Shown one piece after another: positions 1-64,000 of a stretch of 64,000 bases of DNA. Under the pieces are notes generated by a model. That model searched no databases. It saw only the letters and a program-made list of their open reading frames with translations, and was not told the DNA's origin. The position numbers and the translations under genes are program-made. Each line of letters begins with the position of its first letter. The stretch's first letter is position 1. Origin of the DNA: an uncultured Planctomycetales bacterium (lineage in GTDB: Bacteria; Omnitrophota; Gorgyraeia; Zapsychrales; JANLHA01). The stretch covers positions 150,304 through 214,303 of the forward strand of contig CAZAXH010000004.1 of assembly GCA_964489065.1 (NCBI GenBank), read 5' to 3'.

Positions 1-1288
1 TGAACATTCGGTAAGGCTCTTCCGTCCCTTTAGTGATCAGGTCATCAATTAAAACACCGATATACGATTCATCCCGACCCAAAATGACCGGCTCCTTATC
101 CAAAACAGCGCAGGCTGCGTTAATCCCGGCCACGATCCCCTGCGCCGCCGCCTCTTCATATCCGGTCGTGCCGTTCACCTGCCCCGCGCAATAAAGCCCG
201 CCGATTCTTTTGGTTTCCAGCGTGCCCTTTAATTCCGTGGCGCGGATGACGCCATGTTCAATAGAGTACCCGTAACGGTTTATTTTAACCCGTTCGAGCC
301 CCGGGATAGACCGCACGAACATCTCCTGCACTTCAGCCGGCAAACCGGTGGAAATCCCATTGGGATAATATTCATCGGTGTCCAGCCCCTCCGGCTCCAG
401 GAAAACATGATGGGAAGATTTATCCCCGAATTTCTTTAATTTATCTTCAATCGAAGGGCAATACCGTACACCGGTTGAATGAATCTGCCCCGAATACATG
501 GGCGATAAATGCATATTAGCGCGGATGATATCATGCGTTTTCTCGCAAGTCCGAGTGATATAACAGGAAAGCAGTCTCTGTCCCGGAGGGATAAACGGCG
601 TCCGGAATGAAAACGGCCATGGAGGGTTATCCGAATGCTGAACCTCCATAGAAGAAAAGTCGATCGTCTTCCCGTCAAGTCGGGGAGGAGTTCCGGTTTT
701 AAACGACAGGACTTCAAACCCCAGATCTGACAAACTGGCGGCCAAAGACACGCAGGCCGGCTCATCAATGCGCCCGCCCGGGATAATAGTCCGGCCGATA
801 TGGATCCGCCCGTTTAAAAATGTCCCGCCGGCGATCACAACCGTCGGGGCGCCCAGTATCAGCCCCTGACGCGTCTTGACTCCGGTAACCCGGGATCCGC
901 GGCACAGCAACGTACAGGCCTCGTCTTCCAGGACCGTCAACCGCGCCTGCCGGTGGACAACGTCCTGCATATATTCCCGATATCGTTTACGGTCACTTTG
1001 GCACCGGCTGGAACGAACCGCCTGTCCTTTCGAGGCGTTCAGCCTCCTAAACTGGATGCCCGTGCGGTCGGCGGCCAAAGCCATTTCCCCGCCCAGGCAG
1101 TCGATCTCCTTCACCAGTTGTCCTTTGCCGACGCCCCCCACGGCCGGATTGCAGCTCATCTGCCCTATCGTGGAAAAAGACAACGTCAACAAAAGCGTCT
1201 CACAGCCCATACGGCTCGCCGCCAAGGCCGCTTCAACCCCCGCATGGCCTCCCCCCACCACAATACACTGATATTCCCGGTCAAACAT
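1..1288 (-). CDS. mnmG: tRNA uridine-5-carboxymethylaminomethyl modification enzyme MnmG (GidA); N-terminus at 1288, C-terminal part runs off the window start
   Basis: Reverse complement of 1238-1288 reads MFDREYQCIVVGGGHAGVEAA, the FAD-binding GGGHAG motif typical of MnmG. The frame stays open to position 1. It is absent from the ORF track only because its stop lies outside the window. SD GGAAGA lies upstream. Confidence 0.85.
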   Translation of the reverse strand, partial: MFDREYQCIVVGGGHAGVEAALAASRMGCETLLLTLSFSTIGQMSCNPAVGGVGKGQLVKEIDCLGGEMALAADRTGIQFRRLNASKGQAVRSSRCQSDRKRYREYMQDVVHRQARLTVLEDEACTLLCRGSRVTGVKTRQGLILGAPTVVIAGGTFLNGRIHIGRTIIPGGRIDEPACVSLAASLSDLGFEVLSFKTGTPPRLDGKTIDFSSMEVQHSDNPPWPFSFRTPFIPPGQRLLSCYITRTCEKTHDIIRANMHLSPMYSGQIHSTGVRYCPSIEDKLKKFGDKSSHHVFLEPEGLDTDEYYPNGISTGLPAEVQEMFVRSIPGLERVKINRYGYSIEHGVIRATELKGTLETKRIGGLYCAGQVNGTTGYEEAAAQGIVAGINAACAVLDKEPVILGRDESYIGVLIDDLITKGTEEPYRMF

Positions 1289-1302
1289 AATGGAATCTTC
1301 CG

Positions 1303-1476
1303 TTATTTTTTATTCATCGTTAATGCCAGAATAGAATTCATGACCGCAAAAACAAACGATAGGAATGCAATCAGGTTTAAGTCCTCATATTGAAAATCCT
1401 TAAAAGTTGCGGCAAAAACGGCCAGGATCGTCAACCCCCATAAAAAGTACATGAAAATTGTTATAGCTTTATGCAT
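1303..1476 (-). CDS. possible small hydrophobic membrane protein (57 aa) immediately upstream of mnmG
   Basis: ATG at 1476, preceded by GGTGAGGA. One predicted TM helix (MHKAITIFMYFLWGLTILAVFAATF...). Below the ORF-track size cutoff and has no homology support. Confidence 0.3.
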   Translation of the reverse strand: MHKAITIFMYFLWGLTILAVFAATFKDFQYEDLNLIAFLSFVFAVMNSILALTMNKK

Positions 1477-1654
1477 ACACAATCCTCACCTTGAGCCTAA
1501 GGTTAATTTATTAAACTAACGCTAAATTATTGATTTGTCAATGTTTTCGTTCTGGGCCCCGCCAGTCCCAACCAGGTTTCGCGCATTTCAGCCGCTCCTC
1601 CCAATAAACTTTAAAGACTAAGGCAGACCACGAGGATTCGAAGTGACAGCATTT

Positions 1655-2659
1655 TTACTTGGGCGCTCGGCAGGAATCACGAACGACAAGCTGCGGGGTT
1701 AAAACCATCTGAACCGCGGATTTTTTTTTCCCGGACATAATATTCTGCAGATATTTCACCGCGTATTCGGCCATCTGAAACAGCGATTGCCGGATTGTGG
1801 TCAAAGCAATAGGACCATAAAGGCTGGCCGGATTATCGTCGAATCCGATCACGGATATATCATCAGGCACCTTCATCCCTCTCTCCTGTATGACAGCAAT
1901 GACCTCCAAAGCCATATCATCACTGGCGACAAAGACCGCGGTCGGCGGCTGAGGAAGCGCCAGAAGCTTCTCCATCGCACCCCTGGCACTGCGGCGGGAA
2001 TAATCCCCTTCGAGCACATATTCATCTTTCACCGGAATGTTTTCCTTCTGAAGCCCCTGCCGGAAGCCCTCAAAGCGCTGCAACCCGGCCTGCGTCTGCA
2101 GAGTGCCGGTAACCGTGGCGATGCGTTGGTGCCCCAAGCTGACAAGGTAATCGGCGGCAATGCGGCCGCCTGCCACATTATCGATCCCGATATAATTCAC
2201 ATCCAGATCATCCACGACATTGTTAATGACCATACAAGGGACATGGGCGGCCAAGGTCTCTTCAACCTGTTTCCGGTTCTCAATAATATCGGCAAAAATG
2301 ACGCCTCCGACGCTATTCGTATTAAGCGGATTAAAACCATTGGTAATATGAAAAACCAAATCCAAGCGCAGGGTCTCGCAGGCATGCCCCACACCCCGGA
2401 TAATTTCGATGGCATAAAAAGAATAAAAAATCCCAGGATATCCGGGCATGACCAGCCCGATAGCATTATTAGTGCCGCTGGCCAGACGCTGGGCGCTGAC
2501 ATCCGGCTTGTATTTCAAAGCCGCGATCGCTTCTTCTACTTTAGAACGGTTATGCTGGCTGACGGTGGGAACATCATTAATGACACGCGAAACGGTCGTA
2601 ATGGAAACCTTAGCGCGGCGGGCGACATCTTCTATGCTGACTTTACGTTGCCTGGTCAC
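1655..2659 (-). CDS. LacI-family transcriptional regulator
   Basis: N-terminal HTH (RQRKVSIEDVARRAKVSITTVSRVIN) followed by a periplasmic-binding-protein-like sugar-binding fold. GTG start. Confidence 0.85.
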   Translation of the reverse strand: MTRQRKVSIEDVARRAKVSITTVSRVINDVPTVSQHNRSKVEEAIAALKYKPDVSAQRLASGTNNAIGLVMPGYPGIFYSFYAIEIIRGVGHACETLRLDLVFHITNGFNPLNTNSVGGVIFADIIENRKQVEETLAAHVPCMVINNVVDDLDVNYIGIDNVAGGRIAADYLVSLGHQRIATVTGTLQTQAGLQRFEGFRQGLQKENIPVKDEYVLEGDYSRRSARGAMEKLLALPQPPTAVFVASDDMALEVIAVIQERGMKVPDDISVIGFDDNPASLYGPIALTTIRQSLFQMAEYAVKYLQNIMSGKKKSAVQMVLTPQLVVRDSCRAPK

Positions 2660-2670
2660 GTTATCCTGAA

Positions 2671-3999
2671 TTATCGTACGACGTCACCCACACGGATGGA
2701 GGTGACTTTGTTTTTAATATCCGCGGCGGCAATGTCTTTGCGCACCTGGATCACTTCCAGAGCCGCGACATACTCCGCTCCCCGGTAAACACTCATATTA
2801 TCCCCCAGCTTTAGACCGTCATTCTGGCCTAAATCAACGATAACAAAATTATTTTCATCATTCACGGAAACAATATTGCCGTCAAACCCCGGAGCGGGCA
2901 AAACGACTTCCGGGATCCCCTCGCTCTTTTCTCCAGCGCCGGAAACGACAATCGGCGGAAGCTCCACGGCCTTGGAAGACGCTCCTGACATCTGAAAATT
3001 TTTCTCCAGGCTGTCCTTAATTTGCCAGATCTCATCAATGCGGTTTTGAATGACATGCTCGGTTTCCATCAGTTTCCGCTCCACGTCCTTCTTTTCATCC
3101 TGCAGACGCACAATACTCTTTTCCAAAGCAATTTTAGTCGAACTCAAGTCTTTGATCTGAGACCGCAAGGCCATGTTTTCCTCGTTAAGTTTCGCGAAGC
3201 GGCCATTTAAAAATTCCTTATCATTTTCCGCCCGGGCTAGGGCCAGAGATAAATTGTCCGCCAAATCTTTCCCGTGTTTGATTTCCCGCTCAATAGAATC
3301 TTTGGTGGTAACCAACTCCGAAATTTCCAGCTCCAAGTCTGAGTTTGATTTCTTTAAGGCTTCCAACTCGAGCATATTGGCATCCAGTTTCTTTTTTAAA
3401 GCATTCACTTCCAGTTCAAGGGAAGTTTTCTCGCGGATGACCTGCGCCCAATAAGTTTCATTATCCGGCGGCACATCAGGGATATTGTTCGTCGATATTC
3501 TTTGACCGGGAGAAGACGGTTCCGGCTTGTTATCTGCCGCGGGGCTGACAGAAGCAACCGTCCCCGGAGGCTCCACCGGCGCTCCGGTTTCCCGCTCCAC
3601 ATATTTATAGACAATTTGCGGTTCGGATTTTTCTTTGACCTTAGATAACAAGGTGGTCCGCTCTTTTTCCAGCGCCGCTATTTTTTCCTGCAAGACATTC
3701 CGTTCGCCGGTCAAATCCGCAATCTGTTTGTTCAGGGACTCCACATCACCATCGAAAGAACTTAAGCGCTCTTCCAACTCGGATTTCTTTTTCTCAACAT
3801 CTTTCAGCTTTTCCTGCAGGTCTTTATTTTCAAAGATATATTTTTTCTCCCGTTGCTGAAAATCATCCACCTGTTTCTCCAAAGATATCTTTGATTTATC
3901 AGACTCTTGTTTCTGAAAAGCAATATACGTTAGCAATCCGACGGAGACAAAAAGCAATAAGAGCAAGAAAACTAAGATAGACTTTGCAGCTCTCGACAT
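2671..3999 (-). CDS. membrane-anchored long coiled-coil protein with C-terminal beta domain
   Basis: N-terminal TM helix, roughly 300 aa of heptad-rich E/K/L sequence, and a C-terminal domain (NIVSVNDENNFVIVDLGQNDGLKLGDNMSVYRG). Strong SD AAGGAGA before the ATG at 3999. Confidence 0.6.
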   Translation of the reverse strand: MSRAAKSILVFLLLLLFVSVGLLTYIAFQKQESDKSKISLEKQVDDFQQREKKYIFENKDLQEKLKDVEKKKSELEERLSSFDGDVESLNKQIADLTGERNVLQEKIAALEKERTTLLSKVKEKSEPQIVYKYVERETGAPVEPPGTVASVSPAADNKPEPSSPGQRISTNNIPDVPPDNETYWAQVIREKTSLELEVNALKKKLDANMLELEALKKSNSDLELEISELVTTKDSIEREIKHGKDLADNLSLALARAENDKEFLNGRFAKLNEENMALRSQIKDLSSTKIALEKSIVRLQDEKKDVERKLMETEHVIQNRIDEIWQIKDSLEKNFQMSGASSKAVELPPIVVSGAGEKSEGIPEVVLPAPGFDGNIVSVNDENNFVIVDLGQNDGLKLGDNMSVYRGAEYVAALEVIQVRKDIAAADIKNKVTSIRVGDVVR

Positions 4000-4202
4000 A
4001 TCATCTCCTTATGATAATAATATTTATAAGCTTGATATGAATATAACAAAGGATAGGAAGCAGCACAAGGAAAAAAGAAACAAAATGCGGATAGAAATAA
4101 CCCGAAGGATGATCCTGCTAAGGACAGCAAGGGGCCATCATCAAACCAAGGCTCTGAAGTAAATATCGACGGGCTTGCTGCGGCAAACCCGCGGACAACG
4201 AC

Positions 4203-4231
4203 AAAAAGGGCCGGTTTCCCGGCCCTTTTTT
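4203..4231. terminator. bidirectional intrinsic terminator
   Basis: GGGCCGG-tttc-CCGGCCC hairpin flanked by an A-run and a T-run, between the lipoprotein gene stop and the next gene. Confidence 0.7.
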
Positions 4232-4258
4232 AAAAAATTATTGCAAGCGGTGTTCCTG

Positions 4259-4900
4259 TTATTGATATTGAATATTATCCAGATAAAACGTGCAGGTGTC
4301 TGGATTGACGTCCACATTCGTCGACCAGGAAAACCCGCCGCTCACATAAGATAAATCACGGCCCCGCAAATCGATTGTATATTTGCGCCACTCGTTTGTC
4401 AAAATCACCGGCCCGATGATCGCCATATCAGAATCCGGGAAATCCCCGGTAATCCCGCCCATTTTAAATTCCTCAATACGCTCGCCGCCTTTTTCCCCTT
4501 TCGCCCAAAAGCTCAGCTCCCGTGCGCCGTCAAGGTTAAACCCGCCTTTGCGATTGCCCCAGTTATTCGCCGGGTTCAGCCAATAAATACCCGCCCATTT
4601 CTGATCATCCTTCGAGCATGCCACGTCATACTCAACACGAATACATGTTTTACCGTCATAGCAATTTTCCTGCCACGCGTCGTTAAAATTGATGCATTTC
4701 CCGTTCGGCATAAAACCGGAAGGGACAAAATGATTTCCCCGGGACCCTTTATCTTGGTATACGAGGAACGGCTGAAAAGTGGTTTCTTCCTGTGCCACAT
4801 TTCGGTCAGGCTGCCCCTCTGAACTCCCCCGAGAGCTTTGGTTGCAGCCCCCGCATACGAGCAGAAAACACAGCCCCCCAAAAAAGACAGTCTTATTCAT
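4259..4900 (-). CDS. secreted lipoprotein, possible carbohydrate-binding beta-sandwich
   Basis: ATG at 4900 gives MNKTVFFGGLCFLLVCGGC, a signal peptide with a Cys near the cleavage region. W/G/N-rich beta-type sequence. Last gene of the glycan locus. Confidence 0.55.
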   Translation of the reverse strand: MNKTVFFGGLCFLLVCGGCNQSSRGSSEGQPDRNVAQEETTFQPFLVYQDKGSRGNHFVPSGFMPNGKCINFNDAWQENCYDGKTCIRVEYDVACSKDDQKWAGIYWLNPANNWGNRKGGFNLDGARELSFWAKGEKGGERIEEFKMGGITGDFPDSDMAIIGPVILTNEWRKYTIDLRGRDLSYVSGGFSWSTNVDVNPDTCTFYLDNIQYQ

Positions 4901-4970
4901 AAAACATCTCGCCCTTTCATTAAAATCATTTCCCATCACTTAAAATTAAATTGATCGCAGGATAATAAAG

Positions 4971-5018
4971 AAAAACAGGATCCTCAAGTTGAGGAACACC
5001 CTTAAGGATCCTGTTTTA
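4971..5018 (-). terminator. long imperfect hairpin downstream of the repeat-protein gene
   Basis: AACAGGATCC...GGATCCTGTT inverted repeat with a nested CCTCAA/TTGAGG, followed on the minus strand by a T-rich run. Confidence 0.35.
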
Positions 5019-5056
5019 AAAATACGGATCAATCCAGAGACAAAAAAGAGGAGAAA

Positions 5057-5917
5057 TTATTCTTCCTCCAAAGCCTCAAGTTTCTGTTGGGCGCCTTCCG
5101 CCGGCTTCCAGAACCAGCCCTTGGGGTCCCAACACTGTGAAAAATAATAGTCATCAACCAGCTTCTTGAAATTCTTCTTGGCTTCTTCTTTGTTGCCGGC
5201 ATTCAAATAAGCTTCGCCTCTGATAAAAAGGCAGGTCCCAACGTCATTCAGCGCCCAGTATGAAAAAATCTTGTCTTTCGACTCCCAAGCGTATTCGGTC
5301 ATGGATTCCTGCATCTCTTTAGCTTTGGCCTCATAAAGCTCCAAACACTTATTCGTGTAAGCAACAACGCTGTCCAAATCCTTATTAGCAAGGGCTTCCC
5401 ATGCTTTGACGGTCAACGTCATAGACGTATAGTCACCGAAGTCCAAATTAGAACCAGATTCGATCATGGCGATCTTTTCTTTTGCGGCCTCCGCCGGTTT
5501 CCAAAACCACCCCTTCGGGTCCCAGCATTGACCATACGTATACTCGTCCACCACCGTCTGATACGCCTTCACCGCTTCATCCGTCATTTTAGCTTTGCGG
5601 TACGCTTCCCCCTGGATAAACAGGCCGGTCGCAATATCGTTCAACGCCCAGTATGAAAAAATTTCATCGTTCGTACCTGTCGGATAAGCCGTCAGACTGG
5701 CCTGCATCTTTTTGGCCTGCTCGGCGTATAATTCAACGCATTTATTCGTGTAAGCCAAAACGGCCTCCAAGTCGTTTTCTCCCAAGGCCTGCCAGGCGTT
5801 CGTGATCAACGTGACAGAGCGGTAATCCCCAAAATTATAGGCAGCGGCGGGCACAGGAATGGCTAAAGACACTCCTACCATGGCCATCATCATGCATAAT
5901 AAAATCTTTTTGTACAT
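5057..5917 (-). CDS. secreted protein composed of two tandem copies of a Trp-rich helical domain (QCWDPKGWFWKPAE motif)
   Basis: Signal peptide, then two roughly 130-aa repeats (aa 27-156 and 157-286) with about 60% identity. Each ends in [YF]xQCWDPKGWFWKPAE. Confidence 0.8.
   Translation of the reverse strand: MYKKILLCMMMAMVGVSLAIPVPAAAYNFGDYRSVTLITNAWQALGENDLEAVLAYTNKCVELYAEQAKKMQASLTAYPTGTNDEIFSYWALNDIATGLFIQGEAYRKAKMTDEAVKAYQTVVDEYTYGQCWDPKGWFWKPAEAAKEKIAMIESGSNLDFGDYTSMTLTVKAWEALANKDLDSVVAYTNKCLELYEAKAKEMQESMTEYAWESKDKIFSYWALNDVGTCLFIRGEAYLNAGNKEEAKKNFKKLVDDYYFSQCWDPKGWFWKPAEGAQQKLEALEEE
5060..5839 (-). repeat. in-frame tandem duplication (2 x ~390 bp) inside the CDS
   Basis: The two halves align at about 70% nucleotide identity, e.g. 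gccggcttccagaaccagcccttggggtcccaacactg versus gccggtttccaaaaccaccccttcgggtcccagcattg. Confidence 0.7.
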
Positions 5918-6150
5918 CTCTAAGGTCCCTCCAGTTGGTTAAACGCGATTTCCTTTCAAATGAATTTCTTATATTAAGGCCCCTATGCCTTCCGAGGCAA
6001 TCTAACCTTGCGGTCAGATACGGGTAATAAAAAATTTAATCAGTTCTCCACACCCCCTCTCCTATTAAGATATATACCAAAAAACAACGGAGTAATTATA
6101 GCATTTTTACCCGTTATTTAGCAAATTGAATCTTAGCCCAACCCCCGTCT

Positions 6151-8772
6151 TCAGTTCCAAGCTTCCTTGTAAAACTCATAACTCTTCCGCAACTGACGCA
6201 TAAACGGGCTGTGCGTCCCATTGCCCTGACTTGTAATACCAAACCATTCCTCATAATAATACCCTCCGGGGAAAGGCCCGATGGCATCAGAACGGCGGTC
6301 ATGATAAAATGGCTCGTAATTCTTCCACCATTCATCCGTCCACTCAAAGACAACCCCTCCCAGGGCGTTCCCGGCCCCTTCCGCATGCCCTGCCATATTG
6401 GCTTCAATATCATGCCAGTTGCCACGATGATAATTCATCTGCGCCTCCTCGCCTTCCGCTTTCGTGAGATGCTTGGCATAGGCCGGGCAACCGTATTCTG
6501 TAATAAAAGCCGCTTTCCCGGTTGACTCCTGAACCTGTTGCCAGAAAGCGCCAAAACCATAGTCCCCGCGGTAAACATTGGCCGCAAAAATATCAATATC
6601 CGGCGCATTCTTCGCAAAAATATCCAAATACAGGGTATCGCCGTTACATAATGCTACCGGATGATTAGGATCAATGCTCTTGATCATTTTAGCCACTTCA
6701 TTGGCAAACTTGTAATACGCTTCTGGTTTTTTGTCCGCGTTAGAGGCGACCCCGTAATTATTCTCGTTTCCCAAAAGCCAAAACAAAAGATACGGCTCGT
6801 CCTTATGTTCCATGACCATCTGACGGACGGATTCCATCATATTCTTCTGATGTTCCGGATTTTCATAATCGGTCCCCTCAAACCAGGTTGCCCCGGACCC
6901 CAGAGTATATTTCCCAAGAAAATCGCCTAAGATCACCCGGATACCATGTTCTTCATAAAGCTTACGGAAAACCTCTTTATCCGGTTTAATCGGCTGCTGG
7001 TATTCGCGAATGGTGTTGCCGCCCATCTCCTTAATCAGCTTGAAATCCCCGACCACCGGCTCATCCGGGTCCTGCTGATTGTTGCCGTTTCTATCCACCC
7101 AGGAATCATAAGGGCCGTCCGGCTTGCCGTTCTTATTGGTGTCTTCATACATCCAGGACACCAAGGTTCCCTTGTCCGGACTCTGGCCGATCTTGGTCGG
7201 AGCATAAGTAATCCCTTTGATAACATAGGGGTTGCCATCGACAAAAAGTTGCCAGTGCCCGTTATCATACTGAACGAGTGACACCTTGCCTTCTCCCAAA
7301 CGCCGGGCAACATTCCGTAACGGCACCTTTTTTTGATCCAGGTTCAGGCTTCCCTTCACCTTATCCATCCAGCCCCTTTCCTGAACGACCCCGGGATACG
7401 TGACAACAATGTCATTGCTGACATCGTTGTCAAAACCGTTTTTAACTTCTATTTTCATCCACTTCACTTTTAAATTTAATTCCGGATGAGACCGCACCAA
7501 ATAAACAATCTTGGAAACCGCGGCCTGGGCCGGATACCAGGGCGTCTGCCAGTAAGTCCACCCGACCGTTTTGGGAAAATGGACAACAATGGCCTGGTAA
7601 GTTTTAATGGCTTCATAATACATCTGCGCTTTTTCAAAAATCATACCCAGGTAAAAAAGCTTGACCCCTCCGGGTTCCGGAGCCGTCGCCCATTTATAAA
7701 AAGCCGCCTCCAGGTCATCGCTATGAACAAAATCCCAGTGGCTTCCTTCCAGGCGGCCCTCCTTTTTGGCCTGTTTATATTTCGGATCCTTAAACACATC
7801 GGCGGTATTAGGGTATATCCCTTCTCCGACAGCCTCCTTCAAGCCCTTAAGATCGTTGATCTTATAATGATACCGATCTGTCCCCACGTCCAGGAACTCG
7901 CCGTATTTATGATAATCGACCACTTGATCTGTCCCGGGAAACGCCAGCGAGGGGAGGGTCTTCAACCGTGTCGGCGGCTCCTCCACCTCCTCTTCAACTT
8001 TCCCGGTCATGACATCAATACTTGCCTGGCTCTTTTCCGCCACCGACCAGTACGACCCGCGGGAAGGGTCCCAGGCCTGCGCCCAAGGATATTCATCAAT
8101 GATCTTCTGAAAGGTCGCGATCGACTCTTCCGTGCGTCCGTAATTCATCATGGCTTCCGCCTGGACAAAAAAGAGAGTGGCCACCGCATTCAAATAAGGA
8201 TAATCCTTTTCCTTGCCGCGCCCGGGAAATCCGGACAACGACGCTTCTTCTTTGCGGGCCTCGGCGTCAAAAAGCGTTAAAGCCACCCCCACCAGCTTAT
8301 CCAACGGCTCCAGCTTCCTCTGGCTGGACAATTCCCACGCCTTCCGGACAAAATCCTCCGTCGTCGCCCCGGCTTCAAGTTCAATGTCCGCGTAAGGGAA
8401 ATTCCCGTCTGCCGGTAATGTAATAACACTCTTTTCCGCAGAAACATCCTGTGCGACTTCTCCCTCGGCATTACCGCCCTTTTCCACGGCCGCTTCAGCC
8501 GCCGGAGATTCTGTTTCCGCCGCCGGAACGGCTCCTTCCGGAACGCTCCCGGCCGCGGCTTCAGAGCCCTGGGCTTCCTGCTGTACCGTGTCTGGAGCAA
8601 GGGAACTCTCCTGCTTCACCGGCTCTTGCGCCTCAACGGTCGTTTGAATAGCCGGGCTTTCGCCAGCCGCTTCCTGAGCATAGCCGAATGTCGCCGGGCT
8701 TAACAGGAAAATTCCCGCCAAAAGTATTGATAATCGCGACACAGTTTTTTCCCCTTGATTATTTTTTTTCAC
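6151..8772 (-). CDS. secreted multidomain glycoside hydrolase: signal peptide, A/E-rich linker, two copies of the Trp-rich helical domain, then a clan GH-A TIM-barrel (GH2/GH5-like) catalytic domain
   Basis: Candidate catalytic motifs LLGNENNYG and ITEYGCP plus DEWWK. N-terminal half contains YPWAQAWDPSRGSYWSVAE and VGWTYWQTPWYPAQAA, matching the domain in 5057-5917. GTG start with GGGAGG SD. Confidence 0.75.
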   Translation of the reverse strand: MKKNNQGEKTVSRLSILLAGIFLLSPATFGYAQEAAGESPAIQTTVEAQEPVKQESSLAPDTVQQEAQGSEAAAGSVPEGAVPAAETESPAAEAAVEKGGNAEGEVAQDVSAEKSVITLPADGNFPYADIELEAGATTEDFVRKAWELSSQRKLEPLDKLVGVALTLFDAEARKEEASLSGFPGRGKEKDYPYLNAVATLFFVQAEAMMNYGRTEESIATFQKIIDEYPWAQAWDPSRGSYWSVAEKSQASIDVMTGKVEEEVEEPPTRLKTLPSLAFPGTDQVVDYHKYGEFLDVGTDRYHYKINDLKGLKEAVGEGIYPNTADVFKDPKYKQAKKEGRLEGSHWDFVHSDDLEAAFYKWATAPEPGGVKLFYLGMIFEKAQMYYEAIKTYQAIVVHFPKTVGWTYWQTPWYPAQAAVSKIVYLVRSHPELNLKVKWMKIEVKNGFDNDVSNDIVVTYPGVVQERGWMDKVKGSLNLDQKKVPLRNVARRLGEGKVSLVQYDNGHWQLFVDGNPYVIKGITYAPTKIGQSPDKGTLVSWMYEDTNKNGKPDGPYDSWVDRNGNNQQDPDEPVVGDFKLIKEMGGNTIREYQQPIKPDKEVFRKLYEEHGIRVILGDFLGKYTLGSGATWFEGTDYENPEHQKNMMESVRQMVMEHKDEPYLLFWLLGNENNYGVASNADKKPEAYYKFANEVAKMIKSIDPNHPVALCNGDTLYLDIFAKNAPDIDIFAANVYRGDYGFGAFWQQVQESTGKAAFITEYGCPAYAKHLTKAEGEEAQMNYHRGNWHDIEANMAGHAEGAGNALGGVVFEWTDEWWKNYEPFYHDRRSDAIGPFPGGYYYEEWFGITSQGNGTHSPFMRQLRKSYEFYKEAWN

Positions 8773-8795
8773 AATAAAAACCCTCCCAGTTTTGA

Positions 8796-9668
8796 TTATC
8801 CAACAACAGCGCCGGATGATAATCCTTTAATAATATGCTTCTGCATCAGAAGATAGACCACAATAATTGGCACGGCAGCGATGGTCAACCCCGCCATCAA
8901 AAGAGGATAGTCCGAAAGGTATGTCCCCTGAAAAACCATAAGCCCCCTTTGGATCGGCATAATGGTGGGATGATTGGGAATGTCATTCAACAACAACATC
9001 GCCAAGATATACTCGTTCCAGACATTTAAGGCGTTAAAGATCACGATAACGGCAATGGCCGGCCTGGCCAACGGGATAGCCACATGCCTCCATATCCCCA
9101 GTTTCGAGCAGCCGTCAATACGGGCAGCGTCTTCCAGGTCCGGCGGCATCTTGTCAAAAAACGTCTTTAAAAGCAAAATACTTAAAGACAGGCCCACATT
9201 GATCATGCAGAGCACATACCCCAGTTGCCGGACAAAGGGATAAGGCGAATTAATGAATCCCAGCTTTGTCATCAATACCGTTAACGGAACGAAGCTTCCC
9301 GGCAGGGGAATCATCATGGCCATGACAAACATGTAAAAGAAAAAATTTTTTCCCGGGAATTCTAGGCGGGAGAAAGCATAAGCGGCCAGAGAGGACACCA
9401 CCACAATCCCTATGACGACGGAAACCGTGTAGATAATGCTGTTGAGCGAATACATGGCGAACTGCCCCTGCGTCCAGGCCTTCACGAAATTATCAAAATG
9501 GATCTCCGCCGGAATCAGGGATTTATCCGTAAAAATCGTTTTGTTGCTCATCAGCGCCGAACGCGCCATCCAGAATAACGGGAATAAACAGGTTATCGTC
9601 ACGGTCAGGAGAAAAACGTGAATCAAGGTTGCCTTAACGTCCCGGATCACTCTATATTTATTGATCAT
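8796..9668 (-). CDS. carbohydrate ABC transporter permease (MalG-like)
   Basis: Six TM helices and the EAA-loop signature DAARIDGCSKLGIWRHVAIPLARPA. Confidence 0.85.
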   Translation of the reverse strand: MINKYRVIRDVKATLIHVFLLTVTITCLFPLFWMARSALMSNKTIFTDKSLIPAEIHFDNFVKAWTQGQFAMYSLNSIIYTVSVVIGIVVVSSLAAYAFSRLEFPGKNFFFYMFVMAMMIPLPGSFVPLTVLMTKLGFINSPYPFVRQLGYVLCMINVGLSLSILLLKTFFDKMPPDLEDAARIDGCSKLGIWRHVAIPLARPAIAVIVIFNALNVWNEYILAMLLLNDIPNHPTIMPIQRGLMVFQGTYLSDYPLLMAGLTIAAVPIIVVYLLMQKHIIKGLSSGAVVG

Positions 9669-9680
9669 GCCCTTTCCTTT

Positions 9681-10610
9681 TTAAGCCTGTTTCATGCGCT
9701 CGGATATTTTCTTGAGGACAAACGACACCGCTATTAAAATCATCCCGAAATTAACGCCCATGGCGCAAGCATAGCCGTACCGGTTCTGCCCGGTCATGGC
9801 CGCCAGTATCTTTGTGACAGGGACGGCGGTATAATCCCCCAGCCCCGAACTGCCCGCTAACGTCAAAATAAGGACAAAGGCCTGCATCGCCCCGAGGATC
9901 GTCAATATCATCACCACCACGATAACCGGAAGCATCATCGGAACCGTCACGTTCTTAAAAACACTGAACGAACCGGCGCCGTCCACCCGCGCCGCTTCAT
10001 AGAGCTGACGGTCGATCGTCTGCAATCCGGCCAGGAACATAATAAACCCCCAGCCAAATCCCTTCCAGGAATGGACCACGGCGATACAGGTTAAGACCGT
10101 CTTGGGATTGGACAGCCAATTGGTGATAAGGTTCGAAAATCCGATTTTGGCCAAGGCGCTGTTAAGCAGACCGATATGCTGGCCATCCTGCATACCGGAA
10201 TAAAGGATCCAGGACCAGATGAGCCCGACCACGACTTCGGAAAGCACCGGCGGAATAAAGAAGATAACCCGGTACACCCCTTTCATGAAGATTTCCTGGT
10301 CGCAGGCCAGGGCCAAAGCAAAGGCCAGGGCGTTCTGAAAAGTCAGGGCGATGAGGGTGATATACGCGGCGTTCCACATGGACTTCCACCAGCCACGATC
10401 CGCCATCAAGTCCTTAAAATTCTCAAATCCGATATAAGTTCTGGCCAGGCTGATACCGTCCCATTCCTGCAGGGACAGTTTAAATATTTCATAAAAAGGA
10501 ACAATATAAAACACGCAAAAGATAAGAACAGCAGGCAGGACAAATGAGAAACTTTCCAGTTGATCCCGGAGTTTCGGGAGCGAAAAACTGCTTTGTTGGT
10601 ACAAAGGCAT
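9681..10610 (-). CDS. carbohydrate ABC transporter permease (MalF-like)
   Basis: EAA motif EAARVDGAGSFSVFKNVTVPMMLP and multiple TM helices. Confidence 0.85.
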   Translation of the reverse strand: MPLYQQSSFSLPKLRDQLESFSFVLPAVLIFCVFYIVPFYEIFKLSLQEWDGISLARTYIGFENFKDLMADRGWWKSMWNAAYITLIALTFQNALAFALALACDQEIFMKGVYRVIFFIPPVLSEVVVGLIWSWILYSGMQDGQHIGLLNSALAKIGFSNLITNWLSNPKTVLTCIAVVHSWKGFGWGFIMFLAGLQTIDRQLYEAARVDGAGSFSVFKNVTVPMMLPVIVVVMILTILGAMQAFVLILTLAGSSGLGDYTAVPVTKILAAMTGQNRYGYACAMGVNFGMILIAVSFVLKKISERMKQA

Positions 10611-10637
10611 TATGATTGGTTTCGTTTTAAAAACTAT

Positions 10638-11948
10638 TTATTTGCGTTTTTGTTTCTTCGCCATCTCGCGTTCTTTTACGCTCTGCACTTCCTGGGCGAC
10701 CTGTTCCGGAGTTTTTTCTCCTATAATAATCGACTGGATCCCCTTGTCAAACGCTTCGATCACAAGGGGATCTTCATTCAGCGGCCAAATCGTCGGATGC
10801 GTGGTCGCGTCCATAGCCCGGGCGAACTCCGAAAGCACGTCGGGAATATCGGTCAGCGCATACCGGTTAGCCGGCAGATTCAGCGTTTCTTTTGATAGAT
10901 ACGACTGCTGTTCCTTGGCGGAAAGCCATTTCAGGAAAGCAATGGCCTTATCCTTCTTGTCGGAAGCATTGTTGACAACAAAAGAAGAGCCGGCCCCGCC
11001 CCAAATCCGCATGGGAAGATCATGATTATATTTAGGAGGAAGCATAACCCCATACTCCAGATCAGGGTTCATTTCGTTGTAGACATTCACGCACCAGGAC
11101 CCGTTAAACGCAAAGGCGGCCCGGCCCAGGGCGAAGTCCTGTTCCGCATACTTATTGGCCTTGGTCACAATCCCTTCCAGCAAAGCGCCTTTTTGCCGCA
11201 ATGTATCAAAAATCCGGAACACTTCAACCCACTCGGGGTCAGTATACGGCACTTTCCCCCGGAACGTGTTCATGACTTTGTCTTCCCCCATAATATTAAA
11301 CGCATAATTAGACGCAAAACAATCCGCCATCCACAGCTCTCCCCAGCCGGAAACCAGCCCGGAAACGCCCACCCGGTTCAAGGCCTCCGTGGCCGCTAGG
11401 AATTCCTCTAACGTCTGGGGAGGATTTGCCACGCCGGCCTTTTCCAGAAGTTTCTTGTTATAAAGCATCTGAATATTGGTCACATCGATAGGAACGCCGT
11501 AAATTCCAGGCTCAACATTATAGACATTGCCTTCTTCAAACCGGTTGGCGGACATGGCTTTGGGAAACATGCTTTTCTCCCACGCGCCGTCATCCTTCAT
11601 GAATTCCTCGGTCAATTTGGCGACAAATCCGCTTTCAATAAACGTCGCAAACACGGCCTTCTTATCCAGGATGCCGAAAACATCCGGCAAAATATGCGCC
11701 TGGGCAGCGGCAATAATTTTCTGGGAATACACGTCAGAAGGGGCATACAATTCAAAAACCACTTCCACCCCGGTCTCTTCTTTGTAGCGTTTGGCCAGCT
11801 CATTTAAAGCATCATGCCGGTCGGTCATCCAGTGCCACACCGTAATCATATTTTTATTCGGAGTAACCGCCGGACCGCAACTCTGACAACTTCCGATAAT
11901 CGCCGCCAAAACACAAAGACCGATCACTAACAGCAATTTCCCTTTCAT
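10638..11948 (-). CDS. extracellular solute-binding lipoprotein of a sugar ABC transporter
   Basis: Signal peptide plus lipobox (LAAIIGSCQSC). Family 1 SBP fold features. Confidence 0.8.
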   Translation of the reverse strand: MKGKLLLVIGLCVLAAIIGSCQSCGPAVTPNKNMITVWHWMTDRHDALNELAKRYKEETGVEVVFELYAPSDVYSQKIIAAAQAHILPDVFGILDKKAVFATFIESGFVAKLTEEFMKDDGAWEKSMFPKAMSANRFEEGNVYNVEPGIYGVPIDVTNIQMLYNKKLLEKAGVANPPQTLEEFLAATEALNRVGVSGLVSGWGELWMADCFASNYAFNIMGEDKVMNTFRGKVPYTDPEWVEVFRIFDTLRQKGALLEGIVTKANKYAEQDFALGRAAFAFNGSWCVNVYNEMNPDLEYGVMLPPKYNHDLPMRIWGGAGSSFVVNNASDKKDKAIAFLKWLSAKEQQSYLSKETLNLPANRYALTDIPDVLSEFARAMDATTHPTIWPLNEDPLVIEAFDKGIQSIIIGEKTPEQVAQEVQSVKEREMAKKQKRK

Positions 11949-12082
11949 CCCCGCTCCTTTAAATGAGGTCCCAATAAAAATAATAAATCAAAGTGTATGA
12001 AGATCCTTTAGGCGTGAGATTTAAATCATTGGGACAAATAAATTAAACACAATATATCTGAAATAAAAACAGATGACGGCGT

Positions 12083-12111
12083 ATTCTATCATGCATGTTT
12101 TATTTTGTCAA
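12083..12111 (-). promoter_or_regulatory. sigma70-type promoter for the ABC transporter operon
   Basis: On the minus strand: TTGACA, 17 nt, TAGAAT, about 135 nt upstream of the SBP start. Confidence 0.55.
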
Positions 12112-12150
12112 AAAGCCTTCCTTCCTTATATAATCACAGGGCACTCTGTT

Positions 12151-12290
12151 CTCAATTAACCGCAGCAAGCTGCAGGGTATGAACCCAACATCCTTCGGCT
12201 CGTTCGCTTGGGCTCACTCGCTGAAGGATCAGTTCGCATTTTTAGTTTACACTCCCTTTGGTCGTGTAAACTAAATGCTCATTGAATAAA
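12151..12290. repeat. ~140 bp intergenic repeat element, copy 1, with conserved hairpin GTTTACAC-N11-GTGTAAAC at 12245-12271
   Basis: About 80% identical to 56662-56802. Lies between the GH94 stop and the ABC operon promoter. Confidence 0.7.
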
Positions 12291-12313
12291 AAAGGCGCAT
12301 GCCCGCCCCGCCG

Positions 12314-14731
12314 CTATCCAAGAACCACCTTAACGCGATGAACCTGACCGTCTTTAACGGGCACAACAACATCCCCGTCTATAACTTGCCCGTCTACCGT
12401 TATCGTCTTCTCGCCTTTTTCTTTTCCAAGAGGGTTCAAAATTTCTATTTCGTAAATATCTCCCCTGAACGGGCGCCGGACAAAACATTTTTTCCATTGC
12501 GGAGGCAGACACGGGTCAATCTTGAGTCCCTGGAAATCCCGGCGGATCCCGCAAATCCATTCAGTCGCCAGCATAAAATTCCAACCAGCCGTTCCCGTAA
12601 TCCAGGTAAAAGCGCCTTCCCCATACCGGTAGGGGTTGCCGGGACCGACCAGATATTCCGCAAACACATAGGGTTCGGTTTTATAAAGCTCCATATTCTT
12701 CTGTTTATTGGGCATAATTTTACACACCGCCTCGTAAGCTTTCGCTCCGTACCCGGCCATGGCATAACCGACAGCCATGAACGTGGCCGCGTGGCAAAAC
12801 ACGGCCGCGTTTTCTTTGGTACCCTCTGAAAACATGCTGATCCGGCCCAGCCTTTTGACCCAGTCTGAAAAGGCGGGGGCAAAAAGCGCCAAACCGTGCG
12901 GGCCGTTCAAGTGCTTGTCCACGGCCTGTATAATTTTCTTAAGCCGTTCGCCCTCCGCGACGCCGGAAAGAATCGCCCAAGCCTGCGTGTTCAAGAAGAT
13001 CTTCCCTTCTTTATCCTGCTTGCTCCCGTAAACCTGGCCCTGGTCATCAAACCCGCGGGAATACCATTCCCCATCCCATCCGGCATTGTTAATGCGTTCG
13101 GTCATGGTTTTAGCCATTTGCAGGTATTCGGATTTTTTTTGTTCTTCATTCACCAGCTGACAGAGTTCAGCCAGCATCTTCAAGGAACGGACCAGCGCCT
13201 GGGCCAGCCACACGCTTTCCCCGCGGTGCTTAATGCCTGCGGCGTCAATCGCGTCATTCCAGTCGGCGTGCCCGATGCGGGGAAACCCTTTTTCGCCGAC
13301 ATCATTAAAACAAAAGCTCAAATTCTTTTCCAGGTGCTCCAGGAGCGTCCCTTCCCCGTCCGTCTGAGCGCCGCCCTGATAATTCGGATCGACCTCCCAA
13401 CCGTTGATCCACTTATCCTTCAAATAAGGAACATATTCAGAAAGGATATCCTTGTCCCCGGTTTCCTTAATATAAGCCGTGACCGTGGTCGTCAGCCAGA
13501 CCGGATGGTCTTTATTGGGGAGGAATTTATGCGGCCCCGCTGTTTCCGACCATCCGGGAGCGGAGGTGCCGTCCCGCCGGATCAGGGAGGCCAGTTTCAA
13601 TATCTTTTGACGGGTCAACGCCGGGTTAATGGACACGACCGCTTCGGAGTCCTGGGCGGAGTCCCGGTAGCCCCGGCCGCCGGACCCTTCGTGATAAAAA
13701 CTCGGGGAACGCGACCACAGGTTACAAATATAAAGCTGGTATTTGACCCATACATTAAATAAAGTATTAAAATCCTTATCCGGCGTTTCCACCACAATAT
13801 TGTCTGTAACGCGCTTGAGCCACAGCTCTTTTGTCTTTTCCAGTTCGGCTCTGGCCTGCTTCAGGTCGCGATACTTGGCGATAAGTTTCCCGATACCCGG
13901 GATGTCCGGCGTCTGCCCTAAAACAACAGAAAACTCCTTGGTTTCCCCGGGCTTAAGCGTCACCGTGTGTTTAAAAGCCCCGATGCCGTCTTCCCCCGAG
14001 CACACCGGGAAATTCTTGAAGCGGCCTTCCAGCACCGCGTCCGGCCTCTCTTCAGAATTATACCGCCCGAGAAACGCGTCTTTTTGCGTGCAACACCCTT
14101 TCACCGCCAGGGACGATGAGAAATAAATCAGGGAGTCAAACGGCTGGATATTCATCCCCTGCCATTGCGCTGTTTTCTTGGCGAAAACGGCCTTATGCCC
14201 TTTATCAAACCAAACCCGCGTGTACAGGTTCATGATGTTCCGGTAGCGGATCTCCTCATGATAATCCCCGATCAGGAATTCCACGTAGGGATACAGCTCC
14301 AGTTTCTTCTCCTTTTTGGTCTGATTGGAGATTCTGGCCAGCCAGACTTCACAGGAATCATGTTCCGGGACGAAATAGGTCACCTCCGAATGAACACCGT
14401 TGTTAACCGCGGCAATCGTCGTATACCCCAACCCGTGCCGGCACTCATATTTCTGAGGTTTAACCCGCAGGGGCTGATAAGTTAAGGACCAGGCCTTTGT
14501 CCCTTCCCGCATGAAAATGTATTTCCCCGGCCGGTCAAAGTGCCAGTTTTCCGGCGCCCAGCGGGTTATCCGGTTTGTCCGGCAGTCTTTATAAAAACTG
14601 TATCCTCCCGCGCACTGGGAAATGATGCTGCAATAAGTTTCATTCGTAAGATAATTAATCCATGGCCGCGGGGTTTCCGGCGTGCAAATTACATATTCCA
14701 ATCCCGATTTTGAAAAAGAACCGTACTTCAT
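12314..14731 (-). CDS. GH94 glycoside phosphorylase (cellobiose/cellodextrin/chitobiose phosphorylase family)
   Basis: N-terminus MKYGSFSKSGLEYVICTPETPRPWINYLTNETYCSIISQCAGGYSFYKD is the hallmark of GH94 phosphorylases. Length 805 aa. Confidence 0.85.
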   Translation of the reverse strand: MKYGSFSKSGLEYVICTPETPRPWINYLTNETYCSIISQCAGGYSFYKDCRTNRITRWAPENWHFDRPGKYIFMREGTKAWSLTYQPLRVKPQKYECRHGLGYTTIAAVNNGVHSEVTYFVPEHDSCEVWLARISNQTKKEKKLELYPYVEFLIGDYHEEIRYRNIMNLYTRVWFDKGHKAVFAKKTAQWQGMNIQPFDSLIYFSSSLAVKGCCTQKDAFLGRYNSEERPDAVLEGRFKNFPVCSGEDGIGAFKHTVTLKPGETKEFSVVLGQTPDIPGIGKLIAKYRDLKQARAELEKTKELWLKRVTDNIVVETPDKDFNTLFNVWVKYQLYICNLWSRSPSFYHEGSGGRGYRDSAQDSEAVVSINPALTRQKILKLASLIRRDGTSAPGWSETAGPHKFLPNKDHPVWLTTTVTAYIKETGDKDILSEYVPYLKDKWINGWEVDPNYQGGAQTDGEGTLLEHLEKNLSFCFNDVGEKGFPRIGHADWNDAIDAAGIKHRGESVWLAQALVRSLKMLAELCQLVNEEQKKSEYLQMAKTMTERINNAGWDGEWYSRGFDDQGQVYGSKQDKEGKIFLNTQAWAILSGVAEGERLKKIIQAVDKHLNGPHGLALFAPAFSDWVKRLGRISMFSEGTKENAAVFCHAATFMAVGYAMAGYGAKAYEAVCKIMPNKQKNMELYKTEPYVFAEYLVGPGNPYRYGEGAFTWITGTAGWNFMLATEWICGIRRDFQGLKIDPCLPPQWKKCFVRRPFRGDIYEIEILNPLGKEKGEKTITVDGQVIDGDVVVPVKDGQVHRVKVVLG

Positions 14732-14932
14732 AGCTATAAACCTTTCTTCCCGGTAAAATATTTTTTACTTTTAAAATCAAAAGAATAAGGGGGATGATAT
14801 CATAGAGAAAAAATGCGGTCAAGATTTTTCCGGCATTAATTAAAGCGGCTTAATAGACAACGCGGGAAAGGCGTGCCTGCAACGGGGCTATCGGGCAACC
14901 CCATCCCGCAGGAATAAAAAGGGCCCCCAGGG

Positions 14933-15493
14933 CTACTGTTCCGCGACTTTATCCTGAAAATATTTCACGGCTTCCACCAGGGTTTCTTCCAGAAGCTTCG
15001 GGGTTTCTTCAAGATGCTTCTTGCCGGTGGGGCTGGTGTAGAAATTGATCAAATCCTGGATTTCTTCAGACGTATAATATTTAGAATACAGGGGAATGAG
15101 CCTTTCGATAATTTCATCCGGTATTAATATCTTGCGCAGCTTCTCCTGCGTCTCCGCGGGAGCCTGTTCGATAATCTGATTAAAAATCTTCTGCATGTTG
15201 TTCCGGGCCAAATTGGCTTCCAGCAACTTCAGGATCAGCTCTTTTTTCTGAGCCGCCTCCTTCTGCTTTTCTTGTTTCTCCTGTGCCACCTCTACATCCC
15301 GGGTCACTTTCTCAATTTCCGAAAAATAATACGTCAGGATCTTTTTATCCACCAGCACCTTGACCGAATATTTGCTCTCCTCCAAAATCTTCCCGGAAAC
15401 CTCTTTCCCATTTTTAAAAAGGATCACATCCGCCCAGAGTAGCCCGGGGGATAAAAGCACCGCCAGCAGTCCCGCCCAAACACGATTCTTCAT
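14933..15493 (-). CDS. DUF2059-family periplasmic protein
   Basis: ATG at 15493 gives MKNRVWAGLLAVLLSPGLLWA, a signal peptide. C-terminal region matches DUF2059. The ORF-track start 15601 adds an implausible leader. Confidence 0.6.
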   Translation of the reverse strand: MKNRVWAGLLAVLLSPGLLWADVILFKNGKEVSGKILEESKYSVKVLVDKKILTYYFSEIEKVTRDVEVAQEKQEKQKEAAQKKELILKLLEANLARNNMQKIFNQIIEQAPAETQEKLRKILIPDEIIERLIPLYSKYYTSEEIQDLINFYTSPTGKKHLEETPKLLEETLVEAVKYFQDKVAEQ

Positions 15494-15627
15494 AACAAAC
15501 TCCTTTGCAAAAAATAAATGCCTTGTCCGTTCTTTCCAAGACGCAGGCGCCGGGCCGCAAGAACACGGAGCCGTCCCGAAACACATAGAAGTTGCAGCCA
15601 TGCTTTATCTATGTTAGGATAATGCCC

Positions 15628-16710
15628 ATGTTAACACAAATGAAGAAAAAAATCGACCAAAGTTTAGAAGCGTTTTTAAACAAGGCTTACAAAGATTACC
15701 GGCTCGATCAGATTGACCCCATTCTTTTTCAAAGCATCCGGGATTTTATCCTCCGGCCCGGTAAACGCATCCGCCCCCTGCTGCTCATCTGCAGCTATAA
15801 AGGCTACTGCCGCAAAAATATCAGGTTGAGCCCTTCCATTTATTACGTTTCCACCTGCATCGAGCTTCTTCATAACTTTATGCTAATACACGATGACATC
15901 ATCGACCGGTCCGAACTGCGCCGGGGGAAACCGACCATGCACAAGATGCTGGAGAAAGCCGTCAAGACCGGTGACCGCCGGCGATTGGGAACCGACTTAA
16001 GCATCGTTGCGGGGGACATTGTCTACGCCCTGGCCATCGACGCTTTCCTCTCCATCCATGAAGAGCGGAGCCGCAAAGAGCGAGCGCTTCAATATTTCAT
16101 TCAAACCGCCGTCTTCACGGCCATGGGGGAATTCATTGACACCTTGCACGGAGTGAAAACGGTGCCCCAGGTTTCCGAGGAAGAAGTCTTCCTCAATTAT
16201 TCGCTTAAAACAGCACGTTACACCTTTGACTGCCCGCTGGTCGTGGGGGCGATCCTGGCCGGCGCCGGCGAACAGGACACCCGGCTTCTGGCGGAACTGG
16301 GGCTGCAGATCGGGCAGGCGTTTCAGATTCAGGATGACATCATCGGCGTGTTTGGCACGCAAAAGACCATCGGAAAATCAGTCTTAAGCGACATCGCCGA
16401 ATCCAAAAAAACTTTATTGGTGTGCCGCGCGCACAGCCAGCTTAAAGGAAAAGATAAAACCCGGTTCATGGAAATATTCACCAAGCCAGAAATAACGCAT
16501 AAAGACCTGTTGGCCGTCCGAAAAATTTTCATAGAAACGGGAAGCCTGGCCTACAGCCTGGAACACATTCTGGCCCGGCTCCGGAAAGCAGAAGCCATAT
16601 TTCAACAACTGCAAATTAAAAAACAATACCGCCGTTATGTCGAACAACTCCTTTTACAATCCTTCCACCAAAGCCGGGCTGTCGCTGAACAAAACGGTCT
16701 CTCTTTCTAA
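15628..16710 (+). CDS. polyprenyl diphosphate synthase (GGPP/FPP synthase family)
   Basis: First Asp-rich motif LIHDDIIDRSELRRG and second motif FQIQDDIIG. AGGA sits 8 nt before the ATG at 15628. Confidence 0.8.
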   Translation: MLTQMKKKIDQSLEAFLNKAYKDYRLDQIDPILFQSIRDFILRPGKRIRPLLLICSYKGYCRKNIRLSPSIYYVSTCIELLHNFMLIHDDIIDRSELRRGKPTMHKMLEKAVKTGDRRRLGTDLSIVAGDIVYALAIDAFLSIHEERSRKERALQYFIQTAVFTAMGEFIDTLHGVKTVPQVSEEEVFLNYSLKTARYTFDCPLVVGAILAGAGEQDTRLLAELGLQIGQAFQIQDDIIGVFGTQKTIGKSVLSDIAESKKTLLVCRAHSQLKGKDKTRFMEIFTKPEITHKDLLAVRKIFIETGSLAYSLEHILARLRKAEAIFQQLQIKKQYRRYVEQLLLQSFHQSRAVAEQNGLSF

Positions 16711-16725
16711 AACACCTATCTTCTC

Positions 16726-17841
16726 TTATATAATATAAGGCATCAGCGCGTCCAGCACGAGACGCCCCCGGTCCGTCACCCTCCAGAACCGACCCCCCAC
16801 GCTGGACTCCTGATCCAACCACCCCTCCTGAATCAAAGACTCAACCCTCACCTCCAAGGATTCCGGCACCGTCACACGGTAGCGTTCTTCCAGTTGTCGC
16901 ACATCCACGCCCTGGTTCATCCTCAAGCCGAAAGCAATCGCTTCTCTGAATTGCTGTTCGGACGTTAACATTTCATATCCCTCTTCCGGATTCACTTCTT
17001 TTTCAACGGCCGTCATATAGGCCTTCATCTGGGAGGTATTCCAACTCCGCCGGCCGTGGCGGTGCGAATGCGCGCCCACACCAAGCCCGATGTAATCTCC
17101 CCCCAGCCAGTAATTCTTATTATGAAACGACTCCATCCCGGGTCGGCAAAAATTGCTGATCTCATACTGGCCATACCCGTTCCGAAGAAATCTCTGCCGG
17201 GCCTCCTCGTAAAATACGGCTTCGGTATCCCGGGGTAATGGCTGAACTCCCCGTGAAAAAAAACGGCTGTGCGGCTCCACGCTTAACGAATACAGCGACA
17301 CATGAGCGCAGCCCAGGTCAACCAGGTGTTTCACGTCGCTTTCAAGTTCTGCTAAAGTCTCCTCCGGGAAAGAATACATCAGGTCCACATTAATATTCTT
17401 TAAAGGCGCCGCTTTAAGCGCGGCCACGGCCCGGGCCGATTGCTCCGCCGTATGCGTGCGTCCCATCCACCGCAAATATTTTTCATGACATGTCTGCACG
17501 CCGAGACTCACGCGATTCACTCCCAAAGACAAAAAAAGTTCCGCCTTCGCGGGATCCACGGTTTCCGGATTCGCTTCCAGTGTTATTTCCAGCCCGGGAA
17601 CGAAAGAAAAAATTCCCACGAGCCCGTCAAAAAGTTTGCGCAGTTGAGCCTCCGTTAACAAGCTGGGCGTTCCTCCTCCGACGTAAAGGGAGCCGATGGT
17701 TTCCCCGCGATACCGCCGGGCCTCTCCCAAGACACAGTCCACGTAAGGGTCCGCGTGATGTTCCTTGGCAACGGCAACAACAAACGAACAGTAGAAACAT
17801 TTTCTCAAACAAAAAGGAATATGAATATATAATGACAGCAT
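16726..17841 (-). CDS. hemW: radical SAM heme chaperone HemW (HemN-like)
   Basis: YIHIPFCLRKCFYCSF CxxxCxxC radical-SAM motif in a HemN-family fold. 371 aa. Confidence 0.8.
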   Translation of the reverse strand: MLSLYIHIPFCLRKCFYCSFVVAVAKEHHADPYVDCVLGEARRYRGETIGSLYVGGGTPSLLTEAQLRKLFDGLVGIFSFVPGLEITLEANPETVDPAKAELFLSLGVNRVSLGVQTCHEKYLRWMGRTHTAEQSARAVAALKAAPLKNINVDLMYSFPEETLAELESDVKHLVDLGCAHVSLYSLSVEPHSRFFSRGVQPLPRDTEAVFYEEARQRFLRNGYGQYEISNFCRPGMESFHNKNYWLGGDYIGLGVGAHSHRHGRRSWNTSQMKAYMTAVEKEVNPEEGYEMLTSEQQFREAIAFGLRMNQGVDVRQLEERYRVTVPESLEVRVESLIQEGWLDQESSVGGRFWRVTDRGRLVLDALMPYII

Positions 17842-18017
17842 TTCTAAAAACGTTTGGGGGACAAAAATTTTTTATTTGACACCGCACTCATAAACCTGGC
17901 CACGCCAGCGCAATTCCCGTCGGGTAAAAAACAAAACAAAAAATAAAAATTCATTTTGATTTAAAAATATTTACAAAAAAATAAAAAGAATTTTTATTAA
18001 AAAATGTAAATTATTTT

Positions 18018-18045
18018 TTGCATCTTATTATGTGTGTGTTATTAT
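18018..18045 (+). promoter_or_regulatory. candidate extended -10 promoter in AT-rich island
   Basis: TTGCAT, 16 nt, TGT-TATTAT, about 45 nt upstream of the Lys-rich ORF. Confidence 0.4.
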
Positions 18046-18091
18046 TTAAGTAACATTATTTAAAATTTCTTTCACGAAAGGAGAAAGGAAC

Positions 18092-18187
18092 ATGCCAGTA
18101 AAAAAGAAAGCAGCCAAGAAAAAAACAACCAAAAAAGTCGCTAAGAAAAAAGTTGCAAAGAAAAAAACTGCTGCTAAAAGAAAATAA
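18092..18187 (+). CDS. 31-aa lysine/alanine-rich basic peptide (histone H1-tail-like), MPVKKKAAKKKTTKKVAKKKVAKKKTAAKRK
   Basis: Strong SD AGGAGAAAGGA 2 nt (a, c) before the ATG. Clean stop, followed by an intrinsic terminator. Not in the ORF track because it is under 60 aa. Confidence 0.65.
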   Translation: MPVKKKAAKKKTTKKVAKKKVAKKKTAAKRK

Positions 18188-18209
18188 TTTTTACCACACC
18201 CCTTGAAAA

Positions 18210-18240
18210 CCCCCTGAGTTCCTCAGGGGGTTTTCTTTTT
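18210..18240 (+). terminator. rho-independent terminator
   Basis: CCCCCTGAG-ttc-CTCAGGGGG (9 bp stem) followed by TTTTCTTTTT. Confidence 0.85.
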
Positions 18241-18302
18241 ATCTTAACGATTATGCAACTCTGCTTGATTGACCACAGTATCGTCATTATACTATAAGAA
18301 TC

Positions 18303-20690
18303 ATGATTCACCGGATAAAAAATCAAGCCGTCCTCATCCCCTTTTTCCTGGCGATTCTGCTCGTTATCGCGTTCTACGATGTCGTCTTCCTGAACAAAAC
18401 CTTTAAAGTCACAACTGCCAACTCCCAGGCCCTGCCAACCGGAGCTTACGGCCAGGAAAATAACAAACCCAAATTTATTCCCGTAAACGGCACGGATTCT
18501 CCGGTCATGGAAGAGCCCGTGTACGAATTTATCAAACGCAACCTCAGGAAAGGCATCATCCCTCTCTGGAATCCCCACCAGGCCTGCGGGTATCCGCTGA
18601 TCGCCATGATCGAGGTCGGCATGTTTTATCCGTTGATGTTCATTCTCTATCTCTTCCCGGAACTTTTCGCGTGGGACATCATGATCCTTTCCCGGTTCCT
18701 TGTCGCCGGCTGCCTCACCTACTGGTTCATGCGCACACTAGGGCTGAAAACAATCCCGTCTCTCTGCTCCGCCGTCGCCTTCATGCTCAGCGGGCCGCTT
18801 TTATCGCTCCAATATTGGACCACCAACGTTGACATCATCACGCCTTTCATCCTGCTGTCTCTGGAACGGCTGCTCCGCAAACAACGGCCGGTCGACACAG
18901 CGCTTCTTGGTGCCGCCGTCACATTCAGTATTCTGGGCGGGCATCCGGAGCATATTCTTCTGGTCAACTTTTACTGTTTCTGTTTCTTCGTATACCGAAT
19001 TTTTGTATTCCGGCGTTCCTTCCCGGCCAAACACGCGATCCAACGGTATCTTCTGGCATATCTTTTAGCGTTTGGGCTCACGGCGTTCATCACGTTTCCT
19101 TTTCTGAAAAACATCTTATTTGAATTCTGGCACGCACATCCTCCCAGAGTCGGTCTTCTTTTGGAAGAACAACGCTCCCGCGCCCTGACCCTAGCGATCC
19201 CGTATTTCTTCCAGGAGGTTCCTCTCACTTATCAGTGGGTTTTTTCCGGATGGTGGGGGGGCTACATCGGGGTATTGCCCTTTGCCCTGACATTCCTAAG
19301 CTTTTTCAATAACCATAAAAAATATGCAAACGTTTTTTTCGCGTTGATGGCTTTTCTGATCATCAGCAAACAATACGCCCTGCCTTACATCAACTGGATC
19401 GGGTATATTCCGGGCTTCAGCGTCTGCCGTTTTGGGCCGCACATGCCGGCTCTCGCCGCGTTCTCGGTGGCCGTCTGCGCCGGCATGGGGGTCCGGGGCA
19501 TCTTAAACGGCCGCCATTTATTTCTGAAAGGAATGCCCTTCAGCCTGTTTCTGATCGGGATCGTGACCGCCCACCTCATCCTGCTGAAAAATCCCGACGG
19601 ACAAGACCAGGCTTTACGCGCAAGCCTGGCGGCTTTCTCGCTCATCGTCATCTTTCAAGGCCTCCTGTTCTGCCGGGATAAAAAAATTCTAACCAAACCC
19701 GTGACCGGATTTTTGCTCTTGGCGGTTGTGTTCGGGGAGCTCTTCTCTCATATTCACCGGGAAAGGCCGTTCAGATTCCAGTCTTTCGGCGACGTGCCCT
19801 ATATCTCCTTTATCAAAAATCAACCCGAACGGGCCAGAAGCTACGGAAACTTCTGGGCTTTTTACCCGAACACCGCTTCCGGATTTGAGGTAGACGACCT
19901 GGGGATTTTCTTCAGCCTGGTCCCAAAACGTTTCGTCCGTCTGGTAAACACGCTTTTCGTCCCCCATCATTTCCGCGATGATCTGCGGCCGCCGGCCTTG
20001 AGAGCGATCCCGCTGCCTTTCAGCGAAAACATCCTGGACTTGCTCAACGTGCGCTACATTATCAAACCGGCGGATTCAACCTTTGAAAAAAAGTTTTCTC
20101 ACTTTAAAAATGTGACAAAGGATTACACGCTTGTCTACCGAGAAAAAGTGGACGTCTACGAAAGGCCCAGCGCTTATCCCCGCGCCTTTATTGTCCATAA
20201 AGCGGTTTTCCTTCCGGACGACGAGCCGTCCCTGCAGGTGCTGAAGCAGCTGAAAGATAAAAGCCGCTATGTTGCCGTGATTAACCACCCACCCGTCACA
20301 ACGATCCAGCGCCTGCTGCAGGCGACCCCCATAGAGGATCGCTCCGACGTTAAAATCACCCACTATTCCGCCAACCAGGTCGTCCTGAAGGTTGACATGC
20401 AATCTCCCGGGTTCCTGATGCTTAGCGACGCCTACCATCCGGATTGGCAAGTTTATGTAAACGGAACGCTTTCCAAGATATTCCGCGCCGATTATTTTAT
20501 CCGGTCGGTTTTCCTCTCCGCCGGGTATCATACAGTACGTTTCGTTTTTTCCCCGGCTTCTTTCAGGATCGGCGGCATCGTCAGCTGCGCGTCCCTCCTC
20601 ATCCTTATCTTCCTCTGCGCTCGACAGGCCCGAGATCATCGCCGGGCACAGCGGAACTCCGTAGCACACCTCTCCGCGGAGAACCTTTAA
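18303..20690 (+). CDS. YfhO-family polytopic membrane protein (GT-C-like glycosyl/lipid transferase superfamily)
   Basis: 795 aa, about 14 TM helices, large C-terminal extracytoplasmic domain. Architecture typical of YfhO. Confidence 0.6.
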   Translation: MIHRIKNQAVLIPFFLAILLVIAFYDVVFLNKTFKVTTANSQALPTGAYGQENNKPKFIPVNGTDSPVMEEPVYEFIKRNLRKGIIPLWNPHQACGYPLIAMIEVGMFYPLMFILYLFPELFAWDIMILSRFLVAGCLTYWFMRTLGLKTIPSLCSAVAFMLSGPLLSLQYWTTNVDIITPFILLSLERLLRKQRPVDTALLGAAVTFSILGGHPEHILLVNFYCFCFFVYRIFVFRRSFPAKHAIQRYLLAYLLAFGLTAFITFPFLKNILFEFWHAHPPRVGLLLEEQRSRALTLAIPYFFQEVPLTYQWVFSGWWGGYIGVLPFALTFLSFFNNHKKYANVFFALMAFLIISKQYALPYINWIGYIPGFSVCRFGPHMPALAAFSVAVCAGMGVRGILNGRHLFLKGMPFSLFLIGIVTAHLILLKNPDGQDQALRASLAAFSLIVIFQGLLFCRDKKILTKPVTGFLLLAVVFGELFSHIHRERPFRFQSFGDVPYISFIKNQPERARSYGNFWAFYPNTASGFEVDDLGIFFSLVPKRFVRLVNTLFVPHHFRDDLRPPALRAIPLPFSENILDLLNVRYIIKPADSTFEKKFSHFKNVTKDYTLVYREKVDVYERPSAYPRAFIVHKAVFLPDDEPSLQVLKQLKDKSRYVAVINHPPVTTIQRLLQATPIEDRSDVKITHYSANQVVLKVDMQSPGFLMLSDAYHPDWQVYVNGTLSKIFRADYFIRSVFLSAGYHTVRFVFSPASFRIGGIVSCASLLILIFLCARQARDHRRAQRNSVAHLSAENL

Positions 20691-20727
20691 AAACAAAAGG
20701 ACAAACCAAAGTTTGTCCTTTTGTTTC
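20689..20727. terminator. bidirectional terminator between convergent genes
   Basis: Perfect 16 bp stem AAACAAAAGGACAAAC-caaa-GTTTGTCCTTTTGTTT, with T-runs on the plus side and A-runs on the other. Confidence 0.8.
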
Positions 20728-20751
20728 CCTGAAAATAAAAGTACAGCCGGA

Positions 20752-21021
20752 TCAGATGGCGTTATTTTTTCTGCCTGTTTTCCCGGATTTCTTTTTTTCG
20801 ATTTTTTCAGCTTCTTTCTTTTTCTTTAACTGCAGTGCCTGATATTTTTCCGGCATATGATACTTCATCCACACTTCCGCATATAATCTCAGCCATTCGT
20901 CCGTTGCCCTCTCAATGCCGATACTATATCCTGCTTTCTGGCTTTCAATCCACAGATGCCGATTAATTTCTTCAATGACCTGTTTATTTTTCAGCAATTC
21001 ACGAACGTCGGTGATTTTCAT
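20752..21021 (-). CDS. hypothetical 89-aa protein with Lys-rich C-terminal tail
   Basis: ATG start and a clean ORF. No family recognised. Confidence 0.45.
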   Translation of the reverse strand: MKITDVRELLKNKQVIEEINRHLWIESQKAGYSIGIERATDEWLRLYAEVWMKYHMPEKYQALQLKKKKEAEKIEKKKSGKTGRKNNAI

Positions 21022-21152
21022 ACGCCCTCCTTCGTGGTAAGAAAACTTAAGGCATAGAATTAGTTATGAAAAAAGGTTTTATTCCTTTTTCAAATTCCGC
21101 GCCAATTATATATCTTTAAAACATAAAATTCAAAACTTTTTTTATATTTATA

Positions 21153-23291
21153 TCAGGCTAAAACGCTCTCGTGTTTTGAATCACGGAGAAACATCACCGG
21201 AGAGCCGACAGCGTCTGTGATCCGGCGGATAGTTTTGAGGTCGGGGCTCTCCGCCATCCCGAATATATTCATCTTCGCAGGAGGCGCCGATCGGATGATC
21301 TCGGCGAAAATCCCTATCAGAACCGTCATCTCAACTTCTAAGGGCAGACGCATCAACTTCTTGAGTTTAGACAGGTAGGCATATCCTTCCGTAACGTCTT
21401 TTTCCTCCGGCACGACCAGGATCACCCGCACTCTGGTCTCCCGGGTTTCCATCAGCTTCAGGGCGATCAGAATCGCAAGGTTAATATTAGGTGTATGTTG
21501 ACGTATCCATAAATTAAGAACCCTCCCGCTTTCCCGACCCTCCCCGGTATACGGCCTAAGAATAATAAGCCCCAACCCCGCTTCAGCAGCTTTTTTCAGG
21601 ATCCGCAATGTCACGACGTCCTTTTCCGGCCCGTCCGGCATATAATAAAACAGCGTGTTGGGCGGGAACAACATGTCCTTGGCCATTTGAATAATAATAT
21701 CGCTCGCTGCAAAGAAATCCCGGGACTCGATCACGCTTCCTTCCACAAAAAAACCCTCCTCTTTTAACGCTTGAACACTGGCCTCCAAAGGACACGCCCC
21801 GCCCTCCCGGAATGCTTCTCCACCCGGACGGGCCAGCTCCGGCGTCATATCCGCCTTCACCTGCACGAACATCAGCCGGCCGGATGGGAACGCCACATCT
21901 TTAATAAACTCCACCGCAGGCTGATATTTATCCCAGTCGTTGGTAATAACCAAAAGGTTAGGTTTCCAAATTTTGGGATGATAGGGCAGGCGGTCGGCCA
22001 GCTTGGCAAACTGTTCCGATAAAAACACCAGCAGCCCGCTGCGGACGTCTGGGGAATGGACATTGATTTCCCTCCGAATCAGAATAGTATAAATCATCCC
22101 AATCACGACGAACGTAATAAGACTAAATTTAAAATCAATCAACAGCATCATGATAAGGCACCCCAGCCCGCCTGCAAAAGACACGACACGGGAGATGCGG
22201 AAAGTCGGACGAAAGCTGGCTATGCCGATCGATTGCTCAATAAAAACCGAAAAGTTAATCATGCCGTAGGTAATGAGAAAAAACATGGTTAAAAGGCTGG
22301 CCAGGGCATTAAGATTTCCCAATAAAATAGTGATCAATGACAATACCGCTGTCAGCAGGATGGCGTTAGCCGGTTCGCCTTTATGATTCGTTTCCGAAAA
22401 AGTATGGGAGTACGGGATGATCGAATGCTTTCCCAAAGCTAGGAGCGTGCGAGGACTACTGACGAACATGCCGAGCGCCGAAGAAACCGTCGCCCCCATA
22501 ATTCCAAGCGTCACGAGCCATCCCCAGTGGCCTAACCGGATCACGATGGACGTGTCGGCCACGAGATCAACCGCAGACACATGCAACGCAAACCAAGCGG
22601 CCAGGCTGATGTAAATAAGAAAACTTAACACAACGGCGGCCAATGTTCCTAACGGAATGCTCCGCCGGGGATCCTTGAGCTCCCCCGACATGGAAGCCCC
22701 GGCTAAAACACCCGTAACCGCCGGAAAAAATATGGCAAAAACTTTCCAGAAACCTTCCGTTCCCATTCCGGATAAAATCGGCAAAACATCAGGATTCCGA
22801 CTGCCCCCCAAAAAGATTGAAATCAACGAAAGGCCGATAAAGGCCATAATGATATATTGCATCCGAAAAGCCAGACTGGCGCTGCGGTAAGTCACGACCA
22901 AAAGAAGGCCCCAAAGAACAAGCGAGACCAAAAGGGCGGAATGGGCCGGGAACACCGAAATCCAGCATTCGGTGAACCCGGTGATATAAAACGCCACGGA
23001 AAGCGCCTGGGAAATATAAAGCGGAATCCCTATCGAACCGCCGGCTTCTATCCCGAGGGATTTGGTGATGATGGAATAAGCCCCGCCGGTTCCGATCCGG
23101 ATATTGGTCACGATGCTTGACATGGACAAGGCCGTGGCCAAAGTAATAAAATTTGATACAATAATAATCACCAGCGCCGAAAAAAGCCCGACCTGCCCGA
23201 CCACCCACCCCAGCCGAAGGTACATGATGACGCCCAGGATGCTTAAAAGCGTCGGGGTAAAAACTCCTTCAAATGTTCCAAAACGCCTCAT
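21153..23291 (-). CDS. APC-superfamily transporter resembling cation-chloride cotransporters (SLC12-like) with C-terminal cytoplasmic domain
   Basis: N-terminus FGTFEGVFTPTLLSILGVIMYLRLGWVVGQ matches the SLC12/AA-permease signature. 12 TM helices plus a roughly 250-aa C-terminal domain. Confidence 0.7.
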   Translation of the reverse strand: MRRFGTFEGVFTPTLLSILGVIMYLRLGWVVGQVGLFSALVIIIVSNFITLATALSMSSIVTNIRIGTGGAYSIITKSLGIEAGGSIGIPLYISQALSVAFYITGFTECWISVFPAHSALLVSLVLWGLLLVVTYRSASLAFRMQYIIMAFIGLSLISIFLGGSRNPDVLPILSGMGTEGFWKVFAIFFPAVTGVLAGASMSGELKDPRRSIPLGTLAAVVLSFLIYISLAAWFALHVSAVDLVADTSIVIRLGHWGWLVTLGIMGATVSSALGMFVSSPRTLLALGKHSIIPYSHTFSETNHKGEPANAILLTAVLSLITILLGNLNALASLLTMFFLITYGMINFSVFIEQSIGIASFRPTFRISRVVSFAGGLGCLIMMLLIDFKFSLITFVVIGMIYTILIRREINVHSPDVRSGLLVFLSEQFAKLADRLPYHPKIWKPNLLVITNDWDKYQPAVEFIKDVAFPSGRLMFVQVKADMTPELARPGGEAFREGGACPLEASVQALKEEGFFVEGSVIESRDFFAASDIIIQMAKDMLFPPNTLFYYMPDGPEKDVVTLRILKKAAEAGLGLIILRPYTGEGRESGRVLNLWIRQHTPNINLAILIALKLMETRETRVRVILVVPEEKDVTEGYAYLSKLKKLMRLPLEVEMTVLIGIFAEIIRSAPPAKMNIFGMAESPDLKTIRRITDAVGSPVMFLRDSKHESVLA

Positions 23292-23376
23292 AAAGCCTTT
23301 TCCTGGTCTTTAAAAACCACGTAGGAAGAGCCGATAAGGAAGGATAACCAGGCCGCGGAAACGCAAAAACAACCTG

Positions 23377-23904
23377 TTAAACATCGGATGTGTCCAGGCC
23401 GAAGTCTTTTTTGATTTTTAATTTCGCCTCAATAAAATCCTGGTGGTCCACACCGCACAGTCCGGAGATTTTTCGAATCACGTCCTGCTCTTCATGAGCC
23501 AGATCACCGTCCGAGCAGGCCACCCGGAACAGGTTCTCGACAATATTTTTTTTGACCGCGTAAGACAGCCCCCGGCTGACTTCCCGGGTGAAGGTAAACA
23601 AATCTATTCTGTCCCTGGCCGCCAGGCGTATGGAGCTTAAAACGACCGGCATGTTCTCGGGCCCGACCCCGCCCACGGATTCCAGGACCGTTTTAATCGC
23701 GGACTCTTCTTCCGGAAGAAATGTTTTATCTTCTTCCGCCACGACCCACAAAAGCACACCCAGCGCGATCTTATCATCAAGTTCAACCTGTGCCGGAGAG
23801 TCCATCCTGTCCTTCCACACAGATTGAATAACGGTATTGCGAAACCGGTCTAAAAATCCTGACACAAAAACCTCATTCTTTGACAACCCGGAAATAATCG
23901 GCAT
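23377..23904 (-). CDS. TerB-family (tellurite resistance/DjlA N-domain-like) protein
   Basis: Paired-helix TerB domain (LLWVVAEEDKTFLPEEESAIKTVL...). The alternative ATG at 23805 has a better SD (GGAAGGA), and using it removes the 32-nt overlap with the upstream gene. Confidence 0.6.
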   Translation of the reverse strand: MPIISGLSKNEVFVSGFLDRFRNTVIQSVWKDRMDSPAQVELDDKIALGVLLWVVAEEDKTFLPEEESAIKTVLESVGGVGPENMPVVLSSIRLAARDRIDLFTFTREVSRGLSYAVKKNIVENLFRVACSDGDLAHEEQDVIRKISGLCGVDHQDFIEAKLKIKKDFGLDTSDV

Positions 23905-24400
23905 TATACTGATTTTTTAGCCGTTCCGTGGGAAACACATAAGAAATCACATCCATGGCCATCATCACTTTCACCGTGTCAATTTTTTCATTGCCGTCAA
24001 AAACCGAAAGCCGGCTTCCCTCCGACAGCCCATTCAAAGCGCCTAATGTCACGACCCAGCTGGGAGATGCCCGGTCCACCCATAAATAGCCGTCTTTGAC
24101 ATCCTTGATTTTTTCATCATACACTTTATCCGCTTCCTGAACCACCCGGGACACCGCCACTTCCGACCCCAGGGCATCAAGCAGCTTGATATTTGTCTCT
24201 TCCACTTCGGCTTTCGTTTCCTCGGCCAGACTCACCTGCGCCTTAAGAAGAGACAATTCCTCATCCCGGACTCTCAGCTTCCCGAAAATAAGCACAATGA
24301 CCACCGCCATACCCAGGAAAGATAAAAGAATAAAAAAAATCCCCAGGTTAAACTGCACACGGGTCGCATGTTTAGGAAAACCTGATTTTTTCTGTTTCAT
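23873..24400 (-). CDS. membrane-anchored coiled-coil protein with C-terminal beta domain related to that of 2671-3999
   Basis: ATG at 24400 (MKQKKSGF). TM helix, coiled coil, and C-terminal YLWVDRASPSWVVTLGALNGLSEGSRLSVFDG, similar in pattern to the C-terminus of the 442-aa protein. Confidence 0.5.
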   Translation of the reverse strand: MKQKKSGFPKHATRVQFNLGIFFILLSFLGMAVVIVLIFGKLRVRDEELSLLKAQVSLAEETKAEVEETNIKLLDALGSEVAVSRVVQEADKVYDEKIKDVKDGYLWVDRASPSWVVTLGALNGLSEGSRLSVFDGNEKIDTVKVMMAMDVISYVFPTERLKNQYNADYFRVVKE

Positions 24401-24511
24401 TCTATGGCCTTGCGAATCAATCACTTAAATATCATTTTTATCTTATGACAAGCCGTCTTGGAATGCAACACTCATTCCATAATTTTGGAAAAATTATTTT
24501 AAAAATTACTC

Positions 24512-24540
24512 TTGAAAAATGCCCCCCCATGGTGCATAAT
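24512..24540 (+). promoter_or_regulatory. candidate promoter of an orphan short transcript
   Basis: TTGAAA, 17 nt, CATAAT. Alternatively an extended -10 reading TGcATAATT. Confidence 0.4.
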
Positions 24541-24546
24541 TTAGTT

Positions 24547-24637
24547 GTATATGGTATGGAGGTTGGATGATAGCGAAAGCGTCTGAAGGCCTATCACCTT
24601 ATAAGGACGATCCAGTACTGATCGTCCTTATTTTTTA
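24547..24637 (+). ncRNA. candidate ~90-nt small RNA (promoter plus intrinsic terminator, no plausible complete ORF)
   Basis: Terminator AAGGACGATC-cagtact-GATCGTCCTT followed by TTTTTT at 24603-24636. Lies in the intergenic gap between the convergent pgi gene and the divergent 183-aa gene. Confidence 0.3.
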
Positions 24638-24650
24638 TGTCCAAAATCTG

Positions 24651-25925
24651 CTATTGCCTGCCTAAAAGCGCAAACATTTTCTTTTTATACGCTTCAACTC
24701 CAGGTTGATTAAACGGATTCACTTCCAGCAAATAACCGGTAATGGCCACGGCCTTTTCAAAAAAGTAATACAATTCTCCCAAAGTAACCGCATCAAAACA
24801 GGGGATCGTAATAGTCATATTCGGGACGCCCCCCTCATAATGCGCCATAGCCGTTGCCTTATAAGCCTGTTTATTCACAAAATCCAAATCTTTGCCGGCC
24901 ACACAATTAAAATTATCCAGATTCGCGTCATCGGACGGAATCATAACCTCATGCCCGGAATTCTCCGCCATCAGGAAAGTTTCAAACATGTTCCGCTCTC
25001 CCTCCTGAAGCAACTGCCCCATGGAATGAAGGTCGGTCGTAAAACTGAGTGACGCGGGAAAAATCCCTTTGCCGTCCTTGCCCTCGCTCTCGCCGAACAA
25101 CTGTTTCCACCATTCTTCGACAAAGGACAGCCGCTGATAAAACGTTGACAAGACCTCGATAACTTTGCCGCTCTGATATAAAAGATAGCGGGCGGCGGCA
25201 TATTGATAAGCGGAATTTTTTTCCATATCCATGACCCCGTAACCGACCCTTGCCTGCCGGGCGCCCTGAAGGAGCCCTTTGATATCAATACCGGCGATCG
25301 CCAAAGGAACAAGCCCCACCGGTGTCAAAACTGAAAAACGCCCGCCCACATCATTATTAATGGAAAAGGACCGGTAGCCCTCCTTTTTTGTAATCGACCG
25401 TAATGCCCCTTTCTCCGCATCTGTGATCGTGATAATACGCTTTTTAAGCTCCTCCTTCGAATATTTCTCTTCCATAAATTTTTTGATAACACGAAATGCC
25501 AGCGCCGGCTCCGTGGTGGTCCCGGACTTGGATATCACCACAACCGTGACGCGCTTGTCTTTCAAGTGCTCCATCAAATGATATAAATAACCGGAGCTTA
25601 AATTCTGACCGGCGAAGTAGACCGGCATTTTCTGGCCAGCAATTAAGAATTCCAGAGAAGCCCTGATCCCGACATAAGACCCGCCGATGCCGATGCAGAC
25701 CAGGCAATCGGAGTGTTCCCTGACCGTCCTGGCCAAAACCAAGATGTCGTTCAGGACGGAATCTTCCGTCTTGGCAGGCAAATCGAGCCACCCGGTATAC
25801 TCGCTCCCTTTTCCGGTCTTCTTCAATAAATGATTATGCGCCTTCTCGACGGCCGGCTGGACGTTTTCAAAATCCTGGCCGGACAGAAACCCCTCCAGAT
25901 TTTTCTGATCAAGCTTGATATTCAT
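24651..25925 (-). CDS. pgi: glucose-6-phosphate isomerase
   Basis: 424 aa, sugar isomerase (SIS)-type PGI fold motifs. Confidence 0.75.
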   Translation of the reverse strand: MNIKLDQKNLEGFLSGQDFENVQPAVEKAHNHLLKKTGKGSEYTGWLDLPAKTEDSVLNDILVLARTVREHSDCLVCIGIGGSYVGIRASLEFLIAGQKMPVYFAGQNLSSGYLYHLMEHLKDKRVTVVVISKSGTTTEPALAFRVIKKFMEEKYSKEELKKRIITITDAEKGALRSITKKEGYRSFSINNDVGGRFSVLTPVGLVPLAIAGIDIKGLLQGARQARVGYGVMDMEKNSAYQYAAARYLLYQSGKVIEVLSTFYQRLSFVEEWWKQLFGESEGKDGKGIFPASLSFTTDLHSMGQLLQEGERNMFETFLMAENSGHEVMIPSDDANLDNFNCVAGKDLDFVNKQAYKATAMAHYEGGVPNMTITIPCFDAVTLGELYYFFEKAVAITGYLLEVNPFNQPGVEAYKKKMFALLGRQ

Positions 25926-25962
25926 CTTTTATCCTTTCTGATAAACACATTGAGCGAACTCC

Positions 25963-27081
25963 TTATCCTGATGCGGGACACTCCTGGCCCAGAGAGGTTT
26001 CAATCACACCGCCGCCCAGAACCGTGTCTCCCTCATATAAAACCACGGATTGTCCCGGCGTCACTGACTTTTGCGGCTCATCAAAAACAAGCCGGCTCTT
26101 CCCGGACTCCAAAACAGTCAGCCGCCCCTTCACGTCCCGAGCATTATAACGAATCCGCGCCGTGACCTCAACCGTTCGTTGCGGGATCATCGGCTGCAGG
26201 TAATTCATCTCTCCGGCCAGCAACCCTTCCGCGTAAAGATACTCTTCCGGCCCGACATAAACGGTGTTCTCATCAGGGTCAATCCTGTAAACATAAACCG
26301 GAACCCCGAGGGCGATCCCGAGCTGGTCTCTCTGGCCGATCGTGTACCGGGCGATCCCCTGATGCCGGCCCACGACCTCCCCTCTCGGATTTTTAAACGG
26401 ACCGGGAAGAAACCCCTCCGCCCCGGGTCGGGCCTGAATAAACGTTTTGTACCCACCCGGCGGGACAAAACAAATATCCTGACTTTCCGCTCTTTCTGCC
26501 GTCGGAAGTCCCCAACGGCGCGCCAGGCCCCGGACTTCTTCCTTGCTCAAATTCCCTAAAGGAAACACAATAAACGGCAGGGCCTCGGCGGCAAGCCCGT
26601 ACAGAAAATACGACTGGTCTTTATTCGCGTCCGCCCCTTTCCGAAGCCGGAAACAGCCTGTTTCGTCATAGCGGTCGATCCGGGCGTAATGCCCGGTCGC
26701 CAGATAATCCATCCCCAATTGCTTCATCAAAGCCCGCAGCGCACCGAACTTCAAATACCGGTTACACCGCACGCAGGGATTGGGCGTGCGGCCGCGGCCA
26801 TATTCCTCAATAAAATCTTTAATCACCAGATCTTCCAGGTCGCGGGAAAAATCCAGGACATGATGCGGAACCTCCAGGCACCGGGCAACGGCTCGCGCCG
26901 CCTGGATGCTTTCCTCTCCGCAGCACGCGGGCCTCCGTCCGGAGGGGGAAGGGATACTAAAACACATCGTCACCCCTTCCACTTCATAGCCCTGTTCCTT
27001 CAAAAGCGCCGCCGCCACCGAAGAATCAACCCCGCCGCTCATCGCGACCGCAACTTTCTTCCTTCCCCTGTCTTTGACCAT
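25963..27081 (-). CDS. mnmA: tRNA 2-thiouridine(34) synthase MnmA
   Basis: PP-loop VAVAMSGGVDSS. ATG at 27081 with GGGAGGG SD. The track start 27111 is GTG. Confidence 0.85.
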   Translation of the reverse strand: MVKDRGRKKVAVAMSGGVDSSVAAALLKEQGYEVEGVTMCFSIPSPSGRRPACCGEESIQAARAVARCLEVPHHVLDFSRDLEDLVIKDFIEEYGRGRTPNPCVRCNRYLKFGALRALMKQLGMDYLATGHYARIDRYDETGCFRLRKGADANKDQSYFLYGLAAEALPFIVFPLGNLSKEEVRGLARRWGLPTAERAESQDICFVPPGGYKTFIQARPGAEGFLPGPFKNPRGEVVGRHQGIARYTIGQRDQLGIALGVPVYVYRIDPDENTVYVGPEEYLYAEGLLAGEMNYLQPMIPQRTVEVTARIRYNARDVKGRLTVLESGKSRLVFDEPQKSVTPGQSVVLYEGDTVLGGGVIETSLGQECPASG

Positions 27082-27158
27082 ATCCCTCCCGCCCCCGCCG
27101 CGGCCTAACACCCCTCGCGGCTATTCCCGGCAACCGGAGAGCCGTCCCTTTCCCCCGT

Positions 27159-29417
27159 TCACGCCGGAACCGGCGCTCCTTCGGTCACGCTTTGAATCGC
27201 TTCATAGGTCGCCCCCAAAAGCTGATCCATTTCACTGCGGCCCACAGACAAAGGCGGCATGAGAACAATCACATCCCCCAGCGGCCGCAAGATCACGCCT
27301 CTCGACCGGACTTCCTGGCACACCCGGATCCCGACTTTCTCCTTACAGTCATAAGAAGTCTTCGAAGCCTTGTCCGCGACAAGCTCTATCCCGGCCATAA
27401 AACCCTTCTGCCGGATATCCCCGACGTGAGAAAGGCCGGCGAACCGCTGCAGGGCCTTTGTCAGGTACTTAATTTTAGGCTGCAGTTTAAGCAGTGTTTG
27501 TTCTTTCTCAAAAATACTCAAATTCGCCAGCGCCGCGGCGCAGCCCAAGGGGTTCCCCGTATACGTGTGCCCGTGGAAAAACGTTTTCTGGGATTCGTAA
27601 TCATAACAAAACCCGTCAAACACGCGCTGGGTCGTCAATGTCGCCGCCAGCGGCAGCGTGCCGCCGGTCAGCCCTTTGGCGACGCAAAGGAAATCCGGGC
27701 TGACTTTTTCCTGCTCGCAGGCGAACATGGTGCCGGTTCGCCCGAACCCGGTCGCAACCTCGTCCGCGATCAACAATATATTATATTTGTGGCACAAATC
27801 CTGGATTTTCTTCAAAACCCCTTCCGGCCAGACAATCATCCCGGCCGCCGCCTGGACCAGGGGCTCCACGATAATAGCCGCGAGCTCATGCTGGCGATGT
27901 TTTAAAATTTCGGCCATCACCTGCAGGCATTCTTCCGTGTACTCCGGATAATGTTTTCCATCCGGCGCGCGGTAAAAATCGGGAAACGGTATTTCCAGCG
28001 TTTTAAAAACCATTTTCTCGTACACCTTGTGAAACAGCGCGATGCCTCCAACGCTGACGCTCCCGCAGGTGTCACCGTGATACGAACGGGCCAAATGCGC
28101 GATCAGGGTCTTGTGGTGTTTTCCCTTATTCTGCCAGTACTGATACGCCATTTTCATCGCCACCTCAACGGCCGTCGAACCGTTATCCGAGTAAAACACT
28201 TTCCGCAATCCTTGCGGCGCTATCTCGACCAGCTTCTTGGCGAGCGCGACCGCGGGCACATTGGATAACCCCAAAAACGTCGAGTGGCTCAGCCGGTTGG
28301 CCTGTTCTTTGATGGCCCGGGTTAAAACAGGATGACCGTGCCCGTGGACATTCACCCACAGGCTGGAAACGCCGTCGAGATATTTTCTCCCGGAAACATC
28401 CTCCAGATAGGACCCCTTCGCTTTATGAATCACCAGAGGGTCTTCTTTAAGCCAATCCTTCATTTGAGTAAAAGGATGCCAGACCGCCTGTTTATCCCAA
28501 GACCCCCAGGGCATAGGTCTCGCGTCCGGCGATTGACTTAACAGCGGCTTGATATTCACGATCCGCGAACACCGCTTCACGATTTCGTCCTGGTATTGTT
28601 CCGGTGAGGGTTGGCCCAAGTAAGGAATGACCCCCAAGACCGGAACCCGGCCCAGGCGGCGTACCGCCGCAGGGTTCGTCTTCTCGGCCGCCCCCTGTGG
28701 GGAGGACGCAGGCTCATTAAAAATAACACCGAGCACTTTAATCCCCATCTCTTCGGCCTGGCGCAGAGTCAACAGCGTGTGATTAATCGTTCCCAGCCCC
28801 AAGCGTGCCACCACCACGACATCCAAATCCATGTCTTTAATCAAATCGGCCATAAAATACGTGTCGGACAAGGGCACCATCAGCCCGCCGGCCCCTTCCA
28901 CCAAAGTCAGGTCGTGCTTTTCCTGAATCCGGCGGTATTTCTCCAAAACCGTCGCCGCGTTAAAACGGATCCTGTCCTGATGCATCGCGATATGCGGGGA
29001 AAGTTCCGCTCCGGCTTTAAAAGGATTGATATCCTGCCTGTCATCCTTGGGATCAAACATCTGGCACAAAATATCCGTATCCTGCCCGCCGCACTGCACG
29101 GGCTTCATCACCCCGATATCGAGCCCCCTTTTCTGCAACAACGTCCCCAGAACGCAAAGCGCAACTGTCTTTCCGGCGCCGGTGTCGGTTCCGGTTATAA
29201 AAATCCCCCTCCCTTTCGTCTCCACAGCCTGGGGCGCGGCCGGAGTTCCAGCCCTAGACCCGGAGCGACGCCTTGCGTGCCGGTGATCCCGCGGCGGATG
29301 AGCTTCCTGTTCTTCGGACACCTCTTCCGACATCATGTCAAGGATATCCATGGGGTTAATCGCATCCGCTTCGACTTCCTGTTTTGTCTTCTTGGGTAAA
29401 CGTCTTTCTCTTCTCAT
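27159..29417 (-). CDS. bioD-bioA: fused dethiobiotin synthetase (BioD) / adenosylmethionine-8-amino-7-oxononanoate aminotransferase (BioA) with ~70-aa basic low-complexity N-terminal extension
   Basis: BioD P-loop GIFITGTDTGAGKT, then a class III aminotransferase domain. The ATG overlaps the bioC stop as ATGA. Confidence 0.8.
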   Translation of the reverse strand: MRRERRLPKKTKQEVEADAINPMDILDMMSEEVSEEQEAHPPRDHRHARRRSGSRAGTPAAPQAVETKGRGIFITGTDTGAGKTVALCVLGTLLQKRGLDIGVMKPVQCGGQDTDILCQMFDPKDDRQDINPFKAGAELSPHIAMHQDRIRFNAATVLEKYRRIQEKHDLTLVEGAGGLMVPLSDTYFMADLIKDMDLDVVVVARLGLGTINHTLLTLRQAEEMGIKVLGVIFNEPASSPQGAAEKTNPAAVRRLGRVPVLGVIPYLGQPSPEQYQDEIVKRCSRIVNIKPLLSQSPDARPMPWGSWDKQAVWHPFTQMKDWLKEDPLVIHKAKGSYLEDVSGRKYLDGVSSLWVNVHGHGHPVLTRAIKEQANRLSHSTFLGLSNVPAVALAKKLVEIAPQGLRKVFYSDNGSTAVEVAMKMAYQYWQNKGKHHKTLIAHLARSYHGDTCGSVSVGGIALFHKVYEKMVFKTLEIPFPDFYRAPDGKHYPEYTEECLQVMAEILKHRQHELAAIIVEPLVQAAAGMIVWPEGVLKKIQDLCHKYNILLIADEVATGFGRTGTMFACEQEKVSPDFLCVAKGLTGGTLPLAATLTTQRVFDGFCYDYESQKTFFHGHTYTGNPLGCAAALANLSIFEKEQTLLKLQPKIKYLTKALQRFAGLSHVGDIRQKGFMAGIELVADKASKTSYDCKEKVGIRVCQEVRSRGVILRPLGDVIVLMPPLSVGRSEMDQLLGATYEAIQSVTEGAPVPA

Positions 29418-30205
29418 AATGATTTCCTCTTTCGGGCCACAATCTGCACAACCTCAAAGGTGGCCTGCACGCCATTGTGCCATTGAAAATTATAACGGTA
29501 ATACCGGTCAGCCTCTTCAAGCCACTGCCTACCGACAAAAACATCACTGTTCATCGCGTTAGCCCCGGTCGCTTTCAGCCACCGCAAAAGCGCCATCAGG
29601 CTCGTATAATGCTGACGGTTTTCCTGTCTGTTTTTATGTTCTATACTAAATCCTTTTGCTTCCAGGGCCTGAAAAACTTCTGTTTCCCGGGGAAGGCGGG
29701 ACTCTGAGATCCGCCTCCGGCCGGCATGCTCCTGCGCGGTCTCGCCCAAAGACCGGTACAATTCCCATAACGTTTTTTGCGTGAAGACCGTTAAAAGAAA
29801 CGGCCCATCCGCTTTTAAAACCCGATTGATCTGCTCAAACGCCGTCGGCAAATCATTCACCCACTGGAAGGCCAGATTCGACACGACAGCGTCAAAGCCG
29901 CTACTCCTGAAGGGCAGCCGCATCGCGTCGGCCTGCACCGTGTGAATCCGCCGGTGCCGACTCCGGGCAAAAGCCGCCATTCCGAAAGCCAGGTCCACGC
30001 CCACAACCAGAAGGCGGGGCCGCCAGCGTTTCAGTTCAGCGGCCATCCGTCCGGTTCCCATACCCACGTCGAGTACGGCTCCCTCCTCCGGAAGCCGTCC
30101 GGCCTCCGTCAGGAGTGCCCGTCCGATCTGTCTCTGTAACAGAGCGTTTCGATCATACCGGTTGGCCGACCCGGAAAAAGCCCGCTGAACTCTCCGCTGA
30201 ATCAT
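29414..30205 (-). CDS. bioC: malonyl-ACP O-methyltransferase BioC
   Basis: SAM-methyltransferase fold, start MIQRRVQRAFSGSANRYDRNALLQRQIGRAL as in BioC. Sits in the bio operon. Confidence 0.75.
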   Translation of the reverse strand: MIQRRVQRAFSGSANRYDRNALLQRQIGRALLTEAGRLPEEGAVLDVGMGTGRMAAELKRWRPRLLVVGVDLAFGMAAFARSRHRRIHTVQADAMRLPFRSSGFDAVVSNLAFQWVNDLPTAFEQINRVLKADGPFLLTVFTQKTLWELYRSLGETAQEHAGRRRISESRLPRETEVFQALEAKGFSIEHKNRQENRQHYTSLMALLRWLKATGANAMNSDVFVGRQWLEEADRYYRYNFQWHNGVQATFEVVQIVARKRKSL

Positions 30206-31044
30206 ACAACCTCCTCCGCCGATGCGCGCCCGTCATGGCCGCCGTCCACCGTCTCCAGAAACTCCCGGAGCTTGCCATTGAATTCATACGGCTTCGTCAA
30301 AAACGGAAAATGCCCGCAGTCCTGGACCCAGTCCAACGTCACGACCGGATGATCCTTCTGCATCTGCTCAAAAACAGGACGGGGGCAGATATAATCCTCG
30401 GTTCCGTTGATCATGTGGACCGGAACCCGGCAGCGCGCCAAGACTTCCCGCAGGTCCGCCGCGGCCAGAATATCGAGGAATTCCGACAGCGCCTCCCGGT
30501 CCGGCGACTCCTCCCGACGGCGGAAAGTCTGAATCCATTTATACCGGCGGCTGTTCCGCTCCGACTGCGTGAAAAGGGAGCGAAAAAATATCCTCACGAT
30601 CGCCGGATACTCCGTCCGCAGCTGCTCTTTCAGTTTCAGCACGCGGGCGGGCGTGAGGCCGTAAGGGGCCCCCTCGTTTTGCACGAACTTCGGCAAGGAC
30701 CCGGTGAAAACCAGCGCGCGGATACGGGACGATTCATGCGCCGCCAACTGCCAGGCTAACAATCCGCCGAGAGAGCTCGATACAACCCGCCAGCCTCCGT
30801 TGTCCCGCAGAAACAGCTCATGAATATCCTCCGCCATCTCCGCCAGAGACACCGGCCGCCAGGCGCTGTGCCCGTGCCCGGGAAGATCCAGGGCAACGGC
30901 CCGGTAATCGCCGCAGAAAACCTTAAACTGCTGGCGCCATATTCTCCGGTCAACGCTCCAGCCGTGCAGAAAAAGCAGGCCCGGGCCTTCCCCTTCCTCA
31001 TCGTAATGCCAGCGCAGGCCGCGGCGTGACGTTAAATAAGGCAT
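30202..31044 (-). CDS. bioH: pimeloyl-ACP methyl ester esterase (alpha/beta hydrolase, BioH-type)
   Basis: HGWSVD nucleophile-elbow context. The ATG at 31044 (MPYLTSR) overlaps the end of bioF. The track start at 31176 is a non-ATG extension. Confidence 0.65.
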   Translation of the reverse strand: MPYLTSRRGLRWHYDEEGEGPGLLFLHGWSVDRRIWRQQFKVFCGDYRAVALDLPGHGHSAWRPVSLAEMAEDIHELFLRDNGGWRVVSSSLGGLLAWQLAAHESSRIRALVFTGSLPKFVQNEGAPYGLTPARVLKLKEQLRTEYPAIVRIFFRSLFTQSERNSRRYKWIQTFRRREESPDREALSEFLDILAAADLREVLARCRVPVHMINGTEDYICPRPVFEQMQKDHPVVTLDWVQDCGHFPFLTKPYEFNGKLREFLETVDGGHDGRASAEEVV

Positions 31045-32210
31045 AATTCCTTCCCGATTGTTTTCATGCTCGTCAATAAACACGTCAAATCTTCCGGCGT
31101 GTGGCCGGCGGTCACCGTGACGCGCAACCGCGCGGTGTTCGCCGGCACAGTCGGCGGCCGGATCGCCGCGACCCAAAGGCCCTGTTCAAAAAGCTTCGCC
31201 GAAAACGCGGCCGCCCGCTTTTCGTCCCCGATCACAACAGGAATAATCGGACTCTGGGAACGCAACGTGTTAAAACCGGCGTCCCGTAACTCATCCCGGA
31301 CCTGCCGGGCGTTCCTCCACAGCGCTTCACGACGGCCGGGCTCGCTCTCGATAATCTCCAGGGCTTTCAACGACGCCGCCGCCACCGACGGCGGAAACGC
31401 CGTCGTGTAAATAAAGCTCCGTGCCCGGTTGATGATATAATCCATCATGAGCGCCGGCCCGCAGACATAAGCGCCGGCAGAGCCGAACGCCTTGGACAGG
31501 GTCCCCATCTGGAGAGCGATATCGCCGCCGCACCCGAAATGTTCCACCGCGCCCCGGCCGCCGACGCCGAAAACTCCGGCCGCGTGCGCCTCGTCCACCA
31601 TCACAACCGCCCCGCACTCTTTCGCCAGCTGCGCGATCCGATCCAGCGGCGACAGGTCCCCGTCCATACTAAAAACAGATTCGGTAATAATAACGGTTGT
31701 CCTGTATTTACCCCCGGCCTCCCGCAGCAGACGCTCCAACGCCGCCGTATCGCAGTGCGGGTAACGGCGGCACTCCGCCCGGCTCAACACGATCCCGTCG
31801 ATGATGGACGCGTGATTCAGGCGGTCCGAAAGGATCAGGTCATCCCGGCCGAACAAAGAAGAAATAATCCCGACGTTGGCCATGTACCCGCAGTTAAACA
31901 CAACACACCCTTCAGCGCCTTTAAAAGCGGCCAGGCGTTCTTCGAGCCGCCGGTGTTCGGACATGGTCCCGCAGACCAGGCGTGAAGCGCCCGCGCCGAA
32001 ACCCGACCGCTCAAACGACGCGGCCGCCGCCTCCCGCAGGCGGACATCCGCGGCCAGGCCCAAGTAATCGTTGGAACAAAAATTAATATAGTCCCTGCCG
32101 CCGACACTGACAACGCGTCCCTGCGCGCCGTCCAGCCCGCGCAAAGTCCGGTGAAGCCCCTTTTCTTCCAGGGCCTCCAGTTCCGCCTTCAGTCTCGCCT
32201 CAAAAACCAT
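31032..32210 (-). CDS. bioF: 8-amino-7-oxononanoate synthase BioF
   Basis: PLP-dependent acyltransferase family. N-terminus EARLKAELEALEEKGLHRTLRGLDG...NFCSNDYLGL is typical of BioF. Confidence 0.85.
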   Translation of the reverse strand: MVFEARLKAELEALEEKGLHRTLRGLDGAQGRVVSVGGRDYINFCSNDYLGLAADVRLREAAAASFERSGFGAGASRLVCGTMSEHRRLEERLAAFKGAEGCVVFNCGYMANVGIISSLFGRDDLILSDRLNHASIIDGIVLSRAECRRYPHCDTAALERLLREAGGKYRTTVIITESVFSMDGDLSPLDRIAQLAKECGAVVMVDEAHAAGVFGVGGRGAVEHFGCGGDIALQMGTLSKAFGSAGAYVCGPALMMDYIINRARSFIYTTAFPPSVAAASLKALEIIESEPGRREALWRNARQVRDELRDAGFNTLRSQSPIIPVVIGDEKRAAAFSAKLFEQGLWVAAIRPPTVPANTARLRVTVTAGHTPEDLTCLLTSMKTIGKELCLI

Positions 32211-32243
32211 ATCCCTTTGCTCCCGACCACCGCACCGTCCTGC

Positions 32244-33206
32244 TCAATCCAAAAATTCCACGTCCCCGGTCATCTTTTTGATTAAATCCCCGTCGGCGTT
32301 CAGCACAACCAGCCCGCCGTTATCCGACAGGTCCACCGCCCTGCCTTCCACCGCCTTATGATGCTCCGAGATGCGCACGCGGCGTCCGAGCGTCACGGAC
32401 AACTCCTTCCACCGCTCCAGGACCGGAGGAAAACGGCGCTCCAGAAGGCAATCATACCAGTATTCCATACGCCTTAAAACCGCCTGCAGGCATGCCACAC
32501 GGCTCACTTTACGGCCCAGCTCCGCTTTTAAAGAGGTCGCCTGCGGCGGCAAATGGGCTTTACCAGTATTAACGTTCAGGCCCAAGCCGACGACCACAAA
32601 ATGGACCCGGTCCACCTCCGCATTCATCTCTGTCAAAATCCCGGCCACTTTTTTCCTTTGTATTAAAATATCGTTCGGCCACTTGATGACTGCCTCAAGG
32701 CCCGTGGTCTGCCGGACAGCTTCACAGACGGCGATCGCCGCGGCGAACGTGATCCAGCTCACCTCCAGCGGCGAAAGCAACGGATACAAAATCATGGACG
32801 CGTAAATCCCCTTGCCTTTGGGGGAAAGCCAAGCCCGGCCCATCCGCCCCCGGCCTTGGCTTTGGGTTTCCGCGCAGACCAGGGCACCTTCCCGACAGTG
32901 ATACCCCTCGGCCAGCCGGAACGCCTCGTCCATGGTGGACGTCAGGGTTTCATAACAGAACACCTCCTGCCCCAGAAACCGCGTACCCAGCCCCGGGCGT
33001 ATTTCCCAGGGGAGCAGCTTGTCCGGGGCTGACTTCAGATGATATCCTCGGCGGGGAACCGCTTTGATCCGGTAACCGGCATCCCTCAACTCATGGATAT
33101 ACTTCCAGACAGCGGCCCGGCTTATTTTCAGATGCTGGCTTAATTTCTGTCCGGACACAAAAGTAGTGTTGGATTTTAAATACTGGATGATTTCTTCCGG
33201 GATCAT
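32244..33206 (-). CDS. birA: bifunctional biotin-protein ligase / biotin operon repressor BirA
   Basis: N-terminal winged HTH (VSGQKLSQHLKISRAAVWKYIHELRDAGYRI) plus BPL catalytic domain. First gene of the operon. Confidence 0.85.
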   Translation of the reverse strand: MIPEEIIQYLKSNTTFVSGQKLSQHLKISRAAVWKYIHELRDAGYRIKAVPRRGYHLKSAPDKLLPWEIRPGLGTRFLGQEVFCYETLTSTMDEAFRLAEGYHCREGALVCAETQSQGRGRMGRAWLSPKGKGIYASMILYPLLSPLEVSWITFAAAIAVCEAVRQTTGLEAVIKWPNDILIQRKKVAGILTEMNAEVDRVHFVVVGLGLNVNTGKAHLPPQATSLKAELGRKVSRVACLQAVLRRMEYWYDCLLERRFPPVLERWKELSVTLGRRVRISEHHKAVEGRAVDLSDNGGLVVLNADGDLIKKMTGDVEFLD

Positions 33207-33265
33207 ATTCTGCGGCAGAGAAGCCCTTTCATAACACCACCAATATTAGCCTTATTTTTTTTAAA

Positions 33266-33295
33266 TGTCAACTTAATCCGCATTTTAAGTTTACA
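33266..33295. promoter_or_regulatory. BirA operator (bioO)
   Basis: TGTCAAC-N16-GTTTACA palindrome matching the TGTAAAC-N16-GTTTACA BirA box, 60-90 bp upstream of birA. Confidence 0.6.
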
Positions 33296-33354
33296 TTCAA
33301 CCCGGGCTGAAACGCACGCCCGCCAGGCGCCCGGGAAGTTACCAGAACGCTTCA

Positions 33355-33383
33355 TTGACAAAAGCACGGCTCAATGCTATATT
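33355..33383 (+). promoter_or_regulatory. sigma70-type promoter for tRNA-Ala
   Basis: TTGACA, 17 nt, TATATT, ending 15 nt before the tRNA 5' end. Confidence 0.55.
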
Positions 33384-33398
33384 GACAAAAAATTTAAC

Positions 33399-33474
<76 letters not shown>

Positions 33475-33494
33475 TTACGTAAGAATTCCGAAAA

Positions 33495-33890
33495 TTGAAA
33501 AGCTTTCGGGTTGTTTTATTTATCGGCATTATTGAAATTCTGATTGGCGGGGGGACACTCCTGGGAACGGTGTGGGCCGTGTTGCTGGGATCCAGCACCA
33601 AACCAAACAACGTTCTGTTCTTTGTTATTACGGCCGCTTTAACATCGTTTTCCATCGGCGTCGGCATTCTTCGGTTCAAAAAGCTGGCTTACCGGGCGTT
33701 GCTTTACTTCGCATCCGTGGTGCTCTTAAGCAAATTGCTGATTTTCTTGGGGATCATACATCTTAACGGCGCCCTGGAAACCGTGGTGCCGTCCCCGGTT
33801 AAAAACGGCATGTCCGTCTTCTATCACGGATTTGTCATTTATTCCCTGCTACAGAACGACATCAAAAAGATCTTTCACATTTGGCCGTAA
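33495..33890 (+). CDS. small membrane protein (131 aa, 4 TM) between two tRNA genes
   Basis: Clean ORF with hydrophobic helices. No family recognised. Confidence 0.5.
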   Translation: MKSFRVVLFIGIIEILIGGGTLLGTVWAVLLGSSTKPNNVLFFVITAALTSFSIGVGILRFKKLAYRALLYFASVVLLSKLLIFLGIIHLNGALETVVPSPVKNGMSVFYHGFVIYSLLQNDIKKIFHIWP

Positions 33891-33908
33891 GCATTTGCTA
33901 AACTTCCC

Positions 33909-33992
33909 GCTGGAGTGGCGGAATTGGCATACGCGCTGGTCTCAAAAACCAGTGAGGGCAACCTCATGAGGGTTCAACTCCCTCCTCCAGCA
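33909..33992 (+). tRNA. tRNA-Leu (anticodon CAA), type II with long variable arm, no encoded CCA
   Basis: Acceptor GCTGGAG/CTCCAGC, 3-bp D stem with 11-nt D loop, anticodon stem CTGGT/ACCAG with loop CT-CAA-AA, variable hairpin GTGAGG-gcaa-CCTCAT, T arm GAGGG-TTCAACT-CCCTC. Confidence 0.8.
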
Positions 33993-34073
33993 CTTAATTT
34001 TATATCCCCTCAACGACAATCTATTTCTTAATCTCCCCTACCGGGCCATTTTTGATTAAAACGGCCGCGCTTA

Positions 34074-34102
34074 TTGACAGAACCCGAATATTTAGGTATA
34101 TT
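34074..34102 (+). promoter_or_regulatory. sigma70-type promoter of the giant gene
   Basis: TTGACA, 17 nt, TATATT, about 95 nt upstream of the ATG at 34201. Confidence 0.5.
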
Positions 34103-34200
34103 TATTATAGCAATACTCACCCGTCCCTGTCTTACGCTTGGTGTCTTTTCATCAAACGCATTCCTTTTTTACATTTATTTTCAACTGATGAAAATTCTAT

Positions 34201-37200
34201 ATGACTATCTTTCATAAAAACAGGCCATTAGTCCGCAGGTGTTTTACGCTCAATCTGGCGCTTATTTTTTTCCTGACATCCCTGGGGGGTGTTTGTCCGG
34301 TTTCTGCACAGGAACTGCTTAAGACCAGCGTCGCGTTGCCCTCCCCGGGCACGATGGTTCTTCCCACCTCAGAATACACCCCGATGACCATCAAAGGCAT
34401 CACGATCTATCCGGACGACCCTTTTAAATTTGATTTCATCATGAACACCGGGAATTCCGGGCTGGAGGGCGAAGCGTTCAAGACTGAATCACGGCTTTTA
34501 ATCTCGTATTTTCTGGCGTCTTTAACGACCCCGGAAGAGGACATGTGGGTCAATTTGTCTCCAGAGGAGAAAAACCGGGTCATCCCGGAAAATCTCGGCT
34601 CCACCGGGTTGGGAGTCGACATGCTGGCCCAGGATTACCTTTTAAAACAATTGACGGCGTCGATGATCTATCCTGAAAATGACCTGGGCCGGGATTTCTG
34701 GGCAAGGATTTATAAAAAAGTCTATGCCCTCTACGGGCACATAAACGTCCCGATTAACACCTTTAATAAGGTGTGGATACTCCCGGATCAGGCGGAAGTC
34801 TATGAAAAAGGTGAAAACGCGTTTATCGTCACGCAGCATCTGAAAGTATTACTGGAAGAGGACTATAAAGTCTTTAAAAGCCATCTTGAGAACAAACAGC
34901 TGGGCATGGAGAACATCCGGGAAGAAGACGCGGTGGTCCTGCAGGACACCACCTCCGATATTGTCCGGGAGGTGCTTATCCCTGAAATAGAAAAAGAAGT
35001 CAACCACGGGAAAAATTTCGCGAGACTCCGGCAAATTTTCAGCGCCATGATCCTGGCCACCTGGTATAAAAAAACCCTGAAAGATTCGCTTCTGGGGCAG
35101 GTCTATGTTGATCAGGCGAAAACAAAAGGCGTGGATGTCGAGGATAAAGAGCTTAAACAAAGAATCTATAATCAATATATTGAAGCGTTCAAAAAAGGCG
35201 TCTTCAATTATATTAAGGAAGATTACGATCAGGTCGAGCGCAAAAGCGTTCCCAGGAAATATTTCTCCGGCGGTATTGACGTGCGTTCCAGCGCCATCAC
35301 GGAGAAAAATTTATCTGTGTTGTCCGGGCCGATTCAACAGCAGCCCCCTCGTGTCCGAGAGGCCTTTACGTCGCCTTTGGGCGAAAATCAGAAAGTGGCT
35401 GTCGGCCTAGTCCTGGCCGGGGCTGACCAGGATTTGTTAAACGCCTGGTTAGCAGAAAACGCCTCGTCCCCTATTGTCGAAGCCGTGGACACGACCCCGC
35501 CGGCTGGCGGATATGTCACGGCCGATCTGAACGCGCCTTTAGAAGTGGACGTGCGCATTCGGATTCAAAAGACGCCCGTGCCGTTGGATATCAATAATTT
35601 GATTGTCACGCTTCATACCGAACTGTTTACCGAAAAGGAAAAAAATTTTATAAGGCCGAACGAAGGAACCATCCCCTGGCGGGACATCGTGGTGCCTCCC
35701 GAGAAAATTACCCCGGCGACAGACAGCGCTGGCCGGATTATTCCCAACGTTTTTAACGCCAAGGTGGACATTGTCCCCACCCGGACCGGAGCATACGCGT
35801 TTAAAGTCAATGCCCGGACACGTCAGCAGGATCAGCCTGTTTGGGTGCAGGGAGAAAACACAACCGTCCAGGTGGACCTTCTGCCCACATGGCTTGACAA
35901 GAATCAGACGCACCCGATGTACGTTTTCCAGGATGATGTAAAGCTGCGGAACTTTCCTGCGAATTGGACGGGGCTTAATGCTTACCTTAAGCAGACCGCC
36001 GAAGAGACCGGGAAAAATTTCTTTATGATCTCGCCGTTTTTCCCGACCCAGGCGGAGAGCCCGTTTGCCCCGGTATCGGTCTACGCGCTCTCTCCGCGTT
36101 TGATCGATTGGCAGGCGGTGGAAGACCGGGGCGAGCATCCTTTTGAAAAATTCCGCGATTTCCGACACAATGCCTCGCAAGCCCGCCGGGAAGCGTTCGA
36201 GCGGTTCCGGCGCGGCAATCTCCCGATTCAGCAATACGCTGATTTGCTCCGGGAAAGGATCCAAAACCGCCGGGATGTGACTGTCTACGGGGTGAATTAT
36301 TCAGATTTCGCGTATCTCAATTCAGAAGAAATTTCGGAATATTTAATTTATGAACAGTTTGTCAACCTGGAACAGCTCTACGCCCTTTTAAAATACCAGC
36401 GGGAACAGGGGAATCATGTGGTCGGGGACCTGCCCTTTTTCCGATCTATCGTGGGAGTCGAAACCCGGTATGAACCGAATAATTTCGCCCATGACGGAGA
36501 CAACATAGATAACCCGGGTTTTATGGGGAATAAAAAGGTGCATGACCTGGCGGCCTGGGATGAAGTGGCGATCGACCAGCGCGTGCAGAACGGCGAGAAA
36601 GACCCGCGGATTCTCCCGTTCGAATATTGGAATAATCTTTTCCATAAGGTGTTCCTGGACCGCCGCACCCGGATTCACGGCTGGAGGATTGACGCTTTTC
36701 ATATGTACGGCCGGGGGTCATCCAAAGACAATGCCGCCAGGCTGATTTGGGGCACCTCCCTGTGGGAGGAATTCGCCCGTTATTTTCAAGCCCATGATTT
36801 GTTCCTCATGGCCGAACAGCTCGGCGGGGACGCCCATGCGTATTATCATTTTCAACGGCTGGGTCTCTTACAGAACGCCTTTATCCTGGACCTGAAGGCG
36901 AAAAAGCTGGACGCGTTTCTGTCCGACCTCGCCTGGATTTCCAGAGGACTGGCGGTCACCGTTGCCGACACGCATGACAGCGCCCGCTGGGCGGAAGAAT
37001 ATTTCCGTATGTTTGAAGAAGTCACGGGGCTCGCGATGACGAGGCCGGATGACCGGGCCGTCCAGGAAAAAATATTGAACTTGGCTGGGCCAATTTTCCT
37101 GGGACTTTTAATGCTCGGCCCCAAGTTGGAAACCGCCCTGCTCAGCCTTGGGGAACACGCGACCCAGGCTCCCATCAAAAGGGAGTTCCGGGATGAGAAG

Positions 37201-40200
37201 GGTGAATCGGTCATTGGGTCGGCCTGGGGCACTGCGGCGATGGGGCGGGTCGATTTGTCGGCCTGGGTCAAACGGTTCACCCGGATCAGGGAGGAAAATC
37301 CGGCAGTGAGCCGTTCGGAAATGGTGGTGCTTTCTAACAACAGCCCTCAAAACATGGTATCGGTAGCCAAAGTGTTTCAGGATAACAAATTATTATTCAT
37401 CGGCAATTTTTATAAAGAGGCCAAAACCATGGAATTGCCTGTTTTTCAATTTCCGGGATTCGGGATCGCCGCAGAGGATATAGCGGTGTTCCGCAACGCC
37501 CTTGCCCCCGAGGAGGAAATCCGGGTGGAACAAGGGAAGCTGACCTATCCCCTCGCTCCCGGGCAGGTGGCCGTGCTGAAACTGGAATCTGTGCGGAAAC
37601 CGGGGCCCACGTCCTCCCCCGTGACGCAAAGATGGAACTGGGCGGAGAATAAGAATAAAGCTGTGATGCTGTTGCCGGGTGAAACGTTGTTGATTGAGAA
37701 TGAGGAGTTTTTTGAACTGATTATTACAGAACATAATTTTGGGGGGACACAGACACTTTTTTGTGAAGCGGACCATAAATACATCGGCGATAAGTCGCAT
37801 CTTTATTATAAGCTTGAATTGACGGACTTAGACCCTGGAGATTATTCCATAATGTTTCGTTGGCCCGGGAAGCAGACCAACGGCGGCTGGGAAGGAGAGT
37901 CGGGGGGACCCCGGTCTTATCATTTTAAGGTTTTACCTGACATAACCCGTTTGAAATCTCCATATGAAAAATTGTCCATCCGAGTAACGTCCGGAGATCT
38001 AGGCCTCTCACCTGTATGGAACCCATTTCTAAAGTATCCGCATTATACAGTTACTTTATCCAACGGGATAGGAACGATTTTTAGAATACCGATCCGACCT
38101 CTCGTCCGGGAACAAAAAGACGGCGCTATCCGGGTGGGGGGCTATGTGAGCAAATATGACGGGTTCCTGGTCAACCTCAAGACAAGAGGCACTCCAGATG
38201 AAAATAAGCGGGCCATCTACCGGGGTGCAGTTGAGGATGTAAATGTAAAATTTCGTGATGGGAGTGAGCAGTTGTATTCCCTGGATATAAGAAGCTTTGA
38301 CCATTTTGAACGTTATCCGTCTCCGACCTGGACTTATGTTTTGAAAAAAGATTATTCCGGAATTGTGGTCATAGAAAAAACCGCGGTTGTCAAACAGGGA
38401 GAGAACACATTTGCCTTTCAGTACCGCGTTGTTTCAGCGACACCGGAAGTTGATGCCGTGGAGTTGTTCGTGCGGCCGGATATGGACCAGCGATCCCACC
38501 ATGAAACTACGACAATTACGCCAGAAGGCCTAGGCTGGTGGCAGGGAAAACAGCGGGTTGTATCCGACCAGAATGGAAACTCTATCGGGTTTGAATTGGG
38601 CGTCATTAATGAGGCTTGGAAACAGTGGTATCCGGGTTTTGAGGGGGTTCGGATGACAATCACAAAGGGCCGTTATCAAGAGTCCCCTGAGCGCCATTAT
38701 AGCGACAATCCGCTGGAAGAGGAGCGAGGACAACATAATTACAGCGACAGTTACAGCCCAGGATTCTTTTCCGCCATATTAAAAGCCGGGGAAACCACCA
38801 GCCTGGTTTTATCCAGCCGCGATATTAACACTCCCGACCATGTTTATGGGGAACAGGATGTTACGACTTTGATTCAAGAGAATACAACTCTTCTGCAAGA
38901 CCGTTTGGCTTTGATTAAGAATAAAGCGACAAGAGATGATGTCTTTGTGCAAAAACTGGTCCTGGCCCTCTGGGAGTTTATTGTTCAAAGGGACGAGTTT
39001 TATACTGTTATTGCCGGTCACCCCTGGTTTTCTGATTGGGGCCGGGACACCTTCATTGCTTTTGACGGAGTTTTGGCTGCAGGCATGTATGATGTGGCCC
39101 GGGGGTTGATTCTGGCTTTCGGGAGGTTTGAAGGTAAAGACGGAAACAAGGGGATGTTGCCCAATATTATCACAGGCGAGGAAGCAGGGAATTGGGATAC
39201 GGTGGATGCGCCGTTATTGTATGTGCTGGCTGTCCGGAATTATATTCAAAGCACGGGGGATGCCGGCATTTTGGAAACAAAAACCGGGGGCCGGACTGTG
39301 AGGGCGATTATTGAGTCCATCACGGAAGGGTATCAGCAGGGCACAAAAAACGGGATTCGCATGGACGCTGAGTCGGGGTTGATTTATTCCCCTGCCCATT
39401 ATACCTGGATGGATACGAATTATCCCGCGGCCACACCCCGGGAAGGCTACACGGTTGAGAACAACGCCCGATGGTTTGATGTTTTAAGTTGGCTTGCCGA
39501 GCTCGCCAGAAGGGACAATGATTTACCCAAGGCCGAGACTTATGCCCGGTTGGCGGCACGGGTCAAAGAAAGTTTTAATACGTATTTTTGGAATGAAAAC
39601 AGCGGCTATCTGGCGGATACAGTTTTCGCCGGCCAAGGGGTCAGCGCGAAAGACGGACGACCGGATCTTTCAATCCGGCCTAATCAGTTGATTGCGGTGC
39701 TTTCTGTCTATGGACTCTTATCTTCGGAACGCCAGCGAAAGATCGTTGAACTCGTTGAGAAAAAACTTCTGGTCCCAACGGGATTACGCACGCTGTCGGA
39801 AGACACCCAGTCCAGCGCGGAATTTCCTTATCGCGGCACGTATGAAGGCAGTGACGATTATGGCCGAAAACAAGCGTATCATAACGGCACGGTATGGCCG
39901 CACCTTTTCGGAGATTGGGCGCTGGCGTATGTTATGGCGAATAATTTTTCACAGCAAAGCAAAGAACATGTTTTACCGTATTTCACCACTCTGGATGAAC
40001 ATCTCAAGCAAGCCGGGGTAGGGAGTGTTTCGGAAGTGCGTGACGGGAATTATCCCCATCGGCCGAGAGGCACGGATGCCCAGGCCTGGAGTGTCGCGCT
40101 GCCCTTGGCCGCCTATACGAAAATACAGTATGGCGAACAAGACGACCAGGCTTCCTCTCCGATAGGAGTCTCGGGGCCAGGCGTCGCAGAATCGATAGTC

Positions 40201-40422
40201 CCGCAAGCCTCCCTTCAGACTTCTTCCGACCTTTCGCAGGATCTGGGGGGCATTAATCTTAACGCGGACCTGATGAACCTTAAAATCCAGCGTGACGAAC
40301 ACGGCCTCCCTCTCCCCCTGCCGCAACAACCTTTAATGGATATACAGGTGGAAGGCTTTTCCCCTGTCATCTTTTACGTCGTCCCCGTAGATATCCTGCT
40401 TTTGACCGGCCTGAAATCTTAA
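34201..40422 (+). CDS. 2073-aa secreted multidomain alpha-glucan-active enzyme: signal peptide, ~550-aa unknown N-domain, GH77 4-alpha-glucanotransferase domain, beta-rich middle region, archaeal-type glycogen-debranching (GDE_N/GDE_C, amylo-alpha-1,6-glucosidase) module, then a Pro-rich linker and hydrophobic C-terminal tail
   Basis: GH77 motifs: FFMISPFFPTQAESPFAPVSVYALSPRLID (compare LPLGPTGYGDSPYQSFSAFAGNPYLID), VVGDLPFF, WRIDAFHMYGRG (compare RIDHFRGF), TVADTHDS. GDE_C motifs: AGHPWFSDWGRDTFIAFDG, NGTVWPHLFGDWA. N-terminal signal MTIFHKNRPLVRRCFTLNLALIFFLTSLGGVCPVSA. C-terminus ...PLPLPQQPLMDIQVEGFSPVIFYVVPVDILLLTGLKS. Confidence 0.8.
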   Translation: MTIFHKNRPLVRRCFTLNLALIFFLTSLGGVCPVSAQELLKTSVALPSPGTMVLPTSEYTPMTIKGITIYPDDPFKFDFIMNTGNSGLEGEAFKTESRLLISYFLASLTTPEEDMWVNLSPEEKNRVIPENLGSTGLGVDMLAQDYLLKQLTASMIYPENDLGRDFWARIYKKVYALYGHINVPINTFNKVWILPDQAEVYEKGENAFIVTQHLKVLLEEDYKVFKSHLENKQLGMENIREEDAVVLQDTTSDIVREVLIPEIEKEVNHGKNFARLRQIFSAMILATWYKKTLKDSLLGQVYVDQAKTKGVDVEDKELKQRIYNQYIEAFKKGVFNYIKEDYDQVERKSVPRKYFSGGIDVRSSAITEKNLSVLSGPIQQQPPRVREAFTSPLGENQKVAVGLVLAGADQDLLNAWLAENASSPIVEAVDTTPPAGGYVTADLNAPLEVDVRIRIQKTPVPLDINNLIVTLHTELFTEKEKNFIRPNEGTIPWRDIVVPPEKITPATDSAGRIIPNVFNAKVDIVPTRTGAYAFKVNARTRQQDQPVWVQGENTTVQVDLLPTWLDKNQTHPMYVFQDDVKLRNFPANWTGLNAYLKQTAEETGKNFFMISPFFPTQAESPFAPVSVYALSPRLIDWQAVEDRGEHPFEKFRDFRHNASQARREAFERFRRGNLPIQQYADLLRERIQNRRDVTVYGVNYSDFAYLNSEEISEYLIYEQFVNLEQLYALLKYQREQGNHVVGDLPFFRSIVGVETRYEPNNFAHDGDNIDNPGFMGNKKVHDLAAWDEVAIDQRVQNGEKDPRILPFEYWNNLFHKVFLDRRTRIHGWRIDAFHMYGRGSSKDNAARLIWGTSLWEEFARYFQAHDLFLMAEQLGGDAHAYYHFQRLGLLQNAFILDLKAKKLDAFLSDLAWISRGLAVTVADTHDSARWAEEYFRMFEEVTGLAMTRPDDRAVQEKILNLAGPIFLGLLMLGPKLETALLSLGEHATQAPIKREFRDEKGESVIGSAWGTAAMGRVDLSAWVKRFTRIREENPAVSRSEMVVLSNNSPQNMVSVAKVFQDNKLLFIGNFYKEAKTMELPVFQFPGFGIAAEDIAVFRNALAPEEEIRVEQGKLTYPLAPGQVAVLKLESVRKPGPTSSPVTQRWNWAENKNKAVMLLPGETLLIENEEFFELIITEHNFGGTQTLFCEADHKYIGDKSHLYYKLELTDLDPGDYSIMFRWPGKQTNGGWEGESGGPRSYHFKVLPDITRLKSPYEKLSIRVTSGDLGLSPVWNPFLKYPHYTVTLSNGIGTIFRIPIRPLVREQKDGAIRVGGYVSKYDGFLVNLKTRGTPDENKRAIYRGAVEDVNVKFRDGSEQLYSLDIRSFDHFERYPSPTWTYVLKKDYSGIVVIEKTAVVKQGENTFAFQYRVVSATPEVDAVELFVRPDMDQRSHHETTTITPEGLGWWQGKQRVVSDQNGNSIGFELGVINEAWKQWYPGFEGVRMTITKGRYQESPERHYSDNPLEEERGQHNYSDSYSPGFFSAILKAGETTSLVLSSRDINTPDHVYGEQDVTTLIQENTTLLQDRLALIKNKATRDDVFVQKLVLALWEFIVQRDEFYTVIAGHPWFSDWGRDTFIAFDGVLAAGMYDVARGLILAFGRFEGKDGNKGMLPNIITGEEAGNWDTVDAPLLYVLAVRNYIQSTGDAGILETKTGGRTVRAIIESITEGYQQGTKNGIRMDAESGLIYSPAHYTWMDTNYPAATPREGYTVENNARWFDVLSWLAELARRDNDLPKAETYARLAARVKESFNTYFWNENSGYLADTVFAGQGVSAKDGRPDLSIRPNQLIAVLSVYGLLSSERQRKIVELVEKKLLVPTGLRTLSEDTQSSAEFPYRGTYEGSDDYGRKQAYHNGTVWPHLFGDWALAYVMANNFSQQSKEHVLPYFTTLDEHLKQAGVGSVSEVRDGNYPHRPRGTDAQAWSVALPLAAYTKIQYGEQDDQASSPIGVSGPGVAESIVPQASLQTSSDLSQDLGGINLNADLMNLKIQRDEHGLPLPLPQQPLMDIQVEGFSPVIFYVVPVDILLLTGLKS

Positions 40423-40629
40423 ATACACCGTCTTGGGACTTCCCCCCGGCCCTTTTCAGGACGGATTCCGTTCCTGTATATCCCCAAAAATCCTTTAAAA
40501 AAGTTAACATAAAAAACCGGAATTTTAGGAAATTTTTCTATATCTATTTTTCTTTAATCTCCCCCCACACACAAACTGGCTAATTTTTCGGTTCCGGGCC
40601 TCATGATTTTATGATAACTTAAAGGAGTC

Positions 40630-42198
40630 ATGTCCAACGATCCCTTAAGCCGCGCCGATGAAAATAACCGGGCCACGCGCCCTTTAAACCTATCCGCGAT
40701 GCGATTCCTTAAAGCAGCCCTGATCCCAGCGCTTCTTTTCATCATCAATTTTCTGCTGCGCCTCTCTTTAATTAGCAAAGGCCCCTATCATCTGGACTGT
40801 GTCACCATGGCCTACCAGGCCGGGCTCACGGTCAAGACCGGCACGCTCCATTACCTCCACAGCCACGGGTTCCCCTTGAGCGCCATACTCGCCGCCTTCA
40901 GCGCCTGGCTGGCGCAGGCCTTCGGTGCCGACGCCGTGGCCGCGGTGAACGGAATGAGCGTGTTCGTCAGCGCGCTTTCTGTCCCGCTTTTCTTTATCGT
41001 CACCCAGAAACTTTCCAGGAAAACCACGGCGGTCATAAGCAGCCTCTTGTTTTCGGTCAGCCCAATTTTCTTAAGCCTGTCGGTGTTCGGCAACACGCAC
41101 GTCTTAAGCCTGTTCCTCTGCTTGATGAGCGTATTCTTTATCCTTAAACTCAAAGCGCGTCCCTGTTCCAGCACCCTGCTGACGGCAGGGATTACGCTGG
41201 GATTATGGGGCGCGGCCCGCGTGCAGGACTTTCTCACCCTAGTGCCCGCGGTTCTGCTCCTCTTAAGGTTTCCCGTTATCCCCTCCGACGCCCCAAGGGG
41301 AAAACCGCTGACCACGCGGGCCCAAACGGCCGTGACAGCCTTGGCCATTGCGTTCATCATCACCGGATTATTCTACCTCCCGCTGGTCATGGCGACTCCG
41401 GGAAAAAGCCTGCGCCCGTTCTGGGATTTTGAAATCGCCAGCCGACTGAACATCCTGTCCCTCCGCTATCTTCTCCTCTCCCTGATTTATGGAGCCGATA
41501 ATTTTTTGCCGCTGGGCCTCGTGCTTATTGCCCTGGGCCATGTTATTATATATAGAATCAATAAATCTTTAGGCACGTTTTTAACGGCCTGGTACGCAGT
41601 TCCGCTTGTGGTGTTCAGCCGCCTGGATATTGTTATGCCCCGGTTTTTCCTGTGCGCCCTGCCGGCGCTCTACATCCTGGCGGGAACGGTGCTGGCCGCG
41701 CTATACCGACAGCGCAAAGTCTATTTTAAAACGATGACTCTCCTGATTATCCTTCTATGGGGCTGGCTGTGTTTTTACCGGATTTATCCCGTCCTTGACT
41801 TCCGGCACCGGCACGCGCTGTTGCCCGATTATATCCGCTGGATCAAGGACCAGGCCGGGCCGGGCGCCCTGATGATTCCCGGAGACGAAGGTGATTTTCT
41901 GCGATATTATAACGGGCCCGGCCTCCTGCGCCTCCCGCTCAAAATTCGGACCTCGTATTCCGAGGCGGAGCTTAATTCTTTCAAACAAAAAATCGACCGG
42001 GCGCTCGCCGGCGGCCGGGACGTCTATATCAATTACATCACCATGTCCGCCCACAACCCGCGGCGCCAGTTCACGGATTTTCTCCAAAAAAACTACTCGC
42101 TGATCTGCCTCGGAGAAAAACTTTATGAAGACTGGCACCGAGGTGCGATGTACCAGTTCATTTACCCGGTGGCTGTTTACAGGATCGTCAACGAATGA
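40630..42198 (+). CDS. polytopic membrane glycosyltransferase, GT-C fold (ArnT/PMT/DUF2723-like), paralog 1
   Basis: AAGGAG SD. About 11 TM helices followed by a ~120-aa C-terminal soluble domain. Conserved blocks shared with the downstream paralog: RLSLISKGPYHLDC, RHRHALLP, EDWHRG. Confidence 0.6.
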   Translation: MSNDPLSRADENNRATRPLNLSAMRFLKAALIPALLFIINFLLRLSLISKGPYHLDCVTMAYQAGLTVKTGTLHYLHSHGFPLSAILAAFSAWLAQAFGADAVAAVNGMSVFVSALSVPLFFIVTQKLSRKTTAVISSLLFSVSPIFLSLSVFGNTHVLSLFLCLMSVFFILKLKARPCSSTLLTAGITLGLWGAARVQDFLTLVPAVLLLLRFPVIPSDAPRGKPLTTRAQTAVTALAIAFIITGLFYLPLVMATPGKSLRPFWDFEIASRLNILSLRYLLLSLIYGADNFLPLGLVLIALGHVIIYRINKSLGTFLTAWYAVPLVVFSRLDIVMPRFFLCALPALYILAGTVLAALYRQRKVYFKTMTLLIILLWGWLCFYRIYPVLDFRHRHALLPDYIRWIKDQAGPGALMIPGDEGDFLRYYNGPGLLRLPLKIRTSYSEAELNSFKQKIDRALAGGRDVYINYITMSAHNPRRQFTDFLQKNYSLICLGEKLYEDWHRGAMYQFIYPVAVYRIVNE

Positions 42199-43739
42199 AA
42201 AACCGCCTTCCCTTTCATCCCGCTCTGATCCCTCTTTTATTCGGAGGGCTAAACCTGCTGTTACGGCTATCGGTAATCAGCCGGGGGCCATTTAACGGCG
42301 ACTGCCTCTCCCTGGCGATCCAGGCCGAGAAAACCCTGCAATTATTGCAACCCCAATACGTTTTCGGCACAGGCTATCCCCTGACGGTTCTCTTGGGTGC
42401 CTTGTTTTTCAGGCTGACACGGCTTTACGGCAACACCGATCCTGTCCTGGCCGTTAACCTTATGAGTGTGGTCTTAAGTTCGCTAACGGTGGCCATCCAT
42501 TACCTCGTCGTGCAAAAACTCCTGGACCGAACCGCGGCGATAGCCAGTGCGCTCTTATTGTCCGTGTTCCCCATATTTTTAGGGATATCCACCTACGGCA
42601 TGAGCCACGTCCCCAGCCTGTTGTTCCTGCATCTGGGCCTTTTATCGCTCCTGCAATTTAAGGAAACCCGCTCCGCCGCGAACTTCGCCTTAAGCGCCTT
42701 CTGGCTGGGATGCATGGGCGCCTCCCGTATTCAGGAATTCGCCCTCATGACCGTGCCCGTTTCGATCCTGCTGGGAACGCTTGTGTCCGGCGGAGGCGGC
42801 CCGCGGCCGGGCGCCAGAACAGCCTACCGCCGGTTCCTAAACAAATTCTTTTTCCTTTGGCTCGGCGCTGGTGCGACCGCGCTCCTTTTTCATCTTCCGC
42901 TTTTTCTTTTGTCCGCGCAAAACGGGTATTTCGTCCAGTTGAAACGGTACTGGGCCGCCAGCACGGCGCCGAACTTCTTAGGGTTCCTGTCGCCGGCTTT
43001 AGGCGACAGTTTTCAGGTCACATTCTTCAGCCTGACCCCCTTCGGCGCCATAGCCGCCGCGCTGGGGCTCCTCCTGCTCTTAAAAAACAAACGGTTCACA
43101 GCCCTGTTCCTGGCCGCGTGGTTCCTCTGGCCGCTCCTGTTCCTCGGCAACCTCGCCATGACAACACCGCGGTTCATCCTTATCGCGCTGATCCCGCTCT
43201 TGATTTTTTCCGGCGCGTTCTTTTCTCATCTTAAAAATTTCCCCAACACCCGTTTCCGCCTGCTCGCCAGCTTCGCTTTCGGCCTTATTTTTGTCACCAT
43301 GTTCGTCAACATCCACCCGATCCTGCGGTTCCGCCACCGGCATGAATTGCTGCCGGGTTTCGCCCGTTTCGTCCAGAAAAGCACCGAGCCCGGCGCGAAA
43401 ATCATCTGCGGGGACGAATTCCCGTTCATCATTTATTACGGCCGCCGGGACATGCTCCGCCGGCCTAACGACCCTTTCCGCATCACACCCACGGACATGG
43501 AAGTGTTCCGGGCCCGGCTGGACGAACTGCTTGCCGACGGGGTGCCTGTTTATATTACCTCCTCGGGCCTGTTCAGCTACGACCCGGGCAAACGCTTTTC
43601 CGGATTCATCCAATCTCATTACCGGCTGGAATACCAGGGCGAAACCCTTTCGGAAGACTGGCACCAGGGCGTCACCCGGCTGCGCGTCGGCGTGGAAAAA
43701 CTCTACCGGATCCAAAAGCTCCCGCGCGCGGAGCCCTAA
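42195..43739 (+). CDS. polytopic membrane glycosyltransferase, GT-C fold, paralog 2 (tandem duplicate)
   Basis: Start overlaps the upstream stop as ATGA. Same architecture and motifs: RLSVISRGPFNGDC, RFRHRHELLP, EDWHQG. Confidence 0.6.
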   Translation: MKNRLPFHPALIPLLFGGLNLLLRLSVISRGPFNGDCLSLAIQAEKTLQLLQPQYVFGTGYPLTVLLGALFFRLTRLYGNTDPVLAVNLMSVVLSSLTVAIHYLVVQKLLDRTAAIASALLLSVFPIFLGISTYGMSHVPSLLFLHLGLLSLLQFKETRSAANFALSAFWLGCMGASRIQEFALMTVPVSILLGTLVSGGGGPRPGARTAYRRFLNKFFFLWLGAGATALLFHLPLFLLSAQNGYFVQLKRYWAASTAPNFLGFLSPALGDSFQVTFFSLTPFGAIAAALGLLLLLKNKRFTALFLAAWFLWPLLFLGNLAMTTPRFILIALIPLLIFSGAFFSHLKNFPNTRFRLLASFAFGLIFVTMFVNIHPILRFRHRHELLPGFARFVQKSTEPGAKIICGDEFPFIIYYGRRDMLRRPNDPFRITPTDMEVFRARLDELLADGVPVYITSSGLFSYDPGKRFSGFIQSHYRLEYQGETLSEDWHQGVTRLRVGVEKLYRIQKLPRAEP

Positions 43740-43793
43740 GCCCCGCGGGGCCGAATCTGTTGCCCGTTTTCTGATTCAATGCTACACTTATAC

Positions 43794-44384
43794 ATGATGA
43801 AAAAACCCCTGTTAATCATAACACTCCTGTTTCTCCTGCCCGCAACCTTTCTCCTTATTCCCTCATCGGCCGCGGCGGGAGAGAACACCGCATCCGTGCC
43901 CCTACAGTTTATCTCTCTGAATGACGGCACGCTGATCCGGGGACGGCTGACTTCCGTCGAGAATGGCGTTTATATCATTCAAACCGAGCACTTGGGCGAA
44001 ATCCGGGTGAACCCGGAGGATATTCAAAGCATCTCTTCCGGAAATTTCCAGCGCAAGGAAAAGGACGACACTGCCGGCTCCCGGCAGAACGCGGCCAGGA
44101 CCGTTCCCCTTTCCCCGGGGACGCAGGTCCTGAATTCCCCGGACGCACTGCAAACGGTCCAGCAGGCCCTGATGAGCGATCCGCAAATCCTATCCCTTAT
44201 CCAGGACCTCATGCAGGACCCGGAGGTGGTGAAAATCATCGAGGACAGCAACCTCATGAACGACCTCTCGACACTGGACCCGGCCACCATACAGAAAAAC
44301 CAGGACTTCCAGCGCCTGCTCCAGCATCCGAAAATCCAACAGATCATCAAAACCTTCACCCAAAAAAATATCCAACTGCCTTAA
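43794..44384 (+). CDS. secreted protein with N-terminal beta region and C-terminal helical DP/Q-rich repeats
   Basis: Signal peptide MMKKPLLIITLLFLLPATFLLIPSSAAA. Repeats SDPQILSLIQDLMQDPEVVKIIED and DPATIQKNQDFQRLLQHPKIQQIIKTF. Confidence 0.55.
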   Translation: MMKKPLLIITLLFLLPATFLLIPSSAAAGENTASVPLQFISLNDGTLIRGRLTSVENGVYIIQTEHLGEIRVNPEDIQSISSGNFQRKEKDDTAGSRQNAARTVPLSPGTQVLNSPDALQTVQQALMSDPQILSLIQDLMQDPEVVKIIEDSNLMNDLSTLDPATIQKNQDFQRLLQHPKIQQIIKTFTQKNIQLP

Positions 44385-44454
44385 CGCGGGGGATTAAACT
44401 AGATATCTACGGGCTCTCCACCCGTAGGATTACGAGGGTCTACTAAAAGAGGAC

Positions 44455-45159
44455 TTAATGGATGTTGGAGTGGCGGTTATACCGCAGGCGTATTGTATCG
44501 ACGACAACCCGGGGACCGTGCCGCAGGATGGAAAAGGTTCCCGGCCCTTTGTCGCAATAAGAACCCGGGATCTCCAGGATGGAACAGCGGCGGGCAGAGA
44601 AAGCGTTGATGATTTCCATGTGAATATCAAAGCCGTCCGCACGAAGGGGAACCCGCGTTAAAACCTCGCGGGACATGGCGACGGTCCCGGATCCGATGTC
44701 AAAAACCGGGACATGAAAAAGTATCCGGCAAAGCCAGAAATACATCCGGCTGACCGTCCTGCGCAGAAACGGGACGCGGCCCTGCCCCGCGGCAAGATAG
44801 CGGGACACGACAACCATCTCGTATTTTTTGCTTAGCGCGACCAGATCTTTCAAAACAGCGGTGCCAAAAGGGAGATCGACGTCGCAATACACCACGGTCT
44901 GGCCCTGCGCCTCTTCGAACAGCCGCCTTAACGTAAACCCCAGGCCGCGGTTTTTTTCATTGAACGCACAGCGCACGCCGGAACGCTGATCCGCAAGACG
45001 GCGCAGGACATCGGCACTGCCGTCAGAGCTCCCATCGTCCCGAAGTAAAATTTCATATTCCAAACCCTGTCCGTCGCAAAAGACGGCAAGCTCTTCCACC
45101 GCAGGGATGATAAGATCCCTGGAATTATAAACAGGGATAACGACAGACAACTCGGGCAT
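44455..45159 (-). CDS. GT2-family polyprenyl-phosphate glycosyltransferase (Dpm1/GtrB/ArnC-like)
   Basis: LSVVIPVYNSRD...DDGSSDGS...VVYCDVDLPF GT-A motifs. 234 aa with no C-terminal TM pair. Confidence 0.7.
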   Translation of the reverse strand: MPELSVVIPVYNSRDLIIPAVEELAVFCDGQGLEYEILLRDDGSSDGSADVLRRLADQRSGVRCAFNEKNRGLGFTLRRLFEEAQGQTVVYCDVDLPFGTAVLKDLVALSKKYEMVVVSRYLAAGQGRVPFLRRTVSRMYFWLCRILFHVPVFDIGSGTVAMSREVLTRVPLRADGFDIHMEIINAFSARRCSILEIPGSYCDKGPGTFSILRHGPRVVVDTIRLRYNRHSNIH

Positions 45160-46985
45160 TAAAAAACCCTCGGGGTTAACGCGTCCCGGTCCGAATCAGG
45201 CGGAGACTGCAAAACGGATTCGACCTGCTGAAGCAGCATGCCCGCCTCCAGCACGCGGCCCTGCTGTTGAAAAAACCAAATAGATTGATTAAGATGGCTG
45301 CGGACCTCGTCTTCTTTCCCGAACTGGGCGTACACGCCCGCTAGGTTAAAATACGCTTCCGCGAAAGCGGGATTCAAAGCGATGGCTCTCCGGTAAGCGG
45401 CGATCGCCTGCTCCGGAAGCCCTTTTGCCAGATACACCGGAGCCACGGCGAAATAAAAATGCGCGTCGTCCGGCTTCAAAGCGATCGCGGCTTGAAACGC
45501 GTTCAGCGCGAGGTCCCATTCCCCTTCCTGGGCGTACACGATCCCGAGATTGCTCTGCATCACGGCGCTCTCGGGGTTCATCTGGACCGTTCCTTCATAC
45601 AGCCGCCGGTTGTCTTTCCAGTCCGTATTCCGCAACCAGGTCCGTCCTCCGTAAAACACAACGATCAGGGCGGCGCACGCCGTGACCGCGCGTTTCATCC
45701 ATGTCCGGTCGACGGAGGAACCCGCCTCCAGCCAGGAGACAATCCCCGTCGCTAATAAAAAGCAAAAACCCAGGGAGCCGGGATACAAATACCGCTCCGC
45801 GAAATAAACAGAGCTGGGCACGATATTAGCCCCCGGCAACAAGGAAATGAAGAGCCAGCCGGCACAAAATCCAATGAGAGGCCGGCGTCTTCTGGAGACA
45901 AACACCCAGAAAGCCAGCAAACCCAACACGGCCAGGGCCTTCAGCGTGTACCCATCGGTCCAGGACTGCGCCAGGACAGCGGCCCGGTTAAAATCGCTCG
46001 GGTCAAACGCGAAAATACCGGGCGCGATCACGGGATTGTGGGACAATTGAAAAGGAAACACAAGCACCGCCAGGTATTGCGCCCAGGCCTTGACAATGAC
46101 CGCCATGGTCAGGCCGAAACTCCCGGCGACATAACCGCCGCGGTTGATCATGCCCAGCACGCCCCACTTGCATAAAATATAAACCGCGACAATGACAAAA
46201 AAAGGCCAGGAGAGCGGCACAACCTCCCGCCATGTCCGGCGGGGCCGCGTAAAAAACTTATCGTAAAACACAATCAATAACGGCATTGAAATCGCCAGCT
46301 CATGGGTAAACACCGCCAGAACCGCGAAAAAAACCGCCCAGCCCCGGGCCCGCGCCTCTGAGTCCGCAGGGGGTTGCTCTCGGCCCGCCGGACTTATATC
46401 CTCATCCGCGGCTCCCTCTTCCCAGAAAATCGGAACCTGGCCTTCCCTCCGATCAGCCCGCAGATGAAAATAAAAACCCGCGAACAAAAACACGATCCCG
46501 AGCGTGTCTACGCTGGCCGTCATAAACGTGATGGCTTCGACATGAACCGGGTGCAATGCGAACAAAAGCGCCGTCCAAAAAGAAACATCGCTGCGCCGCG
46601 ACAATTCATAAACGATTTGATACACGAGCCAGATCCCGGCGGCGTGAATAAGGAGCGAAACAAGGTGATAACCGAAAACCGCCTCTCCCCACAATTGATA
46701 ATTGACCGCGTGCCAAAAGGTTTTAAGCGGGGAATAGACTCCGGGCTGTCCGTCCGGCGGGATATATCCCACGAAAAACCGGGGGACATTGCGCAGGTCA
46801 CGGATCAGCGGCCAATTGGTGATAAAATCGAAATCGTCCAGGACAAACTGATTGCCAAAAATATTGCTGAAGGCCAAAAACGTTAAGACAAAAACAAAAC
46901 CCAAACGCGCCGCCTTTTGCTGAAACAGCTGGCTCCACCCCCGCGCGGGAGCGGTTTCTTTGTTTTTACCCCTGGCCTTTCTCAT
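45159..46985 (-). CDS. GT-C membrane glycosyltransferase with C-terminal TPR repeats (TMTC/PMT_2/DUF1736-like protein O-mannosyltransferase family)
   Basis: N-terminal FVLDDFDFITNWPLIRD motif, multiple TM helices, and at least 4 C-terminal TPR units. ATG at 46985 overlaps the rlmN stop (ATGA) and has a GGAGGGAGG SD. Its stop overlaps the GT2 start as TAATG. Confidence 0.7.
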   Translation of the reverse strand: MRKARGKNKETAPARGWSQLFQQKAARLGFVFVLTFLAFSNIFGNQFVLDDFDFITNWPLIRDLRNVPRFFVGYIPPDGQPGVYSPLKTFWHAVNYQLWGEAVFGYHLVSLLIHAAGIWLVYQIVYELSRRSDVSFWTALLFALHPVHVEAITFMTASVDTLGIVFLFAGFYFHLRADRREGQVPIFWEEGAADEDISPAGREQPPADSEARARGWAVFFAVLAVFTHELAISMPLLIVFYDKFFTRPRRTWREVVPLSWPFFVIVAVYILCKWGVLGMINRGGYVAGSFGLTMAVIVKAWAQYLAVLVFPFQLSHNPVIAPGIFAFDPSDFNRAAVLAQSWTDGYTLKALAVLGLLAFWVFVSRRRRPLIGFCAGWLFISLLPGANIVPSSVYFAERYLYPGSLGFCFLLATGIVSWLEAGSSVDRTWMKRAVTACAALIVVFYGGRTWLRNTDWKDNRRLYEGTVQMNPESAVMQSNLGIVYAQEGEWDLALNAFQAAIALKPDDAHFYFAVAPVYLAKGLPEQAIAAYRRAIALNPAFAEAYFNLAGVYAQFGKEDEVRSHLNQSIWFFQQQGRVLEAGMLLQQVESVLQSPPDSDRDALTPRVF

Positions 46986-48127
46986 GTCCGCCTCCCTCCG
47001 GAGCCGCGCCACCCCCGGGGTTCGTAACGCCGTGCCGACGCCGGACGTGTCCGGCCGGTCCCGCGGCCACGTCCGGATGAAGACCCTTTCCGTAGCTGCC
47101 CACAGGCGGCCTGGACATCCCGCCCCCGGGGCATCCGGACCGTGGCGTGAATCCCCTGTCGCAAAAGGAGCGTCATAAAAGAAAGCATTTCCAACTTGTT
47201 CGGCGGCTCATAATCAAACTCCGGAACGGGATTATACGGGATCAGGTTCATCTTGCAGAGCATCCCCCTTAACAAGCCCCCCAAAGCCCGGGCGGCTTTT
47301 TCCGTGCAGGTCAAATTTCTGATTAAAATATATTCAAACGTGATCTGGCGGTTGGTTTCCCGGATGTATTCCCGGCAAGCGGCCATGAGTTCCCGAATAG
47401 AATATTTTCTATTAACCGGCATAAGAAAGCTCCGGGTTTCGTCATCATATCCGTGCAGCGAAACCGCCAATTCGATCTGCAGCCCCGCCTTGGCCAGCTC
47501 TTTCATCCCGGGAATCAGGCCCGCGGTGGAAACCGTCAGGTGGCGGGCGCCGATATTCAAACCCTGACCGGAATTAATGATCCGGATAGCGGCCATAAGA
47601 TTCTGAAAATTATCTAGCGGCTCGCCGGTGCCCATAAAAACGATATGAGACAGCGGTTGGCTGTGTTGGAGCGATTCCTCCTTCAGGTGCAAGGCCTGGG
47701 TCACGATCTCGGCGCACGTCAGATCCCGGCTCCAACCGCAGACGCCGCTGGCGCAGAACTTGCAGCCGAACCGGCAGCCCGCCTGGGTGGAAACGCAGGC
47801 CGTGGCCCGGCCACGGGCTGGGATCAGAACGCTTTCAATTTTTTCATGGTCGTCAAGCTCAAAGAGAAACTTAATGGTGCCTTCAGCGGAAACCTTCTTC
47901 TGCAGCACAACAAAAGGACGGCAGTGGAAATCCCGCGCCAGCCTCTCCCGGAGCGGCTTGGGCAGATTGCTCATCTCATCAAAAGACCACGCGTTCTTTT
48001 GATAAAGCCATTCAAAAACCTGGACCGCGCGGAAACTTTTTTCCCCAGCGACTTCCAAATACTTTTTCAGGTCATCGCAGGATAAATTCCTGATATCCTC
48101 TTTATGAGACAATTCCCCTTGATTCAT
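46982..48127 (-). CDS. rlmN: 23S rRNA m2A2503 / tRNA m2A37 methyltransferase RlmN (radical SAM), with Arg/Gly-rich C-terminal tail
   Basis: CVSTQAGCRFGCKFCASG radical-SAM motif and RlmN-family fold. Tail GSSSGRGRGTGRTRPASARRYEPRGWRGSGGRRT. Confidence 0.85.
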   Translation of the reverse strand: MNQGELSHKEDIRNLSCDDLKKYLEVAGEKSFRAVQVFEWLYQKNAWSFDEMSNLPKPLRERLARDFHCRPFVVLQKKVSAEGTIKFLFELDDHEKIESVLIPARGRATACVSTQAGCRFGCKFCASGVCGWSRDLTCAEIVTQALHLKEESLQHSQPLSHIVFMGTGEPLDNFQNLMAAIRIINSGQGLNIGARHLTVSTAGLIPGMKELAKAGLQIELAVSLHGYDDETRSFLMPVNRKYSIRELMAACREYIRETNRQITFEYILIRNLTCTEKAARALGGLLRGMLCKMNLIPYNPVPEFDYEPPNKLEMLSFMTLLLRQGIHATVRMPRGRDVQAACGQLRKGSSSGRGRGTGRTRPASARRYEPRGWRGSGGRRT

Positions 48128-48236
48128 GGCTTTCTAAAAGGTCGGTGGTGTTGTTTGTCCTTCTTACAGGCTTGTGATGGCTAACGAAAAAAGAAAAACG
48201 CGGGAGAAAATGTGGCCAGTCCTTCACCGGGAAGCG

Positions 48237-49226
48237 TCACGAAGCCGGGGAGTCGGCCGCCACGCCCGCCACGCCATTTTCCAGGAATACGCCGATGCTG
48301 CGGAACTTATTATAACGGTCCTCCAGCAGCTCCTCCCGGGATTTGGCGGATAATTCCTTAATGGCCTTCAGGATAACTTTCTTCATGTTTTTCGCGACGA
48401 ATTGGGGGTCATGATGGGCGCCGCCCGGCGGCTCCGGGATAATGTCATCAATAATGCCGAATCTCTTTAAATGTTCGCCGGTCAGCTTCAAGGCGTTGGC
48501 GGCGTCAGGCGCTTTCACGCTGTTGCGCCACAGGATCGAAGCGCAGCCTTCCGGGGAAATGACGGAATAATACGCGTTCTGTAAGATGTAAACACGGTTG
48601 GCAACTCCGATGCCGATGGCCCCTCCGCTGCCGCCTTCCCCGATAACAACAGCGATGATCGGCGTTGGGATTAGGCTCATGTCTTTCAGGTTCGAGGCGA
48701 TGGCCTGGGCCTGGCCTCGCTCCTCGGCGCCGATGCCGGGATAAGCGCCGGGCGTGTCAATCAGGGTAATGATCGGCAGGTGAAATTTTCCGGCAAACTG
48801 CATCAGGCGGATGGCTTTGCGGTACCCTTCCGGATGGGCACAGCCGAAATTCCGCATGATATTTTCCTTAATATCCCGGCCTTTCTGATGCCCCATGATA
48901 ACGACCTTGTGCTGGTCTATCCTGGCCAGACCTCCCAGAAGGGCCTGGTCATCGGCAAAAAGCCGGTCCCCGTGCAGTTCTACAAAATCAGAAGCGATCA
49001 TGTGAACGTAGTCCAGCGTGTACGGCCGGGCCGGATGCCGGGCAATCTGAACCCGCTGCCATTCCGTGAGGTTGCTGTAAATCGACTGCTTCATCTTCTC
49101 CAGCTTCTGCTCCAGCTTTTTGATTTCGGGGTCGATATTGATCCGCTTGTTCGTGCCGAAACTCTTCAGCTGCTCAATCTTCGCCTGCAACTCCATAATA
49201 GGTTTTTCAAAATCCAGGCCGCTCAT
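48237..49226 (-). CDS. accA: acetyl-CoA carboxylase carboxyltransferase alpha subunit
   Basis: MSGLDFEKPIMELQAKIEQL aligns with the E. coli AccA N-terminus. ATG at 49226. The track start at 49256 is GTG. Confidence 0.85.
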   Translation of the reverse strand: MSGLDFEKPIMELQAKIEQLKSFGTNKRINIDPEIKKLEQKLEKMKQSIYSNLTEWQRVQIARHPARPYTLDYVHMIASDFVELHGDRLFADDQALLGGLARIDQHKVVIMGHQKGRDIKENIMRNFGCAHPEGYRKAIRLMQFAGKFHLPIITLIDTPGAYPGIGAEERGQAQAIASNLKDMSLIPTPIIAVVIGEGGSGGAIGIGVANRVYILQNAYYSVISPEGCASILWRNSVKAPDAANALKLTGEHLKRFGIIDDIIPEPPGGAHHDPQFVAKNMKKVILKAIKELSAKSREELLEDRYNKFRSIGVFLENGVAGVAADSPAS

Positions 49227-49271
49227 CTCTCTGCTCTCTCCTTTTAAGAAATCCACTTCCCCCGCGCGCTT

Positions 49272-50090
49272 TCAGTCAACAATAACCACTTCGGTTCCCA
49301 TGGGGATCAGGCTGTAAAGTTCTTCCACATCCTCGTTTCTCATGCGGACGCACCCGGCGGTCACCGCCTGCCCGATGGTTTCCGGCTCTATCGTGCCGTG
49401 GATGCCGTAGCCGGGAATGTCAAACCCCATCCACCGCGTGCCCAGGACATTTTCCGGACTCTCCGGGGGGACGATGATCCCGCGGCTGAACCACACCGGA
49501 TCCACCAGTTTCGAAGTGATCTTGAACGTGCCCACCGGCGTGCTGGAATTCTCTCCGGTGGATACAAGGTACACTTTCACAATCTCATCCCCGTCTTTCA
49601 GGATCAGGACGTTCTGCGATTTATCAACGAATATATTAAAATGGCCGGTCCAGATGCGCAGCTTCTGCGCGATCCGGATCACGTCGCTTTTTAAGGCGTT
49701 GCTTTTTTTTATCAGCTCCACCGTGGTGCCGTAGCGCTTGGCGATCTTGCCGAGCGTGTCCCCGGTCATCACTTCATGCGTCAGGGTTTTTCCCGGAACG
49801 GTCGTGGTGGAAAAGATAAGGCTCATATTCAACCCTTCCAGGTCTTTCTGAACATTCATGATGTTATCGTAATCCGGATACTTCTTTAAAATTTCCTGAT
49901 AAATCACCCGCGCCTTGACGTAATCGCCGTCCTTTTCAAATCCGCTGGCCCGCTTATAAAGCTCCGCGACATTGACCTGTTTCGGGTCCGCCTGCGCGAC
50001 CGGCTCCGGTTTCTTGCCGCGGGATAAGCTAAACCACAGGACGATAATCCCTACACACACTCCACCAATGATCACCAATCGATTATTCAC
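49272..50090 (-). CDS. L,D-transpeptidase (YkuD) with LysM domain and N-terminal membrane anchor
   Basis: LysM (HEVMTGDTLGKIAKRYGTTVELIKKSN) plus the YkuD catalytic motif HGT...GCVRMRNED. GTG start. Confidence 0.8.
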   Translation of the reverse strand: MNNRLVIIGGVCVGIIVLWFSLSRGKKPEPVAQADPKQVNVAELYKRASGFEKDGDYVKARVIYQEILKKYPDYDNIMNVQKDLEGLNMSLIFSTTTVPGKTLTHEVMTGDTLGKIAKRYGTTVELIKKSNALKSDVIRIAQKLRIWTGHFNIFVDKSQNVLILKDGDEIVKVYLVSTGENSSTPVGTFKITSKLVDPVWFSRGIIVPPESPENVLGTRWMGFDIPGYGIHGTIEPETIGQAVTAGCVRMRNEDVEELYSLIPMGTEVVIVD

Positions 50091-50139
50091 AATTCCACTC
50101 CTTTTGGCAGGTGAATTTGAGTCTGTTCCCGGACGGATA

Positions 50140-50610
50140 CTAGCGGCCCCACATACTGTAAAAAATAATCGACATCAGGCAGCCGATGATGGAACCAATA
50201 AAAACCTGAATGGGGGTGTGCCCGATAAGTTCCACAAGGCGGTTGGTTTCGATCTTCCCCCTCCAGTAGATATCCTCAAGAATCTTGTTCAATATTTCCG
50301 CCTGTTGCCCCGTGGCCCTGCGGACCCCCTGGGCGTCAAACATCGTGACCAAGGCAAAAACAGCGGAAAGGGCGAAGATCACCGAGTCGAATCCCCGTTC
50401 CATGCCTATGGTCGTGGCCAAGGCGGTAGCCCCCGCGGCGTGGCTGGACGGCATGCCTCCGGTCCCGATAAACCAGCGGAAATTAAACCGCCGTTCCCGA
50501 ATGACCCCCAGGAATACTTTAATACACTGCGCCAAAGCCCAGACAGTCAGTGTGATGACCAGAATTTTATTACGCAAAATCTCTTTAACAAGTATGATCA
50601 GGAATTCCAT
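50140..50610 (-). CDS. DUF212 / divergent PAP2-family membrane protein (YuiD-like)
   Basis: GGMPSSHAAGATALATTIG motif and 4 TM helices. GGGAG SD. Confidence 0.7.
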   Translation of the reverse strand: MEFLIILVKEILRNKILVITLTVWALAQCIKVFLGVIRERRFNFRWFIGTGGMPSSHAAGATALATTIGMERGFDSVIFALSAVFALVTMFDAQGVRRATGQQAEILNKILEDIYWRGKIETNRLVELIGHTPIQVFIGSIIGCLMSIIFYSMWGR

Positions 50611-50679
50611 AAACTCCCAGGGTATGCCGGCAGCCCCGCGCTTAACCGCAAGCGGGACAAAGATTAATAACGTTTATTG

Positions 50680-50814
50680 CTATAATTGACATGATTCCGA
50701 ATTTATGTCGCTTACATTATAATTTTGCTTCCCCAAAAATGCAAGGTCTTTCATTTCCTTCTTTTAATATTATTATCGGTAATAGAAGAAAACTTCCCCC
50801 CTGAAACGGACCCT
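50680..50814 (-). promoter_or_regulatory. duplicated promoter cassette, copy A: minus-strand TTGCAT-17-TATAAT (50716-50744) plus ~100 bp conserved upstream region
   Basis: About 80% identical over roughly 140 bp to 52099-52248. Lies 70-200 bp upstream of the DUF212 gene start. Confidence 0.55.
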
Positions 50815-50967
50815 GAACAGCCAGCGGACGATTTACGCCAATATCCAGATCATGTGATATTCTCCAAGCCGAAAGAAAGGACAACGAAATCTCCTGAACG
50901 ATCCCACGGTCAAGCGGCAAGAAGAACAAGGCGGGCTCGCGGCCTAGTTCAGAGCAACGGAATCTTC

Positions 50968-51942
50968 TCAAGCACAATCCTTGGAAGCGGCCCCTGCATT
51001 TGTATTTTCCCGGGTTTTCTCCCAATCGAGAATAGTCTTGACCACAATGCCGATACGCTTGTCCCCAAATCCCCGCCCCAGCTTGAAATTGACGATGCCG
51101 GACTGCAGTTGCAGACGCATAAGCGCATTCACATCACATAGTCTTATCACCTGTTTATACGCCGAACACGTCCCCAGGTGCCGGCAGGCAAAGGCAATCG
51201 TTCCGAAAAGGATACGCGCGTCTATAATCCCAGGCCCCAGAAGAGACTGCTTGTTCTCGCGAGACATATATTCATAGTGGTCATAGGAATTGCAGGCGTT
51301 CGAGCAGTAAGAATTCGCGATGGCGATAATCTTAGCGCGGCAATCCGCTGCCGCTGCGGTAAGCACACGTTCACGGCGCGAATCCTGGGGCGTGAGGCAC
51401 ACGTAATCATAGCGCCGGCAGTCCTCGTGGTACATACGAAGTGTTTCCTGGGGCGTGAGGATTTTATCGGGGCTGACATATTTCGTGCACGAACTCACGT
51501 AGACAAGCGCGTCCCCGTAGGTCGAGCGCACATGCCGTTCCAGAAGGGCATTATTAACGATAATACCGTTACGCATTCCGTAACGCCGCCCGATTGCAGC
51601 GACACACTCAACAGGCAACAGGTTCTTTTCCGTAAGCTCATCCTCGCGGACAAACATGTTCGTAAACGCCAGCCGGAATGAAATCCCCGCGGCATTCAGT
51701 TGTTCAACCGTGGCTTCAAACGACTTAACCGCGCGCGAAAGTTCTCCCCTAGTTAAGCCAATCCAGAGCCTTCCGTAGAGCCTCATCCTGTCGAGGAGAA
51801 AATTATTCCTCCCCCCGTTAAACGGAGAGTCAGGGAACCCTCCGTAGGCAACCACCTCAATACAATCCCGGCGATGCGCCTCGATAAGACGAGCCCGGGG
51901 ATTTGCGTACAAAGGCACTTCAATAGAATATTTTTTAGTCAT
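50968..51942 (-). CDS. Cys-rich hypothetical protein, possibly a divergent peptidase-U32/UbiV-like TIM-barrel protein
   Basis: 324 aa. N-terminus IEVPLYANPRARLIEAHRRDCIEVVAYGGFPDSPFNGGR loosely resembles the U32 N-terminal consensus. Cys cluster IANSYCSNACNSY. Family assignment is weak. Confidence 0.5.
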   Translation of the reverse strand: MTKKYSIEVPLYANPRARLIEAHRRDCIEVVAYGGFPDSPFNGGRNNFLLDRMRLYGRLWIGLTRGELSRAVKSFEATVEQLNAAGISFRLAFTNMFVREDELTEKNLLPVECVAAIGRRYGMRNGIIVNNALLERHVRSTYGDALVYVSSCTKYVSPDKILTPQETLRMYHEDCRRYDYVCLTPQDSRRERVLTAAAADCRAKIIAIANSYCSNACNSYDHYEYMSRENKQSLLGPGIIDARILFGTIAFACRHLGTCSAYKQVIRLCDVNALMRLQLQSGIVNFKLGRGFGDKRIGIVVKTILDWEKTRENTNAGAASKDCA

Positions 51943-52098
51943 GGTCCCTAAAAGCAGCCGCGGTACCCACGCGCCTCAAGGCTGCGAGAACAGCACAAGG
52001 AGCGGCGGCCTTACGCACCCCTCCCCTGCCCGCGCAAAACAGGACGGATTTTTATAGATATAAAAAAATCCCTTTTCGCATATCTTATGCAAATTGGT

Positions 52099-52248
52099 AT
52101 TATTTGACATAATTCCGAAGTTATGTTAGTTTACATTATAATTTTGCTTCCCCCAAAATGCAATGTAAGCTCTCTGATTTTCTTCTTTTAATATTCTTAT
52201 TGGTCATGACAGAAAACTTCCCCCTTAAACAGACCCCTCTTTTTCCCA
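52099..52248 (-). promoter_or_regulatory. duplicated promoter cassette, copy B: minus-strand TTGCAT-17-TATAAT (52135-52163) plus conserved upstream region
   Basis: Same architecture as copy A. Lies about 190 bp upstream of the 324-aa gene start. Confidence 0.55.
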
Positions 52249-52532
52249 TTTTATAACAACACCCCCACAAGAAAGACGTATATTTTACGATATCCCACGT
52301 TTTCGGGTCGGCCAGCATCAGGCAAACAACCATTCGCCGCTATAAAGGGACGCTTTTCCCGCCAGCAGCCAAAATTACTGGACCCGCCTGAAAAACCGGG
52401 GGACCGGACAGGATTTCATCCCCACAATTAAACCCAAAAAAGGCCGCCCGGCTGTTTTCTTGTGAAAACACGGCGCAGGACGAGCCTCGTCATTTCCTTA
52501 ATTGAAATGACAAAAAGATGACGGGAAATACC

Positions 52533-54062
52533 ATGTTATCAAAAACCTACAGTTACGCCTTAAGCGGCATTGATTCCTATTTAGTCACGATTGAAGTTGA
52601 TTGTTCGCGCGGCCTGCCGGCAACGATTATTGTCGGGCTTCCCGACAACGCGCTCAAGGAAAGCAAAGAACGGGTCCGCGCGGCCATTAAAAACAGCGGA
52701 CACAAATTCCCCTCTTCCAGAAGCACCGTCAACCTTTCTCCAGCAGACACAAAAAAGGAAGGCCCGGCCTTTGATTTGCCGATCGCCTTAGGGGTATTGG
52801 CGGCCTCCGAACAGATTTCCCCGCAACGCTTGAATGAATACGCCCTTTTGGGAGAGCTCTCTCTGGACGGGAAGGTCAAGCCTGTCAAGGGCGCGCTGTC
52901 CATCGCGCTGTCTATGGATAAAAACCGTTTTAAAGGACTTGTCCTGCCGGCGGCTAACGCTCCGGAAGCGGCCATTGCCGATGTCATCGACGTTTATCCG
53001 GCGGATTCCCTCAACCAGGTGCTCCATTTTCTCTCTGTGCCGGAAAGCATCCGCCCCTTTAAAACCGATCCCTCCCTGCTCACAGATCAACCCGATGACG
53101 GGGGGCTGGATTTTGCCGATATCAAGGGCCAATACCAAGTCAAGCGCGGCCTCGAGATATGCGCCGCGGGGGCGCACAATTGTCTGCTGATAGGCAGCCC
53201 CGGCACAGGAAAATCGCTCGCCCTGCGCCGGTTAAACAGCATTATCCCTGAAATGAGCCGGGAAGAAATCCTGGAAACCACCCGGATTTATTCCGCCATG
53301 GGCCTGGTGAAATCAAAAACGGGAATGGTGACGCAACGCCCCTTCCGCTCTCCCCACCCTACGACCTCGGACGTGGCCCTGGTCGGAGGCGGATCAACCC
53401 CCCGTCCGGGGGAGGTGACCCTGGCCCACAACGGCATCCTTTTCCTGGACGAACTTCCCGAATTCAGCCGTAACGCGCTTGAAGCGCTGCGTCAGCCCCT
53501 GGAAGAAAAAATCGTCACCATCTCCCGCGCGTCTAAAACCATGCAGTTTCCCGCCAACTTTATGTTCGTCGCCGCCATGAACCCCTGTCCGTGCGGATTT
53601 TTCACCGACCCGAAAAAGGAATGCCGGTGTTCCTCCTGGCAGATCCAGAGGTATATTTCCAAAGTGTCCGGCCCGCTGCTGGACCGCATCGACCTTCATC
53701 TGGACGTGCCGTCCCTCCCGCCGGAGGAACTCCTGTCCGACACAAAAGGAGAACCGTCGGCGCAAATCAAAGAAAGAACCGTCAAGGCCAGGGAAATTCA
53801 AAAAAAGCGGTTTGCCGGCACCGGCATCGCCGTCAACGCGCAACTCAATCACCGCCAGCTCAAAGAATACTGCCCCCTGTCCCCAAAATGCCGCACCCTG
53901 CTCAAACAAGCCATTGAAGAGCTCAATTTCTCCGCCCGGGCCCACGATAAAATCATCAAGGTGGCTCGAACTGTAAGTGACTTGGCTGGCTCCCCCGACA
54001 TTTTGCCCGAGCATATTGCCGAGGCGATTCAATATCGGAGTCTGGACAGGGGCTTTTGTTAA
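52533..54062 (+). CDS. comM: Mg-chelatase-like AAA+ ATPase YifB/ComM
   Basis: N-terminal Lon-protease-like domain, Walker A GSPGTGKS, Walker B ILFLDELPEF, C-terminal ComM domain. ATG at 52533. Confidence 0.85.
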   Translation: MLSKTYSYALSGIDSYLVTIEVDCSRGLPATIIVGLPDNALKESKERVRAAIKNSGHKFPSSRSTVNLSPADTKKEGPAFDLPIALGVLAASEQISPQRLNEYALLGELSLDGKVKPVKGALSIALSMDKNRFKGLVLPAANAPEAAIADVIDVYPADSLNQVLHFLSVPESIRPFKTDPSLLTDQPDDGGLDFADIKGQYQVKRGLEICAAGAHNCLLIGSPGTGKSLALRRLNSIIPEMSREEILETTRIYSAMGLVKSKTGMVTQRPFRSPHPTTSDVALVGGGSTPRPGEVTLAHNGILFLDELPEFSRNALEALRQPLEEKIVTISRASKTMQFPANFMFVAAMNPCPCGFFTDPKKECRCSSWQIQRYISKVSGPLLDRIDLHLDVPSLPPEELLSDTKGEPSAQIKERTVKAREIQKKRFAGTGIAVNAQLNHRQLKEYCPLSPKCRTLLKQAIEELNFSARAHDKIIKVARTVSDLAGSPDILPEHIAEAIQYRSLDRGFC

Positions 54063-54173
54063 ATCAATATTTCCCGGATAAAACTTCCAACCCTGTCAGC
54101 CCTTCCAGACCTGCCGTCTCACGTCGCAGCCGCAGGTTTTGCCCCGAATTGCGGCCACAAACACATTCCTGAT

Positions 54174-56498
54174 TTATATCGCCCCGCCGGATATTGCCTG
54201 ATCAAGCGCCTGACGCACCGCAACCCCCAGATCCTTTACTGTCAGCGGTTTTTGTATAAGCCGGACCCCCTTCCCCAGGACTCCCCGGGGAGCGATAATA
54301 TTGGCCGTATAGCCTGACATATACAAGCATTTCAACCCGGGCTTCATGGAAACGAGTTTTTCCGCGACATCCCGGCCAGACATCTCCGGGAGCACCACAT
54401 CCGTGAGTAAAAGTTGAATTTCTTCCGAATGTTTTTCAAACAGCCCTATGGCTTCCCGGGGCGACCGGGCCGTCAACGTCACATACCCTAATTTTTTGAG
54501 GATGCTCGCGCACAAGTTGAGAATCGACTCCTCATCATCAAGAATCAAAATGGTTTCTGTTCCCCGTATTAATATATCGGCTTGCGCAAGCCCCCCGGCC
54601 TCCACCCTTCGGTCCTTCTCCCGGGGGAAATACACCTGGAACGCCGTCCCCTCTCCCGGCTTGCTGCACACGTCAATATAACCGTTGTTCTGCTTGACAA
54701 TGCCGTACACGGTGGCTAATCCAAGTCCGGTATTTCTCGCCTGATCCTTTGTGCTAAAAAAGGGCTCGAATATATGGGACAGCGTCTCCTCGTCCATGCC
54801 GCGGCCATTGTCCGTAATAGAAATCAGCGTGTAATCACCGGGGACAAGCCCCTTGTGGCCGGCACAATAAGCGTCATCAAAAGAACAATTCCCTGTCGCG
54901 ATGATGAGTTTTCCCACATCCGATATAGCGTCGCGGGCATTGAGACACAGGTTGGTCAGCACTTGATCGATCTGACTGGGATCGATCTTCACCGGCCACA
55001 AATCCGCGGCGGGACTCCAAATCAGCTCAATGTTTTCCCCGATAAGACGCTCAAGCATCTTCAGCATGCTGAAGATAGTGTCGTTCAAGTCTAAAACACG
55101 CGGGGAAACGGTCTGTTTGCGCGCGAACGCCAACAATTGCCTGGTCAAAGCCGCCGACCGCCGGGCAGCGGCCTCGACTTCTTGAAGCTGGACATAAAGC
55201 GGATCTTCCGGCGCGATATTCATAAGCGTTAATTCCGCGTAACCAATAATGACCGAAAGCATGTTGTTAAAGTCATGGGCCACGCCGCCTGCGAGCCGCC
55301 CCACCGATTCCATCTTCTGCGCCTGGGCCAGTTGGGCCTGCAGTTTCTCCTTCTCCTGATCCGCCTGTTCCCTCTCCGTGATATCCTCAACCATCTCAAT
55401 GACAGCCGTGACCTCCTTCGCCGCGTTGAAAACAGGAAAAGCAACGAGACGGTAACTGCGCAGGCTGTTCCCCCGCTGAGTTTTTGTCATGACTTCATGG
55501 ACTAACCCGTTCTGCAGAGTCTTTTGGGCAGGACAAAACTCACAAACATCTTCACGCGGCGGGTCATGAAATACTTTGTAACAGAGGGGACACTGACTCA
55601 AATCAACGGTTGGAAACCACTCGCGCATTTGGCGGTTGACTTCACAAATCTCCATCTTAGGATTTATGAGGACCACGCCTATCCCTATGTTCTCCAGAAT
55701 GCCGCGCAATTTCGCCTCACTCGCTTCCAGAGCTTGCTTAGCCCGATTGCGTTCCCCGATGTCCACCAAAACGGCAATATTGCCAGAAATGCGCCCGTCC
55801 GCGTCATGAAGGGGCGAGGCATAAATGCTATAATCGATCGGTGTCCCGTCACGCCTCTGGCGGCGCACTTCGACACCGTTAAGAGTCAACCCTTTGCGGA
55901 TTCTTTCCCGGAATCCCTCAAATTCCCCTTGCCGCTCCGTTGGGACGCTCGGCAGAGGGCGGCCCATCACCTCCTGGGCGCTCCAGCCAAGCATCTTTTC
56001 CGCGGCCGCGTTCCAAACGCTATGGACGTTCCCGTCCAGGTCCAGACCAATAATGGCCGTCGGCACAGCCTCAATGACGGCCCGAAGCAGATCATGAGAC
56101 TGCCGCAATTCCTTCTCGGCTTTCCGGCGCGCGGCGTCGGGGTCGATTATCCCCGCGATATGACTCGTCTTCCCGGAAGAATCGCTCATAGGAACAAAAA
56201 CCGCATGAAAAGATTGACGGCCCATCGCCAAAGGAGGCGCGTCCTCGCCATAACCGACGGGTGTCCCTTCGCTCAGACAGCGTTGGCATCGGTCTCTTAA
56301 TGTCGCCGAATCTTCCCGGGAAAACCCGGGGATTTCGGGGAATTCCCTGCCAACGGCATCCTCCCGGCAAAAGCCGGTCGCTTTCTCAAAAGCCGGATTA
56401 AGGTAGCCAAACGTAAAACTCCCCGTGCGCTCAATATTGATGATAAAAAGCGGAACCTCCAGGTACTCGCAAAGGCCATAAAATATTCCCTCCTGCAT
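54174..56498 (-). CDS. hybrid sensor histidine kinase: multiple PAS domains, HisKA, HATPase_c, C-terminal receiver domain
   Basis: Phospho-acceptor His box GGVAHDFNNMLSVIIGYAEL, ATPase G-boxes DNGRGMD...GLGLATV, REC ILILDDEES...LLLTDVVLPEMSG. AGGAGGT SD. Confidence 0.85.
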   Translation of the reverse strand: MQEGIFYGLCEYLEVPLFIINIERTGSFTFGYLNPAFEKATGFCREDAVGREFPEIPGFSREDSATLRDRCQRCLSEGTPVGYGEDAPPLAMGRQSFHAVFVPMSDSSGKTSHIAGIIDPDAARRKAEKELRQSHDLLRAVIEAVPTAIIGLDLDGNVHSVWNAAAEKMLGWSAQEVMGRPLPSVPTERQGEFEGFRERIRKGLTLNGVEVRRQRRDGTPIDYSIYASPLHDADGRISGNIAVLVDIGERNRAKQALEASEAKLRGILENIGIGVVLINPKMEICEVNRQMREWFPTVDLSQCPLCYKVFHDPPREDVCEFCPAQKTLQNGLVHEVMTKTQRGNSLRSYRLVAFPVFNAAKEVTAVIEMVEDITEREQADQEKEKLQAQLAQAQKMESVGRLAGGVAHDFNNMLSVIIGYAELTLMNIAPEDPLYVQLQEVEAAARRSAALTRQLLAFARKQTVSPRVLDLNDTIFSMLKMLERLIGENIELIWSPAADLWPVKIDPSQIDQVLTNLCLNARDAISDVGKLIIATGNCSFDDAYCAGHKGLVPGDYTLISITDNGRGMDEETLSHIFEPFFSTKDQARNTGLGLATVYGIVKQNNGYIDVCSKPGEGTAFQVYFPREKDRRVEAGGLAQADILIRGTETILILDDEESILNLCASILKKLGYVTLTARSPREAIGLFEKHSEEIQLLLTDVVLPEMSGRDVAEKLVSMKPGLKCLYMSGYTANIIAPRGVLGKGVRLIQKPLTVKDLGVAVRQALDQAISGGAI

Positions 56499-56661
56499 AC
56501 GGCACCTCCTTATATCTTTAATACCTGTATTTCATAGAAGGAATTCTTGCGCAGTCCATAAGTTCCTTAAAAATGACGCCCCCTCTTATCAAGCATTCCT
56601 GTTTCCCGCCGTTATGGTCTATTTCTTAATCAAAGGCATGAACCCCAGAGCAAGATCTGGA

Positions 56662-56802
56662 CTCAATAAACCGCAACAAGCCTCCGGGGTATTAAACCCA
56701 TATCCTTCGACTCCTTCGCTTGGGCTCTCTCGTCTCAGGATCAATTCGCATTTTTAATTTACACTCCTTTCGGTCGTGTAAATTAAATGCTCATTAAATA
56801 AA
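56662..56802. repeat. ~140 bp intergenic repeat element, copy 2, hairpin ATTTACAC-N11-GTGTAAAT at 56757-56783
   Basis: About 80% identical to 12151-12290. Stem positions 1 and 8 show compensatory G>A and C>T changes relative to copy 1. Confidence 0.7.
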
Positions 56803-57054
56803 CCCCTGCAAAAAAGACGCGATGACGAGCCAAAGGACAAAAGCCGATAAACCAACGCAAATGTTTAAAATGATTTTTAAAAAAACCGGGAACCTCGATT
56901 TATAAATAGCCCTATTAATAACATACGCGCCCCCACCCAACCCACCGCCGATGAGGCCCCCGACCAACACCAAAATTAACGGCCACCCGCACATGACATG
57001 GACTTTTAAAGGCAATTTCTCCTTTTTCGGTTCCGCGCCTGTTTCTTGATTCAT
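56794..57054 (-). CDS. small membrane protein (86 aa, 2 TM)
   Basis: ATG start and hydrophobic helices. Its stop lies inside the repeat element. Confidence 0.45.
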   Translation of the reverse strand: MNQETGAEPKKEKLPLKVHVMCGWPLILVLVGGLIGGGLGGGAYVINRAIYKSRFPVFLKIILNICVGLSAFVLWLVIASFLQGFI

Positions 57055-57177
57055 TGTGATCTCCTTCTATAATGAATAAACGTCACCGGCAGCCGGACAA
57101 AAACCGCAGCGAGCCATCGCTTGTCCGAGCCTCTTAACGCGCGTCTTCAACGGTGAACCGCGGGCTGCCGCCCAGCA

Positions 57178-57381
57178 TTATTTCAATACCTGGCTTTCCG
57201 TCCCGTCTCTGGGCGCTTCACCAAAATGCAGGACAGCCAGCCATAATATCCCCGACAGGACACAATAAATGACACCAACGGACACAAGGGTTACAGACAG
57301 CACTTTATTCTTTTTTCTAAAGAAGACCACCATGCCCGCCGCAATAAATATGACCCCAACACAGCCAATCAGCAATATCAT
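57178..57381 (-). CDS. small membrane protein (67 aa, 2 TM)
   Basis: ATG at 57381 with GAGGAG SD (MILLIGCVGVIFIAAGMVVFF...). The longer track ORF starts at a non-ATG codon. Confidence 0.45.
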   Translation of the reverse strand: MILLIGCVGVIFIAAGMVVFFRKKNKVLSVTLVSVGVIYCVLSGILWLAVLHFGEAPRDGTESQVLK

Positions 57382-57495
57382 TTTTACTCCTCTGAAACAC
57401 AAAAAAACGGCGCGAATTTCTCTCCCCCGGACAAAGACAACGGGACCCGCAACGTTTTGTGTCCGCCGGCAGCACCGGGTCATGCATTGTTTACA

Positions 57496-58200
57496 TCAAT
57501 CCGTCTTCTCTCCCGGGTCCGGATAGATTCTTTTATATTCCTCCGGATAATATTTCTTGAAACAGTCAGGGCAAATGCTGTGGCTGATATCCGCTTCGGA
57601 GTGTTTTCTGATATAAACATCAACCTGTTCCCAATACCCCTTGTCATCCCTCACCTTTTTGCAGAAACAGCATAAAGGCAATATGCCCCTTAAGCTTTTA
57701 ATCTCCGCCAAGGACTCCTGAAGTTTCTTGATAAGTTCTTCCCGTTCTTTTTCGGCCTGTTTTTTCCCGCTGATGTCCCGGCATATGCAGAATATCAGTT
57801 TCTGCCCCCGGTAAACGGCCCCGTTGTTGCTGAGCTCCACATCTATGAGCCGGCCATCTTTGCGGCGGTGGCGCGTCTCAAAGTGATGCCCTGCAGCGTC
57901 GACGCTTTTGGCCATTTCCAATATGTGCTCTTTATTATGAACAGCGTCCCAGTCCCACGCATGAAGATGACACACGTCTTCCCTCGAATAACCAAGCATA
58001 TCGGCAAACCGGCTATTGGCGTCATAAACCTTGGCGTTTTGGTCAAGGATAACGATGCCGTCCCGGGATTCCTCCACCCAAAGACGCCGCCAATTGATTT
58101 CATCCTTCAGCAAAATTTCGGTTTTTTTAAATTCAAGTTCAACCGCTTCCAATTCCAGGATCCGCCTTTCCAGCTCTTCATAAGTCGGTTTTCCAGACAT
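57496..58200 (-). CDS. stand-alone PAS-domain protein with coiled-coil flanks and C-terminal Cys4 zinc-ribbon-like motif
   Basis: PAS S-box region (DGIVILDQNAKVYDANSRFADMLGYSREDV...). C-terminus LPLCCFCKKVRDDKGYWEQVDVYIRKHSEADISHSICPDCFKKYY. Confidence 0.7.
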   Translation of the reverse strand: MSGKPTYEELERRILELEAVELEFKKTEILLKDEINWRRLWVEESRDGIVILDQNAKVYDANSRFADMLGYSREDVCHLHAWDWDAVHNKEHILEMAKSVDAAGHHFETRHRRKDGRLIDVELSNNGAVYRGQKLIFCICRDISGKKQAEKEREELIKKLQESLAEIKSLRGILPLCCFCKKVRDDKGYWEQVDVYIRKHSEADISHSICPDCFKKYYPEEYKRIYPDPGEKTD

Positions 58201-58443
58201 AATGACTCTCCTGTTTCAATATAAAGACTCTGTGCGGGCGCTCCTCCCCAGCCTGGGCTTGCCGCAGGAAAAGTCCGCGGAGAATGGATGTTTATATTAC
58301 CCCGAGGCTCATGTCTCCGGTTTCATAATACCACAAATTAAAACCTCCCGGATATTCTTCCCTTGTATATTCAACCGCCTTGCCGCGCAAAATAATTTAA
58401 CCCTGTTTAACGATGCCGGACGAGGGATTCCTTATAAGTTAAT

Positions 58444-58851
58444 TTACTTAAGGCCATGCTCATTGAAAAACGGGCCATACTCTTTGTCAGAACCCTTAAT
58501 ATGGTCCTTTAGCCAGTTACTCAAAAATCTCATAACTTCAACTGATAAACAAACCTTCCCTTGAGCAAAATCATCCTTGAACTGGGCGGCCTTTTGGGTA
58601 AAGTCAGAATGTTGTTTCTTGTGGATATTCGTTTTGGGGTATTTGAACTTATCAAAATATTTTTCTTCGGTTTGAAAATGTATGACGGCATAACGAACAA
58701 GGCCATCAATAACTTCACCAAGGATGGCGTCGGCTTTGCCCACGATCATGGCTTCATAAAGTTCATTGAGCATCCCGACAAGCTTTTTATGCTGTAAATC
58801 AATCTCAACAACATTAACGCTAAAACTGTCATCCCACTGAATGAGCGGCAT
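58444..58851 (-). CDS. hemerythrin-like metal-binding protein (bacteriohemerythrin)
   Basis: MPLIQWDDSFSVNVVEIDLQHKKL..., with hemerythrin H-HxxxE-H-HxxxD ligands. ATG at 58851 with GGGGGGA SD. The track start 58992 is TTG and would overlap the CBS gene. Confidence 0.8.
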   Translation of the reverse strand: MPLIQWDDSFSVNVVEIDLQHKKLVGMLNELYEAMIVGKADAILGEVIDGLVRYAVIHFQTEEKYFDKFKYPKTNIHKKQHSDFTQKAAQFKDDFAQGKVCLSVEVMRFLSNWLKDHIKGSDKEYGPFFNEHGLK

Positions 58852-58939
58852 TCTTTTCCCCCCTTCTTTATTATCCCATATAACGTCGCAAATCACGGGC
58901 GGCGGAACGCCGCCCCGCGGCATGGACCTCGCGGAACAT

Positions 58940-59908
58940 TTATCTGAAATATTCAATATCGGCGCTAAGAAGCTCGCCAGCAATGTCCTCAAGGGTCACG
59001 ATGCCCACGCAATGCTTCTGGTTGTCAACCACCGCCACCAAATGCTCTTTGTTCTGGATCATCGTGTGAAGAGCCGTCATCAGGGTGGCGTAGCGGTCCA
59101 CCATGGGGATGGGCTTCGCCTGAGCCATCAACTGGGCAAGCTCACCGCGCGTGGCCGGGAAAGCCTTCTTCGTCACGATGTACGCGTAAATGTCTTTCGC
59201 GTCCGCGCTACTGCTCAAGGGATAGCGCGTGTGTCCGCTCTCCTTGATCATTGCAAAAAGCGCGTCCGGCGTCGCGTCTTTGGAAAGAAATTGAATACGC
59301 TCCTGCGGGATCATGGCGGTCGTAATCGCGGCATGACTGAGGCGCACCGCGTTGACGATGATGTTTTCTTGTTCCAGGTTGATGAACTTGCCGGACCGCG
59401 CGAGCGAGGCCAGCGTCACAAGGTCCGCGGTCGTGATCTGTTCGGATTCCCCGTGAGCCGTAAGCCCTTTGAACATGGATTCACTTAGCAAGATGACCGG
59501 CTGAAGCAGGCGCGTGGTGACTTCCAGGACCGGACCGGCATAGGGCGCCAGTCGGTCGCGGAACGTCACCCCGATGACTTTGGGCAGGATCTCGGTTCCG
59601 AAAAGAACGATGACGGTGAACAAGACAGAGAACACCCAAATACTGCCTTCGCCGTATATCTCCGCGAAAGCCCCGCCGGCAATCGTCGCGCCGCCCGTGT
59701 GGGCAACCGTGTTGAGAACGAGAATCGCCGTGATCGGCCGGGCGACGTTCTTCTTGAGGCGTCTCCACGATTCCGCGGCGCGTGGACGAGCCGCCTGAAG
59801 GCGATTCAGGGTCAGGGGGTTAAAACTCAACAGGATCGCCTCTGCCAGTGAGCAGAGGAACGAAACAGCAATCGCAACGGTCGAACTGATAATAAGAATG
59901 AATTTCAT
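58940..59908 (-). CDS. DUF21 (CNNM) transmembrane domain protein with tandem CBS domains (CorC/HlyC-family transporter-like)
   Basis: Four N-terminal TM helices (DUF21) followed by a CBS pair. 322 aa. Confidence 0.75.
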   Translation of the reverse strand: MKFILIISSTVAIAVSFLCSLAEAILLSFNPLTLNRLQAARPRAAESWRRLKKNVARPITAILVLNTVAHTGGATIAGGAFAEIYGEGSIWVFSVLFTVIVLFGTEILPKVIGVTFRDRLAPYAGPVLEVTTRLLQPVILLSESMFKGLTAHGESEQITTADLVTLASLARSGKFINLEQENIIVNAVRLSHAAITTAMIPQERIQFLSKDATPDALFAMIKESGHTRYPLSSSADAKDIYAYIVTKKAFPATRGELAQLMAQAKPIPMVDRYATLMTALHTMIQNKEHLVAVVDNQKHCVGIVTLEDIAGELLSADIEYFR

Positions 59909-60003
59909 GGTTTGGTTTCTTTTTCTCCTCCGCCGGGCGCCTTCCGGGCGTTGTCATACGATAGACAGATTCGTTCATGTCTTCATCATACCCGGGTTCG
60001 CCA

Positions 60004-60501
60004 CTACATGTGTGGCGGATGTATAATGACCCACACCGTTGCGATCCCGACAGTTATTGCATTTATAAACAAAGTAAGAAAAAATCTTTTCTTATTTATC
60101 CTCTGTTTCCAGATGAGACGCACGGTGCCCAGCTCAATCCCGGCGTTGACAGCACCACCAAAAATCGGGACAAAAAACCATGCGACCGGATTAAATGTCC
60201 CCCAGCTGAACAACCAATTCACGAGCATTCCCAGTGAAAGTTCATACGCTATCCCGGACAGAGGCCTGGCTAGCAAGCCCATAATCCCGGAGGCCAAATT
60301 AGCGGTAACTGTATAAAGCAAAGCATTTTTATAGTTGATGGAAAACAGCCATTTGAAAAACCAATATTCAAGGAGAAGACTTATCCCGATAATTGGCAAG
60401 GAACTAATTTTTGTTTCTGCGTACAAAGCAGGCCACACAACATCAGCATACGCGGCTGTCGGGAATAAAATCAAAAATAGCGCGATCCATCGTTTTTTCA
60501 T
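60004..60501 (-). CDS. membrane protein with signal peptide (166 aa)
   Basis: ATG at 60501 (MKKRWIALFLILFPTAAYA). Choosing it removes the overlap with the upstream lipoprotein gene. Confidence 0.5.
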   Translation of the reverse strand: MKKRWIALFLILFPTAAYADVVWPALYAETKISSLPIIGISLLLEYWFFKWLFSINYKNALLYTVTANLASGIMGLLARPLSGIAYELSLGMLVNWLFSWGTFNPVAWFFVPIFGGAVNAGIELGTVRLIWKQRINKKRFFLTLFINAITVGIATVWVIIHPPHM

Positions 60502-60532
60502 ATCTGTTGGACGAACGCAATCATCAGCGGAT

Positions 60533-60991
60533 TTACTTATTAGCGATTTTTTTAAATTCCCGGTATTGATCGGGATCGGGATTATTCCCCCCAAAAATCG
60601 ATAAAGACACGCCTTCCTGATGTCCATCAATAACCCACCATATTTGATTTATGGGTTTCCATGATATTCCATCTTGCTCTGGCACTTCCATCAGGACATC
60701 CGAGAGGTGTATATCTGCCTTTTGAAGTCGCCAATGCCCTGTTTGAATAATAGCGTTTGAAGTCTTTGCCAACAACACTTCTTGTTTGAATGTCCCGTCC
60801 GGGACAAATTCAATGTTAATAATACCATCGTTTGTGGATATTCCTTTATAAAGACCGGGATTAATTTCATATTGCCAATTTCCCATGATATCAGCGATGG
60901 AAACGTTTTCTTTCGTAGGTTCGGGAAGAAAAGCGTGCCCGCAGCCAGAAAGCAGTATTAGAAGAAGAGGCAGTATAAACAATTTTTTCAT
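60533..60991 (-). CDS. lipoprotein (hypothetical)
   Basis: ATG at 60991 gives MKKLFILPLLLILLSGC, a lipobox. The track start 61015 is TTG. Confidence 0.55.
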   Translation of the reverse strand: MKKLFILPLLLILLSGCGHAFLPEPTKENVSIADIMGNWQYEINPGLYKGISTNDGIINIEFVPDGTFKQEVLLAKTSNAIIQTGHWRLQKADIHLSDVLMEVPEQDGISWKPINQIWWVIDGHQEGVSLSIFGGNNPDPDQYREFKKIANK

Positions 60992-61167
60992 TTTATTATG
61001 CGACGAACTCAACAAAGCGCGAGGCCTGCCAACGGTGGCCGAGCCCCACGCCCGTTTCTTTTAAATTCCGGAGACGCACCTAATTCATAAGCGCATTAGG
61101 TACGTGTCCTCCAAATTCCGCACACTTCCCCGCAGACTGCGCGTAACCTCAACGCGCTGGATGGGCG

Positions 61168-61887
61168 CTATTTCTGGGCCTCGAGTTTCTCCAGGAACTT
61201 CTGGCCCAGTTCCCCCAGGATCTGGTCACGCAGGTTGATCTGCATTCTCTTCTGTTTGTCCTCCAGGAACCAGCTGGGCGTTACCCCTTGAGCTTGGGTC
61301 TCCGTGTTCACCAGGAACACGACGCGGCCGTCTTCGGTATCAACCAGCGCTCCCGCGGCTTTCGCTTCCGCCTTGACCGTTTGGCTCGGGATGATGGCTC
61401 CGCCAATGATGGTGATGTCAAAAATACCGAGCGGCGAACCGATTGTTTCGATGTCGATGTTGCCGCCGAAGAGAAACACGTAGTCGGCGCCGAGTTCTTT
61501 CGCGAGCTTGCGCATCGCCGTGGTGCGCTTGGCGAACTTCACAGCCTCGGCCTCAATGTCCTCTTCTTTCTGCTGGTAGTAGCCATAGCCGGTCTGTTCG
61601 GCCCCTAGCTGCGGGATGTCAATGACTTCCGAGATGAGCGTGGGGCTGTTTTGCAGCAAGGACGTGAATGACTTGGGAGGCGCCACCTCACCAATCTGGG
61701 TGACGCCCAGTTTGATCGGCTTGGTAAATGCGCCCTGTGTGGATGACTCGGGTTGGTCGTAGTAGAGCCCATACACAAGTTTCGTGTAGGTGGATGAACC
61801 GTACTCACGCGGTGACAATCCGGTGGTGTAGCAGCCGGTCATGCCCATCAGCGCAAATGCTGTTATTGTGATGATCCATCTTCTCAC
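61168..61887 (-). CDS. lipoprotein (hypothetical; LpoB/FlgP-like size and topology)
   Basis: GTG at 61887 preceded by GGAGGA gives MRRWIITITAFALMGMTGC. The track start 61920 is TTG. Confidence 0.5.
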   Translation of the reverse strand: MRRWIITITAFALMGMTGCYTTGLSPREYGSSTYTKLVYGLYYDQPESSTQGAFTKPIKLGVTQIGEVAPPKSFTSLLQNSPTLISEVIDIPQLGAEQTGYGYYQQKEEDIEAEAVKFAKRTTAMRKLAKELGADYVFLFGGNIDIETIGSPLGIFDITIIGGAIIPSQTVKAEAKAAGALVDTEDGRVVFLVNTETQAQGVTPSWFLEDKQKRMQINLRDQILGELGQKFLEKLEAQK

Positions 61888-62061
61888 TACCTTCCTCCTC
61901 TCTTCATATCCGCCGTCCAATGGACAGGGGAATGAAGTTGTTATAGGTTTTATTTAAATTCCATAAATTCCCGTGACGCGTACCCAACGCCCCAAGATCA
62001 TCGGCAACGCGAGCCGCCACTGCTGGCGAAGCGATGACCGATGGATTTGGTTGTTAGAAGT

Positions 62062-62376
62062 TTATTTTTCAGGTAGTTCTTCTTTTTTGTTGCAAAGATT
62101 GCCGTATTTAGTTTGTGTATAAATAGTGTAAGGCAAAACTACGGTATCGGCTACCAAACTAAACGGCATGTCTAAAATTATAAATCCAGCGTCTTCACAT
62201 GGTCCTTCCTGTAAAAAACGCATATCATTAGATATGCCGGAATAAACTCTAGTAATGGTATTTCGTGTGTTACAATCGAATTTTTCAATATTACGCCCCA
62301 CTGAAAGTGTAGCTATGGACGAACAGCCAGATGAGATGATGATACACAAGGAAACTATGGTGAATTTAACTTTCAT
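62062..62376 (-). CDS. small lipoprotein in AT-rich region
   Basis: MKVKFTIVSLCIIISSGCSS lipobox. GC about 30%. Confidence 0.5.
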   Translation of the reverse strand: MKVKFTIVSLCIIISSGCSSIATLSVGRNIEKFDCNTRNTITRVYSGISNDMRFLQEGPCEDAGFIILDMPFSLVADTVVLPYTIYTQTKYGNLCNKKEELPEK

Positions 62377-62475
62377 AAATTTACTTGTGCCAAACCAAGA
62401 TGAAAACGCATAAATCTTGCATGTCCCCCATAAACCATGCGCGCACTTTTTGTTTTAACTTGTCATCTTTGAACG

Positions 62476-63690
62476 TTATTGATTTATTTTTAATAAATAT
62501 CTGCCACCACCAAAACTTTTACCACAGACAGGGCATGACGATTTTGCTTTATTCGTCCAAAAACTAAAATGCAACTTTTCCTTGCTACATGATTCACATA
62601 TTCTTGTGTAGCATTGGCAACACTCTACTGCGGCAATTTCAGATGGGTATTGGAATATCAGTGGATCCCAATCAAGCGGGGTGCTTTGCACCTTATTATT
62701 ACAAACAGAACAGGAAAAAGTTTCTACCCCAGGCGATTTTGTAAAATCCACCCCCTTAATCTTCTTAATAAGATACGTTGTGAACCTTAAATTGCTAACC
62801 CCGCCTATCGTAATAATCTTCCCCGATTGTAATGTCAGGATGACGGCATTACCAAGAATCCCGTTCTTTATGTCACATCCCTTTATATCCTCAAGCCAGA
62901 CGCTCCTCAAAGATATTCCTGCTGTCTTATCAATATAAAAGAACCTGTTGTTTGTTAAAACATACTGCTCCGCAGGCTCAAAGAATATAAGATATTCCCC
63001 TTCTTCCGGGATGACTGAAGTAAATACGTTTATTAAGAAATTGTTTTTAATGAACTCCTTATTAAACTCTTCTAGTGCACAAGCAGCTTTGTATTTATAA
63101 TATCCAGAGAACCCGCAAAGTTTTCCGCCCTGCCATGCCTCATAAGTATTTTTAAGTACCGCATCTACCGCACTCCCCCGCTCTTTTGTTCTGTCTATTT
63201 GCTCAGCGATATTAACATCGTCCATGATTTCCCGAACATTATAATCGAACCTGCCGGGAAACCGTTCTAGGGTCTTCAAGAACTCCGCAATTGTTTTTTT
63301 GATTTCTAAATGAGCCTTTTCATCATGAAAAATATCTAATAACATGCTCATCGCCACCGCATCTTTATAAGAGAGATTTTTAAGTTTCTGGAGGGCGGTA
63401 CGCTGAATAATTAAATCTGTTTGCGTTTTGACACATTCCAAACACTCGGCTGGGTCAATCTTTTTATACTCTATATATCCCTGCCAGAGCGCAATAGCGG
63501 CTATCCGACTGCCCTGAAATGCGCCGTATAGTATTCCCGCAATCCATACAAAACCGATCGGCGACAGCTCTGGAACCTTACCTACCCCAATGAACACTAA
63601 AACCATTGAAAAACCCACCACAGCGTTAAAGAACCATTTATAAGTCACTTCAAAAACATTTTTCGATCGAAATAATTTATTATAATCCAT
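62476..63690 (-). CDS. membrane protein with bacterial PH-like domain and C-terminal multi-Cys zinc ribbon, in AT-rich region
   Basis: ATG at 63690 with AGAAGGA SD. Two TM helices. C-terminal CSVCNN...CCQCYTRICESC...CPVCGK. Confidence 0.55.
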   Translation of the reverse strand: MDYNKLFRSKNVFEVTYKWFFNAVVGFSMVLVFIGVGKVPELSPIGFVWIAGILYGAFQGSRIAAIALWQGYIEYKKIDPAECLECVKTQTDLIIQRTALQKLKNLSYKDAVAMSMLLDIFHDEKAHLEIKKTIAEFLKTLERFPGRFDYNVREIMDDVNIAEQIDRTKERGSAVDAVLKNTYEAWQGGKLCGFSGYYKYKAACALEEFNKEFIKNNFLINVFTSVIPEEGEYLIFFEPAEQYVLTNNRFFYIDKTAGISLRSVWLEDIKGCDIKNGILGNAVILTLQSGKIITIGGVSNLRFTTYLIKKIKGVDFTKSPGVETFSCSVCNNKVQSTPLDWDPLIFQYPSEIAAVECCQCYTRICESCSKEKLHFSFWTNKAKSSCPVCGKSFGGGRYLLKINQ

Positions 63691-64000
63691 AATAATCCTT
63701 CTCTTTCCAGCATATAGTTGACTCAAAACAAATTCTGGTATTTTGTAATTACTTACATGCCTTCCAGGGTACAAATGTTTTTCTAGGGCGCTGAGTTTCT
63801 CTCTGCCTCCGGCCAACTGGGGATGCTTTTCATTTCCCTCGCTTTGGCTACCGACCCTCTATAGGTGTTTGGTGCAAACGGGTCTTCTCTGACCCAAGTC
63901 ACCTGCTTGTGAATTAAAGTCAAAACAAATCCGATGAACAACTCTTCTTTATAAATTTCAAAGATCTTTAAAAATCTTCACCGGGCAACTTTTTTATCTT

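Follow-up and report, generated by a model that had tools for sequence, protein, structure and literature searches.

The locus studied here raises the question of what a Trp-rich helical unit is, and what it may do, when it recurs in two adjacent proteins encoded among genes for glycan utilization. A sequence-only reading had described a previously uncharacterised domain, present four times, and suggested a new carbohydrate-binding or substrate-targeting module. Our analysis identified the 131-aa unit as a TPR derivative, centred on Omnitrophota and carrying an added Trp-rich beta-hairpin, and not as a new fold.

Unit copies in two adjacent proteins

HMM, Pfam and AF2 analyses agreed that two neighbouring, putatively exported proteins of 286 and 873 aa contain repeats of a discrete helical module rich in Trp, and the unit HMM detected no additional copies within the window (the whole 64-kb stretch of DNA analysed). 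The features of the two genes are as follows.

5057..5917 (-), gene for the 286-aa putatively exported protein, comprising a signal peptide and two 131-aa TPR-derived units (ORF and translation)
5840..5917 (-), putative signal peptide, aa 1-26, MYKKILLCMMMAMVGVSLAIPVPAAA, followed by Y (letters of the sequence)
5447..5839 (-), unit 1, aa 27-157 (unit HMM, E 1.7e-70; DSSP of the AF2 model)
5060..5446 (-), unit 2, aa 158-286, with the topology of unit 1 (unit HMM, E 1.4e-69; AF2)
5495..5530 (-), aromatic beta-hairpin of unit 1, aa 130-141, QCWDPKGWFWKP (sequence; AF2)
5102..5137 (-), aromatic beta-hairpin of unit 2, aa 261-272, QCWDPKGWFWKP (sequence; AF2)
6151..8772 (-), gene for the 873-aa putatively exported clan GH-A enzyme (ORF and translation, Pfam, AF2, Foldseek)
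8005..8361 (-), full divergent unit of the enzyme, aa 138-256, motif WAQAWDPSRGSYWSVAEKS, hairpin WAQAWDPSRGSYWSVA (HMM, hhalign, AF2)
7489..7713 (-), C-terminal half unit of the enzyme, aa 354-428, WTYWQTPWYPAQAA (HMM, hhalign, Pfam, AF2)
7207..7473 (-), beta-strand domain ahead of the barrel, aa 434-522 (AF2 strands, model residues 314-402)
6154..7206 (-), clan GH-A (beta/alpha)8 catalytic domain, aa 523-873 (Pfam, phmmer, Foldseek)

Export is predicted for both proteins from N-terminal signal peptides; in the AF2 model of the 286-aa protein (mean pLDDT 90.3), aa 2-19 form a solitary helix followed by a low-confidence linker. The two units of this protein are arranged in an in-frame tandem with a period of 393 nt, match the unit HMM far above chance expectation (E ~1e-70) and share 57% aa identity over 126 aa. 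The proposed tandem duplication was thus confirmed, while the nucleotide identity, given as about 70%, was 64.6% over 359 nt, with 78% in the best 73-nt stretch. As predicted by the motif [YF]xQCWDPKGWFWKPAExA, both units close with YxQCWDPKGWFWKPAExA.

In the 873-aa enzyme, a signal peptide and an Ala/Glu/Pro-rich linker precede a full unit, a spacer, a half unit, the beta domain and the GH-A TIM barrel, and at least 686 homologues, nearly all from Omnitrophota, share this architecture. The full unit matched positions 8-126 of the unit HMM (E 5.2e-21), was aligned by hhalign with a probability of 100% (E 5.5e-41, 29% identity) and showed an H-H-H-H-hairpin-H topology in the AF2 model. The second region, in contrast, matched only unit positions 57-126 with the HMM (E 9e-4) and 58-126 with hhalign (probability 93-94%, E 4e-7 to 8e-8); it consists of one lead helix, a TPR_6 hairpin (Pfam TPR_6, aa 372-402), the aromatic hairpin GWTYWQTPWYP and a capping helix. 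Since aa 354-428 match the C-terminal half of the unit only, the copy number is 3.5 and not four: three of the four copies claimed are full units.

The assignment of the enzyme to clan GH-A was supported by Pfam Glyco_hydro_2_C (37.6 bits, cut-off 21), by phmmer matches to the GH158 structures 9ORO (7.6e-11) and 6PAL (5.1e-10), in which the NE and TE(F/W)G motifs align, and by Foldseek, where GH158 was the best match (E 8e-12, TM-target 0.55, 20% identity), followed by GH2 and GH72. The putative acid/base is E670 (GNENNY) and the putative nucleophile E759 (ITEYG); model residues E550 and E639 were invariant across 41 homologues. The GH158 endo-beta-1,3-glucanases (BuGH158, 6PAL; GH158(Pro), 9ORO) are therefore the best match in sequence and fold, for the catalytic domain only, and their Asn-Glu acid/base and Glu nucleophile motifs align with those of the enzyme, the BuGH158 counterparts being N136, E137 and E220 (PMC7157763). 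However, only about 20% of the residues are identical, GH2 and GH72 come close behind in Foldseek, and the C-terminal Ig-like domain of GH158 is lacking, with N-terminal TPR units and a beta domain, which received no family assignment, present instead. The 753-aa AF2 model of the enzyme had a pTM of 0.83, which suggests that the units may be packed in a fixed position against the catalytic part.

Relation of the unit to TPR proteins

Within each unit, a non-canonical helical hairpin is followed by a canonical one of the TPR_6 type, an aromatic beta-hairpin and a capping helix. By DSSP of the AF2 model, unit 1 has helices at 34-46, 50-73, 83-86, 90-108 and 112-125, followed by the beta-hairpin at 130-141 (strands 131-132 and 138-139) and the capping helix at 141-154. 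Pfam TPR_6 (PF13174) scored 46.8 bits in the 286-aa and 34.3 bits in the 873-aa protein (curated cut-off 26.3), and TPR_6, TPR_2, TPR_1 and TPR_8 were each above their cut-offs, an assignment that spans about 28 of the 131 residues per unit (TPR_6 at aa 99-126 in unit 1; TPR_2 and TPR_8 at aa 229-254 in unit 2). Weak matches were obtained to tol_pal_ybgF and OM_YfiO in NCBIfam and, as the best PDB profile match, to the designed TPR protein CTPR3Y3 (unit positions 44-125). When the pLDDT-90 model of the 286-aa protein was compared with the PDB by Foldseek, the best 50 matches were all TPR proteins, including BamD, LapB and YfgM, at modest figures (E 5e-3, TM-scores 0.2-0.35), the low TM-scores being due in part to the two domains of the model.

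Regarding a confident place in a known TPR/SLR or CBM family, TPR_6 and Foldseek therefore point to TPR, but none of the Pfam or NCBIfam families or solved structures spans the whole unit, and no CBM was matched. The unit can be called previously uncharacterised in that it has no dedicated Pfam or NCBIfam family, structure or paper found in the literature, but not as to its class: NCBI already names its homologues 'tetratricopeptide repeat protein', among them the identical or 99%-identical counterparts of the 286-aa protein in Candidatus Omnitrophota MAGs.

The unit shares a 34-residue helix-turn-helix motif above cut-off with TPR_6 and the YbgF (CpoB)- and BamD-type periplasmic TPRs, which are also, as predicted for the 286-aa protein, exported in a diderm bacterium. 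It differs from these proteins in showing only one canonical motif per 131 aa, in the second helix of its first hairpin, which is 24 residues long, and in the conserved aromatic beta-hairpin that separates the last TPR helix from the capping helix. This hairpin takes the place of the usual TPR_6 'yP.s..a..A' ending and was not seen among the matched structures. Furthermore, the unit behaves like a self-contained module in one to six copies, rather than part of a continuous superhelix.

Distribution of the family and organization of the locus

The unit family comprised at least 2,101 clusters at 90% identity, and 1,214 (E<=1e-3) or 755 (E<=1e-10) clusters at 50% identity, and was almost confined to Omnitrophota. 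The motif GWFWKPA[ED] yielded 264 confirmed relatives among 185,579 species genomes, the best 80 of which were all from Omnitrophota or PVC-labelled MAGs. The genes and sites around the two unit proteins in the window are listed below.

1655-2659 (-), LacI-family regulator (Pfam)
2671-3999 (-), membrane-anchored coiled-coil protein, 442 aa (translation)
4259..4939 (-), partner gene downstream of the TPR gene, encoding a lipoprotein of about 212 aa that probably starts at ATG 4897, MNKTVFFGGLCFLLVCGGC... (translation)
6095..6124 (-), promoter-like site, TTGCTA, 18 nt, TG-TATAAT (consensus scan only)
8796..11948 (-), ABC sugar importer components: permeases at 8796-9668 and 9681-10610, solute-binding protein (SBP) at 10638-11948 (Pfam)
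12314..14731 (-), GH94 glycoside phosphorylase, 805 aa (Pfam Glyco_hydro_94 3e-106, GH94_b-supersand 2.5e-67)

Across species, the conserved core order is GH158-like GH-A enzyme, TPR protein and novel lipoprotein: of 71 species loci that could be evaluated, at least 61 had the GH-A gene immediately upstream of the TPR gene, and of 73 such species genomes, 70 had the lipoprotein gene immediately downstream of it. A three-unit orthologue was seen in the slot of the 286-aa protein. The lipoprotein has at least 1,025 homologues, all annotated 'hypothetical' and without a Pfam domain, and had no PDB match, profile search included; this novel family probably binds glycan.

The proposed beta-glycan utilization locus around both unit proteins was corroborated by the GH-A enzyme, the GH94 phosphorylase and the importer genes. 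For the importer, the SBP and two permeases were identified (BPD_transp_1 twice, SBP_bac_8 and SBP_bac_1), but no ATPase gene adjoins them. Related loci carried importer genes in matching order, and a co-oriented SBP-dependent importer was seen in the window and about 60 other species. A LacI repressor gene follows in the window and the examined loci (the coiled-coil gene also follows, together with it, in loci L003, L004 and L006), and the GH94 gene precedes in the window and two others. The closest solved relative of the GH94 protein was the cellobiose phosphorylase 3QDE (4e-143), the laminaribiose phosphorylase 6GGY giving just 8e-44. The promoter-like site, with 10 of 12 consensus matches and an extended -10, lies in the 233-nt gap between the enzyme and TPR genes; a terminator-like hairpin that may belong to the TPR gene was also matched by consensus.

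Possible roles of the unit

We consider it somewhat probable that the exported TPR-derived unit serves as an adaptor or scaffold in an envelope beta-glucan utilization module, perhaps also guiding the chain; we infer the cellular location, binding partners and substrate of this module. Such a role would resemble that of the periplasmic TPR scaffolds PgaA, PelB, AlgK, BcsC and NlpI, organizers of glycan-active enzymes. As in PgaA, PelB, AlgK and BcsC, putatively periplasmic TPR modules are coupled here, both genetically and physically, to a glycoside hydrolase that would act on the polymer they share, and one family member (P0309) is fused to a GT2 synthase. Those systems, however, belong to biosynthetic operons and join long TPR arrays to an outer-membrane beta-barrel, whereas the units here are short and modular, without a barrel and in an import/catabolism operon, and beyond the generic TPR class we found no sequence relation to them. 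The locus also follows the logic of Bacteroidota PULs, with enzyme, binding proteins, importer and regulator, and resembles SusD systems in that a helical TPR-based accessory protein is encoded beside a glycanase and a transporter; BuGH158 sits in such a PUL (PMC7157763). In contrast to SusD systems, import here is by an SBP-dependent ABC transporter without a TonB-dependent one, the 286-aa protein differs from SusD-like proteins in size and topology, and the unit proteins gave no SusD_RagB Pfam match. The TBDT/Sus architecture is reported to be absent from the Omnitrophota genome collection of a preprint (10.64898/2026.06.07.730766).

Direct glycan binding by the unit is possible. That the unit itself is a new all-alpha CBM, whose Trp-rich hairpin and invariant Asn, Asp and Gln residues would form an aromatic platform for beta-glucan and whose tandem copies would add avidity and direct the enzyme towards its substrate, is the strongest alternative, though we regard it as rather unlikely. 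Each unit contains four to six Trp, and the hairpin consensus Q-C-W-D-P-x-G-W-F-W-K-P is strongly conserved family-wide (Q 81%, W 77%, D 88%, G 85%, W 67%, W 90%), with W106 and W111 conserved alongside the invariant residues N67 (100%), D68, Q46, Q104, D107 and W113; these six, however, would fit a sugar-binding or a protein-binding site equally. In the divergent units of P0272 and P0309 (YAQVKDAKGNLWS and YAQAQDWKGNYFK), moreover, Trp is partly gone while Q, D and G are kept, hinting that the hairpin is a structural turn, and the Cys that opens it is replaced by A, T or V in other members, as expected of a buried position. The range of one to six tandem units per protein recalls tandem CBMs, and glycan-binding TPR proteins exist, SusD being one of them. 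The TPR domain of PgaA is another, as it binds PNAG, a polysaccharide, and modulates the glycoside hydrolase PgaB (PMC9384988). Against this, TPR-type helical solenoids mostly mediate protein-protein contacts, and Pfam and NCBIfam gave no CBM, SusD or lectin family match.

Genomic associations bear on both readings. Unit genes are associated with LacI regulators, also in Aureabacteria, and units are recurrently fused to carbohydrate-active domains, as would suit a CBM: P0272 joins CHB_HEX_C_1 to four units, P0309 joins a GH-A domain of the enzyme's subfamily (6e-26) to two units and a GT2 synthase, and P0317, from another organism (1,939 aa, on 21 contigs), joins three units to a GH-A domain of the same subfamily (BLASTP 3e-19) and two lipoprotein-family domains (E 5e-39 and 5e-22), both inserted in a loop of the GH-A barrel. 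The lipoprotein domain, with this double insertion, is a better CBM-like candidate in the operon than the TPR unit. Second paralogues in the same genomes and one three-unit homologue lie in unrelated contexts, some of them housekeeping, so the unit is not restricted to glycan loci, which also argues against a CBM.

It is very improbable that the units act in synthesis or export, as a periplasmic scaffold of the BcsC, PelB or AlgK type for nascent beta-glucan that the GH-A enzyme trims. TPR scaffolds are characteristic of synthase-dependent exopolysaccharide systems (PMC9384988), a trimming hydrolase would parallel BcsZ, PelA and PgaB, the glycosyltransferase of P0309 is a membrane-embedded GT2 or cellulose-synthase-like one, and two related loci have PilZ-domain genes immediately ahead of the operon. 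P0309, however, has just one representative, located on a 5.9-kb contig, the window operon has no gene for a synthase or an outer-membrane export barrel, and the importer, LacI and GH94 genes alongside the module genes are a catabolic signature. Hardly to be expected, finally, is a role of the free two-unit protein as a dedicated chaperone of the enzyme, or as its inhibitor or competitor, in which it would be no scaffold itself but would mimic the enzyme's N-terminal units at a shared docking site and so control the enzyme's placement or activity: the accessory protein is built solely of the unit type that the enzyme carries, their genes are tightly paired, and the promoter-like site and terminator-like hairpin would permit separate dosage, but these sites are consensus matches only, the evidence is circumstantial throughout, and P0317, in which units, enzyme and lipoprotein domain form one polypeptide, argues for cooperation rather than antagonism.

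Under the adaptor reading, the envelope module would have three components: a GH158-like glycanase with 1.5 N-terminal units, a non-catalytic free protein with two units, or three in certain species, and a small lipoprotein, encoded with an ABC oligosaccharide importer, a LacI repressor and often a GH94 of the cellobiose phosphorylase type. Its substrate is ambiguous, since the GH domain resembles beta-1,3-glucanases (GH158, GH72), whereas the GH94 is cellobiose- and not laminaribiose-phosphorylase-like and the P0317 gene adjoins a GH5 cellulase gene. The TPR units would provide adaptor or scaffold surfaces that keep the enzyme together with the accessory protein and the anchored lipoprotein, and might also guide the beta-glucan chain; the binding protein would then capture the oligosaccharides freed by the enzyme, for import and subsequent phosphorolysis.

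The tetratricopeptide-derived unit in two adjacent proteins

The genes called around the 286-aa protein all lie on the minus strand, and the analysis centres on three of them:

6151–8772 (−): gene of the 873-aa enzyme
5057–5917 (−): gene of the 286-aa protein
4259–4939 (−): lipoprotein gene, the conserved downstream partner, of an unnamed family

The 286-aa protein has a predicted N-terminal signal peptide (MYKKILLCMMMAMVGVSLAIPVPAAA, followed by Y) and then a 131-aa unit that occurs twice in frame. An in-frame tandem duplication had been read from the sequence alone, and this was confirmed: a direct-repeat scan gave a spacing of 393 nt, and an HMM made from 64 homologues, each split into halves, matched each copy with an E value of about 1e-70. 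The DNA identity, previously put at about 70%, was slightly lower by pairwise alignment (64.6% over 359 nt); at the protein level the copies were 57% identical over 126 residues, with the stretch QCWDPKGWFWKP identical in both. When searched with the unit HMM, the 873-aa enzyme presented one full-length match (unit positions 8–126, E value 5e-21) and one partial match (positions 57–125, 9e-4). Profile–profile comparison gave 100% probability for the first enzyme copy (5.5e-41) and 93–94% for the second (4e-7 to 8e-8). Because this second copy is confined to the C-terminal half of the unit, the total is three full units, two in the 286-aa protein and one in the enzyme, plus one half unit, instead of the four units proposed earlier; the HMM search found no further copy in the rest of the 64-kb window.

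The enzyme gene and the 286-aa gene are separated by a 233-nt gap (5918–6150, −) that contains a promoter-like site at 6095–6124 (TTGCTA, 18 nt, TG-TATAAT), and a terminator-like hairpin at 5050–5069 overlaps the stop codon of the 286-aa gene. Similar gaps of 100–320 nt occur in the same place at related loci. This recurrence hints that the accessory 286-aa gene may be separately expressed.

Pfam analysis of the 286-aa protein returned scores above the cut-off for TPR_6 (PF13174; 46.8 bits, cut-off 26.3), TPR_2 (36.6, cut-off 27), TPR_1 (29.0, cut-off 27.8) and TPR_8 (28.9, cut-off 25.7), and the 873-aa protein also exceeded that for TPR_6 (34.3 bits), while the only NCBIfam matches, to YbgF and BamD, were weak. 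One canonical TPR motif per unit was recognized by Pfam, at aa 99–126 and 229–254. We then modelled the 286-aa protein with AlphaFold2, using 64 homologues as input (mean pLDDT 90.3). In agreement with the helical repeat described earlier, the model pairs its helices into antiparallel hairpins, as in solved TPR domains, and adds an aromatic β-hairpin. Each unit runs from helix 1 through a long second helix and a short one to helices 3 and 4, and then to the β-hairpin and the capping helix; helices 3 and 4 are the Pfam TPR motif, and CWDPKGWFW forms the two-stranded β-hairpin of each unit. The first helical hairpin departs from the canonical form in having a helix of 24 residues, and the β-hairpin breaks the TPR array; by both Pfam and the model, the 286-aa protein lacks a run of at least three canonical 34-residue TPR motifs in tandem. 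Foldseek comparison of this two-domain model with the PDB returned TPR proteins for all of the best 50 matches (probability up to 1.00), including designed CTPRs, kinesin light chain, P58IPK, BamD, LapB and YfgM, with E values of 5e-3 or weaker and TM-scores of 0.2–0.35. At the sequence level, the 286-aa protein found nothing among PDB sequences, and the best match of the 64-sequence unit profile in the PDB was a designed TPR protein (E value 0.55). Sel1 (PF08238) gave no match at E≤1 in either protein, no CBM family was among the Pfam and NCBIfam matches at E≤1, and no SusD_RagB or SusD-like Pfam profile matched the unit-carrying proteins.

Since Pfam and Foldseek both place the unit among TPRs, the outcome that the sequence-only reading had named as its own refutation, assignment to a known TPR family, has substantially come about; TPR domains are common and the homologues already carry the label of TPR proteins, so the unit is not a new fold. 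Even so, no dedicated family describes the 131-aa unit in full, aromatic hairpin included. What is known is the TPR fold, and what is new is a defined 131-aa module with a conserved β-hairpin embellishment. We also considered a disulfide, as Cys is frequent at unit positions 34, 72 and 105, but the co-occurrence of these residues is not strict and A, T, V or S substitute for them; they are better read as buried positions, and the disulfide was given up.

Spread and conservation of the family

At least 2,101 relatives of the 286-aa protein were found among 90%-identity clusters, the named ones being 'tetratricopeptide repeat protein' entries of Candidatus Omnitrophota, with one case from Aureabacteria. 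With the profile, an exhaustive search through 1.84 billion representatives retrieved 1,214 clusters at E≤1e-3, with 755 of them at E≤1e-10. Module boundaries were constant throughout the best 150 unit proteins, which carried one (86 proteins), two (40), three (8), four (5) or five (3) near-complete units; one protein, P0245, has five and a partial sixth. A search of 185,579 species genomes with the motif GWFWKPA[ED] yielded 264 confirmed relatives, the best 80 of which all came from Omnitrophota MAGs or MAGs labelled 'uncultured Planctomycetales'. The sole match with a non-PVC taxonomic label was a giant protein (P0339, 5,953 aa, NQU99257.1, labelled Parcubacteria group bacterium) with three unit-like stretches at approximately aa 4011–4615, and this label may stem from mis-binning or horizontal transfer.

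Over 217 instances of the unit, conservation was highest for A-W in helix 1, for residues A42, Q46 and L49, for an A-L-N-D-V-x-T motif with Asn at 100%, and for the hairpin residues Q104, W106, D107, G110, W111 and W113, at 67–90%. In the most divergent members Trp is partly substituted and Q/D/G are kept. Within the library searched, the literature yielded no paper on the motif GWFWKP or on the operon and nothing on Omnitrophota plus cellobiose phosphorylase, and the Omnitrophota papers that it did find mentioned TPRs only generically.

The conserved operon, the enzyme and the lipoprotein

The operon order is GH94, solute-binding protein, two permeases, TPR–GH-A enzyme, two-unit protein, lipoprotein, coiled-coil membrane protein and LacI, and it is repeated in distant Omnitrophota with 61–75% identity. 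Its core is conserved in a majority of the 80 species-level genomes that were inspected: among 80 species-representative loci, the GH-A gene lies directly upstream of the unit gene in at least 61 of the 71 that could be evaluated, and the lipoprotein gene directly downstream in 70 of 73. Neither neighbour is present at three loci; each of these is a second paralogue whose genome has the canonical locus as well, and the two that were inspected sit among housekeeping genes. A three-unit orthologue occupies the slot of the two-unit protein at one related locus, and another three-unit homologue was found in an unrelated gene context.

The GH94 phosphorylase and sugar ABC importer reported earlier were both confirmed, the former by its Pfam catalytic (3.1e-106) and supersandwich (2.5e-67) domains and the latter by the solute-binding protein and two permeases; no TonB-dependent transporter was found among the operon genes, the transporter being an ABC system. 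The GH94 protein aligned over its full length with cellobiose phosphorylase 3QDE (4e-143), as compared with 8e-44 for laminaribiose phosphorylase. A laminarin-specific locus was also considered; this idea is weakened because the GH94 protein is far closer to cellobiose/chitobiose than to laminaribiose phosphorylases, and because the gene adjoining that of the fusion protein P0317, described below, encodes a Laminin_G_3 plus GH5 cellulase protein.

A model of residues 121–873 of the enzyme (pLDDT 83, pTM 0.83) shows a full unit, a spacer, a half unit, a β domain and a C-terminal TIM barrel, an architecture of TPR plus GH-A shared by at least 686 homologues. By phmmer and Foldseek the barrel is closest to GH158 endo-β-1,3-glucanases, with GH2 glucuronidases and GH72 glucanosyltransferases close behind; the GH158 match had an E value of 7.6e-11 in phmmer, over only about 130 residues, and 8e-12 in Foldseek (TM-target 0.55, about 20% identity). 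The motifs GNENNY (E670) and ITEYG (E759) align with the GNE and TE(F/W)G motifs of the GH158 structures 9ORO and 6PAL, and both Glu residues are invariant in 41 homologues; they correspond to catalytic residues of BuGH158 (PMC7157763). The enzyme thus has a clan GH-A barrel with a putative Asn-Glu acid/base and Glu nucleophile at the conserved positions, in support of the earlier assignment to this clan. The sequence relation to GH158 is distant, and we call the enzyme GH158-like without assigning it to GH158 proper. In BuGH158 a C-terminal Ig-like domain packs on the barrel (PMC7157763), whereas in the model the 873-aa protein ends at the barrel, with no such domain, and its extra β domain is N-terminal.

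At least 1,025 proteins make up the family of the lipoprotein, which shows invariant Trp, Gly, Asn and Asp positions and a YLDxIQY-type strand at the end; no relative was found by Pfam at E≤10, by phmmer against the PDB or by a PDB profile search. The lipoprotein may be the true glycan-binding component of the module.

Several neighbouring features were also recorded. A 442-aa protein (2671–3999, −) of no specific family combines a membrane helix at its N-terminus with a long coiled coil and, at the C-terminus, a small β domain; its gene also follows that of the lipoprotein at three related loci (L003, L004 and L006). Small PilZ-domain genes lie directly upstream of the conserved operon at two Omnitrophota loci (L004, 972–1295; L005, 3164–3841), which suggests a possible c-di-GMP input. 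At L007 (1–17311), in a Candidatus Aureabacteria MAG (JAGLFH010000049.1), a three-unit homologue lies between two LacI-family regulators, with repeated triads of unannotated genes on either side (224/495/196 aa and 227/499/197 aa) that look like a duplicated cassette, and with a 1,112-aa TPR protein on one side as well. Elsewhere in the window, a 2,073-aa ORF (34201–40422, +), on the strand opposite to most genes, is a very large glycogen/α-glucan processing fusion with a weak GH77-like 4-α-glucanotransferase region and the glycogen debranching domains GDE_N and GDE_C. The G+C content is 0.55–0.61 across 26001–32000, which includes a BioD–BioA fusion gene (27159–29417), and falls to 0.39 in the last 2 kb (62001–64000), where a 446-aa ORF (62476–63816) had no Pfam match.

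Fusion proteins and the proposed role of the unit

The fusion protein P0317 (1,939 aa, on 21 contigs) has a GH-A barrel of the same subfamily as the 873-aa enzyme (BLASTP 3e-19, 34% identity), split by two lipoprotein-family domains (E values 5e-39 and 5e-22) and followed by three units, a He_PIG domain and a DUF4082 domain. Because the products of the three window genes are fused here in one polypeptide, P0317 is strong comparative evidence that the enzyme, the unit protein and the lipoprotein act together. Since the lipoprotein domain is inserted in a barrel loop near the active site of P0317, it appears a better candidate for the substrate-binding part than the unit. Among other fusions, P0272 carries four units together with a chitobiase C-terminal domain, and P0309 (1,202 aa, on a 5.9-kb ENA contig) combines a GH-A domain of the same subfamily (6e-26) and two units with a GT2/cellulose-synthase-like domain. 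With its multi-pass glycosyltransferase, P0309 is reminiscent of the three proteins BcsZ, BcsC and BcsA, with hydrolase, scaffold and synthase in one chain.

We propose, with confidence only somewhat better than even, that the unit, a TPR derivative, is exported and serves as an adaptor or scaffold. Units would bring the glycanase and the anchored lipoprotein together with the free multi-unit protein at the cell envelope of a diderm bacterium; Sus/TonB systems are reported to be absent from a collection of Omnitrophota genomes (preprint 10.64898/2026.06.07.730766). The β-glucan oligosaccharides released would pass through the ABC importer to phosphorolysis by GH94. The nearest functional analogues of the unit are PgaA-type periplasmic TPR scaffolds, which organize glycan-active enzymes and may contact the polymer (PMC9384988). 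The main rival is the idea of the sequence-only reading, that the aromatic hairpin itself binds glycan; it fits the conserved Trp/Asn/Asp/Gln pattern and the tandem multiplicity of the units, and we regard it as possible though unlikely, the lipoprotein domain being the better candidate for this function. In its broadest form, the unit would be a new all-α TPR-derived carbohydrate-binding family, with the Trp-zipper-like hairpin as its platform, within an unrecognized three-component surface glycan-capture system that also includes the GH158-like enzyme and the lipoprotein domain; in Omnitrophota it would correspond to the Sus-like systems but deliver to an ABC importer and not to a TonB-dependent transporter. 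We hold this broad form to be speculative and rather improbable. A biosynthetic or export role of the units is very unlikely, and so is the two-unit protein acting as a regulatory mimic.

The Omnitrophota are found ubiquitously, are of ultra-small size and are for the most part uncultured. Surveys published on their genomes describe sugar transporters and glycolysis only (PMC10066038). The present analysis defines a conserved operon core in which two unnamed families, that of the 131-aa TPR-derived unit and that of the lipoprotein domain, accompany a distant GH158-like enzyme; its value lies also in the restriction of the unit to a poorly understood phylum, in the three-gene core and in the natural fusion that ties all three together. 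Should the unit or the lipoprotein domain bind β-glucan, new families of non-catalytic modules would be added to the carbohydrate-enzyme repertoire, and it would become clear how polysaccharides are captured by bacteria without Sus/TonB systems; were it a protein adaptor only, the unit would still provide a marker and a better annotation for more than 1,000 proteins now called 'TPR' or 'hypothetical'.

Follow-up and report, generated by a model that had tools for sequence, protein, structure and literature searches.

Proteins of the Hc2/BpH1 type bind DNA and RNA and condense the nucleoid. The chlamydial Hc2 protein is built from consecutive Lys-rich pentamers that also contain Ala, Val, Thr or Pro, varies between strains or species in its number of repeats while the frame is kept, and binds both DNA and RNA. 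It is 165 to 237 amino acids long, with conserved non-repeat parts of 24 amino acids at the N-terminus and 69 amino acids at the C-terminus. A BpH1 knock-out has no phenotype, and such proteins therefore need not be central. Disordered, Lys/Ala-rich polycations of low complexity also occur as tails of larger proteins: the C-terminal tail of histone H1 is attached to a winged helix, that of AlgP to a helical N-terminal domain, and that of PhaF to a phasin domain. The repeats of these tails are Pro-rich (KPAA, S/TPKK), and KPAA-repeat peptides bind DNA. Coxiella burnetii produces ScvA, a very small and very basic DNA-binding protein linked to the condensed nucleoid of the small cell form. This protein, which is reportedly about 30 amino acids long, is Arg/Gln-rich (about 23% Gln), has no pentamer repeat, and is found in C. 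burnetii only. Protamines neutralise DNA packed at very high density. Together with baculovirus P6.9, these eukaryotic or viral proteins are short, more than 50% basic, fast-evolving in length while their composition is kept, Arg-rich, and often regulated by phosphorylation.

We analysed a stretch of 64,000 nucleotides (the window) from a member of Candidatus Omnitrophota in which a preliminary description had pointed to a basic ORF with a strong Shine-Dalgarno (SD) sequence and its own terminator. The ORF is present as described at positions 18092-18187 of the forward strand and consists of 31 codons plus a TAA stop codon. Its product, MPVKKKAAKKKTTKKVAKKKVAKKKTAAKRK, has a size of about 3.4 kDa, a pI of 11.7 and a charge of about +16.5. 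Calling it a pure Lys/Ala peptide went too far: in addition to 16 Lys and 6 Ala it contains 1 Arg, 3 Val, 3 Thr, 1 Pro and 1 Met, and 17 of the 31 residues are basic. The residues are arranged in (x-x-K-K-K) pentamers, and Tandem Repeats Finder (TRF) detected a 15-nt tandem repeat at 18131-18166 inside the ORF. Like Hc2 and BpH1, the Omnitrophota peptide has Lys-rich pentamers and varies by in-frame changes in repeat number, and the Chlamydiota, to which Hc2 belongs, and the Omnitrophota are both PVC-associated phyla. However, it has three Lys per pentamer where Hc2 has two basic residues, and, unlike Hc2 with its non-repeat parts, it is repeat-only (15-102 amino acids) with conserved ends of just 3 to 4 residues (M-P/A/V-V/T and A-K-R-K). 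For Hc2/BpH1-type proteins binding of nucleic acids and condensation of the nucleoid are established, whereas for the Omnitrophota peptide they are what we propose below. With the H1, AlgP and PhaF tails the peptide shares the character of a disordered Lys/Ala-rich low-complexity polycation, but it is free-standing and almost Pro-free. Membership in the AlgP/PhaF group was rejected because there is no folded N-terminal domain and Pro makes up 1.6% of the residues of the family (8/497). ScvA differs in composition and lacks the Lys/Ala pentamers, and the protamines and P6.9, which the peptide resembles in brevity, basicity and mode of evolution, have no evolutionary link to it.

The micro-gene is flanked on the left by a gene on the reverse strand with Radical_SAM and HemN_C domains (16726-17841), which agrees with the earlier assignment of a HemW-like gene on that side, and on the right by yfhO on the forward strand (18303-20690). 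GC content is 0.24-0.28 over 17800-18200 versus about 0.52 in the flanks, confirming the reported stretch of about 400 bp below 30% GC. This AT-rich island exists because an A/T-rich upstream tract is followed by Lys codons; the stretch is not accompanied by a skew change in the window, and the AT-rich layout is kept in the orthologs, for which reasons a replication origin or a foreign island was set aside as its source. The upstream tract (17926-18017, forward strand) is a candidate UP-element, and A/T-rich sequence occurs at the same position in every ortholog. A sigma-70-type promoter lies directly downstream (18018-18045, forward strand), with a -35 element TTGCAT at 18018-18023 and an extended -10 element TG-T-TATTAT at 18037-18045 (the promoter scan returned TTTGCA-17-TATTAT with TG); the alignment columns TTGCAT and TRTGTTATNAT are kept in 14 of 16 family members. 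The transcription start site is predicted near 18052, which would give a 5' UTR of about 40 nt (18052-18091). This leader contains a perfect SD sequence, AAAGGAGA, at 18077-18084, with its GGAG 8 nt 5' of the ATG; AAAGGAGA is invariant across the family and the spacing to the ATG is 5-7 nt. In both the minimum free energy (MFE) and the centroid structure, a pyrimidine stretch at 18066-18073 pairs with the SD region in a weak hairpin, and comparable weak 5'-UTR hairpins were found in most orthologs. Rfam gave chance-level matches only, far under gathering scores, in this region of the window.

An intrinsic terminator at 18205-18245 (forward strand) starts 17 nt 3' of the stop codon. Its hairpin (18205-18235), which forms in both the MFE and the centroid structure of the predicted transcript, has a stem formed by GAAAACCCCCTGAG and CTCAGGGGGTTTTC around a 3-nt loop and is followed by the T-run TTTTTATCTT. 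The hairpin had been recognised before with a stem of 9 bp; the full stem is 14 bp long and has a G/C-rich core of 9 bp. In all orthologs a T-run follows a hairpin whose energy lies between -13 and -24 kcal/mol, and the stems (CCCCCTGA, CCCTCTGA, CCCCGG and CCCTCCGA) carry compensating changes. A separate promoter for yfhO (TTGATT-17-TATACT, 18265-18293, forward strand) ends 9 nt 5' of the yfhO ATG, which has no SD sequence, and in the orthologs TTGnnn-17-TAnAnT elements lie 6-11 nt 5' of this ATG. Judged by these signals, the micro-gene is transcribed independently. The near-consensus -35 element, the extended -10 element, the A/T-rich tract, the invariant AAAGGAGA and the strong terminators suggest that it is highly expressed.

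Upstream of the A/T-rich tract lies the palindrome CCCGTCGGG (17916-17924; consensus CYCGWCGRG), a candidate operator or cassette boundary element. It was found in 13 of 16 hemW-linked cassettes, 146-178 nt 5' of the micro-ORF ATG, with a centre that varies between GTC and GAC across loci, and it is missing from the cassette-less hemW-yfhO spacer of locus L023. Its single copy in the window compares with 2.3 copies expected by chance, so that only its conservation across loci is meaningful and no regulon can be inferred from it.

When the region 17800-18240 was shuffled with preservation of dinucleotides (n = 5000), 9% of the shuffles gave an ORF of at least 20 amino acids with at least 17 Lys or Arg. 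The composition of this one sequence is thus not beyond chance, and for this reason we dropped the single-sequence test as support; it is the comparative evidence that establishes the gene. About 18 loci of Candidatus Omnitrophota (among them L011, L013, L015-L019, L021, L022, L036, L038, L052, L065, L108, L110 and L131) have the same cassette of promoter, SD sequence, ORF and terminator in the space that separates hemW from yfhO. Conservation of the ORF in relatives had been put forward as the way to check the preliminary description, and it was borne out: frame, SD sequence, ATG, both termini, terminator and synteny are kept among loci whose YfhO proteins are 49-95% identical. The peptides start with M-x-V/T-KKKAAKKK and end with AKRK, and the syntenic orthologs range from 15 to 102 amino acids according to their number of (V/T/A)AKKK pentamers, which is 1 to about 19. 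The dominant unit, two non-basic residues followed by three basic ones, accounts for 67 of 100 and recurs every 5 residues. Over 497 residues the family uses K, A, V, T, R and P alone; N, E, Q and I do not appear, though each is one mutation away from Lys codons. Nucleotide differences at codon positions 1, 2 and 3 numbered 20, 21 and 146 (146 of 187 at the third), and changed codons were synonymous in 125 cases and non-synonymous in 27. AAA and AAG swap freely, yet they are arranged to interrupt A-runs: AAA-AAA-AAA encodes none of the 68 KKK triplets, and a single A-run of 8 nt or more was observed where 21.5 were expected, so that slippery poly-A is avoided. Judged by these comparisons, the micro-gene is real, under purifying selection as a protein, and conserved in Candidatus Omnitrophota. 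In some lineages the cassette is dispensable or replaceable, because yfhO occurs without it in L020 and L023, and in L012 it has decayed, with a broken ORF but with promoter, SD sequence and terminator kept.

Homology searches did not place the peptide in any described family. The 31-amino-acid peptide had no matches among protein representatives and none in Pfam or NCBIfam even at E ≤ 10, and the 47-amino-acid ortholog retrieved 252 candidates with a best E-value of 0.63. Nothing was found with phmmer against 1.84 billion representatives or when 5.8 billion sequences were searched through a word index, and none of 10 peptides was present in a clustered protein collection. A literature search returned no paper with 'KKKAAKKK' and none tying Omnitrophota to lysine-rich proteins. 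With the orthologs of 47-102 amino acids, PF07382 (HC2), whose cut-off is 40, scored 7.8-18.2 bits; NF038052 (HC2) gave 11.7 bits with the orthologs (cut-off 135), and NF038053 (hist_H1_lk_Burk) 13-21.9 bits with the orthologs and other K-rich micro-ORFs (cut-off 80). Composition is all that links these peptides to Hc2 and the H1-like families: no score reaches its curated cut-off, no membership is assignable and no homology demonstrable. Of the resemblance to H1 tails, Hc proteins and AlgP noted earlier, the composition therefore stands, without the cut-offs being reached and without the non-repeat domains of Hc1, Hc2 and AlgP. The statement that the peptide is shorter than any described member of such groups needs qualifying in view of ScvA, a very small, basic protein already described as binding DNA. 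The expectation that annotation pipelines miss it may apply to the orthologs of 15-27 amino acids, which would fall under the usual size cut-offs, but not to the exact 31-amino-acid product: its gene has already been called in existing records, on at least 23 contigs (JGI, ENA and one NCBI MAG).

We propose, with a probability of about one half, that the peptide is an abundant cytoplasmic polycation that coats, neutralises and compacts DNA in the manner of protamines or H1 tails. In this reading the locus is a monocistronic micro-gene of 31 codons, preceded by a strong promoter and by a 40-nt leader that carries a perfect SD sequence, and followed by an intrinsic terminator; its product would be an abundant cytoplasmic polycation of (V/T/A)-A-K-K-K pentamers. 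It would act through bulk electrostatic binding to polyanions, because the sole constraints on it are charge density and the exclusion of other chemistry, while length is free (15-102 amino acids). Coating and neutralisation of DNA would then compact the nucleoid as H1 tails, chlamydial Hc2 and protamines do, and some RNA binding would be expected too. A nucleic-acid target is supported by the families that score at all, which are the DNA-binding Hc2 and Burkholderia H1-like models only, and by HU-type and SWIB domains that carry the same MxxKKKAAKK module as a tail at their N-terminus. Most Omnitrophota cells measure about 0.2 μm and have genomes of 0.86-3.2 Mb, and the chromosome of a relative is 3.36 Mb. 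By our own arithmetic, with cell size extrapolated from the phylum, DNA would take up tens of percent of the space in the cell; packing there would approach the densities of phage heads and sperm nuclei, and compaction would suit cells of about 0.2-0.3 μm with as much as about 3 Mb to accommodate. If it is as abundant as its signals suggest, the peptide may be a major chromatin or nucleic-acid counter-ion across an uncultured phylum of about 0.2-μm cells. Speaking against a specific role on DNA, a polycation binds any polyanion and rRNA outnumbers DNA, so that the target is not assignable from sequence.

The peptide might instead be directed at RNA or the ribosome: by binding rRNA, mRNA or tRNA it could serve as an RNA chaperone, dampen translation, or act as a micro-protein associated with the ribosome. 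Its expression signals are like those seen at housekeeping genes of very high abundance; Hc2 binds RNA with high affinity and acts as a repressor of translation; an AsnA (aaRS-related) protein likewise carries a K-rich tail at its N-terminus; and two other lineages have their micro-ORF beside RNA methyltransferase genes. Ribosomes do contain tiny hyper-basic proteins that went unnoticed for a long time, and eL41, bTHX, bS22 and bL37 are located there. Within a lineage, however, these four proteins are of fixed length and sequence and are non-repetitive, whereas the Omnitrophota peptide is a length-variable pentamer repeat, with 15-102 amino acids in one syntenic family. Near-identical marine loci differ likewise, from 55 to 105 amino acids. 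A fixed ribosomal binding pocket is hard to reconcile with such variation in length. No linkage to ribosomal-protein operons was seen in about 50 loci, and the loss or decay of the cassette in some lineages also argues against this role, which we regard as rather unlikely.

A role as organiser of polyphosphate or other anionic condensates, as for AlgP and PhaF, or as a counter-ion or lysine/nitrogen reserve tied to lysine supply, appears distinctly improbable. The KPAA tail of AlgP is needed for the spacing of polyP granules, PhaF tethers PHA granules, and a K-rich micro-ORF adjoins lysA in two unrelated lineages. Yet granule association of AlgP and PhaF needs the folded N-terminal domain that the Omnitrophota peptide lacks, and the neighbours of the Omnitrophota cassette include no ppk, phasin or lysine-metabolism gene, with no link to lysA within the phylum.

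Export as a cationic effector, that is, as an antimicrobial or as a host- or prey-directed poly-lysine peptide of an epibiotic or predatory cell, is still less probable. Some Omnitrophota are epibionts with host-dependent traits, and comparable micro-ORFs occur on a few phage contigs. Poly-cationic peptides are active on membranes and nucleic acids. Inspection of the 31-amino-acid sequence, however, revealed no signal peptide, hydrophobic segment or amphipathic face, and the neighbourhood of the cassette contains no exporter or transporter, maturation or immunity genes; the same class of micro-ORF is moreover found in many unrelated genomic contexts.

The ORF could also be read as a lysine-sensing leader: ribosomes stalling at its 16 Lys codons would determine whether transcription continues past the terminator into yfhO. 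As in the his, trp, leu, thr and pheA leaders, the ORF is short, is enriched in the codons of one amino acid (16 Lys in 31) and has a strong terminator just 3' of it, within 17 nt, with a same-strand gene beyond; in one other lineage lysA lies downstream of such a cassette. Unlike those attenuators, this locus offers no alternative antiterminator pairing, and its transcription unit includes no cognate biosynthetic operon. The ORF is unpaired in both the MFE and the centroid structure, where only the terminator and the weak 5'-UTR hairpin are formed. The conserved promoter of yfhO lies beyond the terminator, ending 6-11 nt 5' of the ATG, and read-through RNA would translate yfhO poorly because yfhO has no SD sequence. 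YfhO has no known link to lysine, it is present without the cassette in two loci, and the termini of the peptide are conserved as amino acids while the repeat number varies six-fold. Even the lysA-linked cassettes have a terminator and a promoter between cassette and lysA. With no antiterminator, an independent yfhO promoter and no cognate biosynthetic genes, attenuation at this locus was rejected as a highly improbable explanation.

It is similarly hard to believe that there is no protein gene at all, and that the locus holds a chance ORF, a functional A-rich RNA of about 190 nt (such as an ARN-rich Hfq-binding sRNA, AAR codons being ARN triplets) or an antisense gene for a hydrophobic Phe/Ala/Leu peptide: equally basic ORFs did arise in 9% of the composition-preserving shuffles, the L012 cassette keeps its signals around a broken ORF, and two antisense frames are stop-free, but the SD sequence and ATG are invariant at 5-7 nt from each other, the terminal motifs are conserved as amino acids, the alphabet is strictly restricted, the choice of AAA or AAG breaks up A-runs, and the other sense frames of the long orthologs contain stops. 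The antisense ORFs were examined explicitly because most changes also appear synonymous in the antisense frame with the shared wobble position. They have internal TTG starts only, T/C-rich upstream sequence without an SD sequence and inconsistent ends, and they are missing in L017, L131 and L027. A type I toxin, that is, a small hydrophobic peptide encoded antisense, was likewise rejected, as there is no conserved start or SD sequence on the opposite strand.

Returning to the reading as a nucleic-acid polycation, a DNA-pattern scan identified about 50 more stand-alone K-rich micro-ORFs of 15-164 amino acids in unrelated contexts. Their host loci have 36-61% GC and come from marine, freshwater, soil and digester samples, some members lie on phage contigs, and Rfam had no match in 20 of these other K-rich loci. 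Searches of the HMMER type do not see this class, and its members often fall under gene-size cut-offs. Tentatively, we suggest that they could form a large unrecognised class of free-standing, repeat-only poly-lysine micro-proteins with their own promoter and terminator, spread over many bacterial lineages, as bacterial 'protamines' or bulk counter-ions that would tune the compaction of nucleoid or condensates by repeat number; given the adjacency to lysA in two lineages, the cell may tie their synthesis to its supply of lysine. Since many orthologs have fewer than 30 codons, inventories of nucleoid proteins and catalogues of small proteins would miss the entire class. Its repeat-only architecture bears on the old proposal that the Lys-rich tails of the H1 type arose in bacteria, and the natural length series of 15, 22, 31, 47 and 102 residues provides a ready test of how the length of a polycation affects the condensation of DNA and RNA. 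In the marine group of these loci, the sequences of the 5'-UTR hairpin are nearly invariant.

The Lys-rich micro-ORF lies on the forward strand at 18092-18187 (ATG start, 31 codons, TAA stop; product MPVKKKAAKKKTTKKVAKKKVAKKKTAAKRK), between a HemW-like gene (Radical_SAM+HemN_C; 16726-17841, reverse strand), to the left of which lies a polyprenyl synthase gene, and a gene for a YfhO-family membrane protein (18303-20690, forward strand). Its SD sequence (AAAGGAGA, 18077-18084, +) places GGAG 8 nt upstream of the ATG and is preceded by a promoter-like element with an extended -10 (18017-18045, +; TTTGCA-17-TATTAT with TG in front), the -35 of which can alternatively be read as TTGCAT at 18018-18023. 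The terminator hairpin of 14 bp, including 8 G-C pairs (18205-18235, +), is followed by TTTTTATCTT. GC content is 0.24-0.28 over 17800-18200 versus approximately 0.52 on both flanks. The preliminary description of a 31-aa Lys-rich ORF with an SD and its own terminator, in a stretch below 30% GC beside hemW, is hence borne out, except that the terminator stem, with its T-run behind, measures 14 bp and not 9, and that the peptide is not purely Lys/Ala, as its 16 K and 6 A are accompanied by 3 V, 3 T, 1 P, and 1 R (17 of 31 residues basic). The computed mass is 3480 Da, with a pI of 11.7 and a charge of approximately +16.5, and a 15-nt period (TRF, 18131-18166) corresponds to a pentapeptide repeat. 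In addition, a pyrimidine stretch (UUUCUUUC) pairs with the SD region in a weak hairpin (18066-18090, approximately -6 kcal/mol) that may modulate translation; CCUU or CUCUU stretches occur 3-5 nt upstream of the SD in most orthologs.

From the window sequence alone, the micro-ORF does not exceed chance: 9% of 5000 dinucleotide-preserving shuffles of 17800-18240 contained an ORF of at least 20 aa with at least 17 K/R, as A-rich DNA of this kind makes any ORF rich in Lys. Comparison with other genomes must therefore decide. The exact 31-aa product is annotated as a gene, with identical neighbours, on at least 23 contigs (JGI, ENA, and NCBI MAG GCA_029559195.1). Gene callers therefore do not universally miss it, and the earlier statement that annotation pipelines do so is wrong for this copy. 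Scanning with the YfhO protein, one genome per species, yielded 13 loci, mostly from Candidatus Omnitrophota (YfhO identity 49-95%). Of these, 12 extend far enough to cover the upstream region, and 9 of the 12 have a Lys-rich micro-ORF in the equivalent position and orientation; at least 9 further hemW- or yfhO-linked copies came from metagenome contigs scanned for a DNA pattern. Orthologs share the upstream A/T-rich tract, TTGCAT with the extended -10 (TRTGTTATNAT), a leader of approximately 45-55 nt, an invariant AAAGGAGA 5-7 nt upstream of the ATG, and a terminator hairpin (-13 to -24 kcal/mol) with a T-run and compensating stem changes. Both ends of the peptide are conserved, M-(P/A/V)-(V/T)-KKK-(A/T)-A-KKK at the N-terminus and A-K-R-K (or KKKK) at the C-terminus. 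Length is not conserved (15, 16, 17, 22, 27, 30, 31, 36, 37, 38, 47, 48, and 102 residues) and differs by the number of (V/T/A)-A-K-K-K units.

Two yfhO loci, L020 and L023, lack the cassette of promoter, SD, micro-ORF, and terminator. In the YfhO neighbour-joining tree, L020 is nested among cassette-bearing genomes (99% bootstrap) and the midpoint root has cassettes on either side, in a tree with poorly supported deep nodes; this suggests that the cassette is ancestral in this group and was occasionally lost or moved. At a further locus, L012 (approximately 3000-3200), the micro-gene has decayed (MPAKYK-stop-KQ-stop-ATKNKKRTAKRK): TAG interrupts the frame twice and the stop is displaced, yet the promoter, SD, and terminator appear undamaged. 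A palindrome flanked by A/T runs (CCCGTCGGG, consensus CYCGWCGRG, 17916-17924 in the window) precedes the micro-ORF ATG by 146-178 nt in 13 of 16 hemW-linked cassettes, its central base alternating between GTC and GAC. The hemW-yfhO spacer of L023, which has no cassette, lacks this palindrome, which may serve as an operator of either the micro-gene or the divergent hemW.

The preliminary description had named conservation of the ORF at this locus as a check, and the changes between orthologs are mostly synonymous. In 14 protein-guided pairwise comparisons, which are not independent and whose alignment favours K-K matches, nucleotide differences at codon positions 1, 2, and 3 numbered 20, 21, and 146, and 125 changed codons were synonymous versus 27 non-synonymous. 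The 497 residues of the family are 56% K, 21.5% A, 11.7% V, 6.8% T, 2.2% R, and 1.6% P; N, E, Q, and I do not occur among them, though they are single-step neighbours of AAR codons. Lys codons are freely interchanged (150 AAA, 129 AAG). However, A-runs of at least 8 nt were observed once versus 21.5 expected (a result that 0 of 2000 shuffles matched), and AAA-AAA-AAA encodes none of the 68 KKK triplets. Since ribosomes and polymerases slip on long A-tracts, this avoidance indicates that accurate production of the Lys frame is selected for. The codon, alphabet, and A-run data, combined with the invariant SD and ATG, identify the peptide, and not the RNA, as the selected product.

Among curated families, scores were obtained only for DNA-binding H1-like proteins, all below threshold and, within the family, from the longer orthologs alone: Pfam HC2 (7.8-18.2 bits, cut-off 40), NCBIfam NF038053 (13-21.9 bits, cut-off 80), and NF038052 (11.7 bits, cut-off 135). 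The window peptide itself has no Pfam or NCBIfam match. The proposed H1 likeness thus holds for composition but not for family membership. The original observation stands, and its interpretation is partly supported: the peptide is conserved but is not a demonstrable family member. Hc2 likewise consists of Lys-rich pentamers with A/V/T/P in variable repeat number, binds DNA and RNA, and represses both transcription and translation, but its ends are conserved and non-repetitive and each of its pentamers carries only two charges (PMC2848022). The KPAA tails of AlgP and PhaF bind DNA and position polyP or PHA granules, but these proteins depend on a folded N-terminal domain (PMC9239181). Small basic proteins that bind DNA, ScvA and Hq1, are also known from the condensed small-cell variant of Coxiella (PMC4766238; bioRxiv preprint). 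Our peptide would act like the Lys-rich repeat part of Hc2/H1-like proteins but falls below the HMM cut-offs and lacks the non-repeat domains, and we therefore class it as a free-standing, repeat-only, micro-sized form of the H1-like Lys repeat, which is what is new here. Sequence search tools cannot see such micro-genes, and we found no description of them in the searchable literature.

A scan for SD, ATG, and x-x-K-K-K-[A/T]-A matched at least 120 metagenome stretches. Because this pattern partly imposes the common N-terminus, we claim no common ancestry for the whole class. Among the matches listed, at least 53 ORFs encode peptides of 15-164 aa composed purely of K/A/T/V/P(/G); most of these ORFs stand alone (long upstream spacer, strong hairpin directly after the stop), and their neighbourhoods are unrelated (host loci 36-61% GC). 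The listed matches include a marine group (L025, L032, L059, L072, L080, L083, L090, L093, L097, L100, L112, L114, L123, L136, and L140) with peptides MATKKKAAKKK(V/A)TKKK... (55-105 aa for complete ORFs), encoded between a Cu-oxidase_4 (YfiH/PgeF-like) gene and an RlmI-like methyltransferase gene. Its promoter (TTGACA-17-TAAAAT) and 5'-UTR hairpin (GGUAUUUGGGCGCUGAAACGAAUACC; no Rfam match in this group) are almost invariant, and repeat number varies although the flanks are near-identical, reminiscent of Hc2, in which repeat number is polymorphic. In two unrelated lineages among the matches listed, a K-rich micro-ORF of 19-29 aa adjoins lysA (diaminopimelate-decarboxylase-like, Orn_Arg_deC_N + Orn_DAP_Arg_deC), upstream in L040, L089, and L133 and downstream in L055, L060, and L085, with separate promoters for each gene in both groups; this adjacency may couple lysine supply to synthesis of a peptide that is more than half lysine. 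Listed phage contigs carry K-rich micro-ORFs of 16-21 aa: the identical 16-aa MAPKKKAAKKKPMKKK in L062 and L148-L150, flanked in L062 by two large ORFs that by appearance are candidate portal and major capsid genes, a 20-aa version in L153, and a 21-aa version in L144. An identical 24-aa peptide (MATKKKAAKKGGKKKGGKKSAKKR) occurs on at least 5 soil-type contigs (L046, L075, L122, L137, and L138), with long inverted repeats in the 5' region (CAAGATGTTGTG...CACAGCATCTTG; GACCACAAGA...TCTTGTGGTC). Finally, among the matches listed, the MxxKKKAAKK Lys/Ala module is fused N-terminally to HU-type Bac_DNA_binding domains (L051, L107, and L047), to SWIB/MDM2 domains (L054, L066, and L143, the last identical in protein to L054), and once to AsnA, aspartate-ammonia ligase (L043).

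The family is constrained to very high, evenly spaced positive charge with all other chemistry excluded and length free, a combination suggesting that the peptide binds a polyanion by bulk electrostatics. Most Omnitrophota cells are approximately 0.2 µm across, with genomes of 0.86-3.2 Mb (PMC10066038). The 3.36-Mb chromosome of one relative in the YfhO scan, at approximately 1.07 nm3 per bp, amounts to 0.0036 µm3 of DNA, compared with 0.0042 µm3 for a 0.2-µm sphere and 0.014 µm3 for a 0.3-µm sphere. The DNA density computed from the phylum's cell size and this relative's chromosome is one to two orders of magnitude above that of E. coli, a range of packing where protamine-type counter-ions are employed. 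The constraints, H1-like scores, module fusions, and packing density together favour, with a probability of roughly one half, a peptide that would coat and compact nucleic acid in the manner of H1 tails, Hc2, or protamines. Its main rival, that the peptide binds RNA or the ribosome, we regard as rather unlikely.

A role of the micro-ORF as leader of yfhO was rejected. The MFE and centroid structures of the predicted transcript (18052-18245) each contain the terminator, leave the coding part without pairing, and show no competing antiterminator. Moreover, yfhO has its own promoter (TTGATT-17-TATACT, 18265-18293, +), ending 9 nt upstream of its ATG, and L020 and L023 have this gene but no cassette. 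By these predicted signals, the micro-gene is an independent transcription unit. No SD precedes yfhO, and its mRNA in the window appears leaderless or nearly so (18265-18305); at orthologous loci, equivalent promoters end 6-11 nt upstream of the start, so the near-leaderless layout recurs. Because an antisense frame sharing the wobble position (reading Phe/Ala/Thr/Leu) would make the same changes look synonymous, antisense ORFs were examined explicitly and rejected, as they start only at an internal TTG behind a T/C-rich stretch without an SD, end inconsistently, and have no counterpart in three orthologs.

A second AT-rich patch (GC approximately 0.38) lies directly downstream of yfhO. It contains an ORF of 89 aa (20752-21021, reverse strand) with a Lys/Glu-rich C-terminal tail (...LQLKKKKEAEKIEKKKSGKTGRKNNAI) that has no Pfam match on record and is annotated as a gene in all related contigs.

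What the first reader, a model, noticed from the sequence alone, without database searches (positions are those of the whole stretch)
34074..46985. Candidate periplasmic lipid-linked glycosylation / alpha-glucan remodelling system built around a giant secreted GH77-GDE fusion protein
One 13 kb block combines seven parts:
- a 2073-aa secreted enzyme fusing a 4-alpha-glucanotransferase (GH77) with an amylo-1,6-glucosidase (GDE) module;
- two tandem paralogous GT-C-fold membrane glycosyltransferases (start-stop ATGA overlap);
- a secreted helical-repeat protein;
- convergently, a GT2 polyprenyl-phosphate sugar synthase;
- a TPR-bearing GT-C of the TMTC/PMT family;
- rlmN.

GT2 plus GT-C is the canonical logic for making a lipid-linked sugar in the cytoplasm and transferring it to a periplasmic acceptor, as in ArnC/ArnT, Ppm1/PMT and Dpm1/TMTC. 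Having three GT-Cs next to a secreted transglycosylase/debranching enzyme suggests either a protein O-glycosylation system whose substrates include the giant protein, or synthesis and remodelling of a periplasmic or cell-surface alpha-glucan. I do not know of this combination being described as a unit.
Basis: partly seen in the sequence, partly recalled or inferred. Interest (0 to 1): 0.85.

Follow-up and report, generated by a model that had tools for sequence, protein, structure and literature searches.

The report
Glycosylation gene module beside inserted debranching-enzyme gene

Summary

The giant gene is not part of that unit. Relatives with 79-82% identical GT-C proteins are collinear on both sides, but carry an 822-bp Fic/RHH toxin-antitoxin pair where the window has 6,526 bp (34044-40569). 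More distant relatives have nothing there. Orthologues of the giant elsewhere (74% and 55% identity) have no GT neighbours. rlmN is only a neighbour.

The giant has four parts:
- a signal peptide plus a conserved ~400-aa "N-cap"
- a divergent GH77-like module with an intact Asp-Glu-Asp triad
- a GH133/GDE module
- a conserved ~58-aa "C-cap"

The modules are separated by SSP[IVL] motifs. The N-cap defines 8,355 clusters at 50% identity. The best 80 genome matches are all Omnitrophota MAGs, some labelled Planctomycetales. It has no Pfam, NCBIfam or PDB match. Other members carry glycolysis and glycogen enzymes as cargo.

The parts
33909..33993 (+). tRNA-Leu(CAA). It anchors a variable insertion slot. 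The same tRNA directly precedes the GT-C genes in relatives.
   Evidence: ARAGORN and Rfam. The same tRNA lies 16-61 bp upstream of the GT-C genes in L006 and L008, and upstream of the Fic/RHH pair in L114 and L116.
34044..40569 (.). Lineage-specific 6,526-bp cassette carrying the giant gene. Not part of the conserved module.
   Evidence: blastn: window 32002-34043 matches L114 5516-7558 (84%), and window 40570-48500 matches L114 8381-16294 (78-80%). Between these, L114 has 822 bp with Fic + RHH_3. No flanking repeats.
34074..34102 (+). Sigma-70-like promoter candidate for the giant gene (TTGACA-17-TATATT, 11 of 12 matches).
   Evidence: Consensus scan only. It lies inside the inserted cassette.
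34201..40422 (+). Giant ORF, 2073 aa: N-cap | GH77-like | GDE | C-cap.
34201..34308 (+). Sec-type signal-peptide-like segment (aa 1-36). It has a basic n-region, a hydrophobic core and the motif VSA|QE.
   Evidence: Read from the sequence. Ala36 is invariant in 27 of 27 family members. Export itself is inferred, not shown.
34309..35463 (+). N-cap domain (to about aa 421). This is the family-defining domain, of unknown fold.
35464..35475 (+). SSPI linker motif 1 (aa 422-425).
   Evidence: SSP[IVLM] occurs 205 times against 9.5 expected in 120 family members. In the window it is found only in the giant.
35881..37608 (+). Divergent GH77-like (clan GH-H) 4-alpha-glucanotransferase module (aa 561-1136).
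   Evidence: Pfam GH77 at 33.4 bits. The orthologue profile hits Thermus amylomaltase 1fp8/1cwy at E=4e-8. Invariant R269-D271-H274, E312 and H365-D366 in the motifs RIDAFH, AEQLG and THDS.
37612..37623 (+). SSPV linker motif 2 (aa 1138-1141).
38290..40098 (+). Amylo-alpha-1,6-glucosidase module (GDE_N + GDE_C, GH133-type; aa 1364-1966).
   Evidence: GDE_C E=1.8e-84 and GDE_N E=8e-16. TIGR01561 at 199 bits.
40153..40164 (+). SSPI linker motif 3 (aa 1985-1988).
40246..40419 (+). C-cap (aa 2016-2073): GGINLN...LKIQRDEHGLPLPLPQQP...GFSPVIFYVVPV...
   Evidence: Present in 118 of 120 family members. Consensus GGIDLNpalLdLQIKRDgnGvPLPl.QQPi..M.I.GF.PVIInv.Pv. No Pfam hit at E<=10.
40630..42198 (+). 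GT-C paralogue 1 (522 aa).
   Evidence: 32% identical to paralogue 2 and a member of alignment A1. The first-loop Asp is conserved (GPYHLDC). PMT_2/TMEM260 hits are sub-threshold.
42195..43739 (+). GT-C paralogue 2 (514 aa).
   Evidence: PMT_2 at 38.2 bits, above the 26.1 cut-off. The family profile hits yeast Pmt1 6p25 at E=8e-7 and AglB at 6e-3. D36 is invariant in the closer alignment.
43779..44384 (+). Small signal-peptide protein with an STI1/DP-like helical repeat. Conserved partner of the GT-C genes.
   Evidence: Homologues lie directly downstream of the GT-C in L003, L006 (47%), L008/L009 (33%), L092, L096 and L103. STI1-HOP_DP E=2.6e-4.
44455..45159 (-). GT2 polyprenyl-phosphate sugar synthase candidate (234 aa, no C-terminal TM helices).
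   Evidence: Pfam Glycos_transf_2. Best PDB hits are Pyrococcus DPMS 5mlz at E=6e-17, ArnC at 4e-12 and GtrB at 1e-5. Orthologues lie convergent to the GT-C in L006, L098 and L102.
45159..46985 (-). TPR-bearing GT-C (608 aa from the ATG at 46985; the mechanical ORF runs to a GTG at 47012).

Best explanation
Two unrelated genetic entities lie side by side in a Candidatus Omnitrophota chromosome.

(1) A conserved envelope glycosylation module.
- A soluble DPM1/ArnC-type GT2 is inferred to load a monosaccharide onto polyprenyl phosphate at the cytoplasmic face.
- After flipping, three GT-C enzymes are inferred to transfer that sugar to an extracytoplasmic acceptor. They are two PMT_2-type paralogues and one TMTC/PMT-like enzyme with a C-terminal TPR domain.
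- The acceptor is most likely Ser/Thr of exported proteins. The reasons are the closest fold match to a protein O-mannosyltransferase, the TPR substrate-binding domain, and a co-conserved STI1-like periplasmic helper.

(2) A 6.5 kb cassette with its own promoter, dropped into a variable slot just after tRNA-Leu(CAA). It encodes one member of a very large protein family that, in the best genome matches, is confined to Omnitrophota. The family layout is: Sec-type signal peptide + conserved N-cap + variable enzyme cargo + conserved C-cap, with SSP[IVL] motifs at module borders.
- In this member the cargo is a clan GH-H / GH77-like 4-alpha-glucanotransferase plus a GH133 amylo-1,6-glucosidase.
- That is the same two activities the eukaryotic glycogen debranching enzyme uses for indirect debranching. 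The protein should therefore trim and remove alpha-1,6 branches of an alpha-glucan, in whatever compartment the N-cap/C-cap family is sent to.

Shown here: gene content, homologies, folds, catalytic motifs, and synteny including the indel.
Inferred: the donor lipid and sugar, the acceptor, export of the giant, and its activity.
For: Organism and family:
- Searches give Omnitrophota as the organism, 8,355 N-cap clusters, and the N-cap always at the N-terminus.
- The C-cap is present in 118 of 120 members.
- The cargo Pfams of paralogues are phosphoglucomutase, UDP-glucose pyrophosphorylase, PGI, PGK, enolase, GAPDH, aldolase, glycogen synthase, branching enzyme, response regulators and HEAT repeats.
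- The SSP[IVLM] motif is about 21-fold enriched and sits at module borders.

Cargo activities:
- GDE_C scores 284 bits and GDE_N 58.6 bits.
- The GH77 profile hit is E=4e-8 with an invariant Asp/Glu/Asp triad.

Insertion:
- DNA collinearity shows breakpoints at 34043/34044 and 40569/40570.
- Fic/RHH occupies the slot in L114-L116. The slot is empty in L006 and L008.
- Giant orthologues in L001 and L002 have no GT genes within 10 kb.

GT module:
- The GT2 evidence is.
- Across 25 metagenome loci plus other loci, the GT-C gene recurs with a GT2 (two arrangements and two GT2 subfamilies), with the TPR-GT-C, or with the STI1-like gene.
Against: - No experiment stands behind any activity or localisation.
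- The giant and the GT-C pair are co-directional, 207 bp apart, with no clear terminator between them. Co-transcription and a lineage-specific functional link therefore cannot be excluded.
- GT-C genes lie next to other N-cap genes in L070, L083, L044 and L014.
- The module is not rigid. Many GT-C homologues stand alone or with only one partner.
- Cargo enzymes of the family need ATP, NAD or nucleotide sugars, which sits badly with export to a periplasm.
- The N-cap model has only moderate confidence (pLDDT 65.5), so 'no known fold' is provisional.
Confidence: 0.7

Rival explanations
1. One reading: in this lineage the block works as one system. Either the GT-Cs O-glycosylate the giant (for example at its SSP[IVL] linkers), or the GT-Cs build a periplasmic or surface alpha-glucan that the giant remodels.
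For: - The genes are adjacent and on the same strand, with no obvious terminator between the giant and GT-C 1.
- The arrangement is kept in the 94%-identity lineage.
- A second, independent GT-C pair lies directly upstream of a different N-cap gene in L070. TPR-GT-Cs abut N-cap genes in L083 and L044.
- The SSP motif is Ser-rich and family-specific.
Against: - The giant is an indel in a hotspot that holds a toxin-antitoxin pair in the next relatives.
- Giant orthologues elsewhere lack GT neighbours.
- The L070 neighbour carries unrelated cargo with no glucan enzyme.
- N-cap genes are so numerous that chance adjacency is expected. There are at least 5-6 per MAG among the best 80 hits alone, and they come in tandem arrays. 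GT-C-centred loci show N-cap genes in only 2 of 25 cases.
Confidence: 0.12
2. The GT module modifies a non-protein acceptor with a single lipid-linked sugar, as ArnC/ArnT or GtrB/YfhO-type systems do. Candidates are lipid A/LPS core, peptidoglycan or another envelope glycopolymer.
For: - ArnC is the best NCBIfam hit of the GT2 and its second-best solved relative.
- There is a weak NCBIfam hit to a 'cell surface glycopolymer formation protein'.
- PMT_2 is a broad family that includes ArnT-like enzymes.
Against: - The TPR domain and the STI1-like partner suggest a polypeptide acceptor.
- No Ara4N, Kdo or LPS genes lie nearby.
Confidence: 0.3
3. The N-cap/C-cap proteins, including the giant, are not exported. 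[quoted passage not shown] The giant would then debranch ordinary cytoplasmic glycogen.
For: - Cargo domains of the family are classic cytoplasmic, nucleotide-dependent enzymes.
- A 2026 preprint on Omnitrophota long proteins discusses inner-membrane-anchored cytoplasmic-domain readings for many of them (10.64898/2026.06.07.730766).
Against: - The segment has the canonical n-h-c layout, with an invariant Ala at the predicted -1 position.
- Basic residues precede the hydrophobic core, which predicts N-in/C-out.
- Canonical short copies of at least PGI exist in related genomes. The fused copies are therefore extra, as expected for a second location.
Confidence: 0.3

Closest known systems
Actinobacterial Ppm1/Pmt and eukaryotic Dpm1/PMT protein O-mannosylation
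   Same: A DPM-type GT2 is paired with a PMT-like GT-C that has an acidic motif in the first extracytoplasmic loop. The best solved relatives are DPMS and Pmt1/Pmt4.
   Different: No MIR domains. Sequence similarity is confined to the first ~230 residues. There are three GT-Cs, one with TPRs, plus an STI1-like partner. The sugar is unknown.
Streptococcus mutans Pgf system (PgfS GT2 + PgfM1/PgfM2 GT-C + PgfE; PMC5856776)
   Same: One GT2 works with two GT-C membrane proteins to O-glycosylate Ser/Thr-rich regions of exported proteins. The GT2 has a weak PgfS hit.
   Different: The PgfS score of 40 bits is far below the 500-bit cut-off, so they are not orthologues. There is no epimerase here. The host is Gram-negative-type. 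There is an extra TPR-GT-C.
Metazoan TMTC1-4 (GT-C with C-terminal TPRs)
   Same: The architecture is a GT-C membrane domain followed by TPRs, with a 'DD' motif in loop 1.
   Different: No DUF1736/PF08409 hit at E<=10. There are only about 4-5 TPRs. Bacterial homologues are uncharacterised.
ArnC/ArnT lipid A modification
   Different: No Ara4N biosynthesis genes. All scores are far below the equivalog cut-offs.
Eukaryotic glycogen debranching enzyme (AGL/Gdb1) and archaeal-type GDE
   Same: One polypeptide combines a clan GH-H 4-alpha-glucanotransferase with a GH133 amylo-1,6-glucosidase.
   Different: The transferase is GH77-like rather than GH13-type. TIGR01531 scores 69 bits against a 1399-bit cut-off. 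The protein is flanked by the N-cap, the C-cap and a signal peptide.
Omnitrophota long or giant 'multi-enzyme' proteins (10.1101/2023.11.21.568195; 10.64898/2026.06.07.730766)
   Same: Same phylum. Sugar-metabolism Pfams (starch synthase, PGM) are fused into long proteins that carry signal peptides or TM segments.
   Different: Those papers treat proteins of 10 kaa or more. I found no description in them of the N-cap, the C-cap or the SSP linker.
Cargo proteins of dedicated secretion systems (for example T9SS C-terminal-domain cargo, polymorphic effectors)
   Same: Conserved terminal module(s) flank highly variable enzymatic cargo. There are many paralogues per genome, often in tandem.
   Different: No sequence match to any known sorting domain in Pfam or NCBIfam. 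This resemblance is one of logic only.

Membership tests
GT-C superfamily (514- and 522-aa paralogues) | Polytopic N-terminal membrane domain homologous to PMT/STT3/ArnT | tested here: met
   PMT_2 at 38.2 bits against a 26.1 cut-off for the 514-aa protein. The 522-aa protein is sub-threshold (20.6) but 32% identical and in the same family. The family profile hits Pmt1 at E=8e-7 and AglB at 6e-3.
GT-C superfamily (514- and 522-aa paralogues) | Conserved acidic residue in the first extracytoplasmic loop | tested here: met
   D36 is at least 90% conserved in 34 sequences and invariant in the closer set of 11. It aligns with D50/D51 of the TPR-GT-C family.
GT39 (PMT sensu stricto) | Luminal MIR domains and full-length PMT (PF02366) match | tested here: not met
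   No MIR or PF02366 hit for either paralogue. Only distant homologues carry PF02366. NCBI's name 'glycosyltransferase family 39 protein' is therefore generic.
GT-C superfamily (TPR protein) | GT-C fold of the membrane domain | tested here: met
TMTC-like (GT-C + TPR) | C-terminal TPR array after the membrane domain, and a DD motif in loop 1 | tested here: met
   TPR families at E down to 1e-16 over aa 454-585. D51 is invariant and D50 at least 90% conserved.
TMTC-like (GT-C + TPR) | DUF1736 (PF08409) loop domain | tested here: not met
   No Pfam family at E<=10 on residues 1-451.
Polyprenyl-phosphate glycosyltransferase (DPM1/GtrB/ArnC-type GT2) | GT-A catalytic domain most similar to Pren-P sugar synthases | tested here: met
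   PDB: DPMS 5mlz at 6e-17, ArnC at 4e-12, GtrB at 1e-5. NCBIfam: ArnC, AglJ, PgfS and PpgS hits, all below their cut-offs.
Polyprenyl-phosphate glycosyltransferase (DPM1/GtrB/ArnC-type GT2) | Donor sugar and lipid acceptor | not testable with these tools
   Needs an enzyme assay. At 234 aa there are no C-terminal TM helices.
GH77 (amylomaltase) | Match to the family model | tested here: inconclusive
   Pfam at 33.4 bits, above the 25 cut-off, but only profile positions 105-224 of 465. The orthologue profile hits Thermus and Aquifex amylomaltases at E=4e-8 over the N-terminal third. The C-terminal part matches GH13 domain C.
GH77 (amylomaltase) | Clan GH-H catalytic Asp (nucleophile), Glu (acid/base) and Asp | tested here: met
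   Invariant D271 (RIDAFH), E312 (AEQLG) and D366 (THDS) in 6 sequences down to 25% identity. The assignment of roles rests on motif position and was not checked on a structure.
GH133 / GDE amylo-1,6-glucosidase | GDE_N + GDE_C domains | tested here: met
   GDE_C at 284 bits covering profile positions 5-363 of 367, and GDE_N at 58.6 bits. TIGR01561 at 199 bits, below its 364 cut-off.
Eukaryote-type glycogen debranching enzyme (TIGR01531) | Full-length equivalog match | tested here: not met
   69 bits against a 1399-bit cut-off. It works like this family but is not a member.
Omnitrophota N-cap/C-cap family (defined here) | N-terminal signal-peptide-like segment + N-cap at residue ~1, C-cap near the C-terminus, and SSP[IVL] linkers | tested here: met
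   N-cap E about 1e-145 to paralogues. C-cap aligned in 118 of 120 members. Three SSP motifs at module borders.
Known C-terminal or N-terminal sorting domains (T9SS CTD, PEP-CTERM and similar) | Match to a curated model | tested here: not met
   No Pfam hit at E<=10 for the C-cap or N-cap. No NCBIfam hit at E<=0.01 for the full protein outside the GDE region.

The most novel reading that the evidence does not exclude
Omnitrophota export, through a dedicated N-cap/C-cap route, a second set of glycogen and glycolysis enzymes, of which this giant debranching enzyme is one. These enzymes would go to an extracytoplasmic compartment, the cell surface or a host cell. The phylum's conserved GT2 + GT-C module would O-glycosylate the family's SSP[IVL] linkers. 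On that reading the adjacency seen here (and in L070, L083 and L044) reflects an enzyme-substrate relationship.
Probability: 0.1. Interest if true: 0.85.

Novelty: new variant of a known kind. Interest (0 to 1): 0.55.

Why it matters
The glycosylation module is a tidy, conserved bacterial example of a Pren-P-sugar synthase working with PMT-like and TMTC-like GT-C enzymes. Bacterial TPR-bearing GT-Cs have no known substrates, so the co-conserved STI1-like partner and the synteny give a starting point for experiments.

The bigger point is the giant. It belongs to a family of more than 8,000 sequence clusters, restricted to one uncultured, possibly host-dependent phylum and absent from Pfam, NCBIfam and the PDB. 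The family places a signal peptide and two conserved caps around enzymes of central carbon metabolism. Finding out where these proteins go and what the caps and SSP linkers do would bear directly on how Omnitrophota feed. It would also bear on what their much-discussed giant proteins are.

Tried and rejected
- Exact look-up of the window's 514-aa protein found nothing.
- The first literature search, with loose terms, was useless.
- MAFFT on 63 full-length giants failed. I used the N-terminal 435 residues instead.
- Pfam at E<=10 gave nothing for the N-cap, the C-cap, residues 430-600 of the giant, or the membrane part of the TPR-GT-C.
- No paralogue of the N-cap or C-cap lies elsewhere in the window.
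- No direct or inverted repeats flank the inserted cassette, so no mobile-element mechanism can be named.
- The broad GT-C alignment had no pattern usable for a metagenome scan. A narrower one worked.
- I considered that the 100-kaa Omnitrophota giants might be tandem arrays of N-cap units. I rejected this because the N-cap occurs once, at residue ~1, in all 150 best hits.
- I considered rlmN as part of the system. I rejected this because it is housekeeping, and a CRISPR-Cas locus takes its place in the closest lineage.
- Enrichment of GT-C genes near N-cap genes is roughly 3-fold on a crude expectation. I judged this not significant.


Full report
**Observation.** The window comes from a Candidatus Omnitrophota genome. 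The giant protein is 100% identical to a protein on an NCBI/Logan contig. Its closest named relatives are Omnitrophota MAG proteins.
- The giant carries GDE_C (284 bits), GDE_N (58.6 bits) and a short, weak GH77 hit (33.4 bits, cut-off 25).
- The 514-aa protein scores PMT_2 above its cut-off. The 522-aa protein scores below it.
- The 234-aa protein is a GT2. The 617-aa ORF shows only TPRs. The last gene is rlmN.
- The ATGA overlap between the two paralogues is real.
- The TPR protein most likely starts at the ATG at 46985. That ATG overlaps the rlmN stop in a second ATGA and is preceded by GGAGG.
- The flanks are housekeeping. On one side lie a biotin operon with birA, tRNA-Ala, a small membrane ORF and tRNA-Leu. 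On the other lie accA, an L,D-transpeptidase and a Mg-chelatase-like ATPase.

**The three membrane proteins are GT-C enzymes.**
- A 34-sequence profile of the 514/522 family hits yeast Pmt1 (E=8e-7) and archaeal AglB. It has a nearly invariant Asp in the first loop.
- The membrane part of the TPR protein has no Pfam hit even at E<=10.
- Its family profile nevertheless aligns to the paralogue family over 423 columns at 97.6% probability, with the 'FVxDD' Asp pair opposite D36.
- It has the TMTC-like layout of a GT-C domain followed by TPRs, but lacks the DUF1736 signature.

**The GT2.** Its best solved relatives are Pyrococcus dolichol-phosphate mannose synthase, ArnC and GtrB. The donor and the acceptor remain inferred.

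**Synteny splits the block in two.**
- Relatives with 94% identical GT-C proteins keep the whole arrangement. They carry a type I-E CRISPR-Cas locus where rlmN sits in the window.
- Relatives with 79-82% identical GT-C proteins (L114-L116) are collinear with the window from the biotin operon to the PAS histidine kinase. The exception is the giant's position, where they have a Fic/RHH_3 toxin-antitoxin pair.
- blastn places the breakpoints at window 34043/34044 and 40569/40570. That is 6,526 bp in the window against 822 bp in L114.
- In a complete 3.36 Mb genome with a 57% identical GT-C (L006), and in L008 (43%), tRNA-Leu is followed within 16-61 bp by the GT-C gene.
- Full-length orthologues of the giant at 74% and 55% identity lie in unrelated neighbourhoods. 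No GT-C or GT2 lies within 10 kb of them.
- The cassette carries a near-consensus sigma-70-type promoter and has no flanking repeats.
- The giant is therefore a lineage-specific insertion into a variable slot. It is not the core of a conserved unit.

**The glycosyltransferase genes do travel together.** I scored 25 metagenome loci, plus the loci fetched earlier, with family HMMs. The GT-C gene recurs in several arrangements:
- The full five-gene set: GT-C, GT-C, STI1-like, convergent GT2, TPR-GT-C (window lineage, L090, L114-116, L006).
- A convergent GT2 + TPR-GT-C pair (L098, L102, and L104, whose contig is cut off before a GT2 could be seen).
- A different GT2 directly upstream (L007, L093, L101).
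- The STI1-like gene alone (L008, L092, L096, L103).
- A tandem pair of GT-C genes (L094, L112, L070).
- Alone.

The closest described systems are Ppm1/Pmt-type protein O-mannosylation and the S. mutans Pgf system, which has one GT2 and two GT-C proteins (PMC5856776). I favour protein O-glycosylation for three reasons: the best fold and profile matches are PMTs, there is a TPR domain, and there is an STI1-like partner. An ArnT-like modification of a glycolipid or glycopolymer remains a serious rival.

**What the giant is.** Its first ~400 residues match thousands of long Omnitrophota proteins at E about 1e-145 and 45-60% identity.
- Of the best 120 hits, 118 also share a ~58-residue C-terminal module: GGIDLN..L.LQIKRDG.GVPLP..QQP...M.I.GF.PVII.V.PV.
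- Between these caps the cargo differs. It includes phosphoglucomutase, UDP-glucose pyrophosphorylase, PGI, PGK, enolase, GAPDH, aldolase, PEP synthase, glycogen synthase, branching enzyme, receiver domains, HEAT repeats, UbiB kinases and M48 peptidases.
- An exhaustive profile search finds 8,355 clusters at 50% identity (6,718 at E<=1e-30). In the 150 best hits listed, the N-cap begins at or near residue 1, almost always as a single matched stretch.
The best 80 are all in Omnitrophota MAGs, some mislabelled Planctomycetales. There are several paralogues per MAG, often in same-strand tandem arrays.
- Neither cap has a Pfam, NCBIfam or PDB sequence match.
- The N-terminus looks like a cleavable Sec signal, with an invariant Ala at -1.
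- The tetrapeptide SSP[IVLM] occurs 205 times in the 120 proteins against 9.5 expected. In the window it occurs only in the giant. There it falls exactly at the N-cap/GH77, GH77/GDE and GDE/C-cap borders.

**Cargo of this member.**
- A profile of the GH77-like region hits Thermus and Aquifex amylomaltases (E=4e-8). It keeps an invariant Arg-x-Asp...His, Glu and His-Asp, the clan GH-H catalytic signature.
- The GDE module is a strong GH133-type match.
- Transferase plus alpha-1,6-glucosidase in one chain is the logic of the eukaryotic debranching enzyme. This protein is not a member of that family (TIGR01531 at 69 vs 1399 bits).

**Is there a link between the two parts?** GT-C genes lie beside other N-cap genes in a few of 79 N-cap-centred loci.
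- A GT-C pair sits upstream of a 2,334-aa N-cap protein with unrelated cargo in L070.
- TPR-GT-Cs abut N-cap genes in L083 and L044, and one lies about 1 kb away in L014.
- Against a crude expectation this is about 3-fold enrichment. But N-cap genes are very numerous, and only 2 of 25 GT-C-centred loci contain one.

I treat the link as unproven. It is the most novel reading not excluded.

**Literature.** Two preprints describe Omnitrophota giant proteins that combine sugar-metabolism domains with signal peptides or TM segments. They debate whether these are extracellular or membrane-anchored (10.1101/2023.11.21.568195; 10.64898/2026.06.07.730766). I found no description of the N-cap, the C-cap or the SSP linker in them or elsewhere in the library.

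**Verdict.** The GT module is a new member of a known kind. The giant is a new variant, a GH77+GH133 debranching enzyme inside a very large protein architecture that I could not find described.

Noticed in passing
window 34044-40569 vs L114 7559-8380: The slot just after tRNA-Leu(CAA) is a variable insertion site. It holds the giant cassette here, a Fic + RHH_3 toxin-antitoxin pair in relatives with 79-82% identical GT-C proteins, and nothing in more distant relatives.
   Followed up: yes
window 33495-33890 (+): A 131-aa hydrophobic ORF is wedged between tRNA-Ala(GGC) and tRNA-Leu(CAA). It is conserved (96% in L003, 76% in L006), so it is probably a real small membrane protein of unknown function.
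   Followed up: partly
L003 15851-21545; L004 15319-16842: In the closest lineage (94% identical GT-C), a type I-E CRISPR-Cas locus (Cas2, Cas1, Cas6e, Cas5, Cas7, Cse2) follows the TPR-GT-C where the window has rlmN-accA.
   Followed up: no
L010-L088 (e.g. L068 243-14507, L076 76-14880): N-cap family genes often form same-strand tandem arrays of 2-4 genes, seen in 26 of 79 loci. Single MAGs contribute 5-6 loci among the best 80 hits.
   Followed up: partly
L008 12105-21563; L009 10206-19664: In one lineage the GT-C + STI1-like pair lies next to a type II secretion / type IV pilus-like cluster (secretin, GspE/F, PilM/N/O, pseudopilin). This raises pilin-like proteins as possible acceptors.
   Followed up: no
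L006 1-177; L008 1-196: A canonical 424-aa PGI sits beside the biotin operon in related genomes. The N-cap-fused glycolytic enzymes are therefore additional copies, not the only ones.
   Followed up: no
window 46982-46985 and 42195-42198: There are two ATGA start/stop overlaps. One is rlmN stop / TPR-GT-C start, and the other is GT-C 1 stop / GT-C 2 start. The rlmN one is conserved in L114-L116, so a housekeeping rRNA methyltransferase is translationally coupled to the glycosyltransferase genes.
   Followed up: partly
L070 2349-3341: An IS-type integrase (rve + HTH) lies directly upstream of the GT-C pair, which in turn precedes an N-cap gene. This locus has also been rearranged.
   Followed up: no
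giant aa 430-560 and 1140-1360 (window 35488-35880, 37618-38289): Two stretches of the giant have no family match. By position they may be carbohydrate-binding or N-terminal GDE beta-sandwich domains.
   Followed up: no
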